Shown: positions 1-13,632 of the stretch, in pieces | Layout of the letters: each line of letters begins with the position of its first letter | Position numbering within the stretch: position 1 is the first letter of the stretch | IMG/VR virus record: IMGVR_UViG_3300014039_000016 | Span: 136,829 to 150,460 of that record | Length of the DNA: 13,632 bases | DNA from: a virus | Reading direction: 5' to 3' (one strand) | Notes under the pieces: model-generated | What the model was told of the DNA's origin: nothing | Database searches by the model: none | Seen by the model: the letters and a program-made list of their open reading frames with translations, nothing else | Translations under genes and position numbers: made by a program

Positions 1-20
1 AGGAATACTTCAAATGCCAC

Positions 21-62
21 CATTGGGTTCACTACAGCGAACCGGCAAGAATCGAACTTGCC
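21..62 (-). other. tRNA-like fragment. A canonical T-arm-like hairpin (GGCAAG TTCGATT CTTGCC on the minus strand) followed by a second hairpin (GGTTC..GAACC). No complete cloverleaf could be folded.
   Basis: On the minus strand the 7-nt loop TTCGATT matches the tRNA T-loop consensus and is flanked by a 6-bp stem. The region is GC-rich relative to its surroundings, like the two tRNAs next to it. I could not find a D-arm, an anticodon arm or a matching 5' acceptor strand. It may be a tRNA remnant, an att-core-like fragment, or continue beyond the window edge. Confidence 0.25.
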
Positions 63-184
63 ACATTCTTCATTCATACCTCTACCGAACACTGAAATCT
101 CTTCGGATATGAACATTGACAGTTTTAACAAGGTAACTGACAACTGACTGTTCGGTTTTGTTTACCCAGTTCCGCGACTGGGAG

Positions 185-255
185 CTCCTCCCCTGGGAAT
201 CGGACCCAGATTCTTCGCTTAACAGGCGAGCATCCTACCTTTGAATGAGAGAGGA
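185..255 (-). tRNA. tRNA-Asn, anticodon GTT, 71 nt, no encoded CCA
   Basis: The manual fold on the minus strand works. Acceptor TCCTCTC pairs with GGGAGGA (6 Watson-Crick pairs plus 1 GU). D-arm is ATTC/AAAGGTA/GGAT. Anticodon arm is CTCGC/CTGTTAA/GCGAA with anticodon GTT and one mismatch at the 27-43 pair. Variable loop is 4 nt. T-arm is CTGGG/TCCGATT/CCCAG. Discriminator is G, as expected for Asn. The T-loop has C rather than U at position 55, which is unusual. The island is GC-rich and sits immediately downstream of promoter 283-311. Confidence 0.6.
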
Positions 256-282
256 AAAATATTTTTTTTATCTTATATAAAT

Positions 283-311
283 ATTATAACATAAATTTTT
301 ATAAAAATCAA
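283..311 (-). promoter_or_regulatory. sigma-A-type promoter, family A. -35 TTGATT, 17-nt spacer, extended -10 TGtTATAAT. Drives tRNA-Asn.
   Basis: Minus strand reads TTGATTTTTATAAAAATTTATGTTATAAT, with an exact 17-nt spacer. The sequence is nearly identical to the other family members. Confidence 0.7.
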
Positions 312-329
312 ATTACTGTTATACGACCA

Positions 330-470
330 TAAGTAATTTGGTAGTTTTAACTAGATTTCGCTAGTAGGAGATTTTGTTCTCTTGGGTAAACCGCAGCCTT
401 AGTCGCTCTCCGTTAACCTCACCCTGCATACCTTCTTTTTTATAGAGGAGAAGCATGGGTAGTAACTTAC
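330..470 (-). ncRNA. Unassigned GC-rich element driven by promoter 490-518. Candidate structured RNA, possibly a non-canonical tRNA, or alternatively a 31-aa micro-ORF.
   Basis: The promoter points into this segment. Its GC content of about 50% stands out against a roughly 28% background, exactly as the two tRNA islands do. It contains local stems such as GGGTGAG/TTTACCC and GCAG/CTGC. No T-loop motif was found and no ORF above about 31 codons. Confidence 0.25.
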
Positions 471-489
471 CTCTTTTCTTTATATAAAT

Positions 490-518
490 ATTATATCATA
501 TTTTTTTATATTTTTCAA
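490..518 (-). promoter_or_regulatory. sigma-A-type promoter, family A. -35 TTGAAA, 17-nt spacer, -10 TGaTATAAT.
   Basis: Minus strand reads TTGAAAAATATAAAAAAATATGATATAAT. Confidence 0.65.
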
Positions 519-590
519 GTTTGTATTTTATATAAAAAATATTTTATAATACTTAAATCACTTTGTCCAAAAATTTTTAAAATTCTTAAA

Positions 591-664
591 TGGACCTTCT
601 GGGACTCGAACCCAGGACCATTCGCTTATGAGACGAGCGCTCTAACCAGCTGAGCTAAAGGACC
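591..664 (-). tRNA. tRNA with anticodon CAT (elongator Met or lysidine-type Ile2), 74 nt, no encoded CCA
   Basis: Minus strand reads GGTCCTT TA GCTC AGCTGGTTA GAGC G CTCGT CTCATAA GCGAA TGGTC CTGGG TTCGAGT CCCAG AAGGTCC A. The D-arm (TAGCTCAGCTGGTTAGAGC) and T-arm (TTCGAGT loop) are canonical. The anticodon loop is CTCATAA. G1-C72 are paired, so this is not an initiator. There is one T-T mismatch in the acceptor stem and one mismatch at the base of the anticodon stem. It is preceded by promoter 761-789 with a leader of about 85 nt. Confidence 0.75.
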
Positions 665-760
665 AAAACACAAGACACAGTTATCCACAAATATCTATTT
701 TAACAGAATAGGCTTATGAGCTAAATAAGTTGCTGTCTGTATCTTATTTATTATATAAAT

Positions 761-789
761 ATTATAACATATTTTTTTATAAAAATCAA
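761..789 (-). promoter_or_regulatory. sigma-A-type promoter, family A. -35 TTGATT, 17-nt spacer, -10 TGtTATAAT. Drives tRNA-CAT.
   Basis: Minus strand reads TTGATTTTTATAAAAAAATATGTTATAAT. It abuts the stop codon of CDS 790-1446. Confidence 0.7.
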
Positions 790-1446
790 TTAAATATCAA
801 AGTAATTAATTGATGAAATACCCAAGAGTTCATAATTAATATATGAAACAGAAGTATTCCAATTATCGTAAACTCTTAAAAATCTTAAATCTTTCTGTTT
901 TCCTGTCTTATTATTCTTAACTTTAAAAGTCTCTACTCCTACTACCAAAACAGAGTGGTCTTTATAATAATTTCGTCCATCTGTAAGAAGATTTAAAATC
1001 ATTGGATATTGCATATTCTTAATATAGCTTTTAATCTTTTCAAAATTAAAACCTATAACTGGAAAACCTTTTAAAAATTTACTCTTAGCCTTATACTTTG
1101 TATTTGGTATAAACTTATCTAAAGACCTTTGTAATAACGCAGATATTACAAGAGGATTAGTACCTTTTAATTCCCCATTATAACTGCAATACTTTTCCGC
1201 AATCTCCTCGATTATTGAATAAAGTCCTTCAGTAGAAAGATGTTTTATCTGCGCAACTTCTTTAATTAAGGCTGTTGCACTAACAAGAGTACAATCATTC
1301 TTCTTACCATAGTCATTTTGGTCTAGTGCGGGAATTAGTTTTCTTCTGTTTAAATCTACTTTCTCTCGAGATATAACAGTATAACCAAGACTTGTTACAT
1401 ATCTCATTATATTATATTCATGCAAACGCATACCATTATACATCAA
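790..1446 (-). CDS. Hypothetical protein, 218 aa. Possible papain-like (C39/CHAP-like) cysteine-peptidase fold.
   Basis: ORF with an AGAGGTG ribosome-binding site 7 nt upstream of the ATG. It is the last gene of a three-gene operon. A Cys sits in NDCTLVSATAL and about 110 residues later a His sits in DHSVLVVG, an arrangement reminiscent of Cys-His papain-like peptidases. This is a weak, unverified motif call. Confidence 0.55.
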   Translation of the reverse strand: MMYNGMRLHEYNIMRYVTSLGYTVISREKVDLNRRKLIPALDQNDYGKKNDCTLVSATALIKEVAQIKHLSTEGLYSIIEEIAEKYCSYNGELKGTNPLVISALLQRSLDKFIPNTKYKAKSKFLKGFPVIGFNFEKIKSYIKNMQYPMILNLLTDGRNYYKDHSVLVVGVETFKVKNNKTGKQKDLRFLRVYDNWNTSVSYINYELLGISSINYFDI

Positions 1447-1455
1447 ACAACACCT

Positions 1456-1740
1456 CTATATCTGAAAATTTACCGCTCTTGATTTCGCGTTCATCCAGTT
1501 CTTATATTTCCTCATTGCTGTTAAAGACTTCCAACCCCATGAAACAAAAGAACCATCTTCTTTAATTGTTACGACATCTGGCTTAAAATCCTTTATCAAC
1601 ATTCTCAGAAAATCATCGACTGATATATTAAGTACTCGCGCGGGAATTACCCATTTTTCCACATTGGTAGGAAAACTACTAGTATGCTCACAATACCAAA
1701 CACCACTTGCACCTTGCCATTCTTCCAAACGATATAACAT
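1456..1740 (-). CDS. Hypothetical protein, 94 aa
   Basis: ORF with an AAGGAGGTG ribosome-binding site directly upstream. Co-oriented and closely spaced with its neighbours. Confidence 0.6.
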   Translation of the reverse strand: MLYRLEEWQGASGVWYCEHTSSFPTNVEKWVIPARVLNISVDDFLRMLIKDFKPDVVTIKEDGSFVSWGWKSLTAMRKYKNWMNAKSRAVNFQI

Positions 1741-1762
1741 TCCCGCACCTCCTTAAATTAAA

Positions 1763-2080
1763 CTAAAAATCTAAATGTAACTCCGCAGCAAGCTTCTTAA
1801 CCGCTTCCTTCTCTGCCTCTGTTGCCTGAATCTTCTGTTCTCCAACTGTTGGGAAAGCTGAAGTCTGAACTCCTGATATATTGACTGTCGCACCTGGAAT
1901 AGCTGTATCTTCTCCTGGCTCAACATTAGTCTTTGCACAAGTTAAAGTTACTTTAATCTGTACCTCAGAACCATCTTCAATCAAAGGAATCCTTATCTCC
2001 TTACCATATCTAAAAGAATTATCGAAAGTTGATAACAACTTCTCTTCAATATATGTCTTGCTACTTGCACCTTTAGCCAT
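1763..2080 (-). CDS. Hypothetical protein, 105 aa. First gene of the operon.
   Basis: ORF with an AAGGAGA ribosome-binding site 9 nt upstream of the ATG, immediately downstream of promoter 2114-2142. Confidence 0.65.
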   Translation of the reverse strand: MAKGASSKTYIEEKLLSTFDNSFRYGKEIRIPLIEDGSEVQIKVTLTCAKTNVEPGEDTAIPGATVNISGVQTSAFPTVGEQKIQATEAEKEAVKKLAAELHLDF

Positions 2081-2113
2081 ATCTTTTTATCTCCTTATCT
2101 TTATTACATATAT

Positions 2114-2142
2114 ATTATATCATAAAATTTTATAAAAATCAA
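2114..2142 (-). promoter_or_regulatory. sigma-A-type promoter, family B. -35 TTGATT, 17-nt spacer, -10 TGaTATAAT.
   Basis: Minus strand reads TTGATTTTTATAAAATTTTATGATATAAT, followed by the conserved leader ATATATGTAATAAAGATAAGGAGA. Confidence 0.7.
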
Positions 2143-3135
2143 TTATAAATATGAACGCGTTGACTTCGGATGATGTTTGATTTTACAATTGCCGCAAAGC
2201 ATATATACATGATTCAATCCCTCTATCCAATATCTATCATCGCCCGCCTTAAAGATACGACCACAATAGTAACATTCTGTTACATCTTCCATTTTTAACG
2301 GCTTCGGAACATATGAATCACCTCTATAATTGTTTGGATTAAATTTTGGATATTCCTTTGGGATATACTCATAAGTCTTATGTCTACGAAGCTTCTGATT
2401 ATCCTTTAACATAGTCTTAACTCTTTCAATAGAGTCTGACAAGAAGTTTAAATTAATCCTTTCCATATCCATATGTTCATCAAAGTACCCAACAGAAAGA
2501 TTAACTGCGGCAATGCCCCACACTGGAGCTATTGTACTTATATCTGAAAAAGTTCCTGTCTCAGTTTCCCAACCAAATGAATTTATATATTCCTCAAATA
2601 ATTTATTATCACAGCCATAGAAAACGCAATCCTTCTCTCCTCTTCTATCTAACTGAATAAGATAATCACAATCTTTATTTGGTTCTGGATAATCTTCAAC
2701 AAATGCAGATGCCCCACTTCCGCCATATTCTTCATCATGTGTAAAAATAATAACTGCGGGTAAGAGACCTGCCTGCAAGATGCTAATGATACTATAAACG
2801 CCCGCCCTGTCATCTGCACCCAGTCCGCAAGTTCCTATAATTGTTGACTTATCTTTATCATAAAACATACTTTCTCTTGTTGGTGGTAACTCAAAGACAG
2901 TATCTAAATGTGCTAATAATCCAATATGACTTTTCTTAGGATTGCTTGTCTTAGCATATATATAATTCTCTGTTTCCACTACTTTATACTTATATCCTTT
3001 TAAAAGAACAACAAGTAAATCATGTAGTTCGTACTCCTTTAAACAAAGCAAATCCACAAAAGTTCTCAAATCATCTTTAGCTTCTTTTATTTTTATATAT
3101 TCCTTATATGCCCATTCTAATCTATTCTTTGTCAT
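2143..3135 (-). CDS. Clan MH (M20/M28/M42-like) zinc metallopeptidase/deacylase-like protein with a C-terminal CxxC...CxxC zinc ribbon, 330 aa
   Basis: Motifs appear in the order expected for co-catalytic zinc peptidases: AHLDTV (His-x-Asp metal ligand), GADDRAG (bridging Asp), HDEEYGG (Glu-Glu), then later acidic and His residues. The H-to-D-to-EE spacings of about 33 and 33 residues match M20-type enzymes. The C-terminus carries CYYCGR...CGNCK. The start overlaps the stop of the upstream gene by 14 nt. Confidence 0.6.
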   Translation of the reverse strand: MTKNRLEWAYKEYIKIKEAKDDLRTFVDLLCLKEYELHDLLVVLLKGYKYKVVETENYIYAKTSNPKKSHIGLLAHLDTVFELPPTRESMFYDKDKSTIIGTCGLGADDRAGVYSIISILQAGLLPAVIIFTHDEEYGGSGASAFVEDYPEPNKDCDYLIQLDRRGEKDCVFYGCDNKLFEEYINSFGWETETGTFSDISTIAPVWGIAAVNLSVGYFDEHMDMERINLNFLSDSIERVKTMLKDNQKLRRHKTYEYIPKEYPKFNPNNYRGDSYVPKPLKMEDVTECYYCGRIFKAGDDRYWIEGLNHVYMLCGNCKIKHHPKSTRSYL

Positions 3136-3985
3136 CTATATCCTCTTTTCTTTTCTCTTTATATTCTAATCCTTTTTCTGCAAGTGACCTCGCAACATGT
3201 TCTGCGGCAATGCATATTTGACAACCTGAAGAAGTATATCCGCATCTTTTGTGACAATTTTTTCTAATCTGCCCGAAAGTAGGTATAATTGAAGAATTTA
3301 TTTCTATATTGTCCTCAGGATTGTAACCACTGATAATTAAATTTAGAGGACCTTTCCAGCTCTGTTCCTTATATATTTTATATAAAGTATTCTGTTTATC
3401 TACAGGACCAAAAAACTCCATAACATCAACACAATCTTCATAATATTTTACATCTTCTGGTCTAATAAAAAACTTAGTAATTGATTTAATGCCATCTGCT
3501 CGACTAACGCTGCTCTGTGCTACATTAGGAAACACTCTGATTTTAACCTTATTCTTGCAGATATCATATTTAATGTCAGATAGGAAAAAAGCAAGTTCAT
3601 CTGTTATATATACATCTGTAACGCCTTCAGATATATACTGATTTAGTGCATCTATTGTATTTACCTTTTCACAATAAAAGAAAGGAAGCTTATTTTCTTC
3701 TACTCTTCTCATACATTCAACTGTTCTTGATATCATAAAAGTTATATTAGGATGTATTTCATAGCACATTTTAAAAACATTAATTGTTTGTTTAAGTTCT
3801 ATAGTAATCATATGTGTAACATCCACCACAATTCTCAAATCTTGTCTTTTACTTTTTACAAAATCAATAAGCGCAGATGCGTACTTTGTAAGTATTGGAT
3901 ATTTATTAAAATCATATTTAATAATAATTTCCTGTATTTCATCTTCATATGCAAAACCTTTAAACCAATTTATAGCATAGTTCAT
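3122..3985 (-). CDS. Hypothetical protein, 287 aa, with a C-terminal Cys cluster (C-x3-C-x6-C-x2-C...H)
   Basis: ORF with an AAAGGAGA ribosome-binding site 9 nt upstream. Its end overlaps the start of the downstream gene. The C-terminal CHKRCGYTSSGCQIC cluster suggests metal binding. I recognise no fold. Confidence 0.6.
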   Translation of the reverse strand: MNYAINWFKGFAYEDEIQEIIIKYDFNKYPILTKYASALIDFVKSKRQDLRIVVDVTHMITIELKQTINVFKMCYEIHPNITFMISRTVECMRRVEENKLPFFYCEKVNTIDALNQYISEGVTDVYITDELAFFLSDIKYDICKNKVKIRVFPNVAQSSVSRADGIKSITKFFIRPEDVKYYEDCVDVMEFFGPVDKQNTLYKIYKEQSWKGPLNLIISGYNPEDNIEINSSIIPTFGQIRKNCHKRCGYTSSGCQICIAAEHVARSLAEKGLEYKEKRKEDIDDKE

Positions 3986-4012
3986 TTATCACATCTCCTT
4001 TAAGCTAAAATA

Positions 4013-4040
4013 GGGAAGAAAACATTTCTGCTTCCTTCCC
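4013..4040 (-). terminator. Weak hairpin plus T-tract between CDS 4060-4485 and CDS 3122-3985. Possible attenuator or partial terminator.
   Basis: GGGAAG(GAAG) pairs with CTTCC(C) in a hairpin, followed on the minus strand by TATTTTA. No promoter copy lies downstream, so read-through into gene 3122-3985 is expected. Confidence 0.3.
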
Positions 4041-4059
4041 TCAGAACTGAAATATTATA

Positions 4060-4485
4060 TTACTCTGCGTCAGTCTCTTCAGATACACCAGCCGCGAGTG
4101 CATATCCCATAACTCTACGAGTATCACGCTTTACCTGCTCCTTACGAGCTTCACCTATCTGAACTAGCTGTGAAAGTCTAGCACCAACCTTAGCCACTGT
4201 AAGCTCACCAGTTTCATCTGTAATCTGCTCAAAAATCTCATCTCTTGTCTGAAGCTCTTCTGTTAAAACCTTTTTAACAACCTCTCTAAGAGCATCTCCC
4301 TCAGCCGCCTTTTCTGCTGCCTTCTCCTTAGCTCTTTCCTTCTTAGCCTCAAGCTGCGCAACTGTACTATCAACATAATTAATCACATCAGAATCCTGAA
4401 CATCACCATCAAAAACCATATTTCCAATATTAGCCTTAATTGTTTCAAGAATCATTGCCTTTGTAATTTTAACTGTCTCTGCCAT
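4060..4485 (-). CDS. Hypothetical Ala/Glu/Lys-rich protein, about 141 aa
   Basis: ORF directly downstream of promoter 4530-4558. The AAGGAGAT ribosome-binding site favours the second ATG (MAETVK...). Local GC content of about 45% is noticeably above the rest of the window. The sequence is probably coiled-coil, for example AQLEAKKERAKEKAAEKAAEG. Confidence 0.6.
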   Translation of the reverse strand: MAETVKITKAMILETIKANIGNMVFDGDVQDSDVINYVDSTVAQLEAKKERAKEKAAEKAAEGDALREVVKKVLTEELQTRDEIFEQITDETGELTVAKVGARLSQLVQIGEARKEQVKRDTRRVMGYALAAGVSEETDAE

Positions 4486-4529
4486 AATCATTATCTCCTT
4501 TTTCTTATCTTTATCTTTATTACATATAT

Positions 4530-4558
4530 ATTATATCATAAAATTTTTAAGAAATCAA
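4530..4558 (-). promoter_or_regulatory. sigma-A-type promoter, family B. -35 TTGATT, 17-nt spacer, -10 TGaTATAAT.
   Basis: Minus strand reads TTGATTTCTTAAAAATTTTATGATATAAT, followed by the leader ATATATGTAATAAAGATAAAG. Confidence 0.7.
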
Positions 4559-4574
4559 TTATTCTTAAAAGTTC

Positions 4575-4617
4575 TATATATGTAAGAAAGAAGCTTTCTA
4601 TCTTTCTTACATATATA
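4575..4617 (-). terminator. 17-bp perfect inverted repeat with a 9-nt loop. Probable intrinsic terminator for the upstream operon, or an operator site.
   Basis: TATATATGTAAGAAAGA, then AGCTTTCTA, then TCTTTCTTACATATATA. On the minus strand it is followed by GAACTTTT. It sits between two tandem promoter copies, and its right arm overlaps the -10 and +1 of promoter 4617-4645. Confidence 0.45.
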
Positions 4618-4645
4618 TTATACCATAAAATTTTCTAAACTTCAA
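4617..4645 (-). promoter_or_regulatory. sigma-A-type promoter, family B copy. -35 TTGAAG, 17-nt spacer, -10 TGgTATAAT. It is embedded in the 3' end of CDS 4635-6626 and fires into the palindrome.
   Basis: Minus strand reads TTGAAGTTTAGAAAATTTTATGGTATAAT. The -35 lies within the last three codons of the 663-aa gene. Confidence 0.55.
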
Positions 4646-6626
4646 ATTTTTTAAGATTACTAAAGAAATATTTTTCAACTTCTTTTTCATCTACCTTCCC
4701 ATTATTAATAAAGGTCATTGAAGTTAATCTTGATTCATTAAATATACTACTAAGATAGTAGTAACTGTAAACATAACAATCTCTAATAAGCATCTCTTTT
4801 TTATGGTCTCTAAAATATCGTAAACATGCAGGACACATATAAAGAGGTTCTGCATTTCTGCCCTCTGGTAATAAACGAGTCTCATTAAATTCTGCTGCTT
4901 TAGGCGAAGTTCCTGCAGTGTTAGGCTTTAAATTTTCATAACAATATTTCAAATCCTTAAAACGATTCTCATATTCATAACTAATCTTGTTTTCATCTCT
5001 CCAAAAACCACAATTATACGCTTTTTGGTCAGCTTCTTTTTCTGTAAGCATATATTTCTTAACATCATCATCTTTTAAATAAAAAGCAGCAATATTCGAC
5101 TCTCTTTCTATAGGAGTTTCTCCTAAGAGAAAAGGCTTTCCGCAGCAAGGGCATATATAATAACCTTTAATGCAATTTCTACATCTCGTAACAGTGACAT
5201 CATCATTATAATCTTCATCCCATGAAGAATAATCAGAAATATCAAAAGTGAAAAGATTCTCAGGACCTACAAAATCTCCGCAATGTTCACATTTCTTAGT
5301 ATTGGAACATTCTTTACAGATTAAATCTTCCGTATTTTTATATCTATCATTCCAATCTGGCTCATCATAATCATCATGGTCAGTATCAAACTCAAGTAAT
5401 GGTTTTCCGCAACTAATACAGATAACAGGTCCTGATATATTAATCTTTCTAGTATGATGAATTGGATTGCGGACGCACCAATAACCATAATAGTTATCAT
5501 TACACATATCATTATACATAGCATTATTAGTAAAGTAAATCTTCTTTGGGATAAAGTTATTCCTATCCTTGCTATTCTCCAAATCTCTATCAATTATATA
5601 ATCATCAAGAGAATTAACATTAAGCATATCCTTATATGGCTCAATACCAAACTTATAAGTCCAACCAAGATTCTTTTCCGCCAATTCTCGGATAACTTCA
5701 ATTAACTTCTTGCTAAAAGTATCATTCTTATAAGGGTAAGACTTACCTGATACAACGATATCCTTATTAACAAAAAGTAAACTTCTCCATTTTTTATCAT
5801 TCCAAAAAGGATTGTCTTTAGCATCTGAATTATCAGATTCCAATCCCATCATTCTACTATTGCTTTCCAGATAACAACAGAGTGCATTATTAGAGTTCAT
5901 CATTTCATATGAACCAACCCTGTAACATCCGCTACGCTTCCACGACATGCAAGAAGACCAATCACTATTGTTATCACTCATAGTCATAAAGTCTAATGGG
6001 TGAATTGAAAAACAAAGATTACCCGCAAGTTCTTTCTCATTTAAAATGAGAGAAATCTTAATACGGACTTTCTCAAAGAAATCTATAATTTCCTTATCTG
6101 CGTTGCAATACTTTAATATTTTTCCAACAGCTCTGAATACTTTTGTCCCTGAAGGAATTTTTCTTTCCTTTAAAGACCCAGTATCATCAACTGGGCGCAG
6201 AAAAATATCATAATTCGTTAAATTATTAATTAATGCACGCTTTTCAAAGATATGGTCAAAAAGCGGCGGTATCCAATATCCGGCTTCATCAATACAGTGT
6301 CTTAAAGTGCTTAAAGCATCAACAGAATCCAAATAAACACTACATTCCTTTGCGATATCGTTTTCTGGTTTTTCATAATTAAATGGAATCTTGTAAATCA
6401 TCTGATTTCCAAGTAACTTATATAGAGTATTCTTACAAATACTCCACTTCTCAAGGAATTCTTTTAAAGGAATATACATTCCCTTATCTACTGGTGCGGC
6501 AATATAATCATTTATTTCATCAGACCAATGATTAATGCCATGAATACCCCATCTATAATAATACTCCGAAATCTTCTGAATATCTTCCTCCGTTAATTTT
6601 TCATATAAATCTATTCTTTCTTTCAT
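4635..6626 (-). CDS. Large hypothetical protein, 663 aa, with a multi-CxxC (zinc-ribbon-rich) C-terminal half
   Basis: Long uninterrupted ORF. Its start is coupled to the upstream gene (TAA-T-ATG) with an AAGGAG ribosome-binding site 11 nt upstream. It contains at least eight CxxC or CxC pairs, for example CISCGKP, CKECSNTKKCEHCG, CRNCIKGYYICPCCGKP and CPACLRY. I recognise no catalytic motif. Confidence 0.75.
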   Translation of the reverse strand: MKERIDLYEKLTEEDIQKISEYYYRWGIHGINHWSDEINDYIAAPVDKGMYIPLKEFLEKWSICKNTLYKLLGNQMIYKIPFNYEKPENDIAKECSVYLDSVDALSTLRHCIDEAGYWIPPLFDHIFEKRALINNLTNYDIFLRPVDDTGSLKERKIPSGTKVFRAVGKILKYCNADKEIIDFFEKVRIKISLILNEKELAGNLCFSIHPLDFMTMSDNNSDWSSCMSWKRSGCYRVGSYEMMNSNNALCCYLESNSRMMGLESDNSDAKDNPFWNDKKWRSLLFVNKDIVVSGKSYPYKNDTFSKKLIEVIRELAEKNLGWTYKFGIEPYKDMLNVNSLDDYIIDRDLENSKDRNNFIPKKIYFTNNAMYNDMCNDNYYGYWCVRNPIHHTRKINISGPVICISCGKPLLEFDTDHDDYDEPDWNDRYKNTEDLICKECSNTKKCEHCGDFVGPENLFTFDISDYSSWDEDYNDDVTVTRCRNCIKGYYICPCCGKPFLLGETPIERESNIAAFYLKDDDVKKYMLTEKEADQKAYNCGFWRDENKISYEYENRFKDLKYCYENLKPNTAGTSPKAAEFNETRLLPEGRNAEPLYMCPACLRYFRDHKKEMLIRDCYVYSYYYLSSIFNESRLTSMTFINNGKVDEKEVEKYFFSNLKKFEV

Positions 6627-6627
6627 A

Positions 6628-6840
6628 TTACATATAACTCCTTATTAAATTAACGACTCTGACTTTATCGTCCTCCATTAAATCAATATAAGCCTGATTA
6701 TCTACTATCTCCCCAATTAAAAGCTGCGGGTCCCGCCCTGCTTCTAGTGCCTGCTTACATTGACGCATTATTTCATTTGCATCATCATCGCTCTGCATAA
6801 TCATATAATCAAAGGCATCTCCCATTCCGAACATACTCAT
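6628..6840 (-). CDS. Small acidic protein, 70 aa, net charge about -8
   Basis: ORF coupled to the upstream gene through an ATGA overlap, with an AAGGAG ribosome-binding site. Asp/Glu-rich. Confidence 0.55.
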   Translation of the reverse strand: MSMFGMGDAFDYMIMQSDDDANEIMRQCKQALEAGRDPQLLIGEIVDNQAYIDLMEDDKVRVVNLIRSYM

Positions 6841-7196
6841 ACACCAAGCTCCTTTCCGCAGTACTCTTTAATGAAACTTTCATGTCCAAGATTACAAACA
6901 ATATTATCTAATTCATTAGTTTCCATATCCTTGTACTCATCTTTAATCTCATAAATGTTCCAATATAATTCCTCAGCTGAACCATCCCATTCTGGAAATT
7001 CTCCTGACTCTTCATTATAATCTGACTGAGACATCGCATATTCATCTTCAAGACCATAATTAGTAATAAGGTCATACGCCATTTCTTTACCCATAGCATT
7101 ACCTTCATCAAGAGAATTGATTTCAGTTACACACATGTCCTCAATTCCATGTAAACCCTGATACATTCCTTCAGTTGCGTAAATAAATACTTTCAT
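6837..7196 (-). CDS. Highly acidic protein, 119 aa, about 29 Asp/Glu against 6 Lys. Candidate DNA-mimic or anti-restriction protein.
   Basis: ORF with an AAGAGGT ribosome-binding site 7 nt upstream. It is the first gene after promoter 7229-7257. Its size and net charge of about -23 resemble Ocr/ArdA-type DNA mimics. This is a charge-based inference only. Confidence 0.6.
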   Translation of the reverse strand: MKVFIYATEGMYQGLHGIEDMCVTEINSLDEGNAMGKEMAYDLITNYGLEDEYAMSQSDYNEESGEFPEWDGSAEELYWNIYEIKDEYKDMETNELDNIVCNLGHESFIKEYCGKELGV

Positions 7197-7228
7197 AAAT
7201 CATACCTCTTTTCTTATTTTCTATATAT

Positions 7229-7257
7229 ATTATATCAAAAATTTTAAAAGAAATAAA
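7229..7257 (-). promoter_or_regulatory. sigma-A-type promoter, family B. -35 TTTATT, 17-nt spacer, -10 TGaTATAAT. Its -35 is formed by the U-tract of the upstream terminator.
   Basis: Minus strand reads TTTATTTCTTTTAAAATTTTTGATATAAT. Confidence 0.6.
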
Positions 7258-7280
7258 GCTGAGCTAAGTTACCCAGCTTT
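7255..7280 (-). terminator. Rho-independent terminator of the 7712-7279 operon
   Basis: 7-bp stem AAAGCTG/CAGCTTT with a 12-nt loop, followed on the minus strand by TTTATTTCTTTT. It overlaps the stop codon of CDS 7279-7500. Confidence 0.55.
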
Positions 7281-7500
7281 AATCATCAAAACCGTCATAG
7301 TAATCTTCATCATAGAATCCATCTTCATCATAATACCCATAAGCCATATAATCTTCATCATCATAGTCTTCGCGATAACATTCAGCTATCCACGGACAAT
7401 TTATACAGTTAGGACGGTCCGCGCAATTTTTACTCTGCTCTATATCTTCAGGTGGTCTCTTGGGATATTCACTAATCCTCTTTGCATCTATATCTTCCAT
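7279..7500 (-). CDS. Acidic protein, 73 aa, with a four-Cys motif and a D/E/Y low-complexity C-terminal tail
   Basis: The AGGAGGT ribosome-binding site is 6 nt upstream of the internal ATG (MEDIDAK...). The track's longer start would include that ribosome-binding site. The protein contains CADRPNCINCPWIAEC and the tail YREDYDDEDYMAYGYYDEDGFYDEDYYDGFDD. Confidence 0.55.
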   Translation of the reverse strand: MEDIDAKRISEYPKRPPEDIEQSKNCADRPNCINCPWIAECYREDYDDEDYMAYGYYDEDGFYDEDYYDGFDD

Positions 7501-7511
7501 AGTTATACCTC

Positions 7512-7712
7512 CTAACACATAATCATTGAATCAAGAATTGACTGCTCATGCATTTCCGCACATGATACAGAAGTTCCAACAGCTAAATCTTCAACATAGC
7601 AAACCTCGCCTAAGTGATTTACATACTGACCTGGTTCAAAAAACTTATCTGTAATTAAAGTATGTCTTGCTCCATTACCATTTACTAAAGTGTATTCAAA
7701 TACCATATGCAT
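7512..7712 (-). CDS. Small hypothetical protein, about 65-67 aa
   Basis: The track ORF runs up through the promoter. The real start is probably ATGCATATG (MHMVFEY...) downstream of the AGAGAGG ribosome-binding site. Confidence 0.45.
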   Translation of the reverse strand: MHMVFEYTLVNGNGARHTLITDKFFEPGQYVNHLGEVCYVEDLAVGTSVSCAEMHEQSILDSMIMC

Positions 7713-7740
7713 TACCTCTCTTTTCTTATTTTCTATATAT

Positions 7741-7769
7741 ATTATATCAAAAAATTTAAAAAATATCAA
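7741..7769 (-). promoter_or_regulatory. sigma-A-type promoter, family B. -35 TTGATA, 17-nt spacer, -10 TGaTATAAT.
   Basis: Minus strand reads TTGATATTTTTTAAATTTTTTGATATAAT. Confidence 0.65.
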
Positions 7770-8014
7770 TAGCGCACAGTAAGAATGTTAGTTGATACAT
7801 TATACGACCATGCAGCAACTAAAAACGCATTTTCATTTTCTACATACTGCGGCAATGTATATCTAATCTCCACGCCTTCTTTCTTAGCTGAGCCAAGCCC
7901 GCTCATTCTGTCTGTCTTAATTGGCACAAAACAGATGTGCATATCTGAAACCTGTACTGTTGACATGATATCTTCTACAAGAGAAGATAATATTGTTATT
8001 CTTTTTTCTATCAT
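7766..8014 (-). CDS. Hypothetical protein, 82 aa
   Basis: ORF. Its start codon directly abuts the stop of the upstream gene (TAATG). Confidence 0.5.
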   Translation of the reverse strand: MIEKRITILSSLVEDIMSTVQVSDMHICFVPIKTDRMSGLGSAKKEGVEIRYTLPQYVENENAFLVAAWSYNVSTNILTVRY

Positions 8015-8211
8015 TAATAATCATTCCTTTCATGTTTAGAATATTTTTCAAGCTTTCTGCGGCGATTGTCTACTCTTGCAGGTGCAGTTCCACGCTTAGG
8101 TAAGTACTTGCCGCAATGTTGACAAGCTTTTCTAAATGTTCCTTCTCTGCCTTTTGAGCATTGACCTTCACAAATATAATACTGACATATTATTTCTCTA
8201 TCTCTTGCCAT
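8015..8211 (-). CDS. Small basic zinc-ribbon protein, about 65 aa
   Basis: A GAGGT ribosome-binding site lies 7 nt upstream of the internal ATG (MARDREII...). It contains CQYYICEGQC...CQHCGK, then a Lys/Arg-rich tail. A nucleic-acid-binding role is possible. Confidence 0.5.
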
Positions 8212-8221
8212 TATAATTACC

Positions 8222-8680
8222 TCACTTTTCATATTTTTTTATTAAATCATTAGTTTCATCTTTGATAGGTGATAAAGGGTTATAGTCTTTATCCCACTTA
8301 ATCTCTAAATTAGTAATTATTCCTCTTAAACGATAACTATAAAATAAATAATCAAAATTCCAATATCCGCCATAAATTGCATCAGTATATAATACTTTAT
8401 ATCCTTGTACTTCATACTTCTCTAACAAGGTTAAAAATAAATCAAATTGTTTCTTATATTTTAAGTATTTTTTAGAGTTTTTATTTATCTCATATGAGAC
8501 ACCTCTATCAAATACTAATAAACGATTAATAAGGAGACTCTGCTCATTAATATCACAAGCTGAAAGAATTTCATTATCTATTTTTTTCTCCCATTTTTTC
8601 AGAAAATGCTTGTCTGCTCTTGTTAGAGTTACCTCACTATTTTCCTGAGATAATCTTTGTGCAGTATGTAGCGATATCAT
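8222..8680 (-). CDS. Hypothetical protein, 152 aa
   Basis: ORF with an AAGAGGTG ribosome-binding site. First gene after promoter 8714-8742. Confidence 0.6.
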   Translation of the reverse strand: MISLHTAQRLSQENSEVTLTRADKHFLKKWEKKIDNEILSACDINEQSLLINRLLVFDRGVSYEINKNSKKYLKYKKQFDLFLTLLEKYEVQGYKVLYTDAIYGGYWNFDYLFYSYRLRGIITNLEIKWDKDYNPLSPIKDETNDLIKKYEK

Positions 8681-8713
8681 ATTTATTCACCTCTTTCTCT
8701 TTTCTATATAAAT

Positions 8714-8742
8714 ATTATATCATATTTTTTTATAAAAATAAA
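8714..8742 (-). promoter_or_regulatory. sigma-A-type promoter, family A. -35 TTTATT from the terminator U-tract, 17-nt spacer, -10 TGaTATAAT.
   Basis: Minus strand reads TTTATTTTTATAAAAAAATATGATATAAT. Confidence 0.6.
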
Positions 8743-8763
8743 GGAGGCATAAAAGCCTCCTTT
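8740..8763 (-). terminator. Rho-independent terminator of the 10226-8773 operon
   Basis: 9-bp GC-rich stem AAAGGAGGC/GCCTCCTTT with a 6-nt loop, followed on the minus strand by TATTTTTAT. Confidence 0.65.
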
Positions 8764-8772
8764 CCGCACATT

Positions 8773-9150
8773 TTATTTAATGAATATTCTTAATATCTGT
8801 AGTATAATATTTAGTATACCCGCGATAATTAATAATAAATAAAAACAATTTATACTCTTGATTTCTTTTTTCTTGTCCTCTTTTTTCTCATAAACAAAAG
8901 ATAATATCAAAAAAATAACTGCTGCGAGTGCAAGACATAAAATTAAAATTGCTATAATCCAGAAAATAACTTTTAATACTAACAAGTGTCCTCCTTCCAC
9001 AGACTCTACTAAAGCTGAGAATCCTATAAAATATGTCCAAATCGCAAATAAAAAATCAAATATTCTTTCTCCTCGATTTTTTAAGATAACTGTTACTGCA
9101 ACACCTGCAATAAAAATTATAATACATGACAATTTTATCCAAAATTCCAT
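8773..9150 (-). CDS. Integral membrane protein, 125 aa, about four predicted TM helices
   Basis: ORF with an AAGGAGGT ribosome-binding site. Long hydrophobic stretches are separated by short charged loops. Confidence 0.6.
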   Translation of the reverse strand: MEFWIKLSCIIIFIAGVAVTVILKNRGERIFDFLFAIWTYFIGFSALVESVEGGHLLVLKVIFWIIAILILCLALAAVIFLILSFVYEKKEDKKKEIKSINCFYLLLIIAGILNIILQILRIFIK

Positions 9151-9163
9151 CTATTTTACCTCC

Positions 9164-9310
9164 TTAATCCATAAATGTAAAAAAACAATATAAAAACATG
9201 AAAATAAAAATTGTAACTAATAGAATTAAAGGTTTATTTATTATAACACAAAATACTATTATAGCAATAATAATTAGAGTTATAATTATTAATAATGTGC
9301 TATCGTCCAT
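9164..9310 (-). CDS. Small hydrophobic membrane peptide, 48 aa. Not in the ORF track.
   Basis: ATG preceded by an AAAGGAGT ribosome-binding site. Sequence is MDDSTLLIIITLIIIAIIVFCVIINKPLILLVTIFIFMFLYCFFTFMD. It packs tightly between its neighbours. Confidence 0.4.
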   Translation of the reverse strand: MDDSTLLIIITLIIIAIIVFCVIINKPLILLVTIFIFMFLYCFFTFMD

Positions 9311-9324
9311 AATCTATACTCCTT

Positions 9325-9498
9325 TTAATTTCCAACATAACCTAAACTAAAGCCCATTATAAACATTAATGAAGCTACTGCTAAACCAGTTGAGATTTTA
9401 TATACAATTTCATTTGTTGTTACACAACTTATGGTATAACAAATTAATAACATAATGATACTAATTATTATACCTATACCTAACGCCGCACTCTCCAT
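9325..9498 (-). CDS. Small hydrophobic membrane peptide, 57 aa. Not in the ORF track.
   Basis: ATG preceded by a GGGAGGT ribosome-binding site. Sequence is MESAALGIGIIISIIMLLICYTISCVTTNEIVYKISTGLAVASLMFIMGFSLGYVGN. Confidence 0.4.
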   Translation of the reverse strand: MESAALGIGIIISIIMLLICYTISCVTTNEIVYKISTGLAVASLMFIMGFSLGYVGN

Positions 9499-9521
9499 GT
9501 ATTTCTACAACCTCCCATAAA

Positions 9522-10226
9522 TTATAAATATTCATTCCAGCCTGAAAAGTCAAGAATAATAGGGTCGCCATTTTCTCTGAAACCAATATTACCATTATGT
9601 AAATCTTCAACTACATTAGGAAATTCACTTTCTAAGAAGTCAATAAGTTTATCAACCATAGCCTTTCCATATCTTTCAATAGCAGCAGCAACCCATGAAG
9701 AATCTGCAAAACAATAATATTTTGAATCTGAATTAACAAAATTTAATGTTTCATCTTCTGAGACAGGACAATATTCATAGAAGTCTAATACTCTTTCCTG
9801 TTTGATAACAGTACCAGACTCACATTCTCCCATAATCTCTGTTTTTGGGAAAAAGATATCTAAACCATTCTCTTTTGCAGCTTCATAAACCTCATATTCT
9901 GTTAAACAATAGTCCCAACCTCGGTCCTCAGAATTGTCTGCGCCTCTAAATCTTGTAAAATAATCGTGGTCTACTGATTCATCATAATCCCACTTACCAG
10001 AATAAGGAACTTTGAGAACAGAGCTGCAGCCGGAAACAACAGCAACAGCCTTAGTTGCACCACGATATGCGCCGCCTGCAATCTTAGCATCTTTTAAAGC
10101 TTCTGAAATTAAAATTGTATTTTCTTCATCATCTTCATCATCGTCCCAGCCAAATTTCTCAGGAACTTTCTTTACAATTTCATTAAACACTTTTGTTAAT
10201 TTATCTTCTAATAATAATGTTGCCAT
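9522..10226 (-). CDS. Hypothetical protein, 234 aa, with an acidic N-terminal region
   Basis: ORF with an AAGAGGT ribosome-binding site. First gene after promoter 10262-10290. Confidence 0.65.
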   Translation of the reverse strand: MATLLLEDKLTKVFNEIVKKVPEKFGWDDDEDDEENTILISEALKDAKIAGGAYRGATKAVAVVSGCSSVLKVPYSGKWDYDESVDHDYFTRFRGADNSEDRGWDYCLTEYEVYEAAKENGLDIFFPKTEIMGECESGTVIKQERVLDFYEYCPVSEDETLNFVNSDSKYYCFADSSWVAAAIERYGKAMVDKLIDFLESEFPNVVEDLHNGNIGFRENGDPIILDFSGWNEYL

Positions 10227-10261
10227 ATTTATATACCTCTTTTCCTTTTCTTTATATAAAT

Positions 10262-10290
10262 ATTATAACATAATTTTTTACAAAAATAAA
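10262..10290 (-). promoter_or_regulatory. sigma-A-type promoter, family A. -35 TTTATT, 17-nt spacer, -10 TGtTATAAT.
   Basis: Minus strand reads TTTATTTTTGTAAAAAATTATGTTATAAT. Confidence 0.6.
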
Positions 10291-10311
10291 GCGGAGTATA
10301 GGACCCCGCTT
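10289..10311 (-). terminator. Rho-independent terminator of the 11373-10310 operon
   Basis: 6-7-bp stem AAGCGG/CCGCTT followed on the minus strand by TTTATTTTTG. It overlaps the stop codon of CDS 10310-10828. Confidence 0.5.
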
Positions 10312-10828
10312 AGTCTATCTTAAATTGAAAATCTCCGCCACTTTCATCAAGGTAATCATCTATTGATACATTAGGGTTTATTCTCTCAAGGACTTTGTCT
10401 GTATGAGAGCGAGAAAGAGAAATAAGTGCTTTTTTATTAGCTTTTGTGCGGCAAGTGGTACAAATACAATCACCAAAAGTAGCTATAGCTGTTGGAGTAA
10501 ATTCATATACATAATTAAAATCTCTTCCGTTATGCATCTTATTCTTATGTTCATCATACCACTTTTTTATTGATTCTTTCTCTTTTTCATTTACCGTAAA
10601 AGACTGATTTAAGATTTTTCTTAATCTATCAATTTCACTTTTCAATTTAGCAAGCTCCGCGTCTTTATAATGTTCGCTCTTGAGAGACTTGTTTTCCGCA
10701 ATTAACTCATCATTTTCTTTTAAAAGTCTTTTCATATTCCATTCAAGCTGAAAAAGAGATTCATCTACTTCTTTTTCTGTGCTTATAATTTTAATAGGAT
10801 TATCTTCAATATAACATATTCCCGCCAT
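10310..10828 (-). CDS. Hypothetical coiled-coil protein, 172 aa, with a C-terminal CxC..C motif. Paralogue of the upstream gene.
   Basis: ORF. Its start overlaps the stop of the upstream gene (TAATG), with a GGAAGGAG ribosome-binding site. It has an N-terminal heptad-rich region and the motif FGDCICTTCRTKA. Confidence 0.6.
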   Translation of the reverse strand: MAGICYIEDNPIKIISTEKEVDESLFQLEWNMKRLLKENDELIAENKSLKSEHYKDAELAKLKSEIDRLRKILNQSFTVNEKEKESIKKWYDEHKNKMHNGRDFNYVYEFTPTAIATFGDCICTTCRTKANKKALISLSRSHTDKVLERINPNVSIDDYLDESGGDFQFKID

Positions 10829-11373
10829 TATTCTTCTCCTTCCCAGGGGTATTTAGTTACTCTATATGAAACACCCTTCTTCCGCATTAATTCTAAAAGC
10901 TCATCATAGTTTAAATCTCTATGATTATTATATAATATCTTTGCACATTTAGCACAATAGCAAGTAGCTTCAGTTCCATTAATACCTGGTTTAAATACGA
11001 AGAATCTGTCTTTTGGTTTTAGGGGCGATTCTTTACGCTCTTGTATGTGCGCTTCCTCTCTATGATGCTGCCACCATTCTGTTATTCCGTAATTCTCATA
11101 TGTTGAAATAGTGAAGCTATTATAGTAACGCTCCTTATATTCTGCTAATTCTGCTTGTGTTTGAAGAAGGTCTTCTTTCAATTTCTTTATCTCTTCATTC
11201 TTATAAAGTTCTTCATCTAAGTTATTTACATAATTGCGCATTTCTAAAACTCTATCTTTAAGAGTGTTAAGACTTTCTGCGGTGTTGTTAAATGCTTCAT
11301 CAATAGTAGGTTTCTGCTCTTTCGTAAATAAGTCCTTTACTTTTTTACATTTGTTTAAATCATATGTCTCCAT
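10829..11373 (-). CDS. Hypothetical coiled-coil protein, 181 aa, with a C-terminal CxC..C motif
   Basis: ORF with a TAGGAGGA ribosome-binding site 7 nt upstream. It has an N-terminal coiled coil and the motif TEATCYCAKCAKI. Confidence 0.6.
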
Positions 11374-11404
11374 AAAATATTCCTCCTATTGTTTTTCTAC
11401 ATAA

Positions 11405-11433
11405 ATTATATCATATTTTTTTATAAAAATCAA
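11405..11433 (-). promoter_or_regulatory. sigma-A-type promoter, family A. -35 TTGATT, 17-nt spacer, -10 TGaTATAAT.
   Basis: Minus strand reads TTGATTTTTATAAAAAAATATGATATAAT. A short GC hairpin (AGCGGCGAAGCGCT) lies just upstream. Confidence 0.7.
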
Positions 11434-11568
11434 GCGGCGAAGCGCTCTTTAAAGAAACTTGTAGGGACCTATCATGAATTTTATAGACCCAACAGCCGCA
11501 GCAAGAAAAATAAGGCTTAATTGGAGAAAACGAAGGATTTCTGTATTTCCGAACAAAAGCGATTATCT

Positions 11569-11595
11569 GCAAGTGAAAATGTAGAAATCCACTTG
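11569..11595. promoter_or_regulatory. Inverted-repeat operator candidate (CAAGTG, 14-nt spacer, CACTTG) overlapping the -35 of the rightward promoter
   Basis: Perfect 6-bp half-sites. The right half shares bases with the TTGAAA -35 element. Confidence 0.35.
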
Positions 11596-11621
11596 AAAAA
11601 AAAGAAAAAATTTGATATAAT
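11593..11621 (+). promoter_or_regulatory. Rightward sigma-A-type promoter. -35 TTGAAA, 17-nt spacer, -10 TGaTATAAT.
   Basis: Plus strand reads TTGAAAAAAAAGAAAAAATTTGATATAAT. It is divergent from the leftward promoter at 11405-11433. Confidence 0.7.
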
Positions 11622-11645
11622 ATTATTGTAAGGAGGAATTAAAGA

Positions 11646-11819
11646 ATGATTATTGTTTGTGATATAAATTGTAAGTATAGAAATTCCAATGGCTTTTGTA
11701 CAAAAGACATTGTTCATATAGATAATAAATGTATTTGTAATGAAATGTATAAACCAACAGAGAAGATTGAGCGGAAACCGCAGATTGGTGAAACTTTAAT
11801 CTTGACTGAAGAAACTTAA
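11646..11819 (+). CDS. Small Cys-rich protein, 57 aa. Not in the supplied ORF track.
   Basis: An AAGGAGG ribosome-binding site lies 9 nt upstream of the ATG. Sequence is MIIVCDINCKYRNSNGFCTKDIVHIDNKCICNEMYKPTEKIERKPQIGETLILTEET. It is the first gene after a strong promoter. Confidence 0.5.
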   Translation: MIIVCDINCKYRNSNGFCTKDIVHIDNKCICNEMYKPTEKIERKPQIGETLILTEET

Positions 11820-11833
11820 AGGAGGGTTTCCGC

Positions 11834-12037
11834 GTGACATTAGAAGAATTAGCAGAAGAATTGGGTGTGAAACCTAATTATTTAAGAAAAAGATTTCAAG
11901 ATGTTAAAAAGAATAGAGAAAAGATAGGTATAATTATTGAAAAAGTAGGAAGAGCGGCTTCCGCGGAATATGGTATAAAAACATGGTATGATAGTGAAAT
12001 TAGATATGAGCATCTTGACCCAGATGATTTTGAATAA
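11834..12037 (+). CDS. Small HTH DNA-binding protein, 67 aa, GTG start
   Basis: An AAGGAGGG ribosome-binding site lies 8 nt upstream of the GTG. It has a helix-turn-helix-like segment LEELAEELGVKPNYLRKRF. It is paralogous to the N-terminus of the 260-aa protein. Confidence 0.6.
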   Translation: MTLEELAEELGVKPNYLRKRFQDVKKNREKIGIIIEKVGRAASAEYGIKTWYDSEIRYEHLDPDDFE

Positions 12038-12051
12038 AAAGGAGAAAATAA

Positions 12052-12294
12052 ATGAGTAACAAAAGAACAGTAAAGGAGATATTAACTCCTAATGAATATA
12101 TGGCATATGAAGCAATTTTAAAGAAATTGGTTCAAGGAGAACAAACTTGTGTAAATGTTTCACAGTTTGCAGATGAAATACACCTTTCCCGCACAAGTAT
12201 TAGTAGTATGTTAAAGAAGTTAGATTTGATTGGTGTTTTTGAAGTTAAAAGTGCGGGAATGAGAGGAACTTATATCAAGTTTTTACCTAATTAA
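12052..12294 (+). CDS. Winged-HTH-type small regulator, 80 aa
   Basis: An AAAGGAGA ribosome-binding site lies 8 nt upstream. It has an HTH-like segment VSQFADEIHLSRTSISSMLKKLDLIGV. Confidence 0.6.
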   Translation: MSNKRTVKEILTPNEYMAYEAILKKLVQGEQTCVNVSQFADEIHLSRTSISSMLKKLDLIGVFEVKSAGMRGTYIKFLPN

Positions 12295-12307
12295 AGAAAA
12301 TATTACT

Positions 12308-12400
12308 TTGGATTTTCAAATGAGAATGAGAATGAGAGGATTAATAAGATTGGAGCGAAGCGGAAATCTTTTAATCCCGAATTCTCATTTGAAAATCCAA
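12308..12400. repeat. About 93-nt near-perfect hairpin. The outer inverted repeat is 20 bp and perfect. The inner inverted repeat is 14 bp with one mismatch. The loop is 13 nt. One arm carries a (TGAGAA)3 tandem bulge.
   Basis: TTGGATTTTCAAATGAGAAT at 12308-12327 is the exact reverse complement of 12381-12400. The inner pair is GGATTAATAAGATT against AATCTTTTAATCC. Confidence 0.6.
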
Positions 12401-12408
12401 GACTTAGA

Positions 12409-12440
12409 GATGCGAACTTGTTCGCATCGACTTTATATAA
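12409..12440 (+). terminator. Rho-independent terminator for the rightward HTH operon
   Basis: 8-bp stem GATGCGAA/TTCGCATC with a CTTG tetraloop, followed by GACTTTATATAA. Confidence 0.5.
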
Positions 12441-12504
12441 AGAGTATTGAGTTTTTAAATTATTTATATCTAGGAAGTTAAAAGTTCAATACTCTTTATA
12501 TAAA
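12432..12504. repeat. 19-bp perfect inverted repeat with a 35-nt spacer. Candidate operator or origin element.
   Basis: TTTATATAAAGAGTATTGA at 12432-12450 is the reverse complement of 12486-12504. Confidence 0.55.
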
Positions 12505-12592
12505 AAATGGAAAAAGTGTCACCAATTTTTAACTTTCAGAAGAATAATCATTTAAAATTGTGACATTTTTATATAAAGGAGAGTAACATATA

Positions 12593-13375
12593 ATGAATAT
12601 AAAAGAAGTAAGTGAAGCTTTAGGAATTGCGGAATCTACATTAAAAAATAATTATAGAAGAACTGCGGAAAGTTTATTAAAGAAAGGTATTATTTTAAAT
12701 AAAGAAGGAAGGGGCATTTCCGCAGAATATACAATAGAATATGATATGAGTTTTAAAGATAATAGAGCTTTAACTATATTTGATGAAAAGAAAGAAATAT
12801 ATTTACAAGATGATATGTTAAAGATGATAGATTGGAATCTCTTGATATTAGTAGGAGTTTGTTTAACGCCTTTGTTAACTTTTAGAGGAAGTTATAAAGA
12901 TTTTTTAAATTATGTTGGAGTATTACCATCTGCCGCGAATATTAATAAGTTAAAGGAAGTATTAGTTGAAATGGATGCTGATTATATTGGTTATTATCCT
13001 GATAAAACAGATGAACAATATTTTACCGCGTCTTTATATAGGAGTGTTGAGAAGAAATATAAGGTTTCAATTATTAAGTTGCGGAAATGTAAAGAAATTC
13101 AAGAAAAATATCATGGAAGAAGCTTCATTCCGCTATTGAAAACTTGGTTAGCTACTGAAGAAGCAGTAAAGAATCAACCTTATACTATTGATGATTTGAT
13201 TGAATTGACAGGATTATCTAAGAGTACTATTGTTAAAGCTAATAGGCAGTTAAGAGATGAAAATGTTTATAGGTCAGAGAAAGATTATATTCCGGAGATG
13301 AAAATATGCCGAGGGGTAAATACTGATATCAATGGATTTTTTGATGAAATCCCAACAGATTTACCTAGAAAATGA
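12593..13375 (+). CDS. 260-aa protein with N-terminal and C-terminal HTH-like segments. Putative regulator or replication initiator.
   Basis: An AAAGGAGAG ribosome-binding site lies 10 nt upstream. Its first 50 residues are paralogous to the 67-aa HTH protein, including the shared pattern LG..L....GII..K.GR..SAEY.I. The C-terminus carries LIELTGLSKSTIVKANRQL. It is flanked by palindromes upstream and iterons downstream. Confidence 0.65.
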   Translation: MNIKEVSEALGIAESTLKNNYRRTAESLLKKGIILNKEGRGISAEYTIEYDMSFKDNRALTIFDEKKEIYLQDDMLKMIDWNLLILVGVCLTPLLTFRGSYKDFLNYVGVLPSAANINKLKEVLVEMDADYIGYYPDKTDEQYFTASLYRSVEKKYKVSIIKLRKCKEIQEKYHGRSFIPLLKTWLATEEAVKNQPYTIDDLIELTGLSKSTIVKANRQLRDENVYRSEKDYIPEMKICRGVNTDINGFFDEIPTDLPRK

Positions 13376-13376
13376 A

Positions 13377-13422
13377 TTTTAACTTACCTATATATAAGTA
13401 TATATATATTGGTAAGTTAAAA
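13377..13422 (+). terminator. 12-bp AT-rich inverted repeat with a 22-nt alternating AT loop. Weak terminator or cruciform.
   Basis: TTTTAACTTACC, then TATATATAAGTATATATATATT, then GGTAAGTTAAAA. No clear U-tract follows. Confidence 0.3.
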
Positions 13423-13457
13423 TATAAAAAATGAATGAATCTGTTGGGATTTTAGAT

Positions 13458-13570
13458 AAATGTATTAAAATAGAGACTGTGTATTATTTTAATTAAATTG
13501 TATTAAAAAGGGGCTGTGATGTTTGTTTTAATAAAAATGTATTAAAATGCAATAAAATAGGGGTTGTGTA
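13458..13570 (+). repeat. Three direct repeats (iteron-like), consensus TGTATTAAAA, 2-14 nt, GRGRYTGTG, spaced 37-50 bp apart
   Basis: TGTATTAAAA occurs at 13461, 13499 and 13538. Each is followed by GAGACTGTG, GGGGCTGTG or GGGGTTGTG respectively. Confidence 0.5.
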
Positions 13571-13586
13571 GTTTAATTACTTATTT

Positions 13587-13613
13587 ATATATATATATAT
13601 ATATATATATTAT
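13587..13613. repeat. (AT)13 dinucleotide tract. Candidate DNA-unwinding element.
   Basis: 27 nt of uninterrupted alternating AT lie next to the iteron-like repeats at the window edge. Confidence 0.6.
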
Positions 13614-13632
13614 TTTTATTAAAATATGACAA

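Follow-up and report, generated by a model that had tools for sequence, protein, structure and literature searches.

A predicted tRNA-like domain within a conserved ORF-free region at the promoter-proximal end of a phage tRNA array

The window analysed here is a stretch of 13,632 nucleotides excised from a phage contig of ~151 kb, in which a tRNA array holds 20 tRNAs. The beginning of the window is best explained, with a probability of roughly 65%, as the promoter-proximal end of that array in a lytic-type, low-GC phage of ~150 kb, from which separate transcripts would arise, one of them including a 626-nt RNA with a tRNA-like domain. The core of this domain, which would lie close to the 5′ end of that RNA, would be formed by two hairpins at positions 21-62. 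The window is the reverse complement of locus L001 up to L001 position 11740 and is identical to it, and all features under study lie on the minus strand of the window. A preliminary description of this DNA had reported GC-rich islands embedded in AT-rich DNA, which is evident in 40-base windows: GC content peaks at 45-60% at positions 1-255, 360-460 and 580-680, against 5-17% in the spacers between the islands. The observation as a whole is confirmed at the same coordinates, and the interpretation placed upon it is partly supported. From right to left across the window, the features are as follows.

Positions 751 to 789, minus strand: promoter copy 1, an exact family match, with TTGATT, a 17-base spacer, TGtTATAAT and the conserved downstream sequence ATTTATATAA.
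Positions 590 to 665, minus strand: CAT tRNA (ARAGORN and Rfam RF00005, 63.4 bits).
Positions 480 to 518, minus strand: promoter copy 2, with TTGAAA, a 17-base spacer and TGaTATAAT, ahead of island B.
Positions 312 to 483, minus strand: island B, a putative separately promoted transcript of ~170 nt, its start placed from the position of the −10 element.
Positions 361 to 456, minus strand: a 31-codon ORF in island B, encoding MLLLYKKEGMQGEVNGERLRLRFTQENKISY.
Positions 273 to 311, minus strand: promoter copy 3, with TTGATT, a 17-base spacer and TGtTATAAT, ahead of tRNA-Asn.
Positions 184 to 255, minus strand: tRNA-Asn (GTT) (ARAGORN and Rfam RF00005, 45.8 bits).
Positions 1 to 183, minus strand: the first 183 nt of the 626-nt region (L001 11558-12183), the rest of which lies beyond the window edge.
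Positions 72 to 183, minus strand: three predicted 5′ hairpins of the 626-nt region (RNAalifold; stems mostly invariant, support thermodynamic only).
Positions 12 to 68, minus strand: TLD-1, a predicted tRNA-like three-way junction (MFE structure in isolation and RNAalifold consensus).
Positions 63 to 68 with 12 to 17, minus strand: closing helix of TLD-1 (predicted pairing).
Positions 44 to 62, minus strand: T arm of TLD-1, GGCAAG-TTCGATT-CTTGCC, with a 6-bp stem and the canonical 7-nt T loop UUCGAUU.
Positions 26 to 43, minus strand: capped acceptor-like helix of TLD-1, GGUUCGC-UGUA-GUGAACC, with 7 bp and a tetraloop, and no spacer to the T arm.
Positions 18 to 25, minus strand: GG strand of TLD-1, the 8-nt strand CAAUGGUG ahead of the closing helix, with no D stem-loop.

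The promoters belong to a family defined by a 39-base sigma-70-type element. This element occurs six times in the window, always on the minus strand and in three cases before protein genes (0 copies in 200 shuffles), and ten times in L001, always co-oriented with the genes. The three copies at 283-311, 490-518 and 761-789, which had been described as family-A promoters, are recovered as exact matches by the promoter scan (L001 11430-11458, 11223-11251 and 10952-10980, respectively). Promoters were judged by a TTGACA-like −35 element, a 17-base spacer and TGnTATAAT, pointing towards a gene. Each of the three contains TTGATT or TTGAAA, a 17-base spacer and TG-n-TATAAT, and matches 10-11 of the 12 hexamer positions with the TG present, as would be expected of sigma-70-type extended −10 promoters. 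Copy 2 is unchanged in four of five related genomes, and a single change is found in L017 (TGaTATAAT to TGtTATAAT). Copy 1 is predicted to drive the CAT tRNA through a leader of ~85 nt. Copy 3 would drive tRNA-Asn and everything down to a cREC gene: the stretch from L001 11468 to 12746 is free of family promoters, the next copy lying at L001 12746, 1.3 kb downstream, and there is no terminator-like site on its strand before L001 20116. The proposal that the islands are individually promoted holds for the CAT tRNA, tRNA-Asn and the island at 330-470, and fails for 21-62, which lacks a promoter of this family and probably shares a transcript with tRNA-Asn.

The two canonical tRNAs, Asn-GTT and a CAT tRNA, are both called by ARAGORN and both exceed the Rfam gathering score (29 bits for RF00005), with boundaries at 184 or 185 to 255 and at 590 or 591 to 664 or 665, respectively. 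The C55 noted in tRNA-Asn is real (T loop UCCGAUU). It is present in two independent assemblies, L001 and L002, which are 100% identical, and is private to this genome, U55 being found in the tRNA-Asn of all relatives. The 27-43 pair is indeed non-standard in both tRNAs, being C27-A43 in each in the Rfam alignment; pair 28-42 of tRNA-Asn takes three different states across relatives, and the CAT tRNA also contains a U3-U70 mismatch. Assignment of the CAT tRNA to either Met or Ile2 was reasonable, and Ile2 is the likelier by C4-G69 and C5-G68, so that this gene probably encodes a lysidine-type tRNA-Ile2. The array contains other CAT tRNAs, namely a separate initiator-type tRNA (CGCGGGG...) and a third, and ATA codons are used at 28.5 per 1000 codons.

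The 626-nt region spans the interval from tRNA-Asn to the 5′ end of tRNA-Thr, upstream of the cREC gene, and is 92-94% identical in four other genomes. It contains no conserved ORF because scattered 1-2 base indels break the frame, and no gene is called within it in any assembly. It has a GC content of 40%, against a window mean of 31%, and an MFE z of −2.68, and the whole 626 nt are conserved as strongly as the adjoining tRNAs. The hairpins at 21-62 had been regarded as a small separate island; they are a module near the 5′ end of this conserved region, which continues past the window edge. One of the hairpins at 72-183 is CCAGU-...-ACUGG, directly after the 3′ end of tRNA-Asn. Beyond two tRNA-like modules, the predicted helices are mostly invariant or show only one-sided changes among the five genomes, and the long-range helices proposed by RNAalifold, in which broken substitutions are as many as compatible ones, are not relied on here. 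The second tRNA-like module is a degenerate cloverleaf at L001 11827-11899, which shows compensatory changes and separates a 269-nt 5′ part from a 284-nt 3′ part. An ARAGORN call requires lowering the threshold to 85%, the base at position 33 is A or G, and the “anticodon” differs between genomes; the cloverleaf does not look like a functional tRNA. The region also contains two complementary GC-rich hexaloops, UUGCCG and CGGCAA, both invariant, which are only a hint of oligomerisation.

The TLD-1 module alone has an MFE z of −2.29, and its helices are kept across five related genomes through compensatory changes. Paired combinations make up 92.6% of cells, a share that drops to 26-55% if the partners are shifted against each other. 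In the ungapped alignment, three pairs have changed on both sides, and two further compensatory pairs appear once the bulged U of L008 and L035 is placed; shuffle control (a) is only moderately exceeded, with 18-19 of 500 shuffles reaching the observed values. The T stem, which reads GGCAAG/CUUGCC, AGUGAG/CUUGCU, GGUAAG/CUUACC or GGUAAG/CUUGCC in the five genomes, is paired in all of them. The acceptor-like helix has a second allele in L008 and L035, UGUCCGC-CGUA-GU(U)GGACA, in which the changes from G-C to U-A and from U-A to C-G are both compensatory; for this allele the isolated module favours another MFE fold. The T loop UUCGAUU and UGGUGGCAUU are invariant, and 37% of the TLD-1 columns vary, against ~12% around the module. 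With its 6-bp T stem and lack of a D stem, TLD-1 is thus no faithful copy of a tRNA. Both hairpins exist as originally described (T arm at 44-62, GGTTCGC-TGTA-GTGAACC at 26-43). The accompanying statement that 1-120 and 330-470 are not cloverleaves also stands, as neither has a tRNA match in Rfam at E≤10. With its threshold lowered to 60%, ARAGORN makes no call in 330-470, and the calls that overlap 1-120 are spurious and low in score.

Island B is the most conserved stretch of the region, with 6.4% variable columns, and has a GC content of 39%, against 5-17% in the spacers around it. It contains the CU-rich motifs CUUCUCCUCU and AUCUCCUAC. No Rfam family match to island B was accepted at E≤10. 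The earlier label of structured RNA for 330-470 is unjustified, because folding shows no excess energy (MFE z = −0.38) and the related genomes show no covariation (0 compensatory pairs). As for the suggestion of novel small RNAs, it is possible for 330-470, with nothing positive in its favour; 21-62 is no small island and belongs to the 626-nt region. A preQ1-I riboswitch (RF00522) was considered and rejected, with a score of 12.7 bits (E = 3) where 39 bits are needed, a loop of 21 nt rather than ~11, and the P2-forming CUUC at the wrong end of the loop. Antisense regulation of a gene in the window was likewise rejected, the complement of the CU-rich motif matching island B alone. Island B is complementary at 19 of 21 positions to the spacer between two tRNA-Glu genes, a purine tract. 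It may be transcribed from its own promoter as a non-coding RNA whose sequence is constrained, possibly an sRNA that acts by base pairing.

It is conceivable, though unlikely, that island B is functionless in itself: it could be the leader belonging to an additional, upstream promoter of the tRNA-Asn operon, or a spacer carried along by hitch-hiking. There is no terminator between island B and the tRNA-Asn promoter, so the island B promoter would read through into the operon, and the absence of structure, covariation and a family match fits this reading. The AT-rich spacers flanking island B are equally invariant, and its low divergence could therefore reflect recent recombination rather than selection. 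However, its GC content exceeds that of those spacers, its substitution density is the lowest in the region, and a perfect promoter precedes it, with one of equal strength 207 bp downstream of that. A more doubtful proposal is that island B is a tiny protein gene for the 31-aa peptide MLLLYKKEGMQGEVNGERLRLRFTQENKISY. The ORF is intact in all five genomes, a 1-base insertion in L035 turning the ATG into an in-frame TTG; three of its six substitutions are synonymous (among them CTG to CTA to TTA, which all encode Leu) and the remaining three conservative; AGAGG lies upstream, and the island lacks an RNA-structure signal. Against these points, the codon score lies 5.5 SD under that of the phage's own genes, taken in 31-codon windows, and does not exceed the score of the other frames, GC3 is 0.53 against 0.24, and the rare codons CGA, CGG, AGG and CTG are used. 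The Shine-Dalgarno-like AGAGG is ~13 nt from the ATG, three synonymous changes out of six are not significant, the ORF has never been called as a gene, and a search of 15 billion predicted proteins does not yield the peptide.

Homologues of the region were found in only five metagenomic genomes, at 92-100% identity. No relatives, close or distant, are present in GenBank phages, where the sole match is the CAT tRNA. Exact and degenerate search patterns drawn from TLD-1, island B, the 3′ domain and tRNA-Asn identified only two already known relatives in IMG/VR and gave no match in JGI metagenomes and GTDB genomes. Three extra matches to the gapped T-loop/GG pattern were discarded, as they are either coincidental and in coding DNA or part of a tRNA fragment. 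Searches of both islands against 36 loci with blastn and nhmmer identified no distant homologue. A covariance model of TLD-1 (R1), run over 396 kb, gives high scores in the five relatives only; matches of 21.6 bits proved to be an odd, unrelated tRNA-Pro locus.

The 626-nt region was compared with ROOL, GOLLD, YrlA and tmRNA and matches none of these families. In the Rfam test, the gathering score was applied first, followed by E≤10 with permissive filters on 661 nt. In kind, the region resembles ROOL and GOLLD in being large, ORF-free, conserved and located beside phage tRNAs. ROOL is a large non-coding phage RNA (~580-630 nt, 581 on average) found in or beside tRNA islands and probably co-transcribed with the tRNAs. 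In distant phages whose tRNA arrays share a C39-like peptidase gene with the present one, ROOL lies 1-3 kb downstream of that gene, and the 626-nt region, of similar size, occupies the same niche at the same distance from it. GOLLD is likewise a large phage or prophage RNA near tRNAs, and in some of its members the linker that joins the 5′ domain to the 3′ domain includes a tRNA (PMC12286853), a position comparable to that of the degenerate cloverleaf in the middle of the 626-nt region. The UUGCCG and CGGCAA hexaloops could also kiss like the bridges of ROOL and GOLLD. Even so, it is improbable that the region is a highly diverged true homologue of either RNA. Neither ROOL (RF03087, gathering score 99.1 bits) nor GOLLD (RF01998) gives a match at the gathering score or at E≤10, whereas the ROOLs of the distant phages, which serve as a positive control, score 288-302 bits (L024, L027, L028, L029 and L033). 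The region has no similarity to these ROOLs by blastn or nhmmer, and short ROOL-like words occur in a different order on inspection against the ROOL consensus. Its predicted topology also differs, with no ROOL-type 5′-3′ closing helix and with two tRNA-like modules inside, and compared with GOLLD it is ~200 nt shorter and its embedded cloverleaf is not functional-looking. The L021 clade contains no weak ROOL at the gap in the corresponding position.

A still smaller probability, the lowest we assign, falls to the reading of TLD-1 and its flanks as a YrlA-type Y RNA that tethers Ro60/Rsr, as in bacterial RNA-repair or RNA-decay modules. Like YrlA, TLD-1 would be a circularly permuted tRNA-like domain, in which a T stem-loop is followed by a capped acceptor-like stem-loop, with covariation, and a helix encloses both. 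The order of elements (stem strand, T arm, capped acceptor stem-loop, D region, stem strand) is similar, and YrlA is the sole Rfam family that aligns across the whole of TLD-1. YrlA RNAs occur in phages and beside RNA-repair genes (PMC4201824), and an RNA-repair-type cREC gene lies downstream of TLD-1. However, the match to YrlA (RF02553) is 15.0 bits (E = 4.1) against a gathering score of 69, TLD-1 lacks a D stem-loop, and it sits inside a 626-nt region rather than forming an RNA of ~110 nt. A regular-expression search of L001 11558-12183 found no GNCGAAN0-1G Ro-binding motif (PMC4201824), and no TROVE/Ro60 Pfam match exists among the called genes of the 20-kb locus or among 10 proteins scanned. 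It is also highly improbable that the non-tRNA islands are functionless junk, whether decaying tRNA pseudogenes, scars of tandem-tRNA fusion or an att core copied from the 3′ end of a host tRNA. Phage tRNA arrays are mosaic, and this one includes homing-endonuclease-type genes (PDDEXK_5 and GIY-YIG) and a module-sized indel, a 170-nt element found in relatives and missing from the present genome. False YrlA-like matches are known to arise where a T arm runs into the beginning of another tRNA (PMC4201824), and R1 also catches tRNA-tRNA junctions at low score. The base changes argue otherwise. The strand after the T arm pairs with bases only 4 nt further on, a pairing kept through two double substitutions, and the T stem is kept through two more, with invariant loops; as the changes are compensatory, the earlier idea that 21-62 is a decaying tRNA remnant is unlikely. 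The suggestion of an att core duplicated from a host tRNA fails because GGYAAGTTCGATTCTTRCCGGTTCG, a 25-mer that spans the T arm and the strand after it, occurs in none of 185,579 bacterial and archaeal genomes, and because the complementary 5′ strand lies only 4 bases on. It fails also because the stems differ between phages and yet remain paired, while an att core must match the host. No integrase-family Pfam match is present among the called genes of the 20-kb locus, and all 626 nt are conserved like the neighbouring tRNAs.

The TLD-1 module also resembles the tRNA-like part of tmRNA, in which a T arm and acceptor helix are combined with a D region that is single-stranded and stemless, and helix 2a closes the domain instead of an anticodon stem. 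When the tmRNA gene is in two pieces, the 5′ acceptor strand comes after the T arm and the 3′ acceptor strand. ARAGORN at its default threshold finds no tmRNA; its calls at ≤70% of threshold are spurious and borrow the end of tRNA-Thr, and the Rfam tmRNA alignment covers bare T arms only, at 7-9 bits. The TLD-1 helix differs in having U2-G71 and G3-C70 and no G3-U70, and TLD-1 has no encoded CCA, plausible tag reading frame or intervening segment, its cap being 4 nt. A precedent for stable non-tRNA RNAs within a phage tRNA cluster exists in T4, where species 1 and species 2 (rnaC and rnaD), of ~120-140 nt, are excised from tRNA precursors by the tRNA-processing machinery. To our knowledge, their function has not been established. 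The 626-nt region is longer than these RNAs and contains a capped acceptor helix, and no sequence relation is expected.

The gene downstream of the 626-nt region and tRNA-Thr matches PF20274 (cREC_REC, E = 3e-21), a domain predicted by its authors to process 2′,3′-cyclic phosphate RNA ends and associated by them with RNA ligases in phages (PMC7824862). In the explanation we favour, one strong sigma-70-type extended −10 promoter would have been copied along the array, firing leftward on the minus strand and serving protein operons as well. One copy would produce the CAT tRNA (probably tRNA-Ile2), another the ~170-nt island B, and the third a long precursor comprising tRNA-Asn, the 626-nt non-coding RNA, tRNA-Thr and then the mRNA for the cyclic-phosphate-processing cREC protein. 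We infer that cuts by RNase P and RNase Z at the flanking tRNAs would free the 626-nt RNA. In its tRNA-like domain, the T arm would stack on the capped 7-bp acceptor-like helix, with the GG strand replacing the D loop and the closing helix replacing the anticodon stem. TLD-1 would thereby mimic the elbow-plus-acceptor shape that tRNA-handling enzymes recognise, and could be bound by tRNA-processing or tRNA-targeting proteins. RNase P might also cut the UGUA loop between window positions 33 and 32, just as YrlA of M. smegmatis is cut in its acceptor stem, likewise capped and 7 bp long (PMC4201824). The likeliest role for the 626-nt RNA would be that of a phage RNA working alongside the tRNA-supply and tRNA-repair functions of the array, possibly as a tRNA decoy, a scaffold or a GOLLD/ROOL-like large RNA.

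A more speculative proposal, which we hold tentatively and with the odds clearly against it, is that the 626-nt region represents a third class of GOLLD/ROOL-like RNAs, with two fast-evolving tRNA-mimic domains, processed by the tRNA machinery and acting as a decoy or by self-assembly. In such an RNA, the mimic stems would change at two to three times the rate of the remainder and still preserve their shape. As a decoy, it could be a sponge for host tRNA-targeting defence nucleases, alongside the cREC repair gene; as an assembly, it could consist of RNAs joined through the UUGCCG and CGGCAA loops.

The GOLLD and ROOL RNAs are abundant large structured RNAs of phage tRNA islands and form RNA-only cages. 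We know of no established function for either. The 626-nt region is unrelated to them in sequence but has a comparable position and a related neighbourhood, which suggests that this niche may repeatedly select such RNAs, and the region could thus provide a second angle on what GOLLD/ROOL-like RNAs do. Gene callers, ARAGORN and Rfam leave more than 1 kb of this array blank. The tRNA-mimic modules, together with a predicted operon shared with tRNAs and an RNA-end-repair-type gene, point to phage-host conflict over tRNA cleavage, and a quick, structure-preserving turnover of the mimic stems is the pattern that would be expected in an arms race.

The two hairpins downstream of tRNA-Asn (window 21–62) are covered by a predicted tRNA-like three-way junction, here called TLD-1, which belongs to a larger region of 626 nt between the last base of tRNA-Asn and the first base of tRNA-Thr. 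The window is contained, with identical sequence, in the 151,093-bp metagenomic contig L001 (L001 position = 11741 − window position). Downstream of the window's end, ARAGORN finds 20 tRNAs in 9 kb of L001, of which 19 are confirmed by Rfam, and window position 1 therefore cuts through a tRNA array. Four further variants, 92–95% identical, were compared (L008 and L009 from IMG/VR, L017 and L035); no relatives beyond these, closer or more distant, were found in GenBank phages, IMG/VR, JGI metagenomes or GTDB genomes. A GC scan of the window recovered the GC-rich islands at the array start, and all features of the finding lie on the minus strand of the window:

Window 12–68 (−): TLD-1
Window 184–255 (−): tRNA-Asn(GTT), called by ARAGORN; Rfam tRNA 45.8 bits
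Window 312–483 (−): island B, a separately promoted GC-rich stretch
Window 590–665 (−): CAT tRNA, called by ARAGORN; Rfam tRNA 63.4 bits
Window 2104–2142, 8704–8742, 10252–10290 (−): 39-base promoter copies before protein genes
L001 11558–12183: 626-nt region
L001 11760–11775, 11800–11823: hexaloop hairpins, 20–80 nt beyond the window's end
L001 11827–11899: second tRNA-like element, within the 626-nt region

Read from window 68 to 12, the TLD-1 RNA is GAAUGU, GGCAAG-UUCGAUU-CUUGCC, GGUUCGC-UGUA-GUGAACC, CAAUGGUG, GCAUUU, with four parts:

T arm: 6 bp, canonical T loop
Capped helix: 7 bp with a tetraloop cap, abutting the T arm directly
GG-containing strand: 8 nt
Closing helix: 6 bp, closing the three-way junction

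Folded alone, the module adopts this structure at minimum energy (z = −2.29), and RNAalifold gives it as the consensus. Among the five genomes 21 of 57 columns are variable, versus about 12% in the flanking RNA; the helices are nevertheless kept. The T stem occurs as GGCAAG/CUUGCC, AGUGAG/CUUGCU, GGUAAG/CUUACC and GGUAAG/CUUGCC, and the capped helix as two alleles, GGUUCGY/GUGAACY versus UGUCCGC/GU(U)GGAYA, which differ by G-C to U-A and U-A to C-G. The sole changes in the closing helix are G-U to G-C and A-U to G-U, while the T loop and UGGUGGCAUU are invariant. Without gaps in the alignment, pairing holds in 92.6% of cells, versus 26–55% with slid partners, and three pairs are changed on both sides; the observed values are reached by 18–19 of 500 column shuffles. 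The substitutions are consistent with selection on the shape of the RNA and not with a decaying pseudogene; a tRNA remnant, one of the readings suggested for the island, is unlikely. The preliminary description had also considered an att-core-like duplicate of a host tRNA 3′ end. This reading is not supported either, because an att core has to match host sequence, whereas TLD-1 varies among relatives, its stems still paired; a TLD-1 25-mer is found in 0 of 185,579 genomes.

No genes were called in the 626-nt region in any assembly, and scattered 1–2 base indels would break any frame. The region has a GC content of 40% (genome, 31%) and excess folding energy (z = −2.68). Its second tRNA-like element has a 7-bp acceptor stem (UGCUUGU/ACAAGUA versus UGCCUGU/AUGGGUA), a T arm that occurs as two alleles, and a stem-loop with varying “anticodon” positions (GAUAAGG, GGGAAGG, GACAAGG). 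ARAGORN calls it only at 85% of threshold, and no Rfam tRNA match was found at E≤10. Several local hairpins in the 5′ and 3′ parts of the region show compatible changes, a few of them compensatory; the long-range helices of the RNAalifold model are not supported, with broken substitutions as frequent as compatible ones. The apical hexaloops of two hairpins, UUGCCG and CGGCAA, are invariant, GC-rich and fully complementary to each other; the complementarity extends to 8 nt with the closing pair, which in the second hairpin covaries (G-C, A-U, G-U). The two loops may kiss, either intramolecularly or between copies of the RNA.

The three promoters named in the preliminary description coincide exactly with promoter-scan matches (TTGATT or TTGAAA, a 17-base spacer, TGnTATAAT). 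The 39-base promoter element is present in six copies in the window and ten in L001, all co-oriented with genes, and in none in shuffled sequence. Half of the window copies (3/6) precede protein genes, and the element appears to be a strong promoter that the phage uses generally and does not reserve for RNA genes. From the absence of a family promoter between L001 11468 and 12746, and of a terminator-like site on this strand before L001 20116 in our scan, we infer a single precursor that would run from tRNA-Asn through the 626-nt RNA and tRNA-Thr into the mRNA of the next gene. This gene, the first protein gene after tRNA-Thr (L001 12284–12574, 96 aa), encodes a cREC_REC protein (PF20274, E = 3e-21) and is probably in the same transcript. 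Members of the cREC_REC family are predicted to process 2′,3′-cyclic phosphate ends, and in phages the family has a link to RNA ligases (PMC7824862).

Rfam 15 gave nothing at gathering score in the 626-nt region. The only family spanning TLD-1 at E≤10 was YrlA (15 bits versus a gathering score of 69), in which the order of stem, T arm, capped acceptor stem-loop, D arm and stem is that of TLD-1. In M. smegmatis, YrlA has a 7-bp capped stem; RNase P cleaves this RNA, and CCA is added to it (PMC4201824). However, TLD-1 has no D stem-loop, the GNCGAAN0-1G motif was not found in the 626-nt region, and no TROVE gene is visible within the 20-kb locus. The tRNA-like domain of tmRNA shares with TLD-1 the stemless D region and the closing helix, but TLD-1 has no G3-U70, no tag frame and, at the default threshold, no ARAGORN tmRNA call. 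At ~9830–9960 in L028, L030 and L033, a tRNA-Pro(TGG)-like gene with a degenerate T arm is immediately preceded by a stand-alone T arm, CGCTAG-TTCGATT-CTAGCG; this site is a 21.6-bit match of the TLD-1 model, and in L027 the tRNA-Pro at the corresponding position is normal.

The gene that neighbours the array upstream (window 790–1446, −) is homologous to C39-like peptidases, its distant relatives having PF13529, and members of its family turn up repeatedly in tRNA arrays of many large phages. Distant phages with this gene in their tRNA arrays carry a bona fide ROOL RNA 1–3 kb downstream (288–302 bits):

L024 11565–12169: ROOL RNA
L027 11592–12185: ROOL RNA
L028 11914–12512: ROOL RNA
L029 11968–12559: ROOL RNA
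L033 13034–13627: ROOL RNA

In these phages ROOL is found inside the tRNA array, just after a CTA-anticodon (amber-suppressor-type) tRNA, and L028 and L029 also have a RAGATH-33 RNA (~9450–9578). ROOL and GOLLD, both large RNAs of phages that usually lie close to tRNAs, use kissing loops and A-minor contacts for their assembly, and the GOLLD linker sometimes contains a tRNA (PMC5737381, PMC12286853). The 626-nt RNA resembles them in niche, size class and layout, yet shares no sequence with them and has no covariance-model match. We file it as an RNA that would work like the ROOL/GOLLD kind while being a member of neither family.

Both tRNAs of the preliminary description, Asn-GTT and CAT, are called by ARAGORN and score above the Rfam tRNA gathering score of 29. 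The proposed 27-43 mismatch is present in each as a non-standard pair; the CAT tRNA also has U3-U70. C55 of tRNA-Asn is likewise real, the T loop having U54-C55 in two independent assemblies, and is private to the window's genome, all relatives having U55. The anticodon-stem pair 28-42 of tRNA-Asn is U-A in the window, A-U in three relatives and C-G in the fourth, that is, three states among genomes otherwise 92–95% identical; the D arm is also altered in L035. AAT, read by tRNA-Asn(GUU), is used 49.8 times per 1000 codons. The L001 array has three CAT tRNAs, one of which begins CGCGGGG and has the C1-A72 mismatch that is an initiator hallmark. The window CAT tRNA carries C4-G69 and C5-G68, two acceptor-stem pairs that serve E. 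coli lysidine synthetase as determinants. Because of these pairs, a best database match to an annotated tRNA-Ile, and a frequency of ATA in the window's genes of 28.5 per 1000 codons, with a separate initiator-type CAT tRNA in the array, we assign it to tRNA-Ile2 with moderate confidence.

Island B has a perfect promoter of its own, runs ~170 nt to the next promoter and is the region's most conserved stretch (6.4% variable columns). As proposed, window 330–470 is not a full cloverleaf: ARAGORN makes no call even at 60% of its threshold. The label “structured” is not borne out, since there is no excess folding energy (z = −0.38) and no compensatory pair among the five genomes, and two substitutions break predicted pairs. 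There is no Rfam match; the best family, preQ1-I, reaches 12.7 bits where the gathering score is 39, with the wrong loop geometry, and the resemblance is therefore probably chance. At the 5′ end (window 443–483, −; L001 11258–11311), an AGAGG...CCUCU stem is followed by AUAAAAAA and GAAGG, and this preQ1-I-like outline sits upstream of tRNA-Asn, a queuosine-receiving tRNA. A 31-codon ORF is intact in 5/5 genomes, with 3/6 substitutions synonymous. By codon usage the ORF scores 5.5 SD lower than the phage's own genes do, and no higher than the other frames; its GC3 is 0.53, versus 0.24 in phage genes. The Shine-Dalgarno-like AGAGG is ~13 nt from the ATG, and the peptide is not among 15 billion predicted proteins. 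Island B may be a sequence-constrained sRNA, a tiny atypical gene or a functionless leader.

Non-tRNA transcription units seem to be common in the L001 array. GC-enriched stretches without tRNA or ORF are found at L001 12785–12950, 13415–13520, 13650–13860 and 13898–14037, three of them directly behind 39-base promoter copies. L001 14456–14677, called by neither ARAGORN nor Rfam, has a T arm (GTCGGGTTCAAATCCCGAC) and a strand TACAACT pairable with GGTTGTA ~200 nt upstream, and looks like a tRNA-like gene with a ~140-nt insert. Three relatives have a ~170-nt extra element (L008 6848–7020, L009 7089–7260, L017 10848–11030) that separates the CAT tRNA from the promoter of island B. It has a TTGACT...TATAAG promoter-like site of its own and, in a hairpin, a CGGCAA loop as in the 626-nt region; it is missing from the window's genome (between 590 and 518) and partly from L035. 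Elsewhere in the window are a second gene with a weak M28/M20 peptidase match (2143–3135, −) and a transcription switch at ~11.4–11.8 kb, with a rightward block of small HTH-type genes (11834–13375, +).

Because the evidence base is five near-identical metagenomic genomes and sequence only, all functional statements are inferences. The tRNAs and promoters of the window are ordinary for a large phage. What appears to be new is a putative, unannotated tRNA-mimic junction, TLD-1, fast-evolving yet structure-preserving, inside a 626-nt RNA; the predicted 626-nt RNA itself, of no known family, in a GOLLD/ROOL-type niche; and the apparently promoter-driven island B.

Follow-up and report, generated by a model that had tools for sequence, protein, structure and literature searches.

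The promoter array and its transcription units

The window, a stretch of 13,632 nucleotides analysed as a whole, is the end of the 151-kb genome of an uncultured gut phage. It is organized into short transcription units, each either a tRNA unit or up to four small genes of unknown function, and nearly all of the genes lack Pfam and PHROG matches. The units are headed by promoter-like cassettes, direct repeats of roughly 50 nt; the original prediction placed all 12 copies correctly, 11 on the minus strand and one on the plus strand. All 12 have TGnTATAAT and a spacer of exactly 17 nt, and the -35 hexamer is TTGATT in five, TTGAAA in two, TTGAAG and TTGATA in one each, and TTTATT in three. The A/T spacer ends in a T(A/T)TG ‘-16’ motif, and the -10 is followed by a 6-nt discriminator of A and T only, then by a purine-rich start, the predicted first base being a purine 7 nt after the -10. 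Every copy is intergenic and co-oriented with the next gene, and is followed either by a ribosome-binding site and ATG 25-40 nt further on or by a tRNA. This supports the predicted arrangement of roughly one sigma-70/sigma-A-type promoter per small transcription unit. A tRNA cluster with further cassettes lies downstream, and iteron-like repeats are found at the window end.

Three minus-strand cassettes head two tRNA units and a third short unit. P283 (265-311, from the -35, TTGATT, to +12; -10 at 283-288) precedes tRNA-Asn (184-255), P490 (472-518; TTGAAA; -10 at 490-495) precedes a unit of roughly 170 nt (312-480) with no tRNA or Rfam match, and P761 (743-789; TTGATT; -10 at 761-766) precedes tRNA-Met (590-665). 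The remaining minus-strand cassettes head protein-coding units. P2114 (2096-2142; TTGATT; -10 at 2114-2119) serves genes of 105 aa (1763-2080), 94 aa (1456-1740) and 218 aa (790-1446), and P4530 (4512-4558; TTGATT; -10 at 4530-4535) a 143-aa gene (4060-4491). P4617 (4599-4645; TTGAAG; -10 at 4617-4622) lies 87 nt upstream of P4530, the two forming a tandem pair. P7229 (7211-7257; TTTATT; -10 at 7229-7234) heads the 119-, 70- and 663-aa genes, P7741 (7723-7769; TTGATA; -10 at 7741-7746) the 64- and 73-aa genes, P8714 (8696-8742; TTTATT; -10 at 8714-8719) the 152-, 65- and 82-aa genes, and P10262 (10244-10290; TTTATT; -10 at 10262-10267) a 234-aa gene and three small membrane-like ones. P11405 (11387-11433; TTGATT; -10 at 11405-11410), with the atypical leader TTATGTAGAAAAA, heads the 181- and 172-aa genes. 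Divergent from it is the plus-strand member (11593-11639; TTGAAA, 17-nt spacer, TGATATAAT; -10 at 11616-11621), which precedes genes of 57, 67 and 80 aa, the last encoding a CodY-type HTH protein. This site is looser, with seven spacer and nine leader mismatches to the consensus.

Two promoter subfamilies had been proposed from the first transcribed bases. Leader families do exist, but there are three: type A, ATTTAT-ATAA, at sites 283, 490, 761, 8714 and 10262; type B, ATATAT-GTAA, at 2114, 4530 and 4617; and type C, ATATAT-AGAAAATAAGAAAAGAG, at 7229 and 7741. The leaders of 11405 and of the plus-strand site, 11621, fit none of them. Similarly, the spacer is A/T throughout as described, but the exact sequence held to be shared, TTTATAAAAAAATATG, occurs in only three sites; the other spacers differ from the 17-nt consensus at one to seven positions, almost all of them A/T exchanges. 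The assignment of families to operons was partly wrong. The large-protein operon lies behind the C-type site 7229 rather than a type B site, and no family B cassette heads the peptidase operon: the 287-aa and peptidase genes lie behind a terminator (4012-4041) and lack a cassette, while P2114 is located downstream of the peptidase gene and serves the 105-, 94- and 218-aa genes.

Terminators and hairpins at the cassettes

Four cassettes had been described as fused to the terminator of the preceding operon, the terminator U-tract becoming a TTTATT -35. This is borne out at three sites on the minus strand, where the -35 is the U-tract of an intrinsic hairpin: 7254-7281 at P7229 (-12.2 kcal/mol), 8740-8763 at P8714 (-14.6 kcal/mol) and 10289-10311 at P10262 (-11.7 kcal/mol). 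The fourth, P4617, has no upstream hairpin; its -35 begins 5 nt past the stop codon of the 663-aa gene. A weak GC hairpin (11432-11447; -4.0 kcal/mol) abuts P11405, and only three or four of the 12 cassettes bear a terminator. The intrinsic terminator at 4012-4041 (minus strand) follows the 143-aa gene. Among TTTAnn -35 variants, 13 of 19 adjoin a hairpin; the counts are 16 of 105 for TTGA[A/T/G]n, 7 of 61 for TTGACn and 18 of 208 at random positions.

A further hairpin is associated with P4617. It is 29 nt long (4582-4610, minus strand), begins at the predicted +1, is made of the type-B leader and its inverted copy, and is kept in the relatives L118, L119 and L204. The whole 119-nt leader of P4617 folds at -22.4 kcal/mol (z = -3.6).

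Similarity beyond chance and beyond promoter recognition

The similarity between cassettes extends well past the hexamers and, as predicted, lies far above what AT-rich DNA would give. At 32 positions, excluding the hexamers and the TGn triplet, the mean pairwise identity is 0.67, against 0.28 for the 53 other TATAAT sites in the window, for which 2000 resamples of 12 reached a maximum of 0.33. A degenerate 31-nt pattern matches all 11 minus-strand sites and was not found in any of 200 dinucleotide-preserving shuffles.

It had also been argued that the spacer and leader are conserved more than recognition needs, and comparison with other promoters agrees. The cassettes hold 13.2 bits of information in the spacer, 5.1 in the discriminator and 8.0 in +1 to +12. 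The corresponding values are 4.2, 1.4 and 3.3 bits for the promoter-like sites of Staphylococcus phage ISP, whose GC content (31%) equals that of this phage, and 8.1, 1.7 and 4.1 bits for a second, TTGACA class of promoters in related phages, which lacks the extended conservation. Since both of these do without a conserved spacer, discriminator and start, RNA polymerase recognition alone does not demand them, and a class-specific factor behind their retention is possible.

Such a factor, a phage- or host-encoded DNA-binding protein, would read either the start region or the spacer, a T5-ATA-A5-7 near-palindrome, and its operator, superimposed on the promoter, would allow the whole set to be switched together, perhaps as a means of shutting off early genes. 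The class-specific nature of the conservation is in its favor, as is the palindrome TTTTTATAAAAA within the spacer of many copies. There is also a candidate, the 80-aa stand-alone winged-helix protein of the CodY type (Pfam HTH_CodY, E = 2e-9; NCBIfam CodY, E = 2e-12), encoded in the divergent operon adjoining the array. CodY boxes are AT-rich 15-nt palindromes. However, matches to the box number 10 against 4.8 expected, and they are not enriched in spacers, where only two occur, each with three mismatches. The promoter class extends across the clade, whereas the only homologs found for the protein are in near-identical relatives, and no further candidate came to light. What the clade as a whole retains of the spacer is its tract pattern, not the palindrome. 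Spacer substitutions between orthologs, judged by eye and untallied, are mostly A/T swaps that shift the boundary between A-tract and T-tract, which fits a constraint on composition or shape better than base-specific readout. Precedents for action on phage early promoters are SPO1 Gp33 (PMC13401047) and an anti-sigma factor of phage G1 (cited in PMC12282133). Overall, we regard a dedicated factor as unlikely.

Conservation in relatives and across the clade

Two close relatives, L118 and L119, have 86-87% nucleotide identity to this phage, and their third codon positions are 0.78 and 0.75 identical to it, respectively. In the orthologous cassettes, the -35 is identical at 72 of 72 positions in L118 and 71 of 72 in L119, and the -10 and discriminator at 72 of 72 in both; identity is 0.96 and 0.97 in the spacer, and 0.97 and 0.96 in +1 to +12. 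The positions that are invariant among orthologs are exactly the sigma-contact positions. P283 is identical in both relatives, and L118 has a 245-nt insertion directly 3' of the P761 start region.

The cassettes are also widespread. An exact 27-base pattern recurs in IMG/VR contigs, mostly of 120-190 kb (more than 117 stretches), and in 55 stretches of metagenome-assembled or uncultured-genome assemblies, whose titles, where they name a source, mostly point to ruminant or other animal guts; among the assemblies matched, none is titled as a cultured isolate. Distant loci were picked by homology to the 663-aa protein alone (about 30-37% identity), and their 82 TTGATT-type sites have the same consensus, TTGATT TTt.taAAAAtTTtTGa TATAAT AttTAT AgAAA. 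What distant relatives share with the window in DNA is the cassettes, at 90-94% over 50-60 nt; the only other sharing at this level is a few coding segments of 68-72% identity.

What maintains the extended similarity is purifying selection on a promoter class shared across the clade, not recent copying. The original prediction had suggested recent duplication as one reading. In a scenario of this kind, tandem duplication or gene conversion would have spread one cassette locally, the spacer and leader hitch-hiking without function beyond the hexamers. Leader types do run in blocks through the genome (other / A A / C C / B B B / A A A A A A / B / A), the pattern that local copying or conversion between neighbors would give, and recombination between cassettes does occur in relatives. 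Against this, the cassettes are positional orthologs that have stayed 96-100% identical in the spacer, discriminator and +1 to +12 although synonymous sites have diverged by 22-25%, and phages whose protein identity is about 30% have the same consensus. In L118, L119 and L204, peculiarities of single sites recur at the corresponding positions, for example TTGAAG at P4617, TTGATA and T6 at P7741, and the spacer G at P10262, so no recent copying or homogenization has taken place since the lineages diverged by 13% in DNA. The comparison of cassettes with third codon positions in L118 and L119 largely refutes local copying as the source of the similarity, and we consider it improbable.

Recombination between cassettes

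Two clean cassette-to-cassette indels were found. Two cassettes in L118 correspond to one chimeric cassette in L119, and L122 and L123 likewise have two cassettes where L124 has a single chimeric one. Of 28 indel events between close relatives, 7 have a boundary no more than 5 nt from a cassette, a modest enrichment that is partly expected because indels and cassettes both lie in intergenic DNA. It is very improbable that the main role of the repeats is in recombination, replication or packaging and that they only resemble promoters: some indel junctions do fall at cassettes, and iteron-like repeats end the window, but the extended -10 is perfect in all 12, with TTGAnn in nine, TTTATT in three, 17-nt spacing, co-orientation with a gene start or tRNA throughout, and invariance at precisely the sigma contacts.

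Proposed function

We consider it likely that the repeats are strong, probably early promoter cassettes of the host housekeeping-sigma (sigma-A) type, Gram-positive in style and under strong selection. The host sigma-A holoenzyme would use this promoter class unaided right after DNA entry, and the genes behind it would then be early. The A/T spacer, easily melted discriminator and C-free, purine-rich start may together maximize initiation and escape. Where the U-tract of the preceding terminator is reused as the TTTATT -35 and first spacer bases, the compact terminator-promoter junction could insulate adjacent units. Being direct repeats of this length, the cassettes probably also act as recombination points at which units are gained or lost.

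Comparison with known phage systems

A layout of this sort has been described in other large phages, although the repeats here are unusually uniform. Early promoters of the coliphages T4 and T5 are reportedly more uniform and more informative than host promoters, with A/T-rich spacers and conserved initial transcribed regions that are said to be linked to very high strength and efficient escape; in T4, part of the extra conservation is reportedly read by the ADP-ribosylated polymerase. The host group and the sequences differ here.

The PeSL (promoter-early stem-loop) cassettes of T4-type phages (Arbiol et al. 2010, PMC2839356; Comeau et al. 2014, PMC4122927) are likewise repeated intergenic cassettes, each pairing a strong early promoter of the host type with a stem-loop terminator. 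As here, they lie in variable regions upstream of small genes of unknown function, are conserved past the hexamers, and bound indels between close relatives in which two cassettes leave one chimeric copy. PeSL promoters are of the Escherichia coli sigma-70 type, whereas ours are Gram-positive in style (TGnTATAAT and T(A/T)TG). Their conserved part is an AT-rich upstream region and a GGGG/CCCC stem, while here it is the spacer, discriminator and start, and the stems, present in three or four of 12, are not conserved between cassettes. The cassettes here also head tRNA units, and their promoter and terminator activity is a prediction from sequence.

SPO1-like (Herelleviridae) phages offer a second parallel, in the early sigma-A promoter arrays of the SPO1 host-takeover module, Kayvirus ISP/K and the P100-like Listeria phage CKA15. 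They too have many short operons of small genes of unknown function near a genome end, beside tRNA genes, each with its own housekeeping-sigma promoter, and ISP is annotated with promoters that touch or overlap terminators. The SPO1 host-takeover genes reportedly form 12 operons. That module, of 24 genes (PMC10531801), is a precedent for such an array (PMC10531801, PMC13401047), and in CKA15 mapped early start sites have TTGACTT and ATGnTATACT, in two sigma-A-like classes (PMC12282133). The -35 here is TTGATT rather than TTGACA, and ISP promoter-like sites lack the conserved spacer, discriminator and start. Only the peptidase links this phage to the Herelleviridae, its best cultured relatives being Enterococcus phages of that family, with 42% identity.

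Genomic setting

The window has a GC content of 31% and matches the end of the 151,093-bp metagenomic contig ENA ERZ808287 NODE_10 with 99.99% identity over 12,080 nt, stopping ~100 nt before this contig runs out. Its close relatives include the IMG/VR phage contigs L118/L074 and L119, which measure 145-147 kb and are 86-87% identical to it in nucleotide sequence; a 156-kb contig from a Hadza gut sample is a further relative. Neither a megablast search with the whole window nor a tblastn search with its 663-aa protein found a match among cultured phages. The minus strand, read from 11,433 to 1, carries eleven short transcription units with about twenty small genes, tRNA-Met and tRNA-Asn. Four proteins, one of them an 80-aa CodY-type winged helix, are encoded on the plus strand in a short island (11,646-13,375) that ends in iteron-like repeats.

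Most of these genes have no Pfam, PHROG or NCBIfam match in profile searches, an M28-like peptidase being the sole informative match among those of the minus strand. Sequence searches of the window proteins against Pfam, PHROG, NCBIfam and PDB gave almost nothing beyond this peptidase and HTH domains, and many genes have homologs in the closest relatives only. The peptidase, at 42% identity, is the only pointer to the Herelleviridae, and on such a match membership of that family is not established. A gene order conserved across the clade is found at 2143-6626 on the minus strand, where genes for proteins of 663, 143 and 287 aa, the M28-like peptidase, and proteins of 105 and 94 aa are followed by a tRNA cluster. 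These proteins are 25-60% identical across the clade, with promoters at equivalent places; neither the 663-aa nor the 287-aa protein matches a family or a PDB sequence.

Anatomy of the promoter cassettes

The original prediction put forward eleven minus-strand promoters, with -10 elements at 283, 490, 761, 2114, 4530, 4617, 7229, 7741, 8714, 10262 and 11405, and one plus-strand site at 11616-11621 as near-identical modules in two subfamilies. All twelve are present with TGnTATAAT and an exact 17-nt spacer, and all are intergenic, co-oriented with and upstream of a gene. Their hexamers are those of a housekeeping-sigma promoter, with TATAAT and the 17-nt spacer in 12/12 and a -35 element that reads TTGAnn in nine (TTGATT in five, TTGAAA in two, TTGAAG and TTGATA once each) and TTTATT in three. 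The TGn of an extended -10 element precedes every -10 box, as TATG in nine sites and TTTG in three; a Gram-positive '-16 region' motif, TRTG, was reportedly described by Voskuil and Chambliss in 1998. A bidirectional-promoter reading was set aside, the reverse strand offering only a weak TATTAT with neither TG nor a -35 element. Further copies bring the source contig to 17 co-oriented cassettes in ~16 kb, plus the divergent plus-strand site.

A degenerate 31-nt pattern matches the eleven minus-strand sites and nothing in 200 shuffles. With the hexamers and the TGn triplet set aside, the remaining 32 positions give the cassettes a mean pairwise identity of 0.67; for the window's 53 other TATAAT sites the value is 0.28, and 2000 resamples reach 0.33 at most. 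AT-richness therefore does not explain the similarity. Measured against local composition, the information content is 5.7 bits in the -35 element, 13.2 in the spacer, 7.0 in the -10 element, 5.1 in the discriminator and 8.0 in positions +1 to +12. The plus-strand site is a loose member, and the spacer sequence quoted as common to all is exact in just three.

Selection on the cassettes

We measured conservation by aligning the window with L118 and L119. Third codon positions are 0.78 and 0.75 identical in the two relatives, respectively, compared with 0.96 and 0.97 for the spacers and 0.97 and 0.96 for positions +1 to +12. The -35 hexamers are kept at 72/72 positions in L118 and 71/72 in L119, and the -10 hexamers and the discriminators at 72/72 each in both. 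The quirks of individual sites are inherited by position, including the TTGAAG of P4617 (cassettes are named by the position of their -10 element), the T6 spacer of P7741 and the spacer G of P10262. This identifies the cassettes as old positional orthologs that purifying selection has maintained. Judged by eye and untallied, changes in the spacer are few and mostly A/T swaps at spacer positions 10-12, the meeting point of the A-tract and the T-tract. The promoter feature is real and under strong selection. Recent duplication of a promoter cassette, which had been offered to explain the uniformity of the sites, is contradicted both by their far better conservation than that of third codon positions and by the positional inheritance of their quirks.

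Distribution across the clade

A pattern in which 27 bases are specified exactly matches more than 117 stretches of IMG/VR contigs, most of them 120-190 kb long. The genome collection has it in 55 stretches, all on metagenome-assembled or uncultured-isolate contigs and none in a record titled as a cultured isolate. Where titles name a source, it is mostly the gut of a ruminant or other animal. The taxon labels of these contigs are mutually incompatible, which suggests wrongly binned phage contigs. The window shares no DNA with distant genomes except the cassettes, at 90-94% over 50-60 nt, and a few coding segments at 68-72% identity.

To sample the clade, we used 23 loci picked solely for encoding a relative of the 663-aa protein (28-38% identity). 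They contain 82 non-redundant sites of the TTGATT type, whose consensus is TTGATT TTt.taAAAAtTTtTGa TATAAT AttTAT AgAAA and whose information content is 14.6 bits for the spacer, 4.9 for the discriminator and 8.4 for the start region. Promoters of a second class, which combine TTGACA with an unchanged TGnTATAAT, come from these loci and from the close relative L204. They have 8.1, 1.7 and 4.1 bits in the three parts, and in the related loci a conserved A/T-tract region lies upstream instead. In the Staphylococcus phage ISP (Herelleviridae, 31% GC), 17 promoter-like sites give 4.2, 1.4 and 3.3 bits. The spacer and leader of the cassettes had been said to be conserved well beyond the needs of polymerase recognition, and their information content far exceeds that in both comparisons. 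The core intuition behind the prediction is therefore right, and this is a promoter class with extended constraints of its own.

A family of TTGACA promoters with a non-A/T spacer and TGnTAYAAT recurs on the plus strand of L204 at 16579, 17916, 19114 and 20132, approximately every 1.2 kb, and the family with TGnTAYAAT is also found in L123, L124, L139 and L199. Its leaders form GC-rich hairpins such as CCGGCAAAGCCGG followed by CGCGCAGAGCGCG, and by sequence the recurrent units look like repeated small structured RNA genes.

Leader types and transcription units

Two leader families had been described; we find three types, A (ATTTAT-ATAA), B (ATATAT-GTAA) and C (ATATAT with a third start sequence), plus two odd sites, P11405 and the plus-strand site. 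Along the source genome the leaders fall into blocks that run other, A A, C C, B B B, A A A A A A, B and A. Type A heads tRNA units in 4/4 of the cassettes that verifiably do so and also heads two protein operons, as expected for a family driving RNA genes and some proteins, whereas types B and C head protein genes only (hand-calculated Fisher exact test on leader type and gene class ~0.015, our own arithmetic). Other operon assignments need revision. The 663-aa gene, attributed to family B, is driven by the C-type P7229, and the peptidase operon, likewise attributed to B, has no cassette, the 287-aa and peptidase genes lying behind a terminator at 4012-4041. Leader type is not kept by position over long distances; the promoter before the 105-aa gene is of type B in the window and A-like in the related locus L121. 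Transcripts from types A and C are predicted to start with A, those from type B with G. For Bacillus, the nucleotide at +1 reportedly couples promoters to ATP or GTP pools (work ascribed to Krasny et al., 2008), and by analogy such coupling would be one possible meaning of the leader families.

P4617 and P4530 are tandem promoters 87 nt apart. The predicted 5' end of the P4617 transcript contains a 29-nt hairpin formed by the type-B leader and an inverted copy of it (fold z = -3.6), which is kept in relatives and may act as a 5'-terminal stabiliser or as an attenuator in front of P4530. The ~170-nt unit behind P490 (312-480, minus strand) matches neither tRNAs nor Rfam families, and its predicted fold is no more stable than that of shuffled sequence (z = -1.0). 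It lies in a stretch (1-582) that is 95-96% identical to the relatives, compared with 86-87% elsewhere in the window, and may be a small RNA gene or a 34-aa micro-ORF. L118 and the source contig (L209) have a comparable 247-nt unit led by a promoter, which L119 lacks. Rfam scans of window positions 1-800 and of the L118 tRNA region returned tRNAs only. Downstream of the window, the source contig (L209 11292-20318) has 20 tRNA genes divided among several promoter-led units, with small PDDEXK_5- and cREC_REC-domain genes scattered among the tRNA genes.

Overlap with terminators

Four cassettes had been described as fused to the terminator of the preceding operon. The fusion is clear at 7229, 8714 and 10262; the site at 4617 has no hairpin, and that at 11405 has a weak one. 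Hairpins are thus clear at 3/12 cassettes, weak at 1/12 and absent from 8/12, with stems that are not homologous to each other. Variants with a TTTAnn -35 element abut a hairpin in 13/19 cases, compared with 16/105 for other TTGAnn sites, 7/61 for TTGACn sites and 18/208 for random positions, so the T-rich -35 element and the first spacer bases double as a terminator U-tract. Terminators likewise overlap promoters in the published annotation of ISP.

Recombination at cassettes and comparison with known systems

At a place where L119 has a single cassette, L118 has two, 247 nt apart. The one in L119 is chimeric, joining the upstream flank of the first L118 cassette to the downstream flank of the second, with the junction inside the start region, and the same two-to-one pattern separates L122 and L123 from L124. 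L118 has in addition a 245-nt insertion directly after the start region of its P761 ortholog (window 745), and both L118 and L119 have an extra 163 nt between tRNA-Met and P490 that is absent from the window (578). Among 28 indel events between close relatives, seven have a boundary within 5 nt of a cassette, compared with ~2 expected for random breakpoints, an excess that is modest because indels favour intergenic DNA anyway.

In function and architecture, the cassettes would match two known kinds of system. The first is the promoter-early stem-loop (PeSL) cassette of T4-type phages, for which a signature of cassette-bounded indels has been described (PMC2839356, PMC4122927). Here too, a cassette with a consensus promoter, presumably early, is repeated, lies preferentially by variable genes of unknown function and bounds indels that leave a chimeric cassette (L118/L119; L122 and L123/L124). 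The likeness thus extends to the indel signature, although the phage is not known as T4-like. The second is the early sigma-A promoter array, such as the host-takeover module of SPO1 (PMC10531801, PMC13401047). Small genes, short operons and strong sigma-A-type promoters near the contig end match this architecture, as read from sequence alone, and we saw no homology to SPO1 genes. Kayvirus annotation also has an early sigma-A promoter array, and mapped early promoters of a P100-like Listeria phage likewise fall into two sigma-A-like classes (PMC12282133). The cassettes here differ in having TTGATT as the -35 element and a highly uniform spacer, discriminator and start; their stems are not conserved and often absent, and they also head tRNA units.

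Proposed mechanism and alternatives

We infer, as the probable mechanism, that host RNA polymerase with the housekeeping sigma factor would bind these near-consensus cassettes unaided, through contacts with TTGAnn at -35, with TATAAT and with the T(A/T)TG/TG element. Bending and melting may be made cheaper by the A/T spacer and by a discriminator free of G and C, and a purine start with a C-free, purine-rich first 12-20 nt may favour rapid escape straight into strong ribosome-binding sites. The terminator, where present, would insulate each transcription unit. Anatomy, selection, distribution, terminator reuse and recombination follow from the sequence comparisons themselves, whereas the polymerase used, the timing and the physical rationale are inferred.

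Two aspects are worth following, namely the conservation specific to this class and the PeSL-like behaviour of a clade whose promoters are Gram-positive in style. As a promoter model, the cassettes are very rich in information and can serve to annotate the transcription units of gut and rumen phages (120-190 kb) that form a widespread but uncultured clade; they also offer candidate strong, compact promoter-terminator parts for low-GC Gram-positive bacteria. A PeSL-like architecture with cassette-bounded gain and loss of units is thereby seen outside the T4-type phages. Comparing the two promoter classes within the same genomes could reveal what spacer and start contribute beyond the hexamers.

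In a less likely explanation, the TTGATT promoters would form a distinct regulatory class. Their conserved A/T spacer, discriminator and start would be read by a modified polymerase or by a factor, from phage or host, that is present throughout the clade, so that they would be controlled together and independently of the TTGACA class; the cassettes would also serve as PeSL-like linkers that shuffle genes and tRNA units. If true, modular evolution of the PeSL type would reach large phages of gut bacteria that are Gram-positive. We consider this improbable. A class-specific factor that reads the cassettes has gained no positive support. No sigma factor appears among the 25 Pfam families listed of the 81 matched by 86 large proteins from all fetched loci, which is not evidence of absence.

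The 80-aa CodY-type protein (12,052-12,294, plus strand), a stand-alone winged helix that lacks the GAF sensor domain, keeps 99% identity in relatives whose DNA is otherwise ~87% identical. CodY boxes are AT-rich palindromes, so we tested the protein as a reader of the spacer. The box AATTTTCWGAAAATT is not enriched, with 10 matches at 3 mismatches compared with 4.8 expected, and only two lie in spacers, both without the C and G. Homologs of the protein are found only in a narrow group of near-identical relatives, while the promoter class is clade-wide, and we reject it as the clade-wide reader; local regulation by it is conceivable. A lambda Q-type reading, with a binding site in the spacer and a -10-like pause element in the start, was dropped as TAnnnT is found in some leaders only.

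Plus-strand 3' region and other sequence features

Downstream of the plus-strand operon are a perfect 20-nt inverted repeat (12308-12327/12381-12400), a terminator-like hairpin (12409-12428) and a 30-nt inverted repeat (12432-12504). A hairpin at 13376-13423, after the gene for a 260-aa HTH protein, is followed by 2.4-2.6 copies of a 37-39-nt tandem repeat containing AAATGTATTAAAA (13449-13548) and by a (TA)14 run (13582-13610), an arrangement (13376-13632) that appears iteron- or origin-like.

The locus collection hints at stop-codon recoding in some of its parts. One relative has a suppressor-type tRNA with anticodon TTA (L122 20716-20786), and a release-factor domain (PCRF/RF-1) is present in a protein from one fetched locus, which may be bacterial; for the window itself, the standard code serves well. 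The word CCGC/GCGG occurs 71 times in the window, compared with ~16 expected from base composition, and TTCCGC 15 times, compared with 1.4. Within the minus-coded part, CCGC/GCGG is mostly GCGG on the coding strand. Such an excess of a GC-rich word in a phage of 31% GC might reflect a signal for modification, primase or recombination.

Follow-up and report, generated by a model that had tools for sequence, protein, structure and literature searches.

[quoted passage not shown] For these transcripts of the tRNA region, which also go by the name of species 1 and 2 RNAs, no role is known (PMC3014915, PMC9697503). In the kayviruses (Herelleviridae) the very highly expressed non-coding RNA regions lncRNA1 and lncRNA2 adjoin tRNA genes (PMC7698491, PMC10383478). 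One such tRNA-adjacent region lies under a typical early promoter (PMC7698491), and the two RNAs are reported to be ROOL/GOLLD-like, with no function assigned (PMC7698491, PMC10383478). As to leader sequences, a passage in PMC7509114 that cites Hue et al. 1995 describes Shine-Dalgarno (SD)-dependent stabilisation of RNA without translation in Bacillus subtilis, including that of an RNA of the SPO1-like phage SP82.

The element described here is placed within a phage tRNA gene region, between tRNA-Met and tRNA-Asn. It appears to be a genuine, well-delimited, promoter-driven non-coding unit and, as far as can be judged from sequence, a reasonable candidate for an orphan small RNA. An earlier note on this DNA had proposed a novel structured non-coding RNA at positions 330-470. 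The negative part of this proposal has stood: the element belongs neither to the tRNAs nor to any described RNA family, and a protein gene is very improbable. Its structure is a prediction, with no compensatory pair found in five near-identical variants.

Genomic setting

The window, i.e. the whole stretch of 13,632 nucleotides that was analysed, is phage-like and AT-rich (31% GC). On its minus strand small genes are tightly packed, with a near-identical promoter cassette before each of them, and everything that the earlier note had described reads on this strand. One window protein has its best cultured matches in ~140-kb Enterococcus phages, with 42% amino-acid identity, and metagenomic contigs of 145-151 kb contain the same sequence as the window. 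Samples in which the phage occurs include ERZ808287, ERZ28614167, SRR1747055 and IMG 3300045988. The source is probably an uncultured, Herelleviridae-like phage of ~150 kb with a host among the Bacillota (Firmicutes). The window also encodes a 663-aa cysteine-rich protein with many CxxC pairs (4635-6626, minus strand), for which no match was found in Pfam or PHROG, nor by tblastn in 50,697 phage records.

The tRNA array of a relative (L003) comprises 21 tRNAs. In the window, tRNA-Met lies ~90 nt downstream of its own promoter; the intervening leader (666-754, minus strand) folds weakly (z = -1.33), and part of it (674-738), which the mitochondrial mode of ARAGORN calls a degenerate tRNA-Asn, may be another decayed tRNA. 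Just beyond the left end of the window (L005 4987-5277) the array contains a gene for a 96-aa protein with the cyclic-phosphate processing receiver domain cREC_REC (PF20274). Its homologues number in the hundreds; some lie on very large contigs, the largest of 450 kb, and some are labelled as Lachnospiraceae MAGs. These findings hint at RNA repair as the context of the gene and at the group to which the host is likely to belong. The features of the element and its immediate neighbours are as follows.

590..665, minus strand: tRNA-Met(CAT), the upstream neighbour, with its own promoter at 789..761
541..569, minus strand: second, weaker promoter-like site, TGGACA-17-TAAAAT, 10 of 12 positions
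518..490, minus strand: promoter of the sigma-70/sigma-A type, TTGAAA (518..513), 17-nt spacer, extended -10 TGaTATAAT (498..490)
~483..306, minus strand: candidate small RNA, inferred transcription unit of ~175 nt, ends placed from promoter and hairpin positions
481..469, minus strand: purine-rich, Shine-Dalgarno-like leader AAAGAAAAGAGGT, like the 5' UTR of phage protein genes
461..420, minus strand: predicted 5' hairpin UACCC-A-UGC ... GCA-GGGUG, which would sequester an AUG (456..454) and includes the pyrimidine run CUUCUCCUCU
456..361, minus strand: 31-codon ORF, MLLLYKKEGMQGEVNGERLRLRFTQENKISY followed by a stop, judged not to be a gene
384..424, minus strand: GC-rich core of 41 nt, 58.5% GC, with the helix GGGUGAG (424..418)/UUUACCC (390..384)
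381..350, minus strand: two small predicted hairpins, GAGA-ACAAAA-UCUC (381..368) and ACUAG-CGAAAU-CUAGU (365..350)
346..340, minus strand: AACUACC, 3' strand of a predicted 7-bp closing stem with its partner GGUAAGUU at 471..464
340..300, minus strand: A/U-rich hairpin (340..309) followed by the U-tract UUUGAUUUUUAU, a weak terminator-like end
255..184, minus strand: tRNA-Asn(GTT), the downstream neighbour, with its promoter at 311..283

Promoter and leader

The promoter at 518..490 matches the consensus at 11 of 12 positions, including the -10 sequence TATAAT (495..490), and in addition has TG at 498..497. The earlier note had described a full-consensus promoter; a strong promoter is indeed present, although it is near-consensus only, and its stated distance of 20 nt from position 470 was confirmed on the minus strand. 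From the position of the promoter, transcription would start at ~483-485. Across five genomes only one of 36 promoter columns varies. The weaker promoter-like site is situated ~50 nt upstream, in an AT-rich spacer that is kept in relatives.

Promoter-like matches as such are not in excess in the region (8 found vs 7.2 expected from shuffles). The 16-mer TATAATATTTATATAA, however, occurs in the window in 10 copies with at most two mismatches vs 0.44 expected. Every copy reads on the minus strand; downstream sequence was checked for eight of them, and all eight are followed by genes or tRNAs. The promoter cassette of the element, common to nine other transcription units in the window, is on this sequence evidence clearly non-random. 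The ten early-type promoters form a family (273-10267, minus strand) with the pattern TTGAnn-17-TGnTATAATAT(T/A)TATA. Logan contigs stop directly 3' of the peptidase gene that neighbours the element, and the promoter repeats therefore probably break short-read assemblies; the repeats may also be recombination points for cassette shuffling.

Two classes of initial transcribed sequence follow these promoters: a purine-rich SD leader before protein genes, and GATA/TAAATAAGATA before tRNAs. The promoters of protein genes run on into AAGAAAAGAGGT, 7-8 nt and an ATG, which the two tRNA promoters do not. The element has the leader of the protein-gene class, a point missed in the earlier note. The purine tract of its transcript at 481..469 reads AAAGAAAAGAGGU, and the same type of leader is found before the genes at 10226, 8680, 7196 and 7769, whereas it is absent at the two tRNA promoters. 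The leader is invariant in five genomes, and no properly spaced start codon lies behind it. As read from the sequence, this SD cassette is a feature that needs explaining if the product is a non-coding RNA.

Base composition and predicted structure

The earlier note had based its case in part on a GC content of about 50%. This figure is wrong: positions 330-470 have 40.4% GC, and only the 41-nt core (384-424) reaches 58.5%. The GC argument for a non-coding RNA was also overstated, since ~9% of all 141-nt windows of the sequence, coding ones included, are at least as GC-rich as 330-470. It is only against its own promoter flanks, which have 5-10% GC, that the element stands out as a sharp GC island.

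The complementary stretches that had been pointed out, GGGTGAG (424..418)/TTTACCC (390..384) and AGAGG/CCTCT, are present, and the folds predicted for the element are better than chance, albeit only modestly so (z from -0.73 to -2.46). The 5' hairpin at 461..420 has a predicted energy of -13.2 kcal/mol (z = -2.46, matched by 3 of 200 shuffles), whereas the GGGTGAG/TTTACCC hairpin reaches only z = -0.73. The core also holds an inner hairpin, AGC-GACUAAG-GCU, and its GGGUG(AG) segment has two alternative partners, the upstream UACCC and the downstream UUUACCC. The predicted closing stem (471..464/346..340) would enclose four hairpins in a multibranch fold of 133 nt (z = -1.86; 10 of 200 shuffles as good). 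The whole unit has z = -0.98. These scores neither prove nor exclude structure, because the two genuine tRNAs next to the element reach only about -0.7 in the same folding test.

At the 3' end a 13-bp interrupted stem is predicted (-8.1 kcal/mol, z = -2.64, matched by 4 of 200 shuffles). This hairpin, at 340..309, was not called by a strict terminator scan that required at least three G-C pairs, and its 3' arm overlaps the -35 sequence (311..306) of the tRNA-Asn promoter.

Known RNA classes

No tRNA or tmRNA was found in the element by ARAGORN in default, lowered-threshold, intron and mitochondrial modes, so that the absence of a tRNA fold asserted in the earlier note holds even under relaxed settings. 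Rfam 15 (4227 models, including ROOL, GOLLD, tmRNA, 6S, Y-RNA-like RNAs and riboswitches) gave nothing at the gathering score; this search, which the earlier note had proposed, returned no family match in positions 250-600 up to E = 10 either, the tRNA clan included. In the relatives L003, L004, L008 and L016 Rfam detects tRNAs only.

A decayed tRNA was also rejected as an origin of the element: its best local alignment to 76 tRNAs of phage arrays scores 18, below the shuffle mean of 20.7. A mimic of a CRISPR repeat, as suggested by a stem followed by AAGAGAAC, was also considered; no repeat-like periodicity is seen. Among the available phage transcripts no antisense target stands out, complementary 10-11-mers occurring at or below shuffle frequency.

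Coding potential

The longest ORF of the element has 31 codons (456..361, minus strand) and, as the earlier note had stated, a poorly spaced ribosome-binding site. The distance from GAGGT to ATG is 12 nt (13 in L016), compared with 5-9 nt, and once 11 nt, in 19 phage genes with a recognisable SD sequence, all expressed in terms equivalent to the end of GAGGT. Its AUG is predicted to be paired within the 8-bp stem of the 5' hairpin. The codon log-likelihood of the ORF is -0.33 bit per codon, whereas windows of real genes have a mean of +0.33 (sd 0.15, minimum -0.10), and none of 3014 in-frame 29-codon windows of phage genes is as low. Ten of its codons each have at most 12% of the usage in their codon family, and no reading frame stands out.

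In L016 a T is inserted in the start of the ORF (ATG to ATTG), which recreates an in-frame TTG start. The six substitutions within the ORF, three synonymous and three non-synonymous, are too few to decide. The ORF has never been called as a gene and no gene with such a product is on record; phmmer found no match at E ≤ 0.001 among 1.84 billion representative proteins, a search that has little power with a query of 31 residues. Judged by these sequence properties, it is very improbable that the ORF is a gene. A leader-peptide attenuator that senses rare codons was considered and rejected: the 21 tRNAs of the phage do not match the rare Leu and Arg codons of the ORF, and the alternative pairings leave the terminator hairpin uninvolved.

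Homologues and conservation

Homologues were reached via the two neighbouring proteins, those of a C39-like peptidase gene and of the cREC_REC gene; the hunt for more diverged homologues yielded only five near-identical variants. These five sequence variants are from independent metagenomes, namely the window (L005), L001, L002, L008 and L016, and all contain the unit together with its promoter and 3' hairpin. They are 96-98% identical, with 12 variable columns out of 182, and all differences are transitions except for one insertion.

The earlier note had held that a lack of conserved covariation among homologues would speak against its candidate, and formally this is the outcome: with RNAalifold on the five variants, a double change is seen at none of the 49 predicted pairs, with only 12 variable columns available. 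The missing covariation is due to low divergence and is not evidence against structure. Seven substitutions fall in paired columns, four of which keep and three of which break the pair, a proportion much as expected of transitions at random. Unpaired columns contain the remaining five changes, one of them the insertion, so that the split between paired and unpaired columns is close to chance. The individual changes are of mixed effect. The 5' half of the 5' hairpin (461..427) is invariant save for the T insertion in L016, which enlarges a bulge, and a G to A change at 426 in the 3' arm in L002 breaks the innermost C-G pair. The T to C change at 390 in L016 turns the last G-U pair of the core helix into G-C, yet breaks a pair of the alifold structure. 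In the hairpins at 381..368 and 365..350 changes are confined to the loops, with no covariation, and the C to T change at 341 in L008 and L016 converts a pair of the closing stem to G-U.

The changes are unevenly distributed along the RNA, the first 59 nt having no substitution vs 11 in the other ~120 nt (estimated p ~ 0.01-0.02). Between pairs of variants the element differs by 2-5%, whereas the peptidase gene 300-650 nt away differs by 13-19% at its third codon positions (p = 1e-8 to 1e-2). This low divergence is nevertheless not clean evidence of selection, because in the closest pair, L001/L002, the element has changed at about the same rate as the neutral third positions of the peptidase gene (3.3% vs 3.7%), conservation of the adjoining AT-rich spacer is close to that of the element, and downstream of tRNA-Asn the genomes fall into other groupings. 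The sequence comparison suggests, for the block containing the element, a probable history of its own that is recent and mosaic.

Distribution

Scans of IMG/VR with four DNA patterns revealed no other contig with the element, and it was not found in JGI metagenomes with one pattern scan or in GTDB genomes with degenerate patterns. Protein-anchored scans of metagenomes and GTDB yielded no further element. Searches by blastn (11-nt words) against 50,697 phage records and 72,556 plasmids gave no match at E ≤ 1, and nhmmer and a covariance model, applied to another 475 kb in 49 loci that are for the most part tRNA arrays from related large phages, gave self-matches only. From its absence in the other collections and the 49 loci it follows that the element is young and dispensable at the family level. 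A host- or plasmid-derived fragment was considered and dropped, given no phage or plasmid match at E ≤ 1 and nothing in GTDB with degenerate patterns.

Other modules in the tRNA array

Two further features are found in these arrays.

1-183, minus strand (L001 5421-6049; L016 2362-2430): stretch following tRNA-Asn
junction at ~589/590 (L001 4851-5020): ~170-nt module with the 3' end motif TTAGGGCGGCAACCTGCCGATAACAAATAGCC
L017 5120-5160 and 5420-5460: near-copies of the 3' motif of this module

The stretch following tRNA-Asn is ~630 nt long, has 44% GC and no ORF, and its first 183 nt are in the window. It contains a T-arm-like hairpin, GGCAAG-TTCGATT-CTTGCC (58..40, z = -2.36), with true compensatory changes to GGTAAG/CTTACC in L008 and AGTGAG/CTTGCT in L001; the hairpin is more divergent than the element. 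Part of the stretch scores as a tRNA in L016 only (36.6 bits), and it is Rfam-negative, ROOL and GOLLD included; it probably consists of odd or decaying tRNAs or of a larger structured RNA.

The ~170-nt module is located between tRNA-Met and the promoter of the element in all four relatives and is absent from the window. In a 156-kb phage that is more distantly related, near-copies of its 3' motif, CTTAGGGTTGCAACCTCATGATAAGAAATAGCT and CTTAGGGTGGCAACCTTGTGACGAAAATAGCT, directly precede tRNA-Gly and tRNA-Pro. This recurring non-tRNA motif has no Rfam match in the close relatives that were scanned.

Interpretation of the element

In the most likely reading, to which we give a probability of about 45%, the element is a young and lineage-specific gene on the minus strand for a small, untranslated non-coding RNA of ~175 nt, with transcription independent of its neighbours. 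This reading is supported by the shared promoter cassette, by the retention of the unit in all five variants while the neighbouring 170-nt module varies, and by the evidence that disfavours coding, i.e. the codons, the SD spacing, the paired AUG, the altered start in L016 and the lack of homologues. The failure to match tRNAs or tRNA relics, the substitution-free first 59 nt, the low pairwise divergence and the precedents in T4, the kayviruses and SP82 also speak for it. It is weakened by the lack of covariation, the modest z-scores (-1 to -2.6), the confounded divergence, the narrow distribution and the lack of above-chance complementarity to phage transcripts, and also by the SD-type leader, which is what a protein gene would have.

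If the element is such an RNA gene, the host sigma-A RNA polymerase would start at the early-type promoter that is seen in the sequence at 518..490, and termination would take place at the A/U-rich hairpin with its U-tract (340..300). Transcription may instead read through into tRNA-Asn, with release of the RNA by an RNase P cut at the 5' end of the tRNA. The RNA would remain untranslated, with an AUG placed 12-13 nt from the SD sequence and in a predicted stem, at the head of an ORF made up of the rarest codons of the phage. By analogy with the SD-type stabilisers of B. subtilis, the purine-rich leader could be a ribosome-binding 5' stabiliser. The stable RNA might then act in trans by base-pairing or protein binding, and one may speculate that its likeliest functional surface is the invariant 5' third with the pyrimidine run CUUCUCCUCU. 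A more specific proposal, which we regard as unlikely, is that of a new phage regulatory or decoy RNA with an early promoter and a non-initiating SD-type leader, in which the anti-SD-like CUUCUCCUCU titrates or pairs with ribosome-binding sites of the host or the phage, or the 5' domain binds a host factor of defence or RNA processing. If this were true, RNA cassettes flanked by promoters would arise, and be short-lived, in the tRNA arrays of large Bacillota phages, which would act as their nurseries; the second, unrelated module and the recurring motif in the same arrays are in line with this view.

The main rival, and a serious one even if we find it doubtful, is a transcribed but functionless spacer or relic, in which a duplicated or leftover early-gene promoter and 5' UTR cassette drives GC-richer leftover DNA. 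Such a relic would at most add read-through into tRNA-Asn, and its conservation would reflect the recent shared ancestry of the block. This would account for a protein-gene leader without a usable ORF behind it, for the absence of covariation at all 49 predicted pairs and for the narrow distribution. It also agrees with the neutral-like change between the closest genomes, the equally conserved AT-rich spacer, and a tRNA array that visibly holds decaying material and indel modules. An unconstrained relic should, however, drift towards AT, and the persistence of the 58% GC core and of a 95-nt stretch with 46% GC between flanks of 5-10% GC, in a genome of 31% GC, therefore counts against it. Nor would a relic be expected to show an invariant 5' part of 59 nt while the rest varies, or to be kept in five of five genomes though the neighbouring module comes and goes, and no similarity to a tRNA, a protein or a known sequence names its source.

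The SD-like leader could alternatively serve the AUG at 456 in a micro-gene for a hydrophilic early peptide of 31 residues, which we judge to be quite improbable. The promoter and the AAAGAAAAGAGGT leader are of the same type as those of neighbouring early protein genes, and the insertion in L016 recreates an in-frame TTG start; yet the spacing of 12-13 nt is beyond the range of all 19 genes compared, and the AUG lies in a predicted stem. Three of six ORF substitutions are synonymous, including the series CTG to CTA to TTA that retains Leu (crude dN/dS ~0.3), but by our calculation this is expected ~26% of the time under neutrality, and an open frame of 31 codons has a chance of ~13% per frame at the given composition. 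The codon usage is below that of every real-gene window, with ten codons at or below 12% of their family, the frame was never called as a gene, and the search of 1.84 billion proteins gave no homologue. A DNA-level or co-transcriptional element, such as a protein-binding site or a promoter-primed R-loop replication origin, is highly improbable, with nothing specific in support. For the R-loop origin the layout would be a strong promoter, a G-rich transcript segment and an AT-rich unwinding region. The core transcript GCAGGGUGAGGUUAACGGAGAGCGACUAAGGCUGCGG has ~17 G vs 6 C and is followed by more than 80 nt of DNA with 5% GC, a layout which we take to resemble that of T4 and ColE1-type origins. 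The window shows no replication genes, iterons or skew switch in association with it, however, and spacers in the tRNA arrays of these phages are generally AT-rich and contain promoters.

Comparison with known systems

The immediate value of the element is limited to that of one orphan candidate in an uncultured phage. Small RNAs from phage tRNA regions have been known since RNAC and RNAD of T4 and are among the most abundant transcripts of kayviruses, yet to none of them has a function been assigned. A compact, separately promoted unit that can be compared with relatives that do not have it would be a convenient handle on the function of tRNA-array RNAs, and it would also exemplify a natural SD-like leader on a non-coding RNA.

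As regards the early host-takeover micro-genes of SPO1-like phages, the element has the promoter type and the cassette of 5' UTR and SD sequence of the small early genes in the window, but its ORF fails the tests of spacing, codon usage, accessibility and homology. A strong purine-rich SD sequence near the 5' end without a productively placed start codon is shared with the SP82 polypurine and ermC-type stabilisers, as far as the passage in PMC7509114 describes them; this likeness would cover the leader alone and not the function of the RNA body.

Like RNAC and RNAD of T4, which are neither tRNA nor mRNA, the candidate would be a small RNA among phage tRNA genes. It has no sequence similarity to the T4 pair (blastn, 50,697 phage records, E ≤ 1), and in contrast to these RNAs it has its own promoter and a terminator-like end; the hosts and phage families also differ. 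With lncRNA1 and lncRNA2 of the kayviruses it has in common a phage that is probably Herelleviridae-like, a probable non-coding nature, a position adjacent to tRNA genes and, with one of them, an early-type promoter. The kayvirus RNAs are, however, 525-570 nt long vs ~175 nt for the element, which has no ROOL or GOLLD match at E ≤ 10. Although it differs in sequence, size and Rfam membership, the element appears from its sequence context to be of the same location and kind as the tRNA-array small RNAs of T4 and the kayviruses.

Follow-up and report, generated by a model that had tools for sequence, protein, structure and literature searches.

Three adjacent genes of a virus sequence (IMGVR_UViG_3300014039_000016) encode small proteins that, according to the original prediction, are all strongly acidic, stand each behind a strong early promoter of its own, and form a module of candidate DNA mimics that could evade host restriction. 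The question raised by this locus is whether the acidity of the three proteins does point to a shared role as DNA mimics, or whether the proteins have to be considered separately. We addressed it in a window of 13,632 nt, by which we mean the whole stretch of DNA that was analysed, and in related phage loci. All three ORFs, which encode proteins of 73, 119 and 70 aa with net charges of -17, -23 and -8, respectively, proved to be real, and all lie on the minus strand (Table 1).

Source phage and transcription units

The window has a GC content of approximately 31%, and its minus strand carries 20 genes between positions 790 and 11373, most of which encode fewer than 240 aa. Genes for HTH regulators occupy the plus strand from position 11646, divergent to this minus-strand block. 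HTH regulators and tRNAs adjoin the region of small genes, and no virion genes are found within the 13.6 kb.

A megablast search of the window against isolate phages returned no match, and tblastn searches of isolate phages with each protein, with family members joined into a 2,812-aa sequence and with the family consensus gave no real match; a weak tblastn match to Pseudomonas phage Dolphis falls on the strand opposite the annotated gene and was rejected. Human-gut metagenome contigs of 150-156 kb, including some from Hadza samples, encode an identical 70-aa protein and preserve the whole gene order, and the same gene order and identical 70-aa protein occur in IMG/VR contigs of 145-147 kb. 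For a neighbouring M28/M20-like peptidase, the nearest isolate relatives are 134-142-kb Enterococcus phages, at 42% identity. The source is a large (~150 kb) human-gut phage whose host is probably a low-GC Firmicute, a Firmicutes host being suggested by the Shine-Dalgarno usage and the promoter type. Pfam, PHROGs, NCBIfam and PADLOC gave no meaningful match for the three proteins and their neighbours.

A promoter element of 45-63 nt is present in 11 near-identical copies on the minus strand of the window, two of which lie in the region of the three genes. The element reads TTGAyw-17-(TG)nTATAAT, and downstream of this a further box, ATATATAGAAAA, is conserved. Several copies are preceded by a terminator hairpin, and the Shine-Dalgarno sites are strong and of the AGGAGG type. 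The two copies in the three-gene region have an identical 24-nt core in common, located at 7217-7240 in the copy nearer to the 119-aa gene.

These signals divide the region into two transcription units. The first runs from the promoter at 7711-7773 through the 64-aa gene and, 11 nt further on, the 73-aa gene, to the terminator at 7254-7281, and the T-run of this terminator extends into the next promoter (7199-7261). From the latter promoter, the second unit comprises the 119-aa gene, the 70-aa gene, which is translationally coupled to it through the overlap, and the 663-aa gene. Contrary to the claim that each acidic gene follows a promoter of its own, only the 119-aa gene does so; the 73-aa gene is second in its unit, and the 70-aa gene is downstream of the 119-aa gene. 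The 64-aa protein at the head of the first unit belongs to no known family in Pfam or PHROGs, and homologues were seen in close relatives only.

Judging by promoter type only, these genes are expected to be expressed early, and we infer that both units are transcribed by the host's sigma-A-type RNA polymerase, in a region that is like those devoted to host takeover. The arrangement of small genes behind strong sigma-A promoters and strong ribosome-binding sites is shared with the host-takeover module of SPO1, a large phage of Firmicutes (PMC8892312, PMC6873191). Neither megablast nor tblastn gave a match to SPO1 gp37-gp60 or to any other isolate phage.

Table 1. Positions of genes, regulatory signals and protein segments in the window
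Feature	Coordinates	Strand	Remarks
663-aa Cys-rich gene	4635..6626	minus	start 1 nt past the stop of the 70-aa gene
70-aa gene	6628..6840	minus	net charge -8; ATGA overlap with the stop codon of the 119-aa gene
119-aa gene	6837..7196	minus	ORF call; net charge -23
Early promoter copy	7199..7261	minus	weak -35 TTTATT; extended -10 TGATATAAT at 7237-7229
Intrinsic terminator hairpin and T-run	7254..7281	minus	11-bp stem with 4 GC pairs; closes the 64/73-aa unit
73-aa gene	7279..7500	minus	ATG start; ribosome-binding site TTAGGAGG; a GTG start would make 79 aa
Asp/Glu/Tyr tail of the 73-aa protein, REDYDDEDYMAYGYYDEDGFYDEDYYDGFDD	7282..7374	minus	residues 43-73; 48% Asp/Glu, 8 Tyr, 1 basic residue
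C-x5-C-x2-C-x5-C cluster of the 73-aa protein	7378..7425	minus	residues 26-41; C26, C32, C35 and C41 invariant in 7/7
64-aa gene	7512..7706	minus	net charge -7; ATG at 7706 behind GAGAGG; first gene of the 73-aa unit
Early promoter copy	7711..7773	minus	TTGATA-17-TGaTATAAT and box ATATATAGAAAA; 11/12 consensus positions; extended -10

Acidity and gene associations

The computed pI is approximately 4.05 for all three proteins, a value that is the floor of the calculator. As a background for the charges, we used 1,524 distinct ORFs from related phage loci and determined frequencies for those of 50-150 aa. A charge per residue of -0.114 (the value of the 70-aa protein) or lower is found in 16% of these ORFs, whereas values of -0.19 or lower occur in 4%, and of -0.23 or lower in 1%. 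The description of all three proteins as strongly acidic was thus correct for two: the 119-aa and 73-aa proteins are extreme, at the 4% and 1% levels, and there is nothing unusual about the 70-aa protein. With -0.11 per residue, the 64-aa neighbour equals it in acidity.

The associations of the 70-aa protein are also different. We found 20 homologues, mostly with more than 85% identity, and its first 16 residues (MSMFGMGDAFDYMIMQ) are unchanged even in homologues with ~50% identity. Of 15 small proteins that begin with MF[GD], 10 are encoded directly upstream of 663-like genes, compared with 29 of all 1,093 small proteins (Fisher p ~9e-14, which is inflated by close relatives, with several diverged lineages represented). 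At locus L043, 13 nt separate the end of a gene for a 74-aa homologue (MFDFLHPQGPEFMVMQSS...) from a 663-like gene, whereas the member of the 119-aa family is 5 kb distant. The 70-aa gene is therefore to be grouped with the 663-aa gene, and not with the acidic pair. The 663-aa protein itself consists of a conserved N-terminal domain and CxxC zinc ribbons, with the invariant motif SIHPLDFMTMSDN.C.W.SCMSW. Its family is confined to phages in the data searched, and several paralogues are often present.

Searches with HMMs and jackhmmer across 86 loci further showed that the three genes have three distributions and are separate in other phages. The picture of a three-gene module has to be corrected accordingly, in that the 119-aa and 73-aa genes are separate entities and the 70-aa gene goes with the 663-aa gene.

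Conservation and predicted structure of the two acidic proteins

A word-indexed search with the 119-aa protein recovered just eight relatives. When 1.84 billion representative proteins were searched with a profile, we obtained 469 clusters (at 50% identity) with E<=1e-3, including 174 at E<=1e-10. The members of this family are almost all 100-130 aa in length, and share the signature [KR]xxIYAxExxYxGLHG[IM] ... VxE ... EA..G.EMS..VI.SY ... acidic loop ... W.IY.IKDE ... S..EL ... G.E.F[IV]E.YC. Near-invariant residues are Y12, G14, G17, L96, F108 and C113, in addition to position 9, which is E or D in 100% of members, and H16, which is kept in 88%. Pfam and PHROGs gave only scattered single matches, and no structural family, among 128 family members. 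Some members have a C-terminal extension of ~90 aa, for which there is no Pfam match, and a literature search for the family motif found nothing relevant.

The best 149 members are all acidic, with a median net charge of -24 (range -5 to -33) and a charge per residue of -0.25 to -0.14 (5th-95th percentile), at a mean column identity of 25%. Modelling by AlphaFold2 was confident for the 119-aa protein (pLDDT 86.5, pTM 0.79) and poor for the 73-aa protein (pLDDT 49.9). In the 119-aa model, the elements follow in the order beta-beta-alpha-alpha-beta-alpha-alpha-beta, and a structure search with this model against PDB libraries matched no solved fold and no known enzyme. Acidic positions 27/30/31/34/38/42/45 of helix 1 form an i+3/i+4 stripe opposite its hydrophobic face. 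The loop that follows helix 1 varies from 10 to 42 residues across the family, but is 43% Asp/Glu (34-57%) and has at most three basic residues. Because the charge persists despite a column identity of only 25% and despite this variation in loop length, we argue that selection acts on the charge itself.

To count occurrences of the family, we translated its N-terminal motif back into a degenerate DNA pattern. This pattern was found in 38 IMG/VR contigs, mostly of 90-200 kb, whereas 596 Gb of bacterial genomes yielded one contig. The latter, which is 164 kb long and part of a 'Mollicutes' metagenome-assembled genome (MAG), is probably itself a phage. Within the data searched, the family is thus restricted to phages, being located on large phage contigs and essentially not in bacterial genomes. 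About half of 42 distinct members in the related loci, a count that includes non-independent close relatives, are 36-48 nt behind a promoter of the type described above, often past a terminator. No neighbouring gene family is kept across lineages around the 119-like genes of these loci. The size of this family, its exclusivity to phages and its apparently new fold are the main new facts to come from the analysis.

In the 73-aa protein, the Cys4 motif in the N-terminal half and the acidic and aromatic tail are present as originally described. Only six homologues were found, which are 62-92% identical and share the gene order, and there was no match in Pfam, PHROGs or NCBIfam. In addition to the cysteines, P36 and W37 (CPW) are invariant in all seven members of this family, and the cluster is a probable metal site. 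Part of it reads C-x2-C-P-x3-E-C, which is reminiscent of WhiB-like proteins; there is no Pfam match to this effect, and we do not claim the relationship.

Most of the tail is invariant among the seven sequences (YGY..YD.D..YDEDYY.GFDD), and an 18-nt unit is repeated within it in 2.1 copies. It is predicted to be disordered, with a pLDDT of 40-45 in a model that is poor as a whole and was built from a shallow alignment of seven close sequences. Synonymous and nonsynonymous codon differences number 9:1 and 7:2 in the tail, compared with 11:5 and 10:8 in the N-terminal half. The sequence of the tail is therefore under purifying selection.

Candidate functions of the acidic proteins

Small acidic early effectors are a known kind of phage protein, but the proteins studied here have no homology to characterized examples: Pfam, PHROGs, NCBIfam, PADLOC and hhalign established no link to any characterized mimic or anti-defence protein. 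The best reading that we can offer for the 119-aa and 73-aa proteins, although we hold it with somewhat less than even confidence, is that each is a polyanionic decoy for a nucleic-acid-binding host protein. We favour it because the charge is conserved, because the expression signals are of an early type, and because there are precedents in phages of Firmicutes, namely Gp46, Gp44 and TifA. The original argument from composition can be upheld for the 119-aa protein, whose acidity is kept across a divergent family, and for the 73-aa protein, but not for the 70-aa protein. The trait that is common to the class of DNA mimics, i.e. dense conserved carboxylates with few basic residues, is present in the 119-aa family and in the 73-aa tail.

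According to this proposal, the 119-aa protein would be a folded alpha/beta protein that acts as a stoichiometric decoy, with an acidic ridge conserved on helix 1 and a variable loop in which 43% of the residues are acidic. Produced early and in large amounts, it would occupy the nucleic-acid-binding surface of a host protein, for which a defence nuclease, a methyltransferase or a housekeeping DNA- or RNA-binding protein are candidates. Specificity could come from the conserved Y-x-G-L-H-G hairpin and the C-terminal F..YC. In the 73-aa protein, the four cysteines would form a metal-bound knot, and the flexible tail would probably imitate single-stranded nucleic acid and insert into a basic groove of the target. 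The 70-aa protein would not be a mimic, but an accessory partner of the 663-aa protein, probably through its invariant Met/Phe-rich N-terminal peptide.

SPO1 Gp46 is a globular acidic inhibitor of HU with a pI of 4.3, in which a negative face and one hydrophobic contact displace DNA (PMC8892312). No sequence or fold match to it was found, with its structure (7by7) among the PDB libraries searched, and tblastn likewise gave nothing. Residues 56-122 of SPO1 Gp44 are disordered, contain repeats, and consist to 57% of Asp/Glu with no basic residues; this segment mimics ssDNA and binds RNA polymerase (PMC8208478). As modelled, the 73-aa protein is similarly composed of a small N-terminal domain and a disordered, repeat-bearing tail with ~50% Asp/Glu and few basic residues. 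However, its tail is shorter (31 aa), rich in Tyr (8/31) and without homology to Gp44, and it is joined to a four-Cys cluster, whereas Gp44 has a DNA-binding helix-turn-helix-like domain. By analogy, the acidic segment of Gp44 may be considered the nearest functional counterpart of the 73-aa tail. TifA (Orf65 of Enterococcus phage phi47) is a small protein with 21% Asp/Glu and an electronegative surface that binds and inhibits type IV restriction enzymes; its authors do not regard it as a DNA mimic in the strict sense (PMC11322646). An SH3-like fold is predicted for TifA, and the window proteins have no tblastn match in the isolate-phage collection.

In a more specific version of the proposal, the 119-aa protein would represent an undescribed family of at least 469 clusters, widespread in and exclusive to large gut and rumen phages. 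It would have a new alpha/beta fold, and the conserved acidic ridge and the loop would make it a new class of DNA-mimic inhibitor directed at a defence or nucleoid protein of the host. The 73-aa protein would be a new type of inhibitor, made of a four-Cys metal knot and a conserved tail that imitates single-stranded nucleic acid. This version is possible, but rather doubtful. If the 119-aa family does consist of decoys for a DNA-binding host protein, it would be a large and structurally new addition to the few known DNA mimics and counter-defence proteins, from a group of phages that is common in the human gut but has hardly been studied. In that event, metagenomes could be searched for such genes with the signature [KR]xxIYAxExxYxGLHG ... 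F[IV]E.YC. The acidic, Tyr-rich tail is a compact test case for the specificity of a short disordered polyanion.

A different explanation is that the acidity is incidental or serves solubility. The 119-aa protein would then be an enzyme, a metal regulator or a specific protein-protein inhibitor acting through a site formed by E9, Y12, GLHG and C113, and the Cys cluster would be the active part of the 73-aa protein. The near-invariant residues of the 119-aa family are indeed not those of the acidic ridge, and moderate acidity is in any case found in 16%-21% of the small ORFs of these regions. The residues that are most conserved (E9, Y12, G14, L15, H16, G17 and C113) are a counterpoint to a mimic acting by charge alone, and could instead be a catalytic or metal site. 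However, charges of -0.14 to -0.25 per residue are maintained in the family despite the 25% column identity, and the loop, at anywhere from 10 to 42 residues, is nevertheless 34-57% acidic. Furthermore, the predicted fold of the 119-aa protein matches no known enzyme, and in the 73-aa protein it is the tail that is the most constrained part. On balance, we regard incidental acidity as unlikely, though as the strongest competitor to the decoy reading.

Clearly less probable is the reading from which the analysis departed, namely that the proteins, above all that of 119 aa, are Ocr-like mimics of dsDNA that block type I/III restriction-modification or BREX at the time of genome entry. Ocr (gp0.3 of phage T7) is a mimic of B-DNA and inhibits type I restriction-modification and BREX. 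In size and charge the proteins are comparable (117 aa with a net charge of -28 for Ocr, 119 aa with -23 here); both have 24-29% Asp/Glu and only six basic residues, and both are encoded by the first gene past an early promoter. The assignment to the Ocr type can be retained to this extent, but not as regards sequence or fold: hhalign of the 128-sequence profile of the 119-aa family against T7 Ocr gave a probability of 0.2%, Pfam had no match, and Ocr is all-helical, with a dimer that has the shape of bent B-DNA, whereas the 119-aa model is alpha/beta and has no structural match.

The comparison with ArdA (Orf18 of Tn916, PDB 2w82) has a similar outcome. The charge density is -0.194 in ArdA and -0.193 in the 119-aa protein. 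The N-terminus of ArdA (VYIANLGKYNEGELVG) is superficially like that of the 119-aa protein (FIYATEGMYQGLHG), with a strand followed by Y-x-x-G-x-L-x-G. Homology to ArdA was nevertheless rejected, given an hhalign probability of 0.2% against 2w82, no Pfam match in 128 members and no structural match to its three-domain fold.

A role against restriction would also agree with the position of 119-like genes directly past an early promoter in approximately half of the lineages, with a phage-only and patchy distribution that is like that of accessory counter-defence genes, and with the precedent of TifA, an acidic anti-restriction protein of related Firmicutes phages (PMC11322646). Yet nothing singles out restriction enzymes as targets over RNA polymerase, HU, AddAB or helicases, and the three genes are not found together as a module. 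The region resembles, moreover, a host-takeover cluster, the products of which mostly hit housekeeping targets (PMC8892312, PMC8208478). For decoys of the kind that we favour, housekeeping targets are at least as likely as restriction or BREX enzymes.

It is very improbable that, in its N-terminal half, the 73-aa protein copies or imitates the domain by which the helicase loader DnaI binds zinc and contacts the helicase; in that case, it would bind the replicative helicase of the host and block or hijack helicase loading. This idea comes from a profile search of PDB sequences that matched the N-terminal domain of Bacillus subtilis DnaI (2k7r) with an E value of 0.033. BLASTP aligned the two with 13/26 identities, including IEQSKNC, hhalign against this single sequence gave 82%, and C-x2-C-x5-C is present in both. 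In contrast, hhalign against a profile of seven DnaI N-terminal sequences gave 5%, and neither the matched residues nor the cysteines are kept in DnaI of Listeria, Staphylococcus and Enterococcus. The Pfam family DnaI_N was not matched even by sequences without the tail, and an E value of 0.03 is weak given that several PDB searches were performed. We therefore rejected the identification, for which support at the level of the family is absent.

Least probable is a role of these acidic proteins in structure or assembly, as scaffold, decoration or internal proteins, rather than as effectors: scaffolding and internal proteins are often acidic, but the scaffolding or structural homology that the original prediction named as grounds for its refutation was not found in Pfam or PHROGs for the window or the 128 family members, virion genes are absent within the 13.6 kb, and the surroundings consist of small genes with sigma-A-type promoters, near HTH regulators and tRNAs.

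A repeated, probably early promoter element and the genes behind it

A single promoter element occurs in 11 copies on the minus strand of the window. Its form is TTGAyw-17-(TG)nTATAAT, with a conserved box resembling ATATATAGAAAA on the downstream side of the -10, and in several copies the T-run of the preceding terminator is fused to the element. Closely similar promoters are also found upstream of genes in unrelated phage contigs that encode members of the 119-family, the large, phage-only, strongly acidic family of the 119-aa protein (e.g. in the related loci L001, L043, L050 and L073).

The genes for tRNA-Asn(GTT) and tRNA-Met(CAT) each have their own copy of this promoter just upstream, and after a further copy, at 460-522, we detected neither an ORF of at least 40 aa nor an RNA. 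The M28/M20-like metallopeptidase carries a Cys-rich extension at its C-terminus, and its nearest relatives in isolates, at 42% identity, belong to Enterococcus phages of 134-142 kb. The divergent unit on the plus strand encodes HTH proteins: one of 67 aa is HTH_3-like, one of 80 aa has a CodY-type HTH (E 2e-9), and one of 260 aa shows two weak HTH matches. These proteins are possible regulators of the early region.

Features of the window and of related phage loci
Feature	Sequence	Positions	Strand	Remarks
tRNA-Asn(GTT) / tRNA-Met(CAT)	window	184-255 and 590-665	minus	
Promoter copies 1-4	window	253-315, 460-522, 731-793, 2084-2146	minus	
Promoter copies 5-8	window	4500-4562, 4587-4649, 7199-7261, 7711-7773	minus	
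Promoter copies 9-11	window	8684-8746, 10232-10294, 11375-11437	minus	
M28/M20-like metallopeptidase, 330 aa	window	2143-3135	minus	phrog_34186, E 2e-46
143-aa protein	window	4060-4491		
663-aa protein	window	4635-6626	minus	27 Cys
70-aa protein	window	6628-6840	minus	MF[GD] motif
73-aa protein, residues 2-41	window	7380-7497	minus	DnaI similarity
Hydrophobic proteins (57, 48, 125 aa)	window	8773-9498	minus	three consecutive
Acidic protein, 234 aa	window	9522-10226	minus	net -27
Divergent HTH protein unit	window	11646-13375	plus	
119-family members with ~90-aa extension	L048, L077, L078	923-1519, 9177-9773, 264-857		also protein P0095
119-family sub-lineage	L055	6751-10002		related: L060, L061, L075, L082, L085

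The 663-aa Cys-rich family and its upstream small proteins

Members of the 663-aa family are found on phage contigs of 120-240 kb (loci L015-L039), often with 2-3 paralogues per locus, and in most loci searched a gene for a 143-aa protein homologue comes next. The family has an invariant motif, SIHPLDFMTMSDN.C.W.SCMSW..G.YR.GT.EMMNSP, and CxxC zinc ribbons in its C-terminal part; searches of Pfam and PDB matched nothing except generic zinc ribbons.

Small proteins encoded immediately 5′ of 663-like genes have in common a Met/Phe-rich N-terminal motif, MF[GD] ... [FL]x[VIM]MQ, which is seen in the 70-aa protein and in loci L018, L019-21, L024, L032 and L043, and is kept even where the remaining sequence cannot be aligned. 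This conservation suggests that the motif is a short docking peptide for the 663-like protein.

Acidic proteins of the window

The 234-aa protein, which contains a DDDEDDEE run, is a fourth strongly acidic protein in the window, and homologues of it are carried by L018-L021. The acidic set of the original prediction (119, 70 and 73 aa), proposed as DNA mimics or an anti-restriction module, omits it. Its gene is the first after the tenth promoter copy and shares a transcription unit with three genes whose hydrophobic products look like membrane proteins.

Part of the 73-aa protein locally resembles B. subtilis DnaI in its zinc-binding N-domain, with the heptapeptide IEQSKNC in common, a likeness that a broader DnaI-N profile did not support.

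119-family genes in other loci

When 596 Gb of bacterial genomes were searched for the 119-family motif, the sole match was L086 (CAMELE010000001.1, 163,874 bp), which is labelled as an uncultured Mollicutes MAG. Because its length agrees with the size of the phage contigs, it is probably a phage genome that was binned into the MAG.

Some members of the family have a conserved C-terminal extension of ~90 aa (…DGVGHTTVGKYTVDTC…YETAIW.NP.RMAIPA.YPNR.AAE.GHK.WC…), for which Pfam gave no match. In one sub-lineage, the genes on either side of the 119-family gene encode an acidic vWA-like protein of 306 aa and an adenylosuccinate-synthetase-like protein of 392 aa, both putative identities read from motifs.

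Follow-up and report, generated by a model that had tools for sequence, protein, structure and literature searches.

A strongly promoted operon of three small genes beside a candidate replication module in a gut phage-like element

Introduction

Several described systems resemble the locus reported here. Initiators of the iteron type (Rep_3 proteins such as R6K pi, pPS10 RepA and F RepE) and lambda O contain tandem winged-helix domains and are adjoined by direct repeats and an AT-rich tract. In Gram-positive theta plasmids, Cop-type repressors are encoded upstream of rep, as in pIP501, where CopR is accompanied by an antisense RNA/attenuator and the origin lies downstream of rep; Inc18 origins are not iteron-based. 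Proteins consisting of only the DNA-binding domain of a longer protein can act as its antagonists, as does InsA of IS1 against the transposase, or the short forms of pi in R6K. [quoted passage not shown]

Here we analysed a stretch of 13,632 nt (the window) from a ~150-kb phage-like element of gut metagenomes that is catalogued as viral in IMG/VR, in which three small genes (ORF57, ORF67 and ORF80) precede the larger ORF260 (Table 1). Like the iteron-type initiators, ORF260 is adjoined by direct repeats, which differ by lineage, and by an AT-rich tract, and it is predicted to have tandem winged-helix domains; unlike them, it carries an extra N-terminal winged HTH, a domain duplicated as ORF67, its similarity to the known families lies under their thresholds, and DnaA boxes occur at chance level with no enrichment. 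The order of small DNA-binding gene(s), structured leader/terminator, rep-like gene and then an origin-like region is that of the Cop-type plasmids, from which the locus differs in having no sequence homology to CopR or CopF, and from Inc18 origins in the repeats beside ORF260. As with InsA and short pi, ORF67 matches a larger protein, here its neighbour, in the N-terminal DNA-binding domain alone; unlike them it is a separate, diverged gene rather than an alternative product, and any competition between the two proteins is something we infer. ORF57, a Cys4 protein, and ORF67 define two uncharacterised small-protein families linked to a Rep-like gene.

Results

The three-gene operon is near-identical at 12 loci, on metagenomic or IMG/VR contigs of ~145–156 kb. 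The phage group to which these belong is widespread (~130–150 kb), has three different genetic codes among its members, and the exact ORF67 sequence is present on 251 public contigs. Megablast of the whole window against phage and plasmid collections gave no match, and a scan of genome contigs for the host returned only three MAG contigs of unrelated taxa, which makes host inference unreliable.

Table 1. Positions of the features discussed, numbered from the first nucleotide of the window.
Feature	Position	Strand	Description
181-aa leftward ORF	10828–11373	-	First gene of the long leftward block
Leftward promoter	11405–11433	-	TTGATT, 17 nt, TATAAT, with TG
Inverted repeat	11570–11595		CAAGTG, 14 nt, CACTTG; arms 11570–11575 and 11590–11595; originally proposed operator
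Rightward promoter	11593–11621	+	TTGAAA (-35, 11593–11598), 17 nt, TGaTATAAT (-10 TATAAT, 11616–11621; TG before the -10); sigma-A/sigma-70-type, extended -10, strong
ORF57	11646–11819	+	57 aa, 5 Cys; Cys4 mini-domain
ORF67	11834–12037	+	67 aa, GTG start; single-domain winged HTH
ORF80	12052–12294	+	80 aa; stand-alone homologue of the CodY C-terminal winged-HTH DNA-binding domain
Nested hairpin	12307–12401	+	95 nt, directly 3' of ORF80; 21-bp outer stem, inner-stem apex with GCGAAGC
Terminator-like hairpin	12409–12428	+	8-bp stem, 4 GC pairs; taken as operon end
AT-rich hairpin/inverted repeat	12432–12505		27 bp, z -7.1; 30-nt arms, 90% complementary
ORF260	12593–13375	+	N-terminal ORF67-like winged HTH, then two predicted winged-helix domains
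Iteron-like direct repeats	13467–13632	+	Core AAAATAGGGGYTGTG; copies at 13467, 13504 and 13554

The strong plus-strand promoter that had been predicted ahead of the three genes was confirmed: it matches 11 of the 12 consensus positions, is the top-scoring site within 10800–13632, and is identical at all 12 related loci. About 160 bp away a strong divergent promoter (10 of 12 consensus positions) faces the long leftward gene block, and the same promoter layout recurs in other leftward intergenic regions. Searches of Pfam and PHROGs linked the first leftward gene to no DNA-binding family; what weak matches it has are to coiled-coil-type families.

The inverted repeat that had been proposed as an operator over the -35 element does exist, and its right arm shares 3 nt with that element. 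However, it is neither unusual nor conserved. Perfect 6-nt inverted repeats with 8–20 nt spacers number 165 in the window, where Markov simulation gives 102 ± 16; such a repeat is present in 22% of 60-nt segments, or in 2.6% when at least three G/C are demanded per arm. The left arm reads TAAGTG in locus L011 and TATGTG in L023; in neither does the right arm compensate, and the promoter is otherwise invariant. With some 12 such repeats per kb of the window, and with a left arm that has changed uncompensated in two relatives, this 6-bp repeat, at chance level and not conserved, is weak evidence for an operator. The operon promoter and the sequence ahead of ORF260 were compared for a shared motif, and none that is conserved was found; a GTGTCAC ... 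GTGACA pair upstream of ORF260 has lost one arm in L023, and no DNA target was identified for ORF57, ORF67 or ORF80, the sole inverted repeat in the promoter being unconserved.

The three small genes form a real, strongly promoted operon, each with an AGGAG-type Shine–Dalgarno sequence and with intergenic gaps of 14 nt. The site of ORF57 had been ranked the best in the window; it is real, but the rank is shared, since AAGGAGG occurs seven times on the two strands. Downstream of ORF80, the RNA from 12295–12445 is predicted to fold at -50.9 kcal/mol (z -7.5), and in L023 a C-to-A change in the left arm of the nested hairpin faces a G-to-T change in the right arm. A search of Rfam with 11300–13632 and with L001, the contig that continues to the right of the window, returned no family, the hairpins giving only sub-threshold look-alikes of miRNA precursors.

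ORF57, with its five Cys as originally described, is a genuine conserved gene; it had been called unannotated, which does not hold, as gene callers report it in public assemblies. Its expected conservation in relatives was upheld: the family occurs upstream of ORF260 homologues in five diverged lineages, with homologues of ORF57 at this place in L013, L018, L022 and L040/L043. The family alignment shows no variation at C5, C9, Y11, C18 and C31, and the tail at the C terminus varies. Pfam, PHROGs, NCBIfam and the PDB, searched by sequence and by profile, gave no match, and the AlphaFold2 model was unusable (mean pLDDT 47.5). The Cys-rich domain DUF1540 (PF07561), considered as a possible lead, was set aside when no Pfam match was obtained for ORF57 (to E 1), for the L013 homologue (E 5) or for the L018 and L022 homologues (E 10). 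We regard ORF57 as probably a metal-binding Cys4 small protein of an uncharacterised family. It changes faster than the neighbouring genes, with nonsynonymous to synonymous codon differences of 4:4 against L023, 5:1 against L011 and 3:4 against L012. Judged from sequence, this fits a host-interacting protein, such rates being met more typically in proteins that interact with the host or counter its defences than in core replication factors.

The second gene is an HTH protein, as predicted, but Pfam did not place it amongst the Xre/Cro proteins: the HTH_3 match of ORF67 covers only 22 residues and, at 19.6 bits, misses the cut-off of 23 bits, and the protein otherwise shows weak MerR/HTH_17-like matches. 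Its clear relative lies next door. BLASTP aligns ORF67 with residues 1–50 of ORF260 at 38% identity over 48 aa (E 6e-9), and hhalign of the two family alignments gives a probability of 98.3% (E 1.5e-14), so that by homology ORF67 and the winged-HTH domain formed by the first 50 residues of ORF260 are paralogues. Stand-alone homologues occur in L013, L016 and L034/L035, and each homologue that we found lies beside a gene of the ORF260 family in this phage group. Four comparisons together gave one nonsynonymous and 14 synonymous differences for ORF67; both ORF67 and ORF80 are under strong purifying selection.

The third gene had been described as a winged-HTH protein, which is correct but understates the case, ORF80 being a homologue of the CodY DNA-binding domain. 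It scores 37.2 bits on Pfam HTH_CodY (PF08222; gathering threshold 27 bits, E 2.2e-9, profile positions 7–49 of 61) and aligns to positions 181–246 of the 259 in the NCBIfam CodY model (E 1.8e-12), with 47 bits against a 255-bit cut-off, and thus falls short of full-length CodY. Matches to CodY chains in the PDB (8c7t, 2b0l, 5loe) have E values of about 1e-8 at ~40% identity, with about 41% identity between ORF80 residues 11–78 and the CodY of 8c7t. ORF80 has neither the GAF sensor domain nor the linker helix, and so lacks both ligand control and the main dimer interface. Like CodY, it keeps the GM(K/R)GTYIK wing motif and the overall pattern of the recognition helix. In CodY, Val216 and Val218 of the recognition helix contact thymine and the Gly-Met of the wing enters the minor groove (PMC10415144); alignment read against that work shows that ORF80 retains the Gly-Met, whilst at the positions of Thr213, Ser215, Val216, Val218 and Arg222 in S. 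aureus CodY it has Ser, Thr, Ser, Ser and Lys. ORF80 differs from CodY in that serines stand in place of the thymine-contacting valines, and also in that the Tyr that stacks across dimers is replaced and in being encoded by a phage-like element. A paralogous relation of ORF80 to the C-terminal winged HTH of ORF260 was considered and rejected (hhalign probability 0.7%).

Scanning with the consensus CodY box, AATTTTCWGAAAATT, gave 10 matches where 4.8 ± 2.3 were expected, a number reached in 6 of 200 shuffles, so that the box is barely enriched. The operon promoter held no convincing site; one site with three mismatches (12531–12545) overlaps a weak putative -35 of ORF260.

ORF260 shows faint similarity to Rep_3, phage O and pi initiator proteins, with sub-threshold Rep3_N and Phage_rep_O matches and structural matches to pi, RepA and 'Replication protein O'. 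Rep3_N is matched by 9 of 15 family members at E values up to 1 (best 1e-5), the ORF260 of the window itself being unmatched, and tblastn against phages gave no match. We take ORF260 to be a probable iteron-type replication initiator or regulator. A (TA)n tract lies amongst the iteron-like repeats (about 13587–13616), and just beyond the window end follow a fourth direct and one inverted copy of the core, making four direct and one inverted within 200 bp. In L001 the core is matched eight times (1.1 expected), five of the eight being clustered downstream of ORF260. Of seven related loci examined, six have lineage-specific direct repeats 3' of their ORF260 homologue, and in L016 the repeat core also occurs as an inverted pair in the promoter region of that gene. 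The ORF260 family is characterised by repeats in this place, whose sequence depends on lineage. GC skew followed the coding strand and showed no origin-type switch.

The ORF260 region behaves as an exchangeable cassette whose boundary, with a breakpoint at about 12441, lies at the AT-rich hairpin. Identity with strains L009 and L010 stops about 13 nt past the terminator-like hairpin, and in both an unrelated 236-aa HTH gene replaces the ORF260 cassette exactly after the terminator. Apparently the same swap has occurred in L012, where our script did not detect ORF260. The replacements fit module exchange.

Across about 20 diverged loci, ORF57-like genes (five lineages) and stand-alone ORF67-like genes (four lineages) always lie within ~1.3 kb upstream of an ORF260 homologue, on the same strand.

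Discussion

We judge it an evenly balanced matter whether the operon is an early regulatory and replication-control cassette beside a candidate replication module. On this proposal the near-consensus host-type promoter would transcribe ORF57, ORF67 and ORF80 early in infection, and the hairpins at 12307–12428 would end transcription. ORF67 would bind DNA sites related to those of ORF260, the candidate iteron-binding initiator, and so modulate either the expression of ORF260 or the use of the origin, in the manner of Cop-type repressors or of inhibitors that are truncated paralogues. The reality of the genes, the homologies, the operon structure and the linkage across lineages are observed; the DNA targets, the time of expression and the direction of regulation are our inference. 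ORF80 may be a ligand-independent transcription factor acting on AT-rich phage operators and possibly on host ones, and ORF57 either an accessory factor of the ORF260 module or a host-interaction protein.

The original prediction had favoured an anti-defence operon. On that reading ORF57 would inhibit CRISPR-Cas or some other host defence, and the strong promoter would be autorepressed by ORF67, ORF80 or both as Aca-like proteins. The architecture it pointed to is present: a small novel ORF comes first and two small HTH genes follow at 14-nt spacing behind a very strong, possibly early promoter. ORF57 has no known domain and a high nonsynonymous to synonymous ratio relative to its neighbours, and the small ORFs that precede ORF67-like genes change from lineage to lineage (L016 has ORFs of 94 and 63 aa, L034 of 56 and 62 aa), resembling the guilt-by-association pattern of an HTH anchor in acr-aca loci. 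The likeness to such loci, however, ends with architecture. The proposed operator is at chance level and no conserved inverted repeat takes its place; the HTH proteins were not placed in the Xre type by Pfam, one being a CodY DNA-binding domain with two short relatives next to a terminase or ParM-like gene and the other having its only clear relative in the N-terminal domain of ORF260; and ORF67 homologues keep to ORF260-family genes rather than accompanying acr genes in unrelated mobile elements. In L018, L022 and L040/L043 an ORF57-like gene immediately precedes the ORF260 homologue and no small HTH gene is present; the family is tied to that of ORF260 even then, and it keeps its four invariant Cys although the accompanying ORF260 proteins are only 36–61% identical. 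Nor was any anti-defence family matched in PHROGs or NCBIfam. The anti-defence reading, which drew no positive support from the analysis, we consider quite improbable. Since a regulatory cassette joined to a replication module explains the layout better here, it is insufficient on its own, and those mining for anti-defence genes should be wary of making an acr-aca call from a small ORF, small HTH genes and a strong promoter.

A phage immunity switch, the other option raised originally, came nearer the mark insofar as it describes a regulatory module. In its full form, the divergent promoters and small HTH genes would be a Cro/CI-type lysis–lysogeny switch, or the copy-control or immunity switch of a phage-plasmid carrying ORF260 and iterons. 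The closely spaced divergent promoters, the two small DNA-binding proteins apparently encoded by the operon, the adjoining iteron-type replicon-like module and a cassette exchange resembling immunity or incompatibility swapping are all in keeping with it. Against this, the scanned window ORFs and the pre-computed Pfam marks on the L001 gene list, which cover the 13.6-kb window and the ~9.7 kb that follow it on the right in L001, showed neither a CI-like repressor nor an S24 peptidase domain, an integrase or a partition gene; the first leftward gene matches no DNA-binding family in Pfam or PHROGs, and no conserved operator was found. We think such a switch improbable. The three genes might also be independent host-takeover or accessory genes gathered under one early promoter, their position beside ORF260 reflecting no more than a hot spot of gene shuffling. 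The content of the rightward operon varies in almost every lineage, recombination breakpoints flank the region, the three genes do not travel together as a set, and ORF80 is confined to this lineage among the related loci compared; given its uniqueness and the lack of co-travel, ORF57, ORF67 and ORF80 may be functionally unrelated cargo. ORF67, though, shares homology with the N-terminal domain of the protein encoded next to it, and ORF57-like and ORF67-like genes recur at one position beside ORF260 homologues in several lineages. That homology and recurrence favour a functional link, and we hold unrelated cargo to be unlikely.

A bolder version of the replication-control proposal is doubtful: that ORF80 is a sensor-less phage 'mini-CodY', an always-on mimic or competitor of the host CodY, and that ORF57 and ORF67 add a new layer of control to an iteron-type replicon. 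If true, the class would be an undescribed one of captured DNA-binding domains stripped of the GTP/branched-chain-amino-acid sensor, and would uncouple host or phage expression from nutritional state during infection; no paper on phage-borne sensor-less CodY DNA-binding domains was found in the literature searched. Sensor-less CodY domains in some gut phage-like elements are in any case a testable lead to host mimicry. A tblastn search of deposited phages with ORF80 hit nine unannotated Listeria, Enterococcus and Staphylococcus 'phage' records at 34–41% identity, which may well be host CodY genes and were left out of the evidence. The relatives of ORF80 comprise 58 cluster representatives, 18 of them of at most 135 aa. 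Short forms are present in two other phage-like contigs, one adjoining a terminase gene and the other a ParM-like gene, and both of these short forms, whose contigs were examined, sit amongst phage-type genes.

Architecture of the rightward operon and exchange of the downstream gene

Three small rightward genes, encoding proteins of 57, 67 and 80 aa (ORF57, ORF67 and ORF80), are closely packed 3' of the rightward member of a divergent promoter pair in 11374-11645, in a window that is AT-rich throughout (31% G+C). Given the promoter, Shine-Dalgarno, ORF and hairpin findings listed in the table, the original prediction had the anatomy of this region right. Two exceptionally stable long hairpins, one nested and one AT-rich, separate the operon from the next rightward gene, ORF260 (12593-13375). 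They may act as attenuators, processing sites or signals for single-strand initiation, or mark recombination boundaries. In the nested hairpin of related locus L023, a C-to-A change on one side of the stem faces a G-to-T change on the other.

Features of the operon region and recurrent short motifs (window coordinates unless stated; L001 is the contig that carries the window genes and extends ~9.7 kb further right)
Feature	Position	Strand	Remarks
Leftward promoter TTGATT-17-TATAAT	11433-11405	-	heads long leftward gene block
Rightward promoter TTGAAA-17-TGaTATAAT	11593-11621	+	11/12 consensus positions, top match of region
ORF57	11646-11819	+	Shine-Dalgarno site
ORF67	11834-12037	+	GTG start, Shine-Dalgarno site
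ORF80	12052-12294	+	Shine-Dalgarno site
Nested hairpin, 95 nt	12307-12401	+	3' of ORF80; z -7.5 vs shuffled sequence
Terminator-like hairpin, 8 bp, GC-containing	12409-12428	+	3' of ORF80
AT-rich hairpin, 27 bp	12432-12505		z -7.1 vs shuffled sequence
TTCCGC	e.g. 170, 1195, 2718, 5138, 5405, 5676, 6854, 7554, 8762, 10694, 10880	+	
GCGGAA	e.g. 11771, 11963, 12360, 12629, 12665, 13081	+	
GCGAAGC	11437-11443, 12355-12361; L001 12266, 14358, 17300, 17685		

Since identity between the window and two related loci, L009 and L010, ends ~13 nt past the terminator hairpin (~12441), beyond which ORF260 is replaced by an unrelated 236-aa HTH protein, these alignments indicate that the operon and ORF260 are separate modules and that ORF260 is an exchangeable cassette. 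L009 (from 10797, aligned over 9730-11100) and L010 are near-identical to the window up to this breakpoint, which lies within the left arm of the 27-bp hairpin. At a further locus, L014, a gene at 3709-4305, 5' of the ORF260 homologue, encodes a 198-aa protein that begins with a winged HTH and whose C-terminal half, judged by eye, is GIY-YIG-like; this would be a homing-endonuclease-like insertion at the position of the small-gene operon.

ORF80 carries a CodY-type DNA-binding domain

The most interesting element of the locus is ORF80, which scores 37.2 bits against Pfam HTH_CodY (gathering threshold 27) and aligns to positions 181-246 of the 259 in the NCBIfam CodY equivalog model (E 1.8e-12). 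Solved structures of CodY, the Firmicutes nutrient regulator, match it over 68-70 residues (E ~1e-8), the GM(K/R)GTYIK wing motif included, whilst the GAF sensor domain and the linker helix are both missing. In CodY-DNA complexes the wing Gly-Met inserts into the AT minor groove and recognition-helix residues Val216 and Val218 contact thymine methyl groups (PMC10415144). Set against these complexes, ORF80 retains the wing Gly-Met, has Ser at Val216 and Val218 and Lys at Arg222, and lacks the Tyr that stacks across CodY dimers, so that its fold and binding mode are probably CodY-like and its DNA specificity need not be that of CodY.

When 1.84 billion cluster representatives were searched exhaustively with HMMER, 58 relatives were returned at E <=1e-3; among them, full-length CodY proteins (240-275 aa, matching at their C-termini) are mixed with 18 proteins of <=135 aa. 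Genomic context was examined for two of these short forms, P0026 and P0027, whose alignment with ORF80 covers the whole domain: P0027 is encoded 3' of methyltransferase genes and two genes ahead of those for a terminase and a portal protein, and P0026 has ParM-like, DUF1064 and DUF3310 genes as neighbours. The literature searched yielded no paper on CodY-domain proteins encoded by phages, and sensor-less CodY domains of this kind may represent a class of phage regulators, or of mimics of host regulators, that is as yet undescribed.

ORF67 resembles the N-terminus of a candidate replication initiator

Searched alone, ORF67 gave only weak, sub-threshold HTH matches. Compared with the first 48-50 residues of ORF260 it shows 38% identity (BLASTP, E 6e-9), and the two families match in profile-profile comparison with 98.3% probability (E 1.5e-14); judged by sequence, ORF67 is clearly a paralogue of this N-terminal segment. 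ORF260 itself has 15 relatives at 33-97% identity, and in its AlphaFold2 model (mean pLDDT 80) the winged HTH at the N-terminus precedes two more winged-helix modules.

ORF260 is likely to be an iteron-type initiator. Its top BFVD match is annotated 'Replication protein O' (E 2.6e-5, TM 0.52), and nine of the 15 family members match Rep3_N at E <=1 (best 1e-5). Within 200 bp 3' of the gene, AAAATAGGGGYTGTG is present in four direct copies and an inverted one, together with a (TA)n tract, the motif occurring eight times in L001 where 1.1 are expected, and direct repeats of locus-specific sequence follow the ORF260 homologue in 6/7 related loci checked; in one of the related loci, L016, two copies of the repeat core, inverted relative to each other, also lie in the promoter region of the homologue itself. 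Counting against an initiator, GC skew tracks the coding strand and DnaA boxes occur at chance level only.

ORF57 is a rapidly changing Cys4 protein

A word-based search with ORF57 recovered near-identical copies only; distant homologues were found by inspecting loci with diverged ORF260 homologues (L013, 71 aa; L018, 78 aa; L022, 142 aa; L040/L043). All are on the same strand and <= ~1.3 kb upstream of an ORF260 homologue, and in L040/L043 the ORF57-like gene is the sole gene between the divergent promoter and that homologue. C5, C9, Y11, C18 and C31 are invariant, the fifth cysteine (C29) is not conserved and the tails vary. The family matched nothing in any profile or structure database searched, and the ORF57 AlphaFold2 model was unusable. 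Among close strains amino-acid change is much faster in ORF57 than in its neighbours, with nonsynonymous:synonymous codon differences of 4:4 (L023), 5:1 (L011) and 3:4 (L012), compared with 1:14 for ORF67 and 3:23 for ORF80 (each summed over four comparisons) and 8:25 for ORF260 (two comparisons); none of the ORF57 changes falls at an invariant residue.

A probable regulatory cassette coupled to replication

The original prediction likened the layout, with an inverted repeat at 11569-11595 as putative operator, to that of anti-CRISPR and anti-defence loci with Aca regulators, and also to that of some phage immunity switches. The layout fits, ORF57 evolves fast, and ORF67-like genes are preceded by different small ORFs in different lineages. 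However, an acr-aca operon gained no positive support and failed both the association test and the operator test. The repeat does exist (CAAGTG at 11570, CACTTG at 11590) but is weak: the window has 165 inverted repeats with perfect 6-nt arms and spacers of 8-20 nt, and 22% of 60-nt windows contain one. Over 12 related loci the stretch from the repeat spacer to the Shine-Dalgarno site is invariant except for one G/A position just 5' of that site, whilst the left arm has become TAAGTG in L011 and TATGTG in L023; the right arm, constrained in any case as part of the -35 element, shows no compensatory change. The repeat is therefore probably fortuitous. We consider an acr-aca identity unlikely: the observation is borne out in part, its architecture standing, and the interpretation drawn from it is partly supported.

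Most economically, the region is read as an early regulatory cassette linked to a replication module, in which two DNA-binding proteins, one a domain paralogue of the initiator, would act with a Cys4 accessory protein. Small DNA-binding genes are followed by a structured terminator region, a rep-like gene and origin-like repeats. In operation this layout would presumably resemble two known arrangements: copy control by Cop-type regions in theta plasmids of Gram-positive bacteria, and inhibition of a longer protein by a truncated paralogue. Across ~20 diverged loci, small genes are shuffled in the rightward operon 5' of the ORF260 homologues, with ORF57-like genes in five lineages, stand-alone ORF67-like genes in four (the window, L013, L016 and L034/L035) and the CodY-domain gene in the window's lineage only. 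On this reading the locus is a variant of a familiar phage early regulatory and replication-control region; the variant itself is new.

Source element, genetic code and recurrent sequence signals

Identical window protein sequences occur on metagenomic contigs plateauing at 144-156 kb (e.g. ENA ERZ27300203 k119_84704, 150,367 bp; ERZ808287 NODE_10, 151,093 bp), the exact ORF67 sequence on 251 contigs, and the same genes are borne by two contigs classed as viral in IMG/VR (145 and 147 kb). Nucleotide-level searches of deposited phage and plasmid collections found nothing similar, and almost none of the neighbouring proteins has a Pfam or PHROG match, an M28/M20-like peptidase matching phage PHROGs being the exception. 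As no virion genes were seen in the reachable sequence around the window, the label 'phage' relies on the IMG/VR classification and the relatives. The largest gene in the window (4635-6626, minus strand) encodes a 663-aa Cys-rich protein with many CxxC pairs, kept in all close relatives and matching no Pfam or PHROG family.

Relatives within the phage group differ in genetic code, the window phage using the standard one. ORF260 homologues of L033, L036, L038, L039 and L044 contain in-frame TGA at conserved Trp columns (DWN, RSWVP, KTWxG), which implies a predicted code 4, and those of L040, L043 and L045 contain 7-10 in-frame TAG, several at Gln columns of relatives, implying a predicted code 15 (genes at ~4001-4760 in each recoded locus; 864-1619 in L038). 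Recoding here is not confined to late genes but extends to one in the regulatory/replication region.

GCGGAA (often TGCGGAAA) is ~10-fold over-represented in the window and L001 12931-18553, mostly on the sense strand whichever the gene direction; as it is present in every one of the three reading frames and between genes as well, it is read as a signal at the DNA or RNA level and not as an effect of codon use. GCGAAGC, which we take to be a very stable DNA mini-hairpin sequence, occurs six times in L001 (0.7 expected), four of them intergenic, and one copy lies at the apex of the long hairpin 3' of ORF80. In each of five intergenic regions to the right of the window (L001 13986-20017), a repeated unit stands on the strand that does not encode the flanking genes and consists, in order, of TTGACAAAA, 17 nt, TAcAAT, AAATTCCGGCGAAGCCGGACGC, another GC hairpin and a T-run; it looks like a small unit of promoter plus hairpin RNA present five times, for which no Rfam or tRNA match was obtained. 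Among five leftward intergenic regions compared (4486-4634, 7197-7278, 8681-8772, 10227-10309 and 11374-11433), four share one layout, a GC hairpin (terminator) followed by an A/T-rich stretch and then by an extended -10 promoter TGnTATAAT lacking a good -35, the hairpin of 4486-4634 standing between two such promoters. This suggests that a terminator-promoter arrangement recurs along the leftward genes.

What the first reader, a model, noticed from the sequence alone, without database searches (positions are those of the whole stretch)
12295..12592. Densely structured 300-bp intergenic region: 93-nt near-perfect hairpin with (TGAGAA)3 slippage, terminator, 19-bp palindrome
Upstream of the 260-aa HTH gene there are three consecutive symmetric elements. 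The first is a roughly 93-nt hairpin whose outer 20-bp arms are perfect and whose inner 14-bp arms have one mismatch. Its left arm carries three tandem TGAGAA units that look like replication slippage. The second is a terminator hairpin with a CTTG loop. The third is a 19-bp perfect inverted repeat with a 35-nt spacer. A weaker inverted repeat GTGTCACC/GTGACAT overlaps the gene's promoter. The structure is too large and too perfect for a simple terminator. It could be a cruciform origin or a single-strand-initiation element. It could be an operator array for the two-HTH protein. It could also be a structured antisense or decoy RNA. The loop motif GCGAAGCG also occurs once next to the divergent promoter at 11447.
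Basis: seen in the sequence. Interest (0 to 1): 0.6.

Follow-up and report, generated by a model that had tools for sequence, protein, structure and literature searches.

The report
Phage terminator hairpins plus operator region
This crowded 300-bp gap between two phage genes is most likely two ordinary things side by side: the hairpin-and-terminator end of one operon, and the palindrome-rich promoter/operator region of a swappable DNA-binding-protein gene. The one unexplained detail is a 19-base hairpin tip that also recurs in unrelated environmental DNA.

Summary
Window 12295-12592 holds four consecutive inverted repeats and folds far better than shuffles (RNA z=-9.3, DNA z=-11.7).

The window comes from a ~150-kb, 31% GC phage found in several metagenomes. 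A relative, L160, shows that the region has two modules.

**Module A (12308-12436).**
- It holds the 93-nt hairpin 1 and the terminator-like hairpin 2.
- It travels with the upstream early operon (57-, 67- and 80-aa genes).
- Four alleles all fold alike. Two carry compensatory double substitutions, the TGAGAA copy number varies, and the apex never varies.

**Module B (about 12437-13343).**
- It holds hairpin 3, the GTGTCAC/GTGACA repeat, a weak promoter and the 260-aa multi-winged-helix gene.
- In L160 this cassette is replaced by an unrelated gene that has its own GTGAC palindrome array.

**Best reading.** Module A is a 3'-UTR stem-loop plus intrinsic terminator. Module B is a promoter/operator array. 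An origin-like structure (nested inverted repeat, ~38-bp repeats, (TA)n) lies downstream of the gene, not in the finding.

**Unexplained.** The 19-nt apex, with its GCGAAGC mini-hairpin, equals the core of a dispersed repeat in environmental contigs. Nothing shown departs from known kinds of element. Interest is low to moderate.

The parts
11593..11621 (+). Strong sigma-70-type promoter (TTGAAA-17-TGaTATAAT) of the upstream early operon: genes 11646-11819, 11834-12037 and 12052-12294.
   Evidence: 11 of 12 matches, TG present. It fits the phage promoter consensus seen.
12308..12400 (+). Hairpin 1. It has a 20-bp outer stem (12308-12327 / 12381-12400) and an internal loop carrying the (AATGAG)3.2 slippage tract (12319-12337). 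The inner stem has 13 bp plus one bulge (12338-12351 / 12365-12377). The apex has a GGA/GGA internal loop and a GCGAAGC cap.
   Evidence: Four alleles fold alike and two carry compensatory double changes. It is inherited with the upstream operon in L160.
12350..12368 (+). The invariant 19-nt apex TTGGAGCGAAGCGGAAATC, with GCGAAGC at 12355-12361. It is identical to the commonest core of a dispersed repeat in environmental contigs.
   Evidence: It is invariant in all alleles. There are at least 120 exact hits in metagenome contigs, in 113 distinct contexts. No Rfam family matches.
12409..12436 (+). Hairpin 2: an intrinsic-terminator-like stem-loop (GATGCGAA-CTTG-TTCGCATC) plus a GAC-TTTAT tail. 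It marks the right-hand end of module A.
   Evidence: It is identical in every allele, including L160. Homology with L160 ends just after it.
12432..12504 (.). Hairpin 3: 30-nt arms (12432-12461 / 12475-12504). Its outer ends are two copies of the 12-bp palindrome CTTTATATAAAG.
   Evidence: (I1). It is present only where the 260-aa cassette is present and is absent in L160.
12567..12578 (.). The third copy of the CTTTATATAAAG palindrome (TTTTATATAAAG). It overlaps the ribosome-binding site AAGGAG (12576-12581). The copies start at 12431, 12494 and 12567, so they are spaced 63 and 73 bp apart.
   Evidence: 6 matches with at most 1 mismatch in the window against 0.21 expected, and 3 of them lie here. 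The same motif follows the -10 box of other promoters of this phage.
12512..12570 (.). IR4: AAAAGTGTCAC..(31 nt)..GTGACATTTTT (arms 12512-12528 / 12554-12570). The arms flank a -35-like TTAACT (12529-12534). The right arm overlaps an extended -10-like TGtGACATT (12559-12567).
   Evidence: (I7). L001 has a T-to-C change that makes the repeat perfect. L039 lacks the right arm. L160 has three copies of the related site TTGTGACTCTTTTTATA.
12593..13375 (+). The 260-aa protein: three winged-helix-like domains. Its N-terminal domain is a paralogue of the 67-aa protein encoded upstream.
12437..13343 (+). The swappable cassette: hairpin 3, IR4, the promoter and the 260-aa gene. In relative L160 it is replaced by an unrelated 239-aa gene with its own palindromes.
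   Evidence: and the identity profile: 90-100% up to 12450 (82% across the variable hairpin-1 stem), about 40-80% to 13350, then 100%.
13347..13610 (.). Origin-like region outside the finding. It has an outer inverted repeat AAATCCCAACAGATT (13347-13361 / 13438-13452) around an ACTTACC...GGTAAGT palindrome (13376-13423). After these come ~38-bp direct repeats x2.5 (13449-13548) and (TA)14.5 (13582-13610).
   Evidence: The palindrome is conserved in sequence across relatives whose homologue of the 260-aa protein is about 35-65% identical. It is retained in L160.

Best explanation
The 298-bp gap is a composite of two independent units that abut at about 12436.

**Unit A (12308-12436): the 3' end of the early operon that encodes three small proteins, two of them HTH proteins.**
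- Transcription from the strong promoter at 11593 runs through the 80-aa gene. It then copies hairpin 1 into the 3' UTR and ends at hairpin 2, a GC-rich stem followed by TTTAT.
- I infer that hairpin 1 works as RNA, as a long and very stable stem-loop capped by GCGAAGC. It would protect the operon's 3' end from exonucleases. With about 20 bp of double-stranded RNA it may also serve as an RNase III-type processing site.
- Its stem is constrained only to pair. Its apex is constrained in sequence.

**Unit B (12431-12592): the promoter/operator region of a swappable cassette gene (the 260-aa multi-winged-helix protein).**
- A weak extended -10-like promoter (TGtGACATT) is bracketed by the GTGTCAC/GTGACA inverted repeat.
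- Upstream of it lie three copies of the palindrome CTTTATATAAAG, about 6 and 7 helical turns apart.
- I infer that these are binding sites for dimeric HTH proteins. Candidates are the 67-aa protein (a free-standing paralogue of the 260-aa protein's N-terminal domain), the 260-aa protein itself, and the 80-aa CodY-type HTH protein. Binding would hold the cassette gene under repression or autoregulation.

**Shown:** the structures, the module boundary, the allele pattern and the motif statistics.
**Inferred:** transcription end points, RNA-level action and protein binding.
For: **Structure and significance**
-.

**Module boundary**
- L160 keeps the operon and hairpins 1 and 2, then diverges completely until 13344. 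Across the operon it is 84-100% identical in 50-bp windows (11401-12300), and hairpin 2 is unchanged.

**Hairpin 1**
- It starts 13 nt after the stop codon and lies 8 nt before hairpin 2.
- Hairpin 2 resembles the phage's other terminators, which have a GC-rich stem followed by TTTAT....
- Four alleles fold identically. G12311-C12397 becomes A-T in L160. C12317-G12391 becomes A-T in L039. G12401-to-A lengthens the stem. The 43-nt apex has no change at all, while the outer stem has several.
- A second, unrelated viral contig (L183) has the same GGA-GCGAAGC-GGA cap on a different stem. It too begins about 13 nt after the stop codon of a small ORF, on the sense strand.
- The same phage drives two small hairpin-plus-terminator units that begin with CCGGCGAAGCCGG from full promoters. 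GCGAAGC-capped hairpins therefore lie in predicted transcribed units of this phage.

**Unit B**
- CTTTATATAAAG: 6 hits against 0.21 expected, 3 of them here.
- GTGAC-core sites recur in both cassettes.
- The 67-aa protein is 38% identical to residues 1-48 of the 260-aa protein (E=6e-9).
- Nearly every relative carries its own short inverted repeat just upstream of the homologous gene.
Against: - There are no transcript data, so the operon's 3' end and the cassette promoter are predictions only.
- Hairpin 2 has a weak T tract (GAC-TTTATAT).
- The - strand RNA folds almost as well as the + strand (-86.5 against -89.8 kcal/mol), so strand and molecule type are not resolved.
- Compensatory changes in a quasi-palindrome can arise by template switching without selection (PMC7202029). 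The outer stem is also a slippage hotspot.
- L039 lacks the proposed promoter and the right operator arm, yet keeps an intact gene.
- The CTTTATATAAAG motif also follows the -10 box of other promoters, so it may be promoter-derived sequence rather than an operator.
- No binding specificity is known for any of the three proteins.
Confidence: 0.45

Rival explanations
1. DNA-level replication element. Hairpin 1, hairpin 3 or both extrude as cruciforms, or fold on single-stranded DNA, and act as a priming or loading signal or as a hairpin promoter. The GCGAAGC mini-hairpin would nucleate folding. On this view they form part of an origin region that surrounds the 260-aa gene.
For: - d(GCGAAGC)-type mini-hairpins are unusually stable. 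They occur at phage G4 and RSF1010 ssiA priming sites and in N4 hairpin promoters (PMC13037366).
- The DNA fold z-score is -11.7.
- An origin-like array lies 800 bp away.
- Cumulative GC skew reaches its minimum near 11400.
Against: - Hairpin 1 is inherited with the upstream operon, not with the 260-aa gene.
- The origin-like array is retained in L160 even though that phage has an unrelated gene in place of the 260-aa gene. The 260-aa protein is therefore not obviously the array's cognate initiator.
- The outer inverted-repeat motif of that array does not occur in the finding.
- The fold matches are generic winged-helix proteins.
- The skew minimum coincides with a switch in gene orientation.
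- Relatives with homologues no more than 65% identical lack these hairpins.
Confidence: 0.13
2. Hairpin 1 is a selfish or neutral palindrome with no function for the phage. It would be either a REP/REPIN- or MITE-like element picked up from a host, or a quasi-palindrome built and kept symmetrical by replication slippage and template switching.
For: - The 19-nt apex equals the core of a dispersed repeat family in environmental contigs. That family is mostly intergenic (93 of 124) and shows no consistent orientation relative to flanking ORFs. This behaviour matches REP/REPIN elements (PMC3116915).
- The size, about 93 nt, is typical of REPINs.
- The outer stem is the most variable stretch of the locus. 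It differs by complex multi-base changes and a 6-nt slippage unit, the signature of quasi-palindrome mutagenesis (PMC7202029).
- It is absent from relatives with homologues no more than 65% identical.
Against: - There is a single copy per ~145-kb phage genome.
- The phage flanks do not match the family's conserved flanks (cnTG...CCG).
- No target-site duplication is evident.
- The apex is invariant across all alleles while the stem keeps pairing, which fits selection.
- The same cap recurs in the same position relative to a gene in an unrelated phage.
Confidence: 0.2
3. The whole region, hairpin 1 included, is one double-stranded-DNA operator array for the locally encoded HTH proteins. The long palindromes are paired half-sites rather than folded structures.
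For: - Three HTH proteins are encoded immediately around the region.
- The 80-aa protein has a CodY-type HTH that scores above the Pfam threshold (37.2 bits against 27).
- Hairpin 1's arms contain GATTTTC/GAAAATC, which is half of a CodY box. A 12-of-15 CodY-box match lies at 12531-12545.
Against: - CodY-box-like matches are only weakly enriched (10 against 4.8 expected; 6 of 200 shuffles do as well).
- TTGGATTTT is not enriched.
- Hairpin 1's half-sites change in both arms at once, while the upstream proteins are nearly identical between the window and L160. That fits pairing better than protein recognition.
- Half-sites 73 bp apart are not a normal operator geometry.
Confidence: 0.12
4. The hairpins belong to an antisense or small regulatory RNA. 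It would be made from promoter-like sequences inside hairpin 3 or IR4 and run leftward across the operon's 3' end.
For: - Both arms of hairpin 3 and of IR4 resemble degenerate copies of the phage promoter consensus, facing outward.
- The - strand RNA also folds very stably.
- The phage does encode small promoter-plus-hairpin-plus-terminator units elsewhere.
Against: - No - strand promoter in 12295-12592 passes even the permissive scan.
- There is no T tract after any of the hairpins on the - strand.
- No Rfam family matches.
Confidence: 0.07

Closest known systems
Intrinsic (Rho-independent) terminators preceded by stabilising or processing 3'-UTR stem-loops. An example is the RNase III-processed intercistronic hairpins of phage T7 and SP82 early mRNAs (recalled from my own knowledge, not checked here).
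   Same: - A long, imperfect stem of about 20 bp or more with an internal loop lies just after a stop codon.
- It is followed by a GC-rich stem and T tract.
- The stem keeps pairing through compensatory changes.
   Different: - No cleavage or 3'-end data exist.
- The terminator's T tract is weak.
- The apex is sequence-invariant and carries a GCGAAGC cap, which is not a feature of known RNase III sites.
Promoter-overlapping operator arrays of phage regulatory genes and of iteron-plasmid rep genes, where inverted repeats give autorepression.
   Same: - Palindromes bracket and overlap the promoter of a DNA-binding-protein gene.
- Several sites are spaced by whole helical turns.
- Relatives each have their own inverted repeat in the same place.
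   Different: - The binding protein is unknown.
- In the window lineage, the upstream repeat motif is not the one repeated in the downstream origin-like array. In relatives such as L011 and L031 it is the same motif.
Mini-hairpin-containing single-strand initiation signals and hairpin promoters: G4 origin, RSF1010 ssiA, N4 early promoters (PMC13037366).
   Same: - A GCGAAGC-type GNA mini-hairpin sits at the tip of a larger hairpin in a phage.
   Different: - The element lies in a transcribed 3' UTR position and is linked to an operon rather than to a replication gene.
- No primase or virion RNA polymerase link was tested.
REP/REPIN elements mobilised by RAYT transposases (PMC3116915, PMC3337134).
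   Same: - It is a hairpin of about 90 nt made of two inverted arms.
- Its apex is identical to the core of a dispersed repeat family that is mostly intergenic and shows no consistent orientation.
   Different: - It is single-copy in the phage.
- Its flanks differ from the family consensus.
- No RAYT was looked for or found.

Membership tests
Intrinsic terminator (hairpin 2) | A GC-rich stem of 5-14 bp with a 3-8-nt loop, on the coding strand just after a gene. | tested here: met
   8 bp with 4 G-C pairs and loop CTTG. It lies 114 nt after the stop codon of the 80-aa gene.
Intrinsic terminator (hairpin 2) | A run of T immediately after the stem. | tested here: inconclusive
   The tail is GACTTTATAT. 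It passes the scan's criterion of 5 T in 8. It is weaker than the TTTATTTTT tails of the phage's other terminators.
Intrinsic terminator (hairpins 1 and 3) | A T tract after the stem. | tested here: not met
   Hairpin 1 is followed by GACTTAGAG and hairpin 3 by AAAATGG. Neither is reported by the scan.
RNase III-type processing stem | About two turns (20 bp or more) of mostly uninterrupted double-stranded RNA within a transcript. | tested here: met
   20 perfect pairs in the window allele and 19-20 with one or two bulges in the others. Whether it is transcribed is inferred from position only.
RNase III-type processing stem | Cleavage by RNase III. | not testable with these tools
   This needs in vitro cleavage or 5'/3'-end mapping.
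Iteron-type replication origin with Rep_3-family initiator | The initiator belongs to the Rep_3 / tandem WH1-WH2 family. | tested here: inconclusive
   - Rep3_N hits are sub-threshold in 9 of 16 family members, best E=1e-5.
- Foldseek finds only multi-winged-helix proteins at low TM-score.
- The PDB sequence profile search finds nothing.
Iteron-type replication origin with Rep_3-family initiator | Direct repeats (iterons) and an AT-rich unwinding element inside the feature. | tested here: not met
   Within 12295-12592 there are none apart from the 6-nt slippage tract. They exist downstream, at 13449-13610.
REP/REPIN | Many copies per genome. | tested here: not met
   There is one copy of the arm and of the apex in each of the 147-kb and 145-kb phage contigs.
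REP/REPIN | An associated RAYT transposase. | not tested
   The host is unknown. No such gene lies among the window ORFs scanned.
Any curated RNA family (Rfam 15) | A score at or above the family's gathering threshold. | tested here: not met
   Only the two tRNAs in the window reach threshold. In 12200-12700 only microRNA-precursor models match, far below threshold.
Mini-hairpin single-strand initiation signal / N4-type hairpin promoter | A GNA-loop mini-hairpin (GCGNAGC) at the tip of a DNA hairpin. | tested here: met
   GCGAAGC at 12355-12361, at the apex. The motif definition comes from PMC13037366.
Mini-hairpin single-strand initiation signal / N4-type hairpin promoter | Recognition by a primase or virion RNA polymerase, or initiation at the site. 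| not testable with these tools
   This needs biochemistry or end mapping.

The most novel reading that the evidence does not exclude
The invariant apex of hairpin 1 is a short stem, a GGA/GGA internal loop and a GCGAAGC cap. It could be a discrete recognition module for some widespread factor, or a mobile hairpin element. The same module is found in at least two unrelated phages, each time just after a small gene, and in a large undescribed repeat family of environmental bacteria. If so, the 93-nt hairpin would be a new kind of cis element, RNA or single-stranded DNA, rather than a generic stabiliser.
Probability: 0.12. Interest if true: 0.65.

Novelty: new member of a known kind. Interest (0 to 1): 0.3.

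Why it matters
- The result turns a puzzling cluster of palindromes into a testable map. It separates an operon 3' end, the control region of a swappable regulator cassette, and an origin-like region further downstream, in an uncultured ~150-kb gut-type phage whose genes are almost all of unknown function.
- It shows that structured elements mark the edges of a mosaic exchange point.
- It flags a 19-nt GCGAAGC-capped module shared with an undescribed environmental repeat family. If that module proves to be a recognition element, it would be of wider interest.
- Otherwise the region is ordinary phage regulatory DNA.

Tried and rejected
**Known families and similar sequences**
- Rfam, at gathering and permissive thresholds, on the window and on environmental loci: nothing relevant.
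- BLAST of 11400-13632, and of hairpins 1-2 alone, against phage and plasmid collections: only chance fragments.
- Literature search for the apex sequence: nothing.

**The 19-mer apex**
- Idea that it is a tRNA 3' end: ARAGORN finds no tRNA in 12 environmental loci.
- The 15-mer GGAGCGAAGCGGAAA in viral contigs gives about 100 hits, roughly the number chance would give, mostly in coding regions. Only L183 shares the hairpin context.

**Hairpin 3**
- An 18-mer from one arm has 6 other viral hits, all in unrelated coding contexts. These are chance matches.

**Shared motifs**
- TTGGATTTT as a motif linking hairpin 1 to the downstream array: not enriched (18 against 12.6 expected).
- The outer inverted-repeat motif ATCCCAACAGAT as an upstream operator: absent upstream.
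- CodY-box enrichment: marginal.

**Other tests**
- Comparing + and - strand RNA folding to choose the transcribed strand: no discrimination.
- Assigning the 260-aa protein to a replication-initiator family: inconclusive.
- The 57-aa TTG ORF at 12308-12481 is not called in any public contig and lies across the hairpins, so I treated it as spurious.
- L037's 80-aa upstream gene is not a homologue of the window's. That locus therefore cannot test whether relatives keep both the flanks and the hairpins.

Full report
**What is there.** Window 12295-12592 is the 298-bp gap between an 80-aa gene (12052-12294) and a 260-aa gene (12593-13375), both on the + strand. It holds four inverted repeats in a row.
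- Hairpin 1 spans 12308-12400. It has 20-nt perfect outer arms and an inner stem of 13 pairs plus one bulged T. An (AATGAG)3.2 tract lies in the left arm and internal loop.
- Hairpin 2 spans 12409-12428 and is terminator-like, with a CTTG loop.
- Hairpin 3 has 30-nt arms (12432-12461 / 12475-12504) that are 90% complementary.
- The fourth repeat (IR4) has 17-nt arms at 82% (12512-12528 / 12554-12570).

The region folds at -89.8 kcal/mol as RNA, against -48.9 +/- 4.4 for shuffles (z=-9.3). As DNA, z=-11.7. The other gaps in this genome contain one ordinary terminator each.

**Where the window comes from.** The 260-aa protein is encoded, identical in sequence, on 15 public contigs. These include 147-151-kb contigs from several metagenomes and one IMG/VR viral contig. 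The window is 31% GC and carries two tRNAs and mostly unannotatable genes. It is a ~150-kb uncultured phage.

**The region is two modules.** A second 145-kb viral contig, L160, keeps the 57-, 67- and 80-aa genes. It also keeps hairpins 1 and 2.
- Just after hairpin 2 (about 12437) L160 becomes unalignable. It carries an unrelated 239-aa gene with its own repeats.
- It becomes 100% identical again from about 13344.
- Hairpins 1 and 2 are therefore the tail of the upstream operon.
- Hairpin 3, the fourth repeat, the promoter and the 260-aa gene form a swappable cassette.

**Module A.** Hairpin 1 starts 13 nt after the stop codon and ends 8 nt before hairpin 2. Hairpin 2 has a GC-rich stem and a TTTAT tail, like the phage's other terminators but with a weaker T tract.

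Four alleles of hairpin 1 exist: the window type, L004/L001, L039 and L160.
- All fold into the same shape.
- L160 changes G12311-C12397 to A-T.
- L039 changes C12317-G12391 to A-T.
- A G-to-A change at 12401 lengthens the stem.
- The window allele has one extra 6-nt unit.
- The 43-nt apex (12338-12380) and hairpin 2 never vary.

A stem that changes fast yet keeps pairing, under an invariant tip, fits a folded nucleic acid whose tip is what matters. Its position argues that it is transcribed as a 3' UTR. I therefore favour an RNA stem-loop that stabilises or processes the operon mRNA, followed by its terminator.

Three caveats apply.
- Quasi-palindromes can make 'compensatory' changes by template switching alone (PMC7202029).
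- The - strand folds nearly as well as the + strand.
- There are no transcript data.

**Module B.** The 12-bp palindrome CTTTATATAAAG occurs three times in 150 bp, starting at 12431, 12494 and 12567 (spacing 63 and 73 bp).
- It has 6 hits in the window against 0.21 expected.
- Two of the copies are the outer ends of hairpin 3. The third overlaps the ribosome-binding site.
- The same motif follows the -10 box of several of this phage's promoters, whose consensus is TGnTATAAT-ATTTATATAAAG.

The 260-aa gene has only a degenerate version of that promoter, TGtGACATT. It is bracketed by the GTGTCAC/GTGACA repeat.
- L160's replacement cassette has three copies of TTGTGACTCTTTTTATA in alternating orientation.
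- So GTGAC-core palindromes are a feature of this site whichever gene sits there.

The 260-aa protein is predicted to have three winged-helix-like domains.
- The 67-aa protein of the upstream operon is a paralogue of its first domain.
- The 80-aa protein has a CodY-type HTH.

An operator array read by these proteins is the most economical reading, but it is inferred. One 97% relative (L039) has lost 19 bp, including the right arm and the proposed promoter.

**More distant relatives.** Fifteen homologues (33-97% identical) and about 25 loci were examined.
- None with a homologue no more than 65% identical has these hairpins.
- Nearly all have a short inverted repeat of their own just upstream of the gene.
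- Many repeat the same half-site downstream, around a palindrome conserved in sequence (ACTTACCGAT...ATCGGTAAGT).

In the window that downstream structure is at 13347-13452. It is followed by ~38-bp direct repeats and (TA)14.5. This is the origin-like part of the locus, and it lies outside the finding. Whether the 260-aa protein is a replication initiator is unresolved. L160 keeps the array with a different gene.

**The odd detail.** The apex 19-mer TTGGAGCGAAGCGGAAATC (12350-12368) contains GCGAAGC, a mini-hairpin sequence of the GCGNAGC type. Such motifs are known to be exceptionally stable as DNA and occur at some phage priming sites and hairpin promoters (PMC13037366).
- The exact 19-mer has at least 120 hits in metagenome contigs, in 113 different GC-rich contexts.
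- In those contexts it is usually followed by CCG, a variable hairpin and CGGGG. The hits are mostly intergenic and show no consistent orientation relative to flanking ORFs.
- That looks like a REP/REPIN-type family (PMC3116915), but it is not in Rfam and was not found in the papers searched.
- The phage's flanks do not match the family's flanks, and the phage has a single copy.
- An unrelated 42-kb viral contig (L183) has the same GGA-GCGAAGC-GGA cap on a different stem, again just after a small gene.
- Descent, convergence on a stable cap, or a shared recognition module all remain open.

**Verdict.** The only real loose end is the recurring 19-nt cap.

Noticed in passing
window 1-13632: - CCGC/GCGG is strongly over-represented: 71 sites against 15.5 in dinucleotide shuffles, and 71 of 219 CpGs.
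- GCGGAA is also over-represented: 21 against 2.1.
- In the minus-strand gene block all 11 GCGGAA copies lie on the coding strand. Many are GCG (Ala) codons followed by G.
- The cause is unknown.
   Followed up: partly
window 13347-13632: Origin-like architecture downstream of the 260-aa gene.
- A perfect 15-nt outer inverted repeat surrounds an AT-centred palindrome that is conserved in sequence across distant relatives.
- After it come ~38-bp direct repeats x2.5 and a (TA)n run whose length differs between assemblies.
- Several public contigs end in this region.
   Followed up: partly
L160 (IMGVR_UViG_3300045988_145100) 300-1830, against window 12437-13343: Cassette exchange. An unrelated 239-aa gene with its own palindromes replaces the 260-aa gene between conserved flanks.
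   Followed up: yes
window 11834-12037 and 12593-12736: The 67-aa protein is a free-standing paralogue of the first winged-helix domain of the 260-aa protein: 38% identity over 48 residues, E=6e-9.
   Followed up: yes
L014, L017, L019, L020 (TGA); L021, L026 (TAG), inside the homologues of the 260-aa gene: - Some related phages have in-frame stop codons in this gene while the match continues beyond them.
- In L017, TGA sits at the position of a conserved Trp.
- This suggests stop-codon recoding in parts of this phage group.
   Followed up: no
L002 12320-12395 and 15262-15335 (same phage, beyond the window): Two small units, each with a full TTGACA-17-TGnTAnAAT promoter. The promoter is followed within about 10 nt by CCGGCGAAGCCGG, then a second hairpin and a T run. 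They look like ~45-nt small RNAs or decoy transcripts.
   Followed up: partly
L040-L159 (environmental metagenome contigs): - A dispersed intergenic repeat family with the core (G)TTGGAGCGAAGCGGAAATCCCG, then a variable hairpin and CGGGG.
- It is often arranged in tandem or inverted and is often flanked by heptamer tandem repeats.
- It is not in Rfam and was not found in the literature searched.
   Followed up: partly
L183 (IMGVR_UViG_3300002056_000009) 7886-7930: An unrelated 42-kb viral contig carries CTGAAATT-GGA-GCGAAGC-GGA-AATTTTCAG. It begins about 13 nt after the stop codon of a 61-aa ORF, on the sense strand. This is the same cap and the same placement as hairpin 1.
   Followed up: partly
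window 4492-4634: The gap upstream of the 143-aa gene holds two near-identical copies of a promoter block (AAAATTTTATGrTATAATATATATGTAAkAAAGA). It also holds a 17-bp perfect palindrome pair at 4514-4617.
   Followed up: no
window 283-311, 490-518, 2114-2142, 4530-4558, 4617-4645, 10227-10309, 11405-11433, 11593-11621: The phage's promoters share an extended -10 box followed by a conserved AT-rich block: TGnTATAAT-AT(T/A)TATAT(A/G)(A/T)A. Each gap is laid out as terminator, promoter, ribosome-binding site within about 80-90 nt.
   Followed up: partly
window 12052-12294 and 12531-12545: The 80-aa protein consists of little more than a CodY-type HTH (Pfam 37.2 bits against a cut-off of 27). A 12-of-15 match to the CodY box lies in the cassette promoter, but such matches are only marginally enriched in the window.
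   Followed up: partly
L039 1600-1660 (97% relative): A 19-bp deletion removes TTGTGACATTTTTATATAA, the right arm of the fourth repeat and the proposed promoter. The gene itself stays intact.
   Followed up: partly
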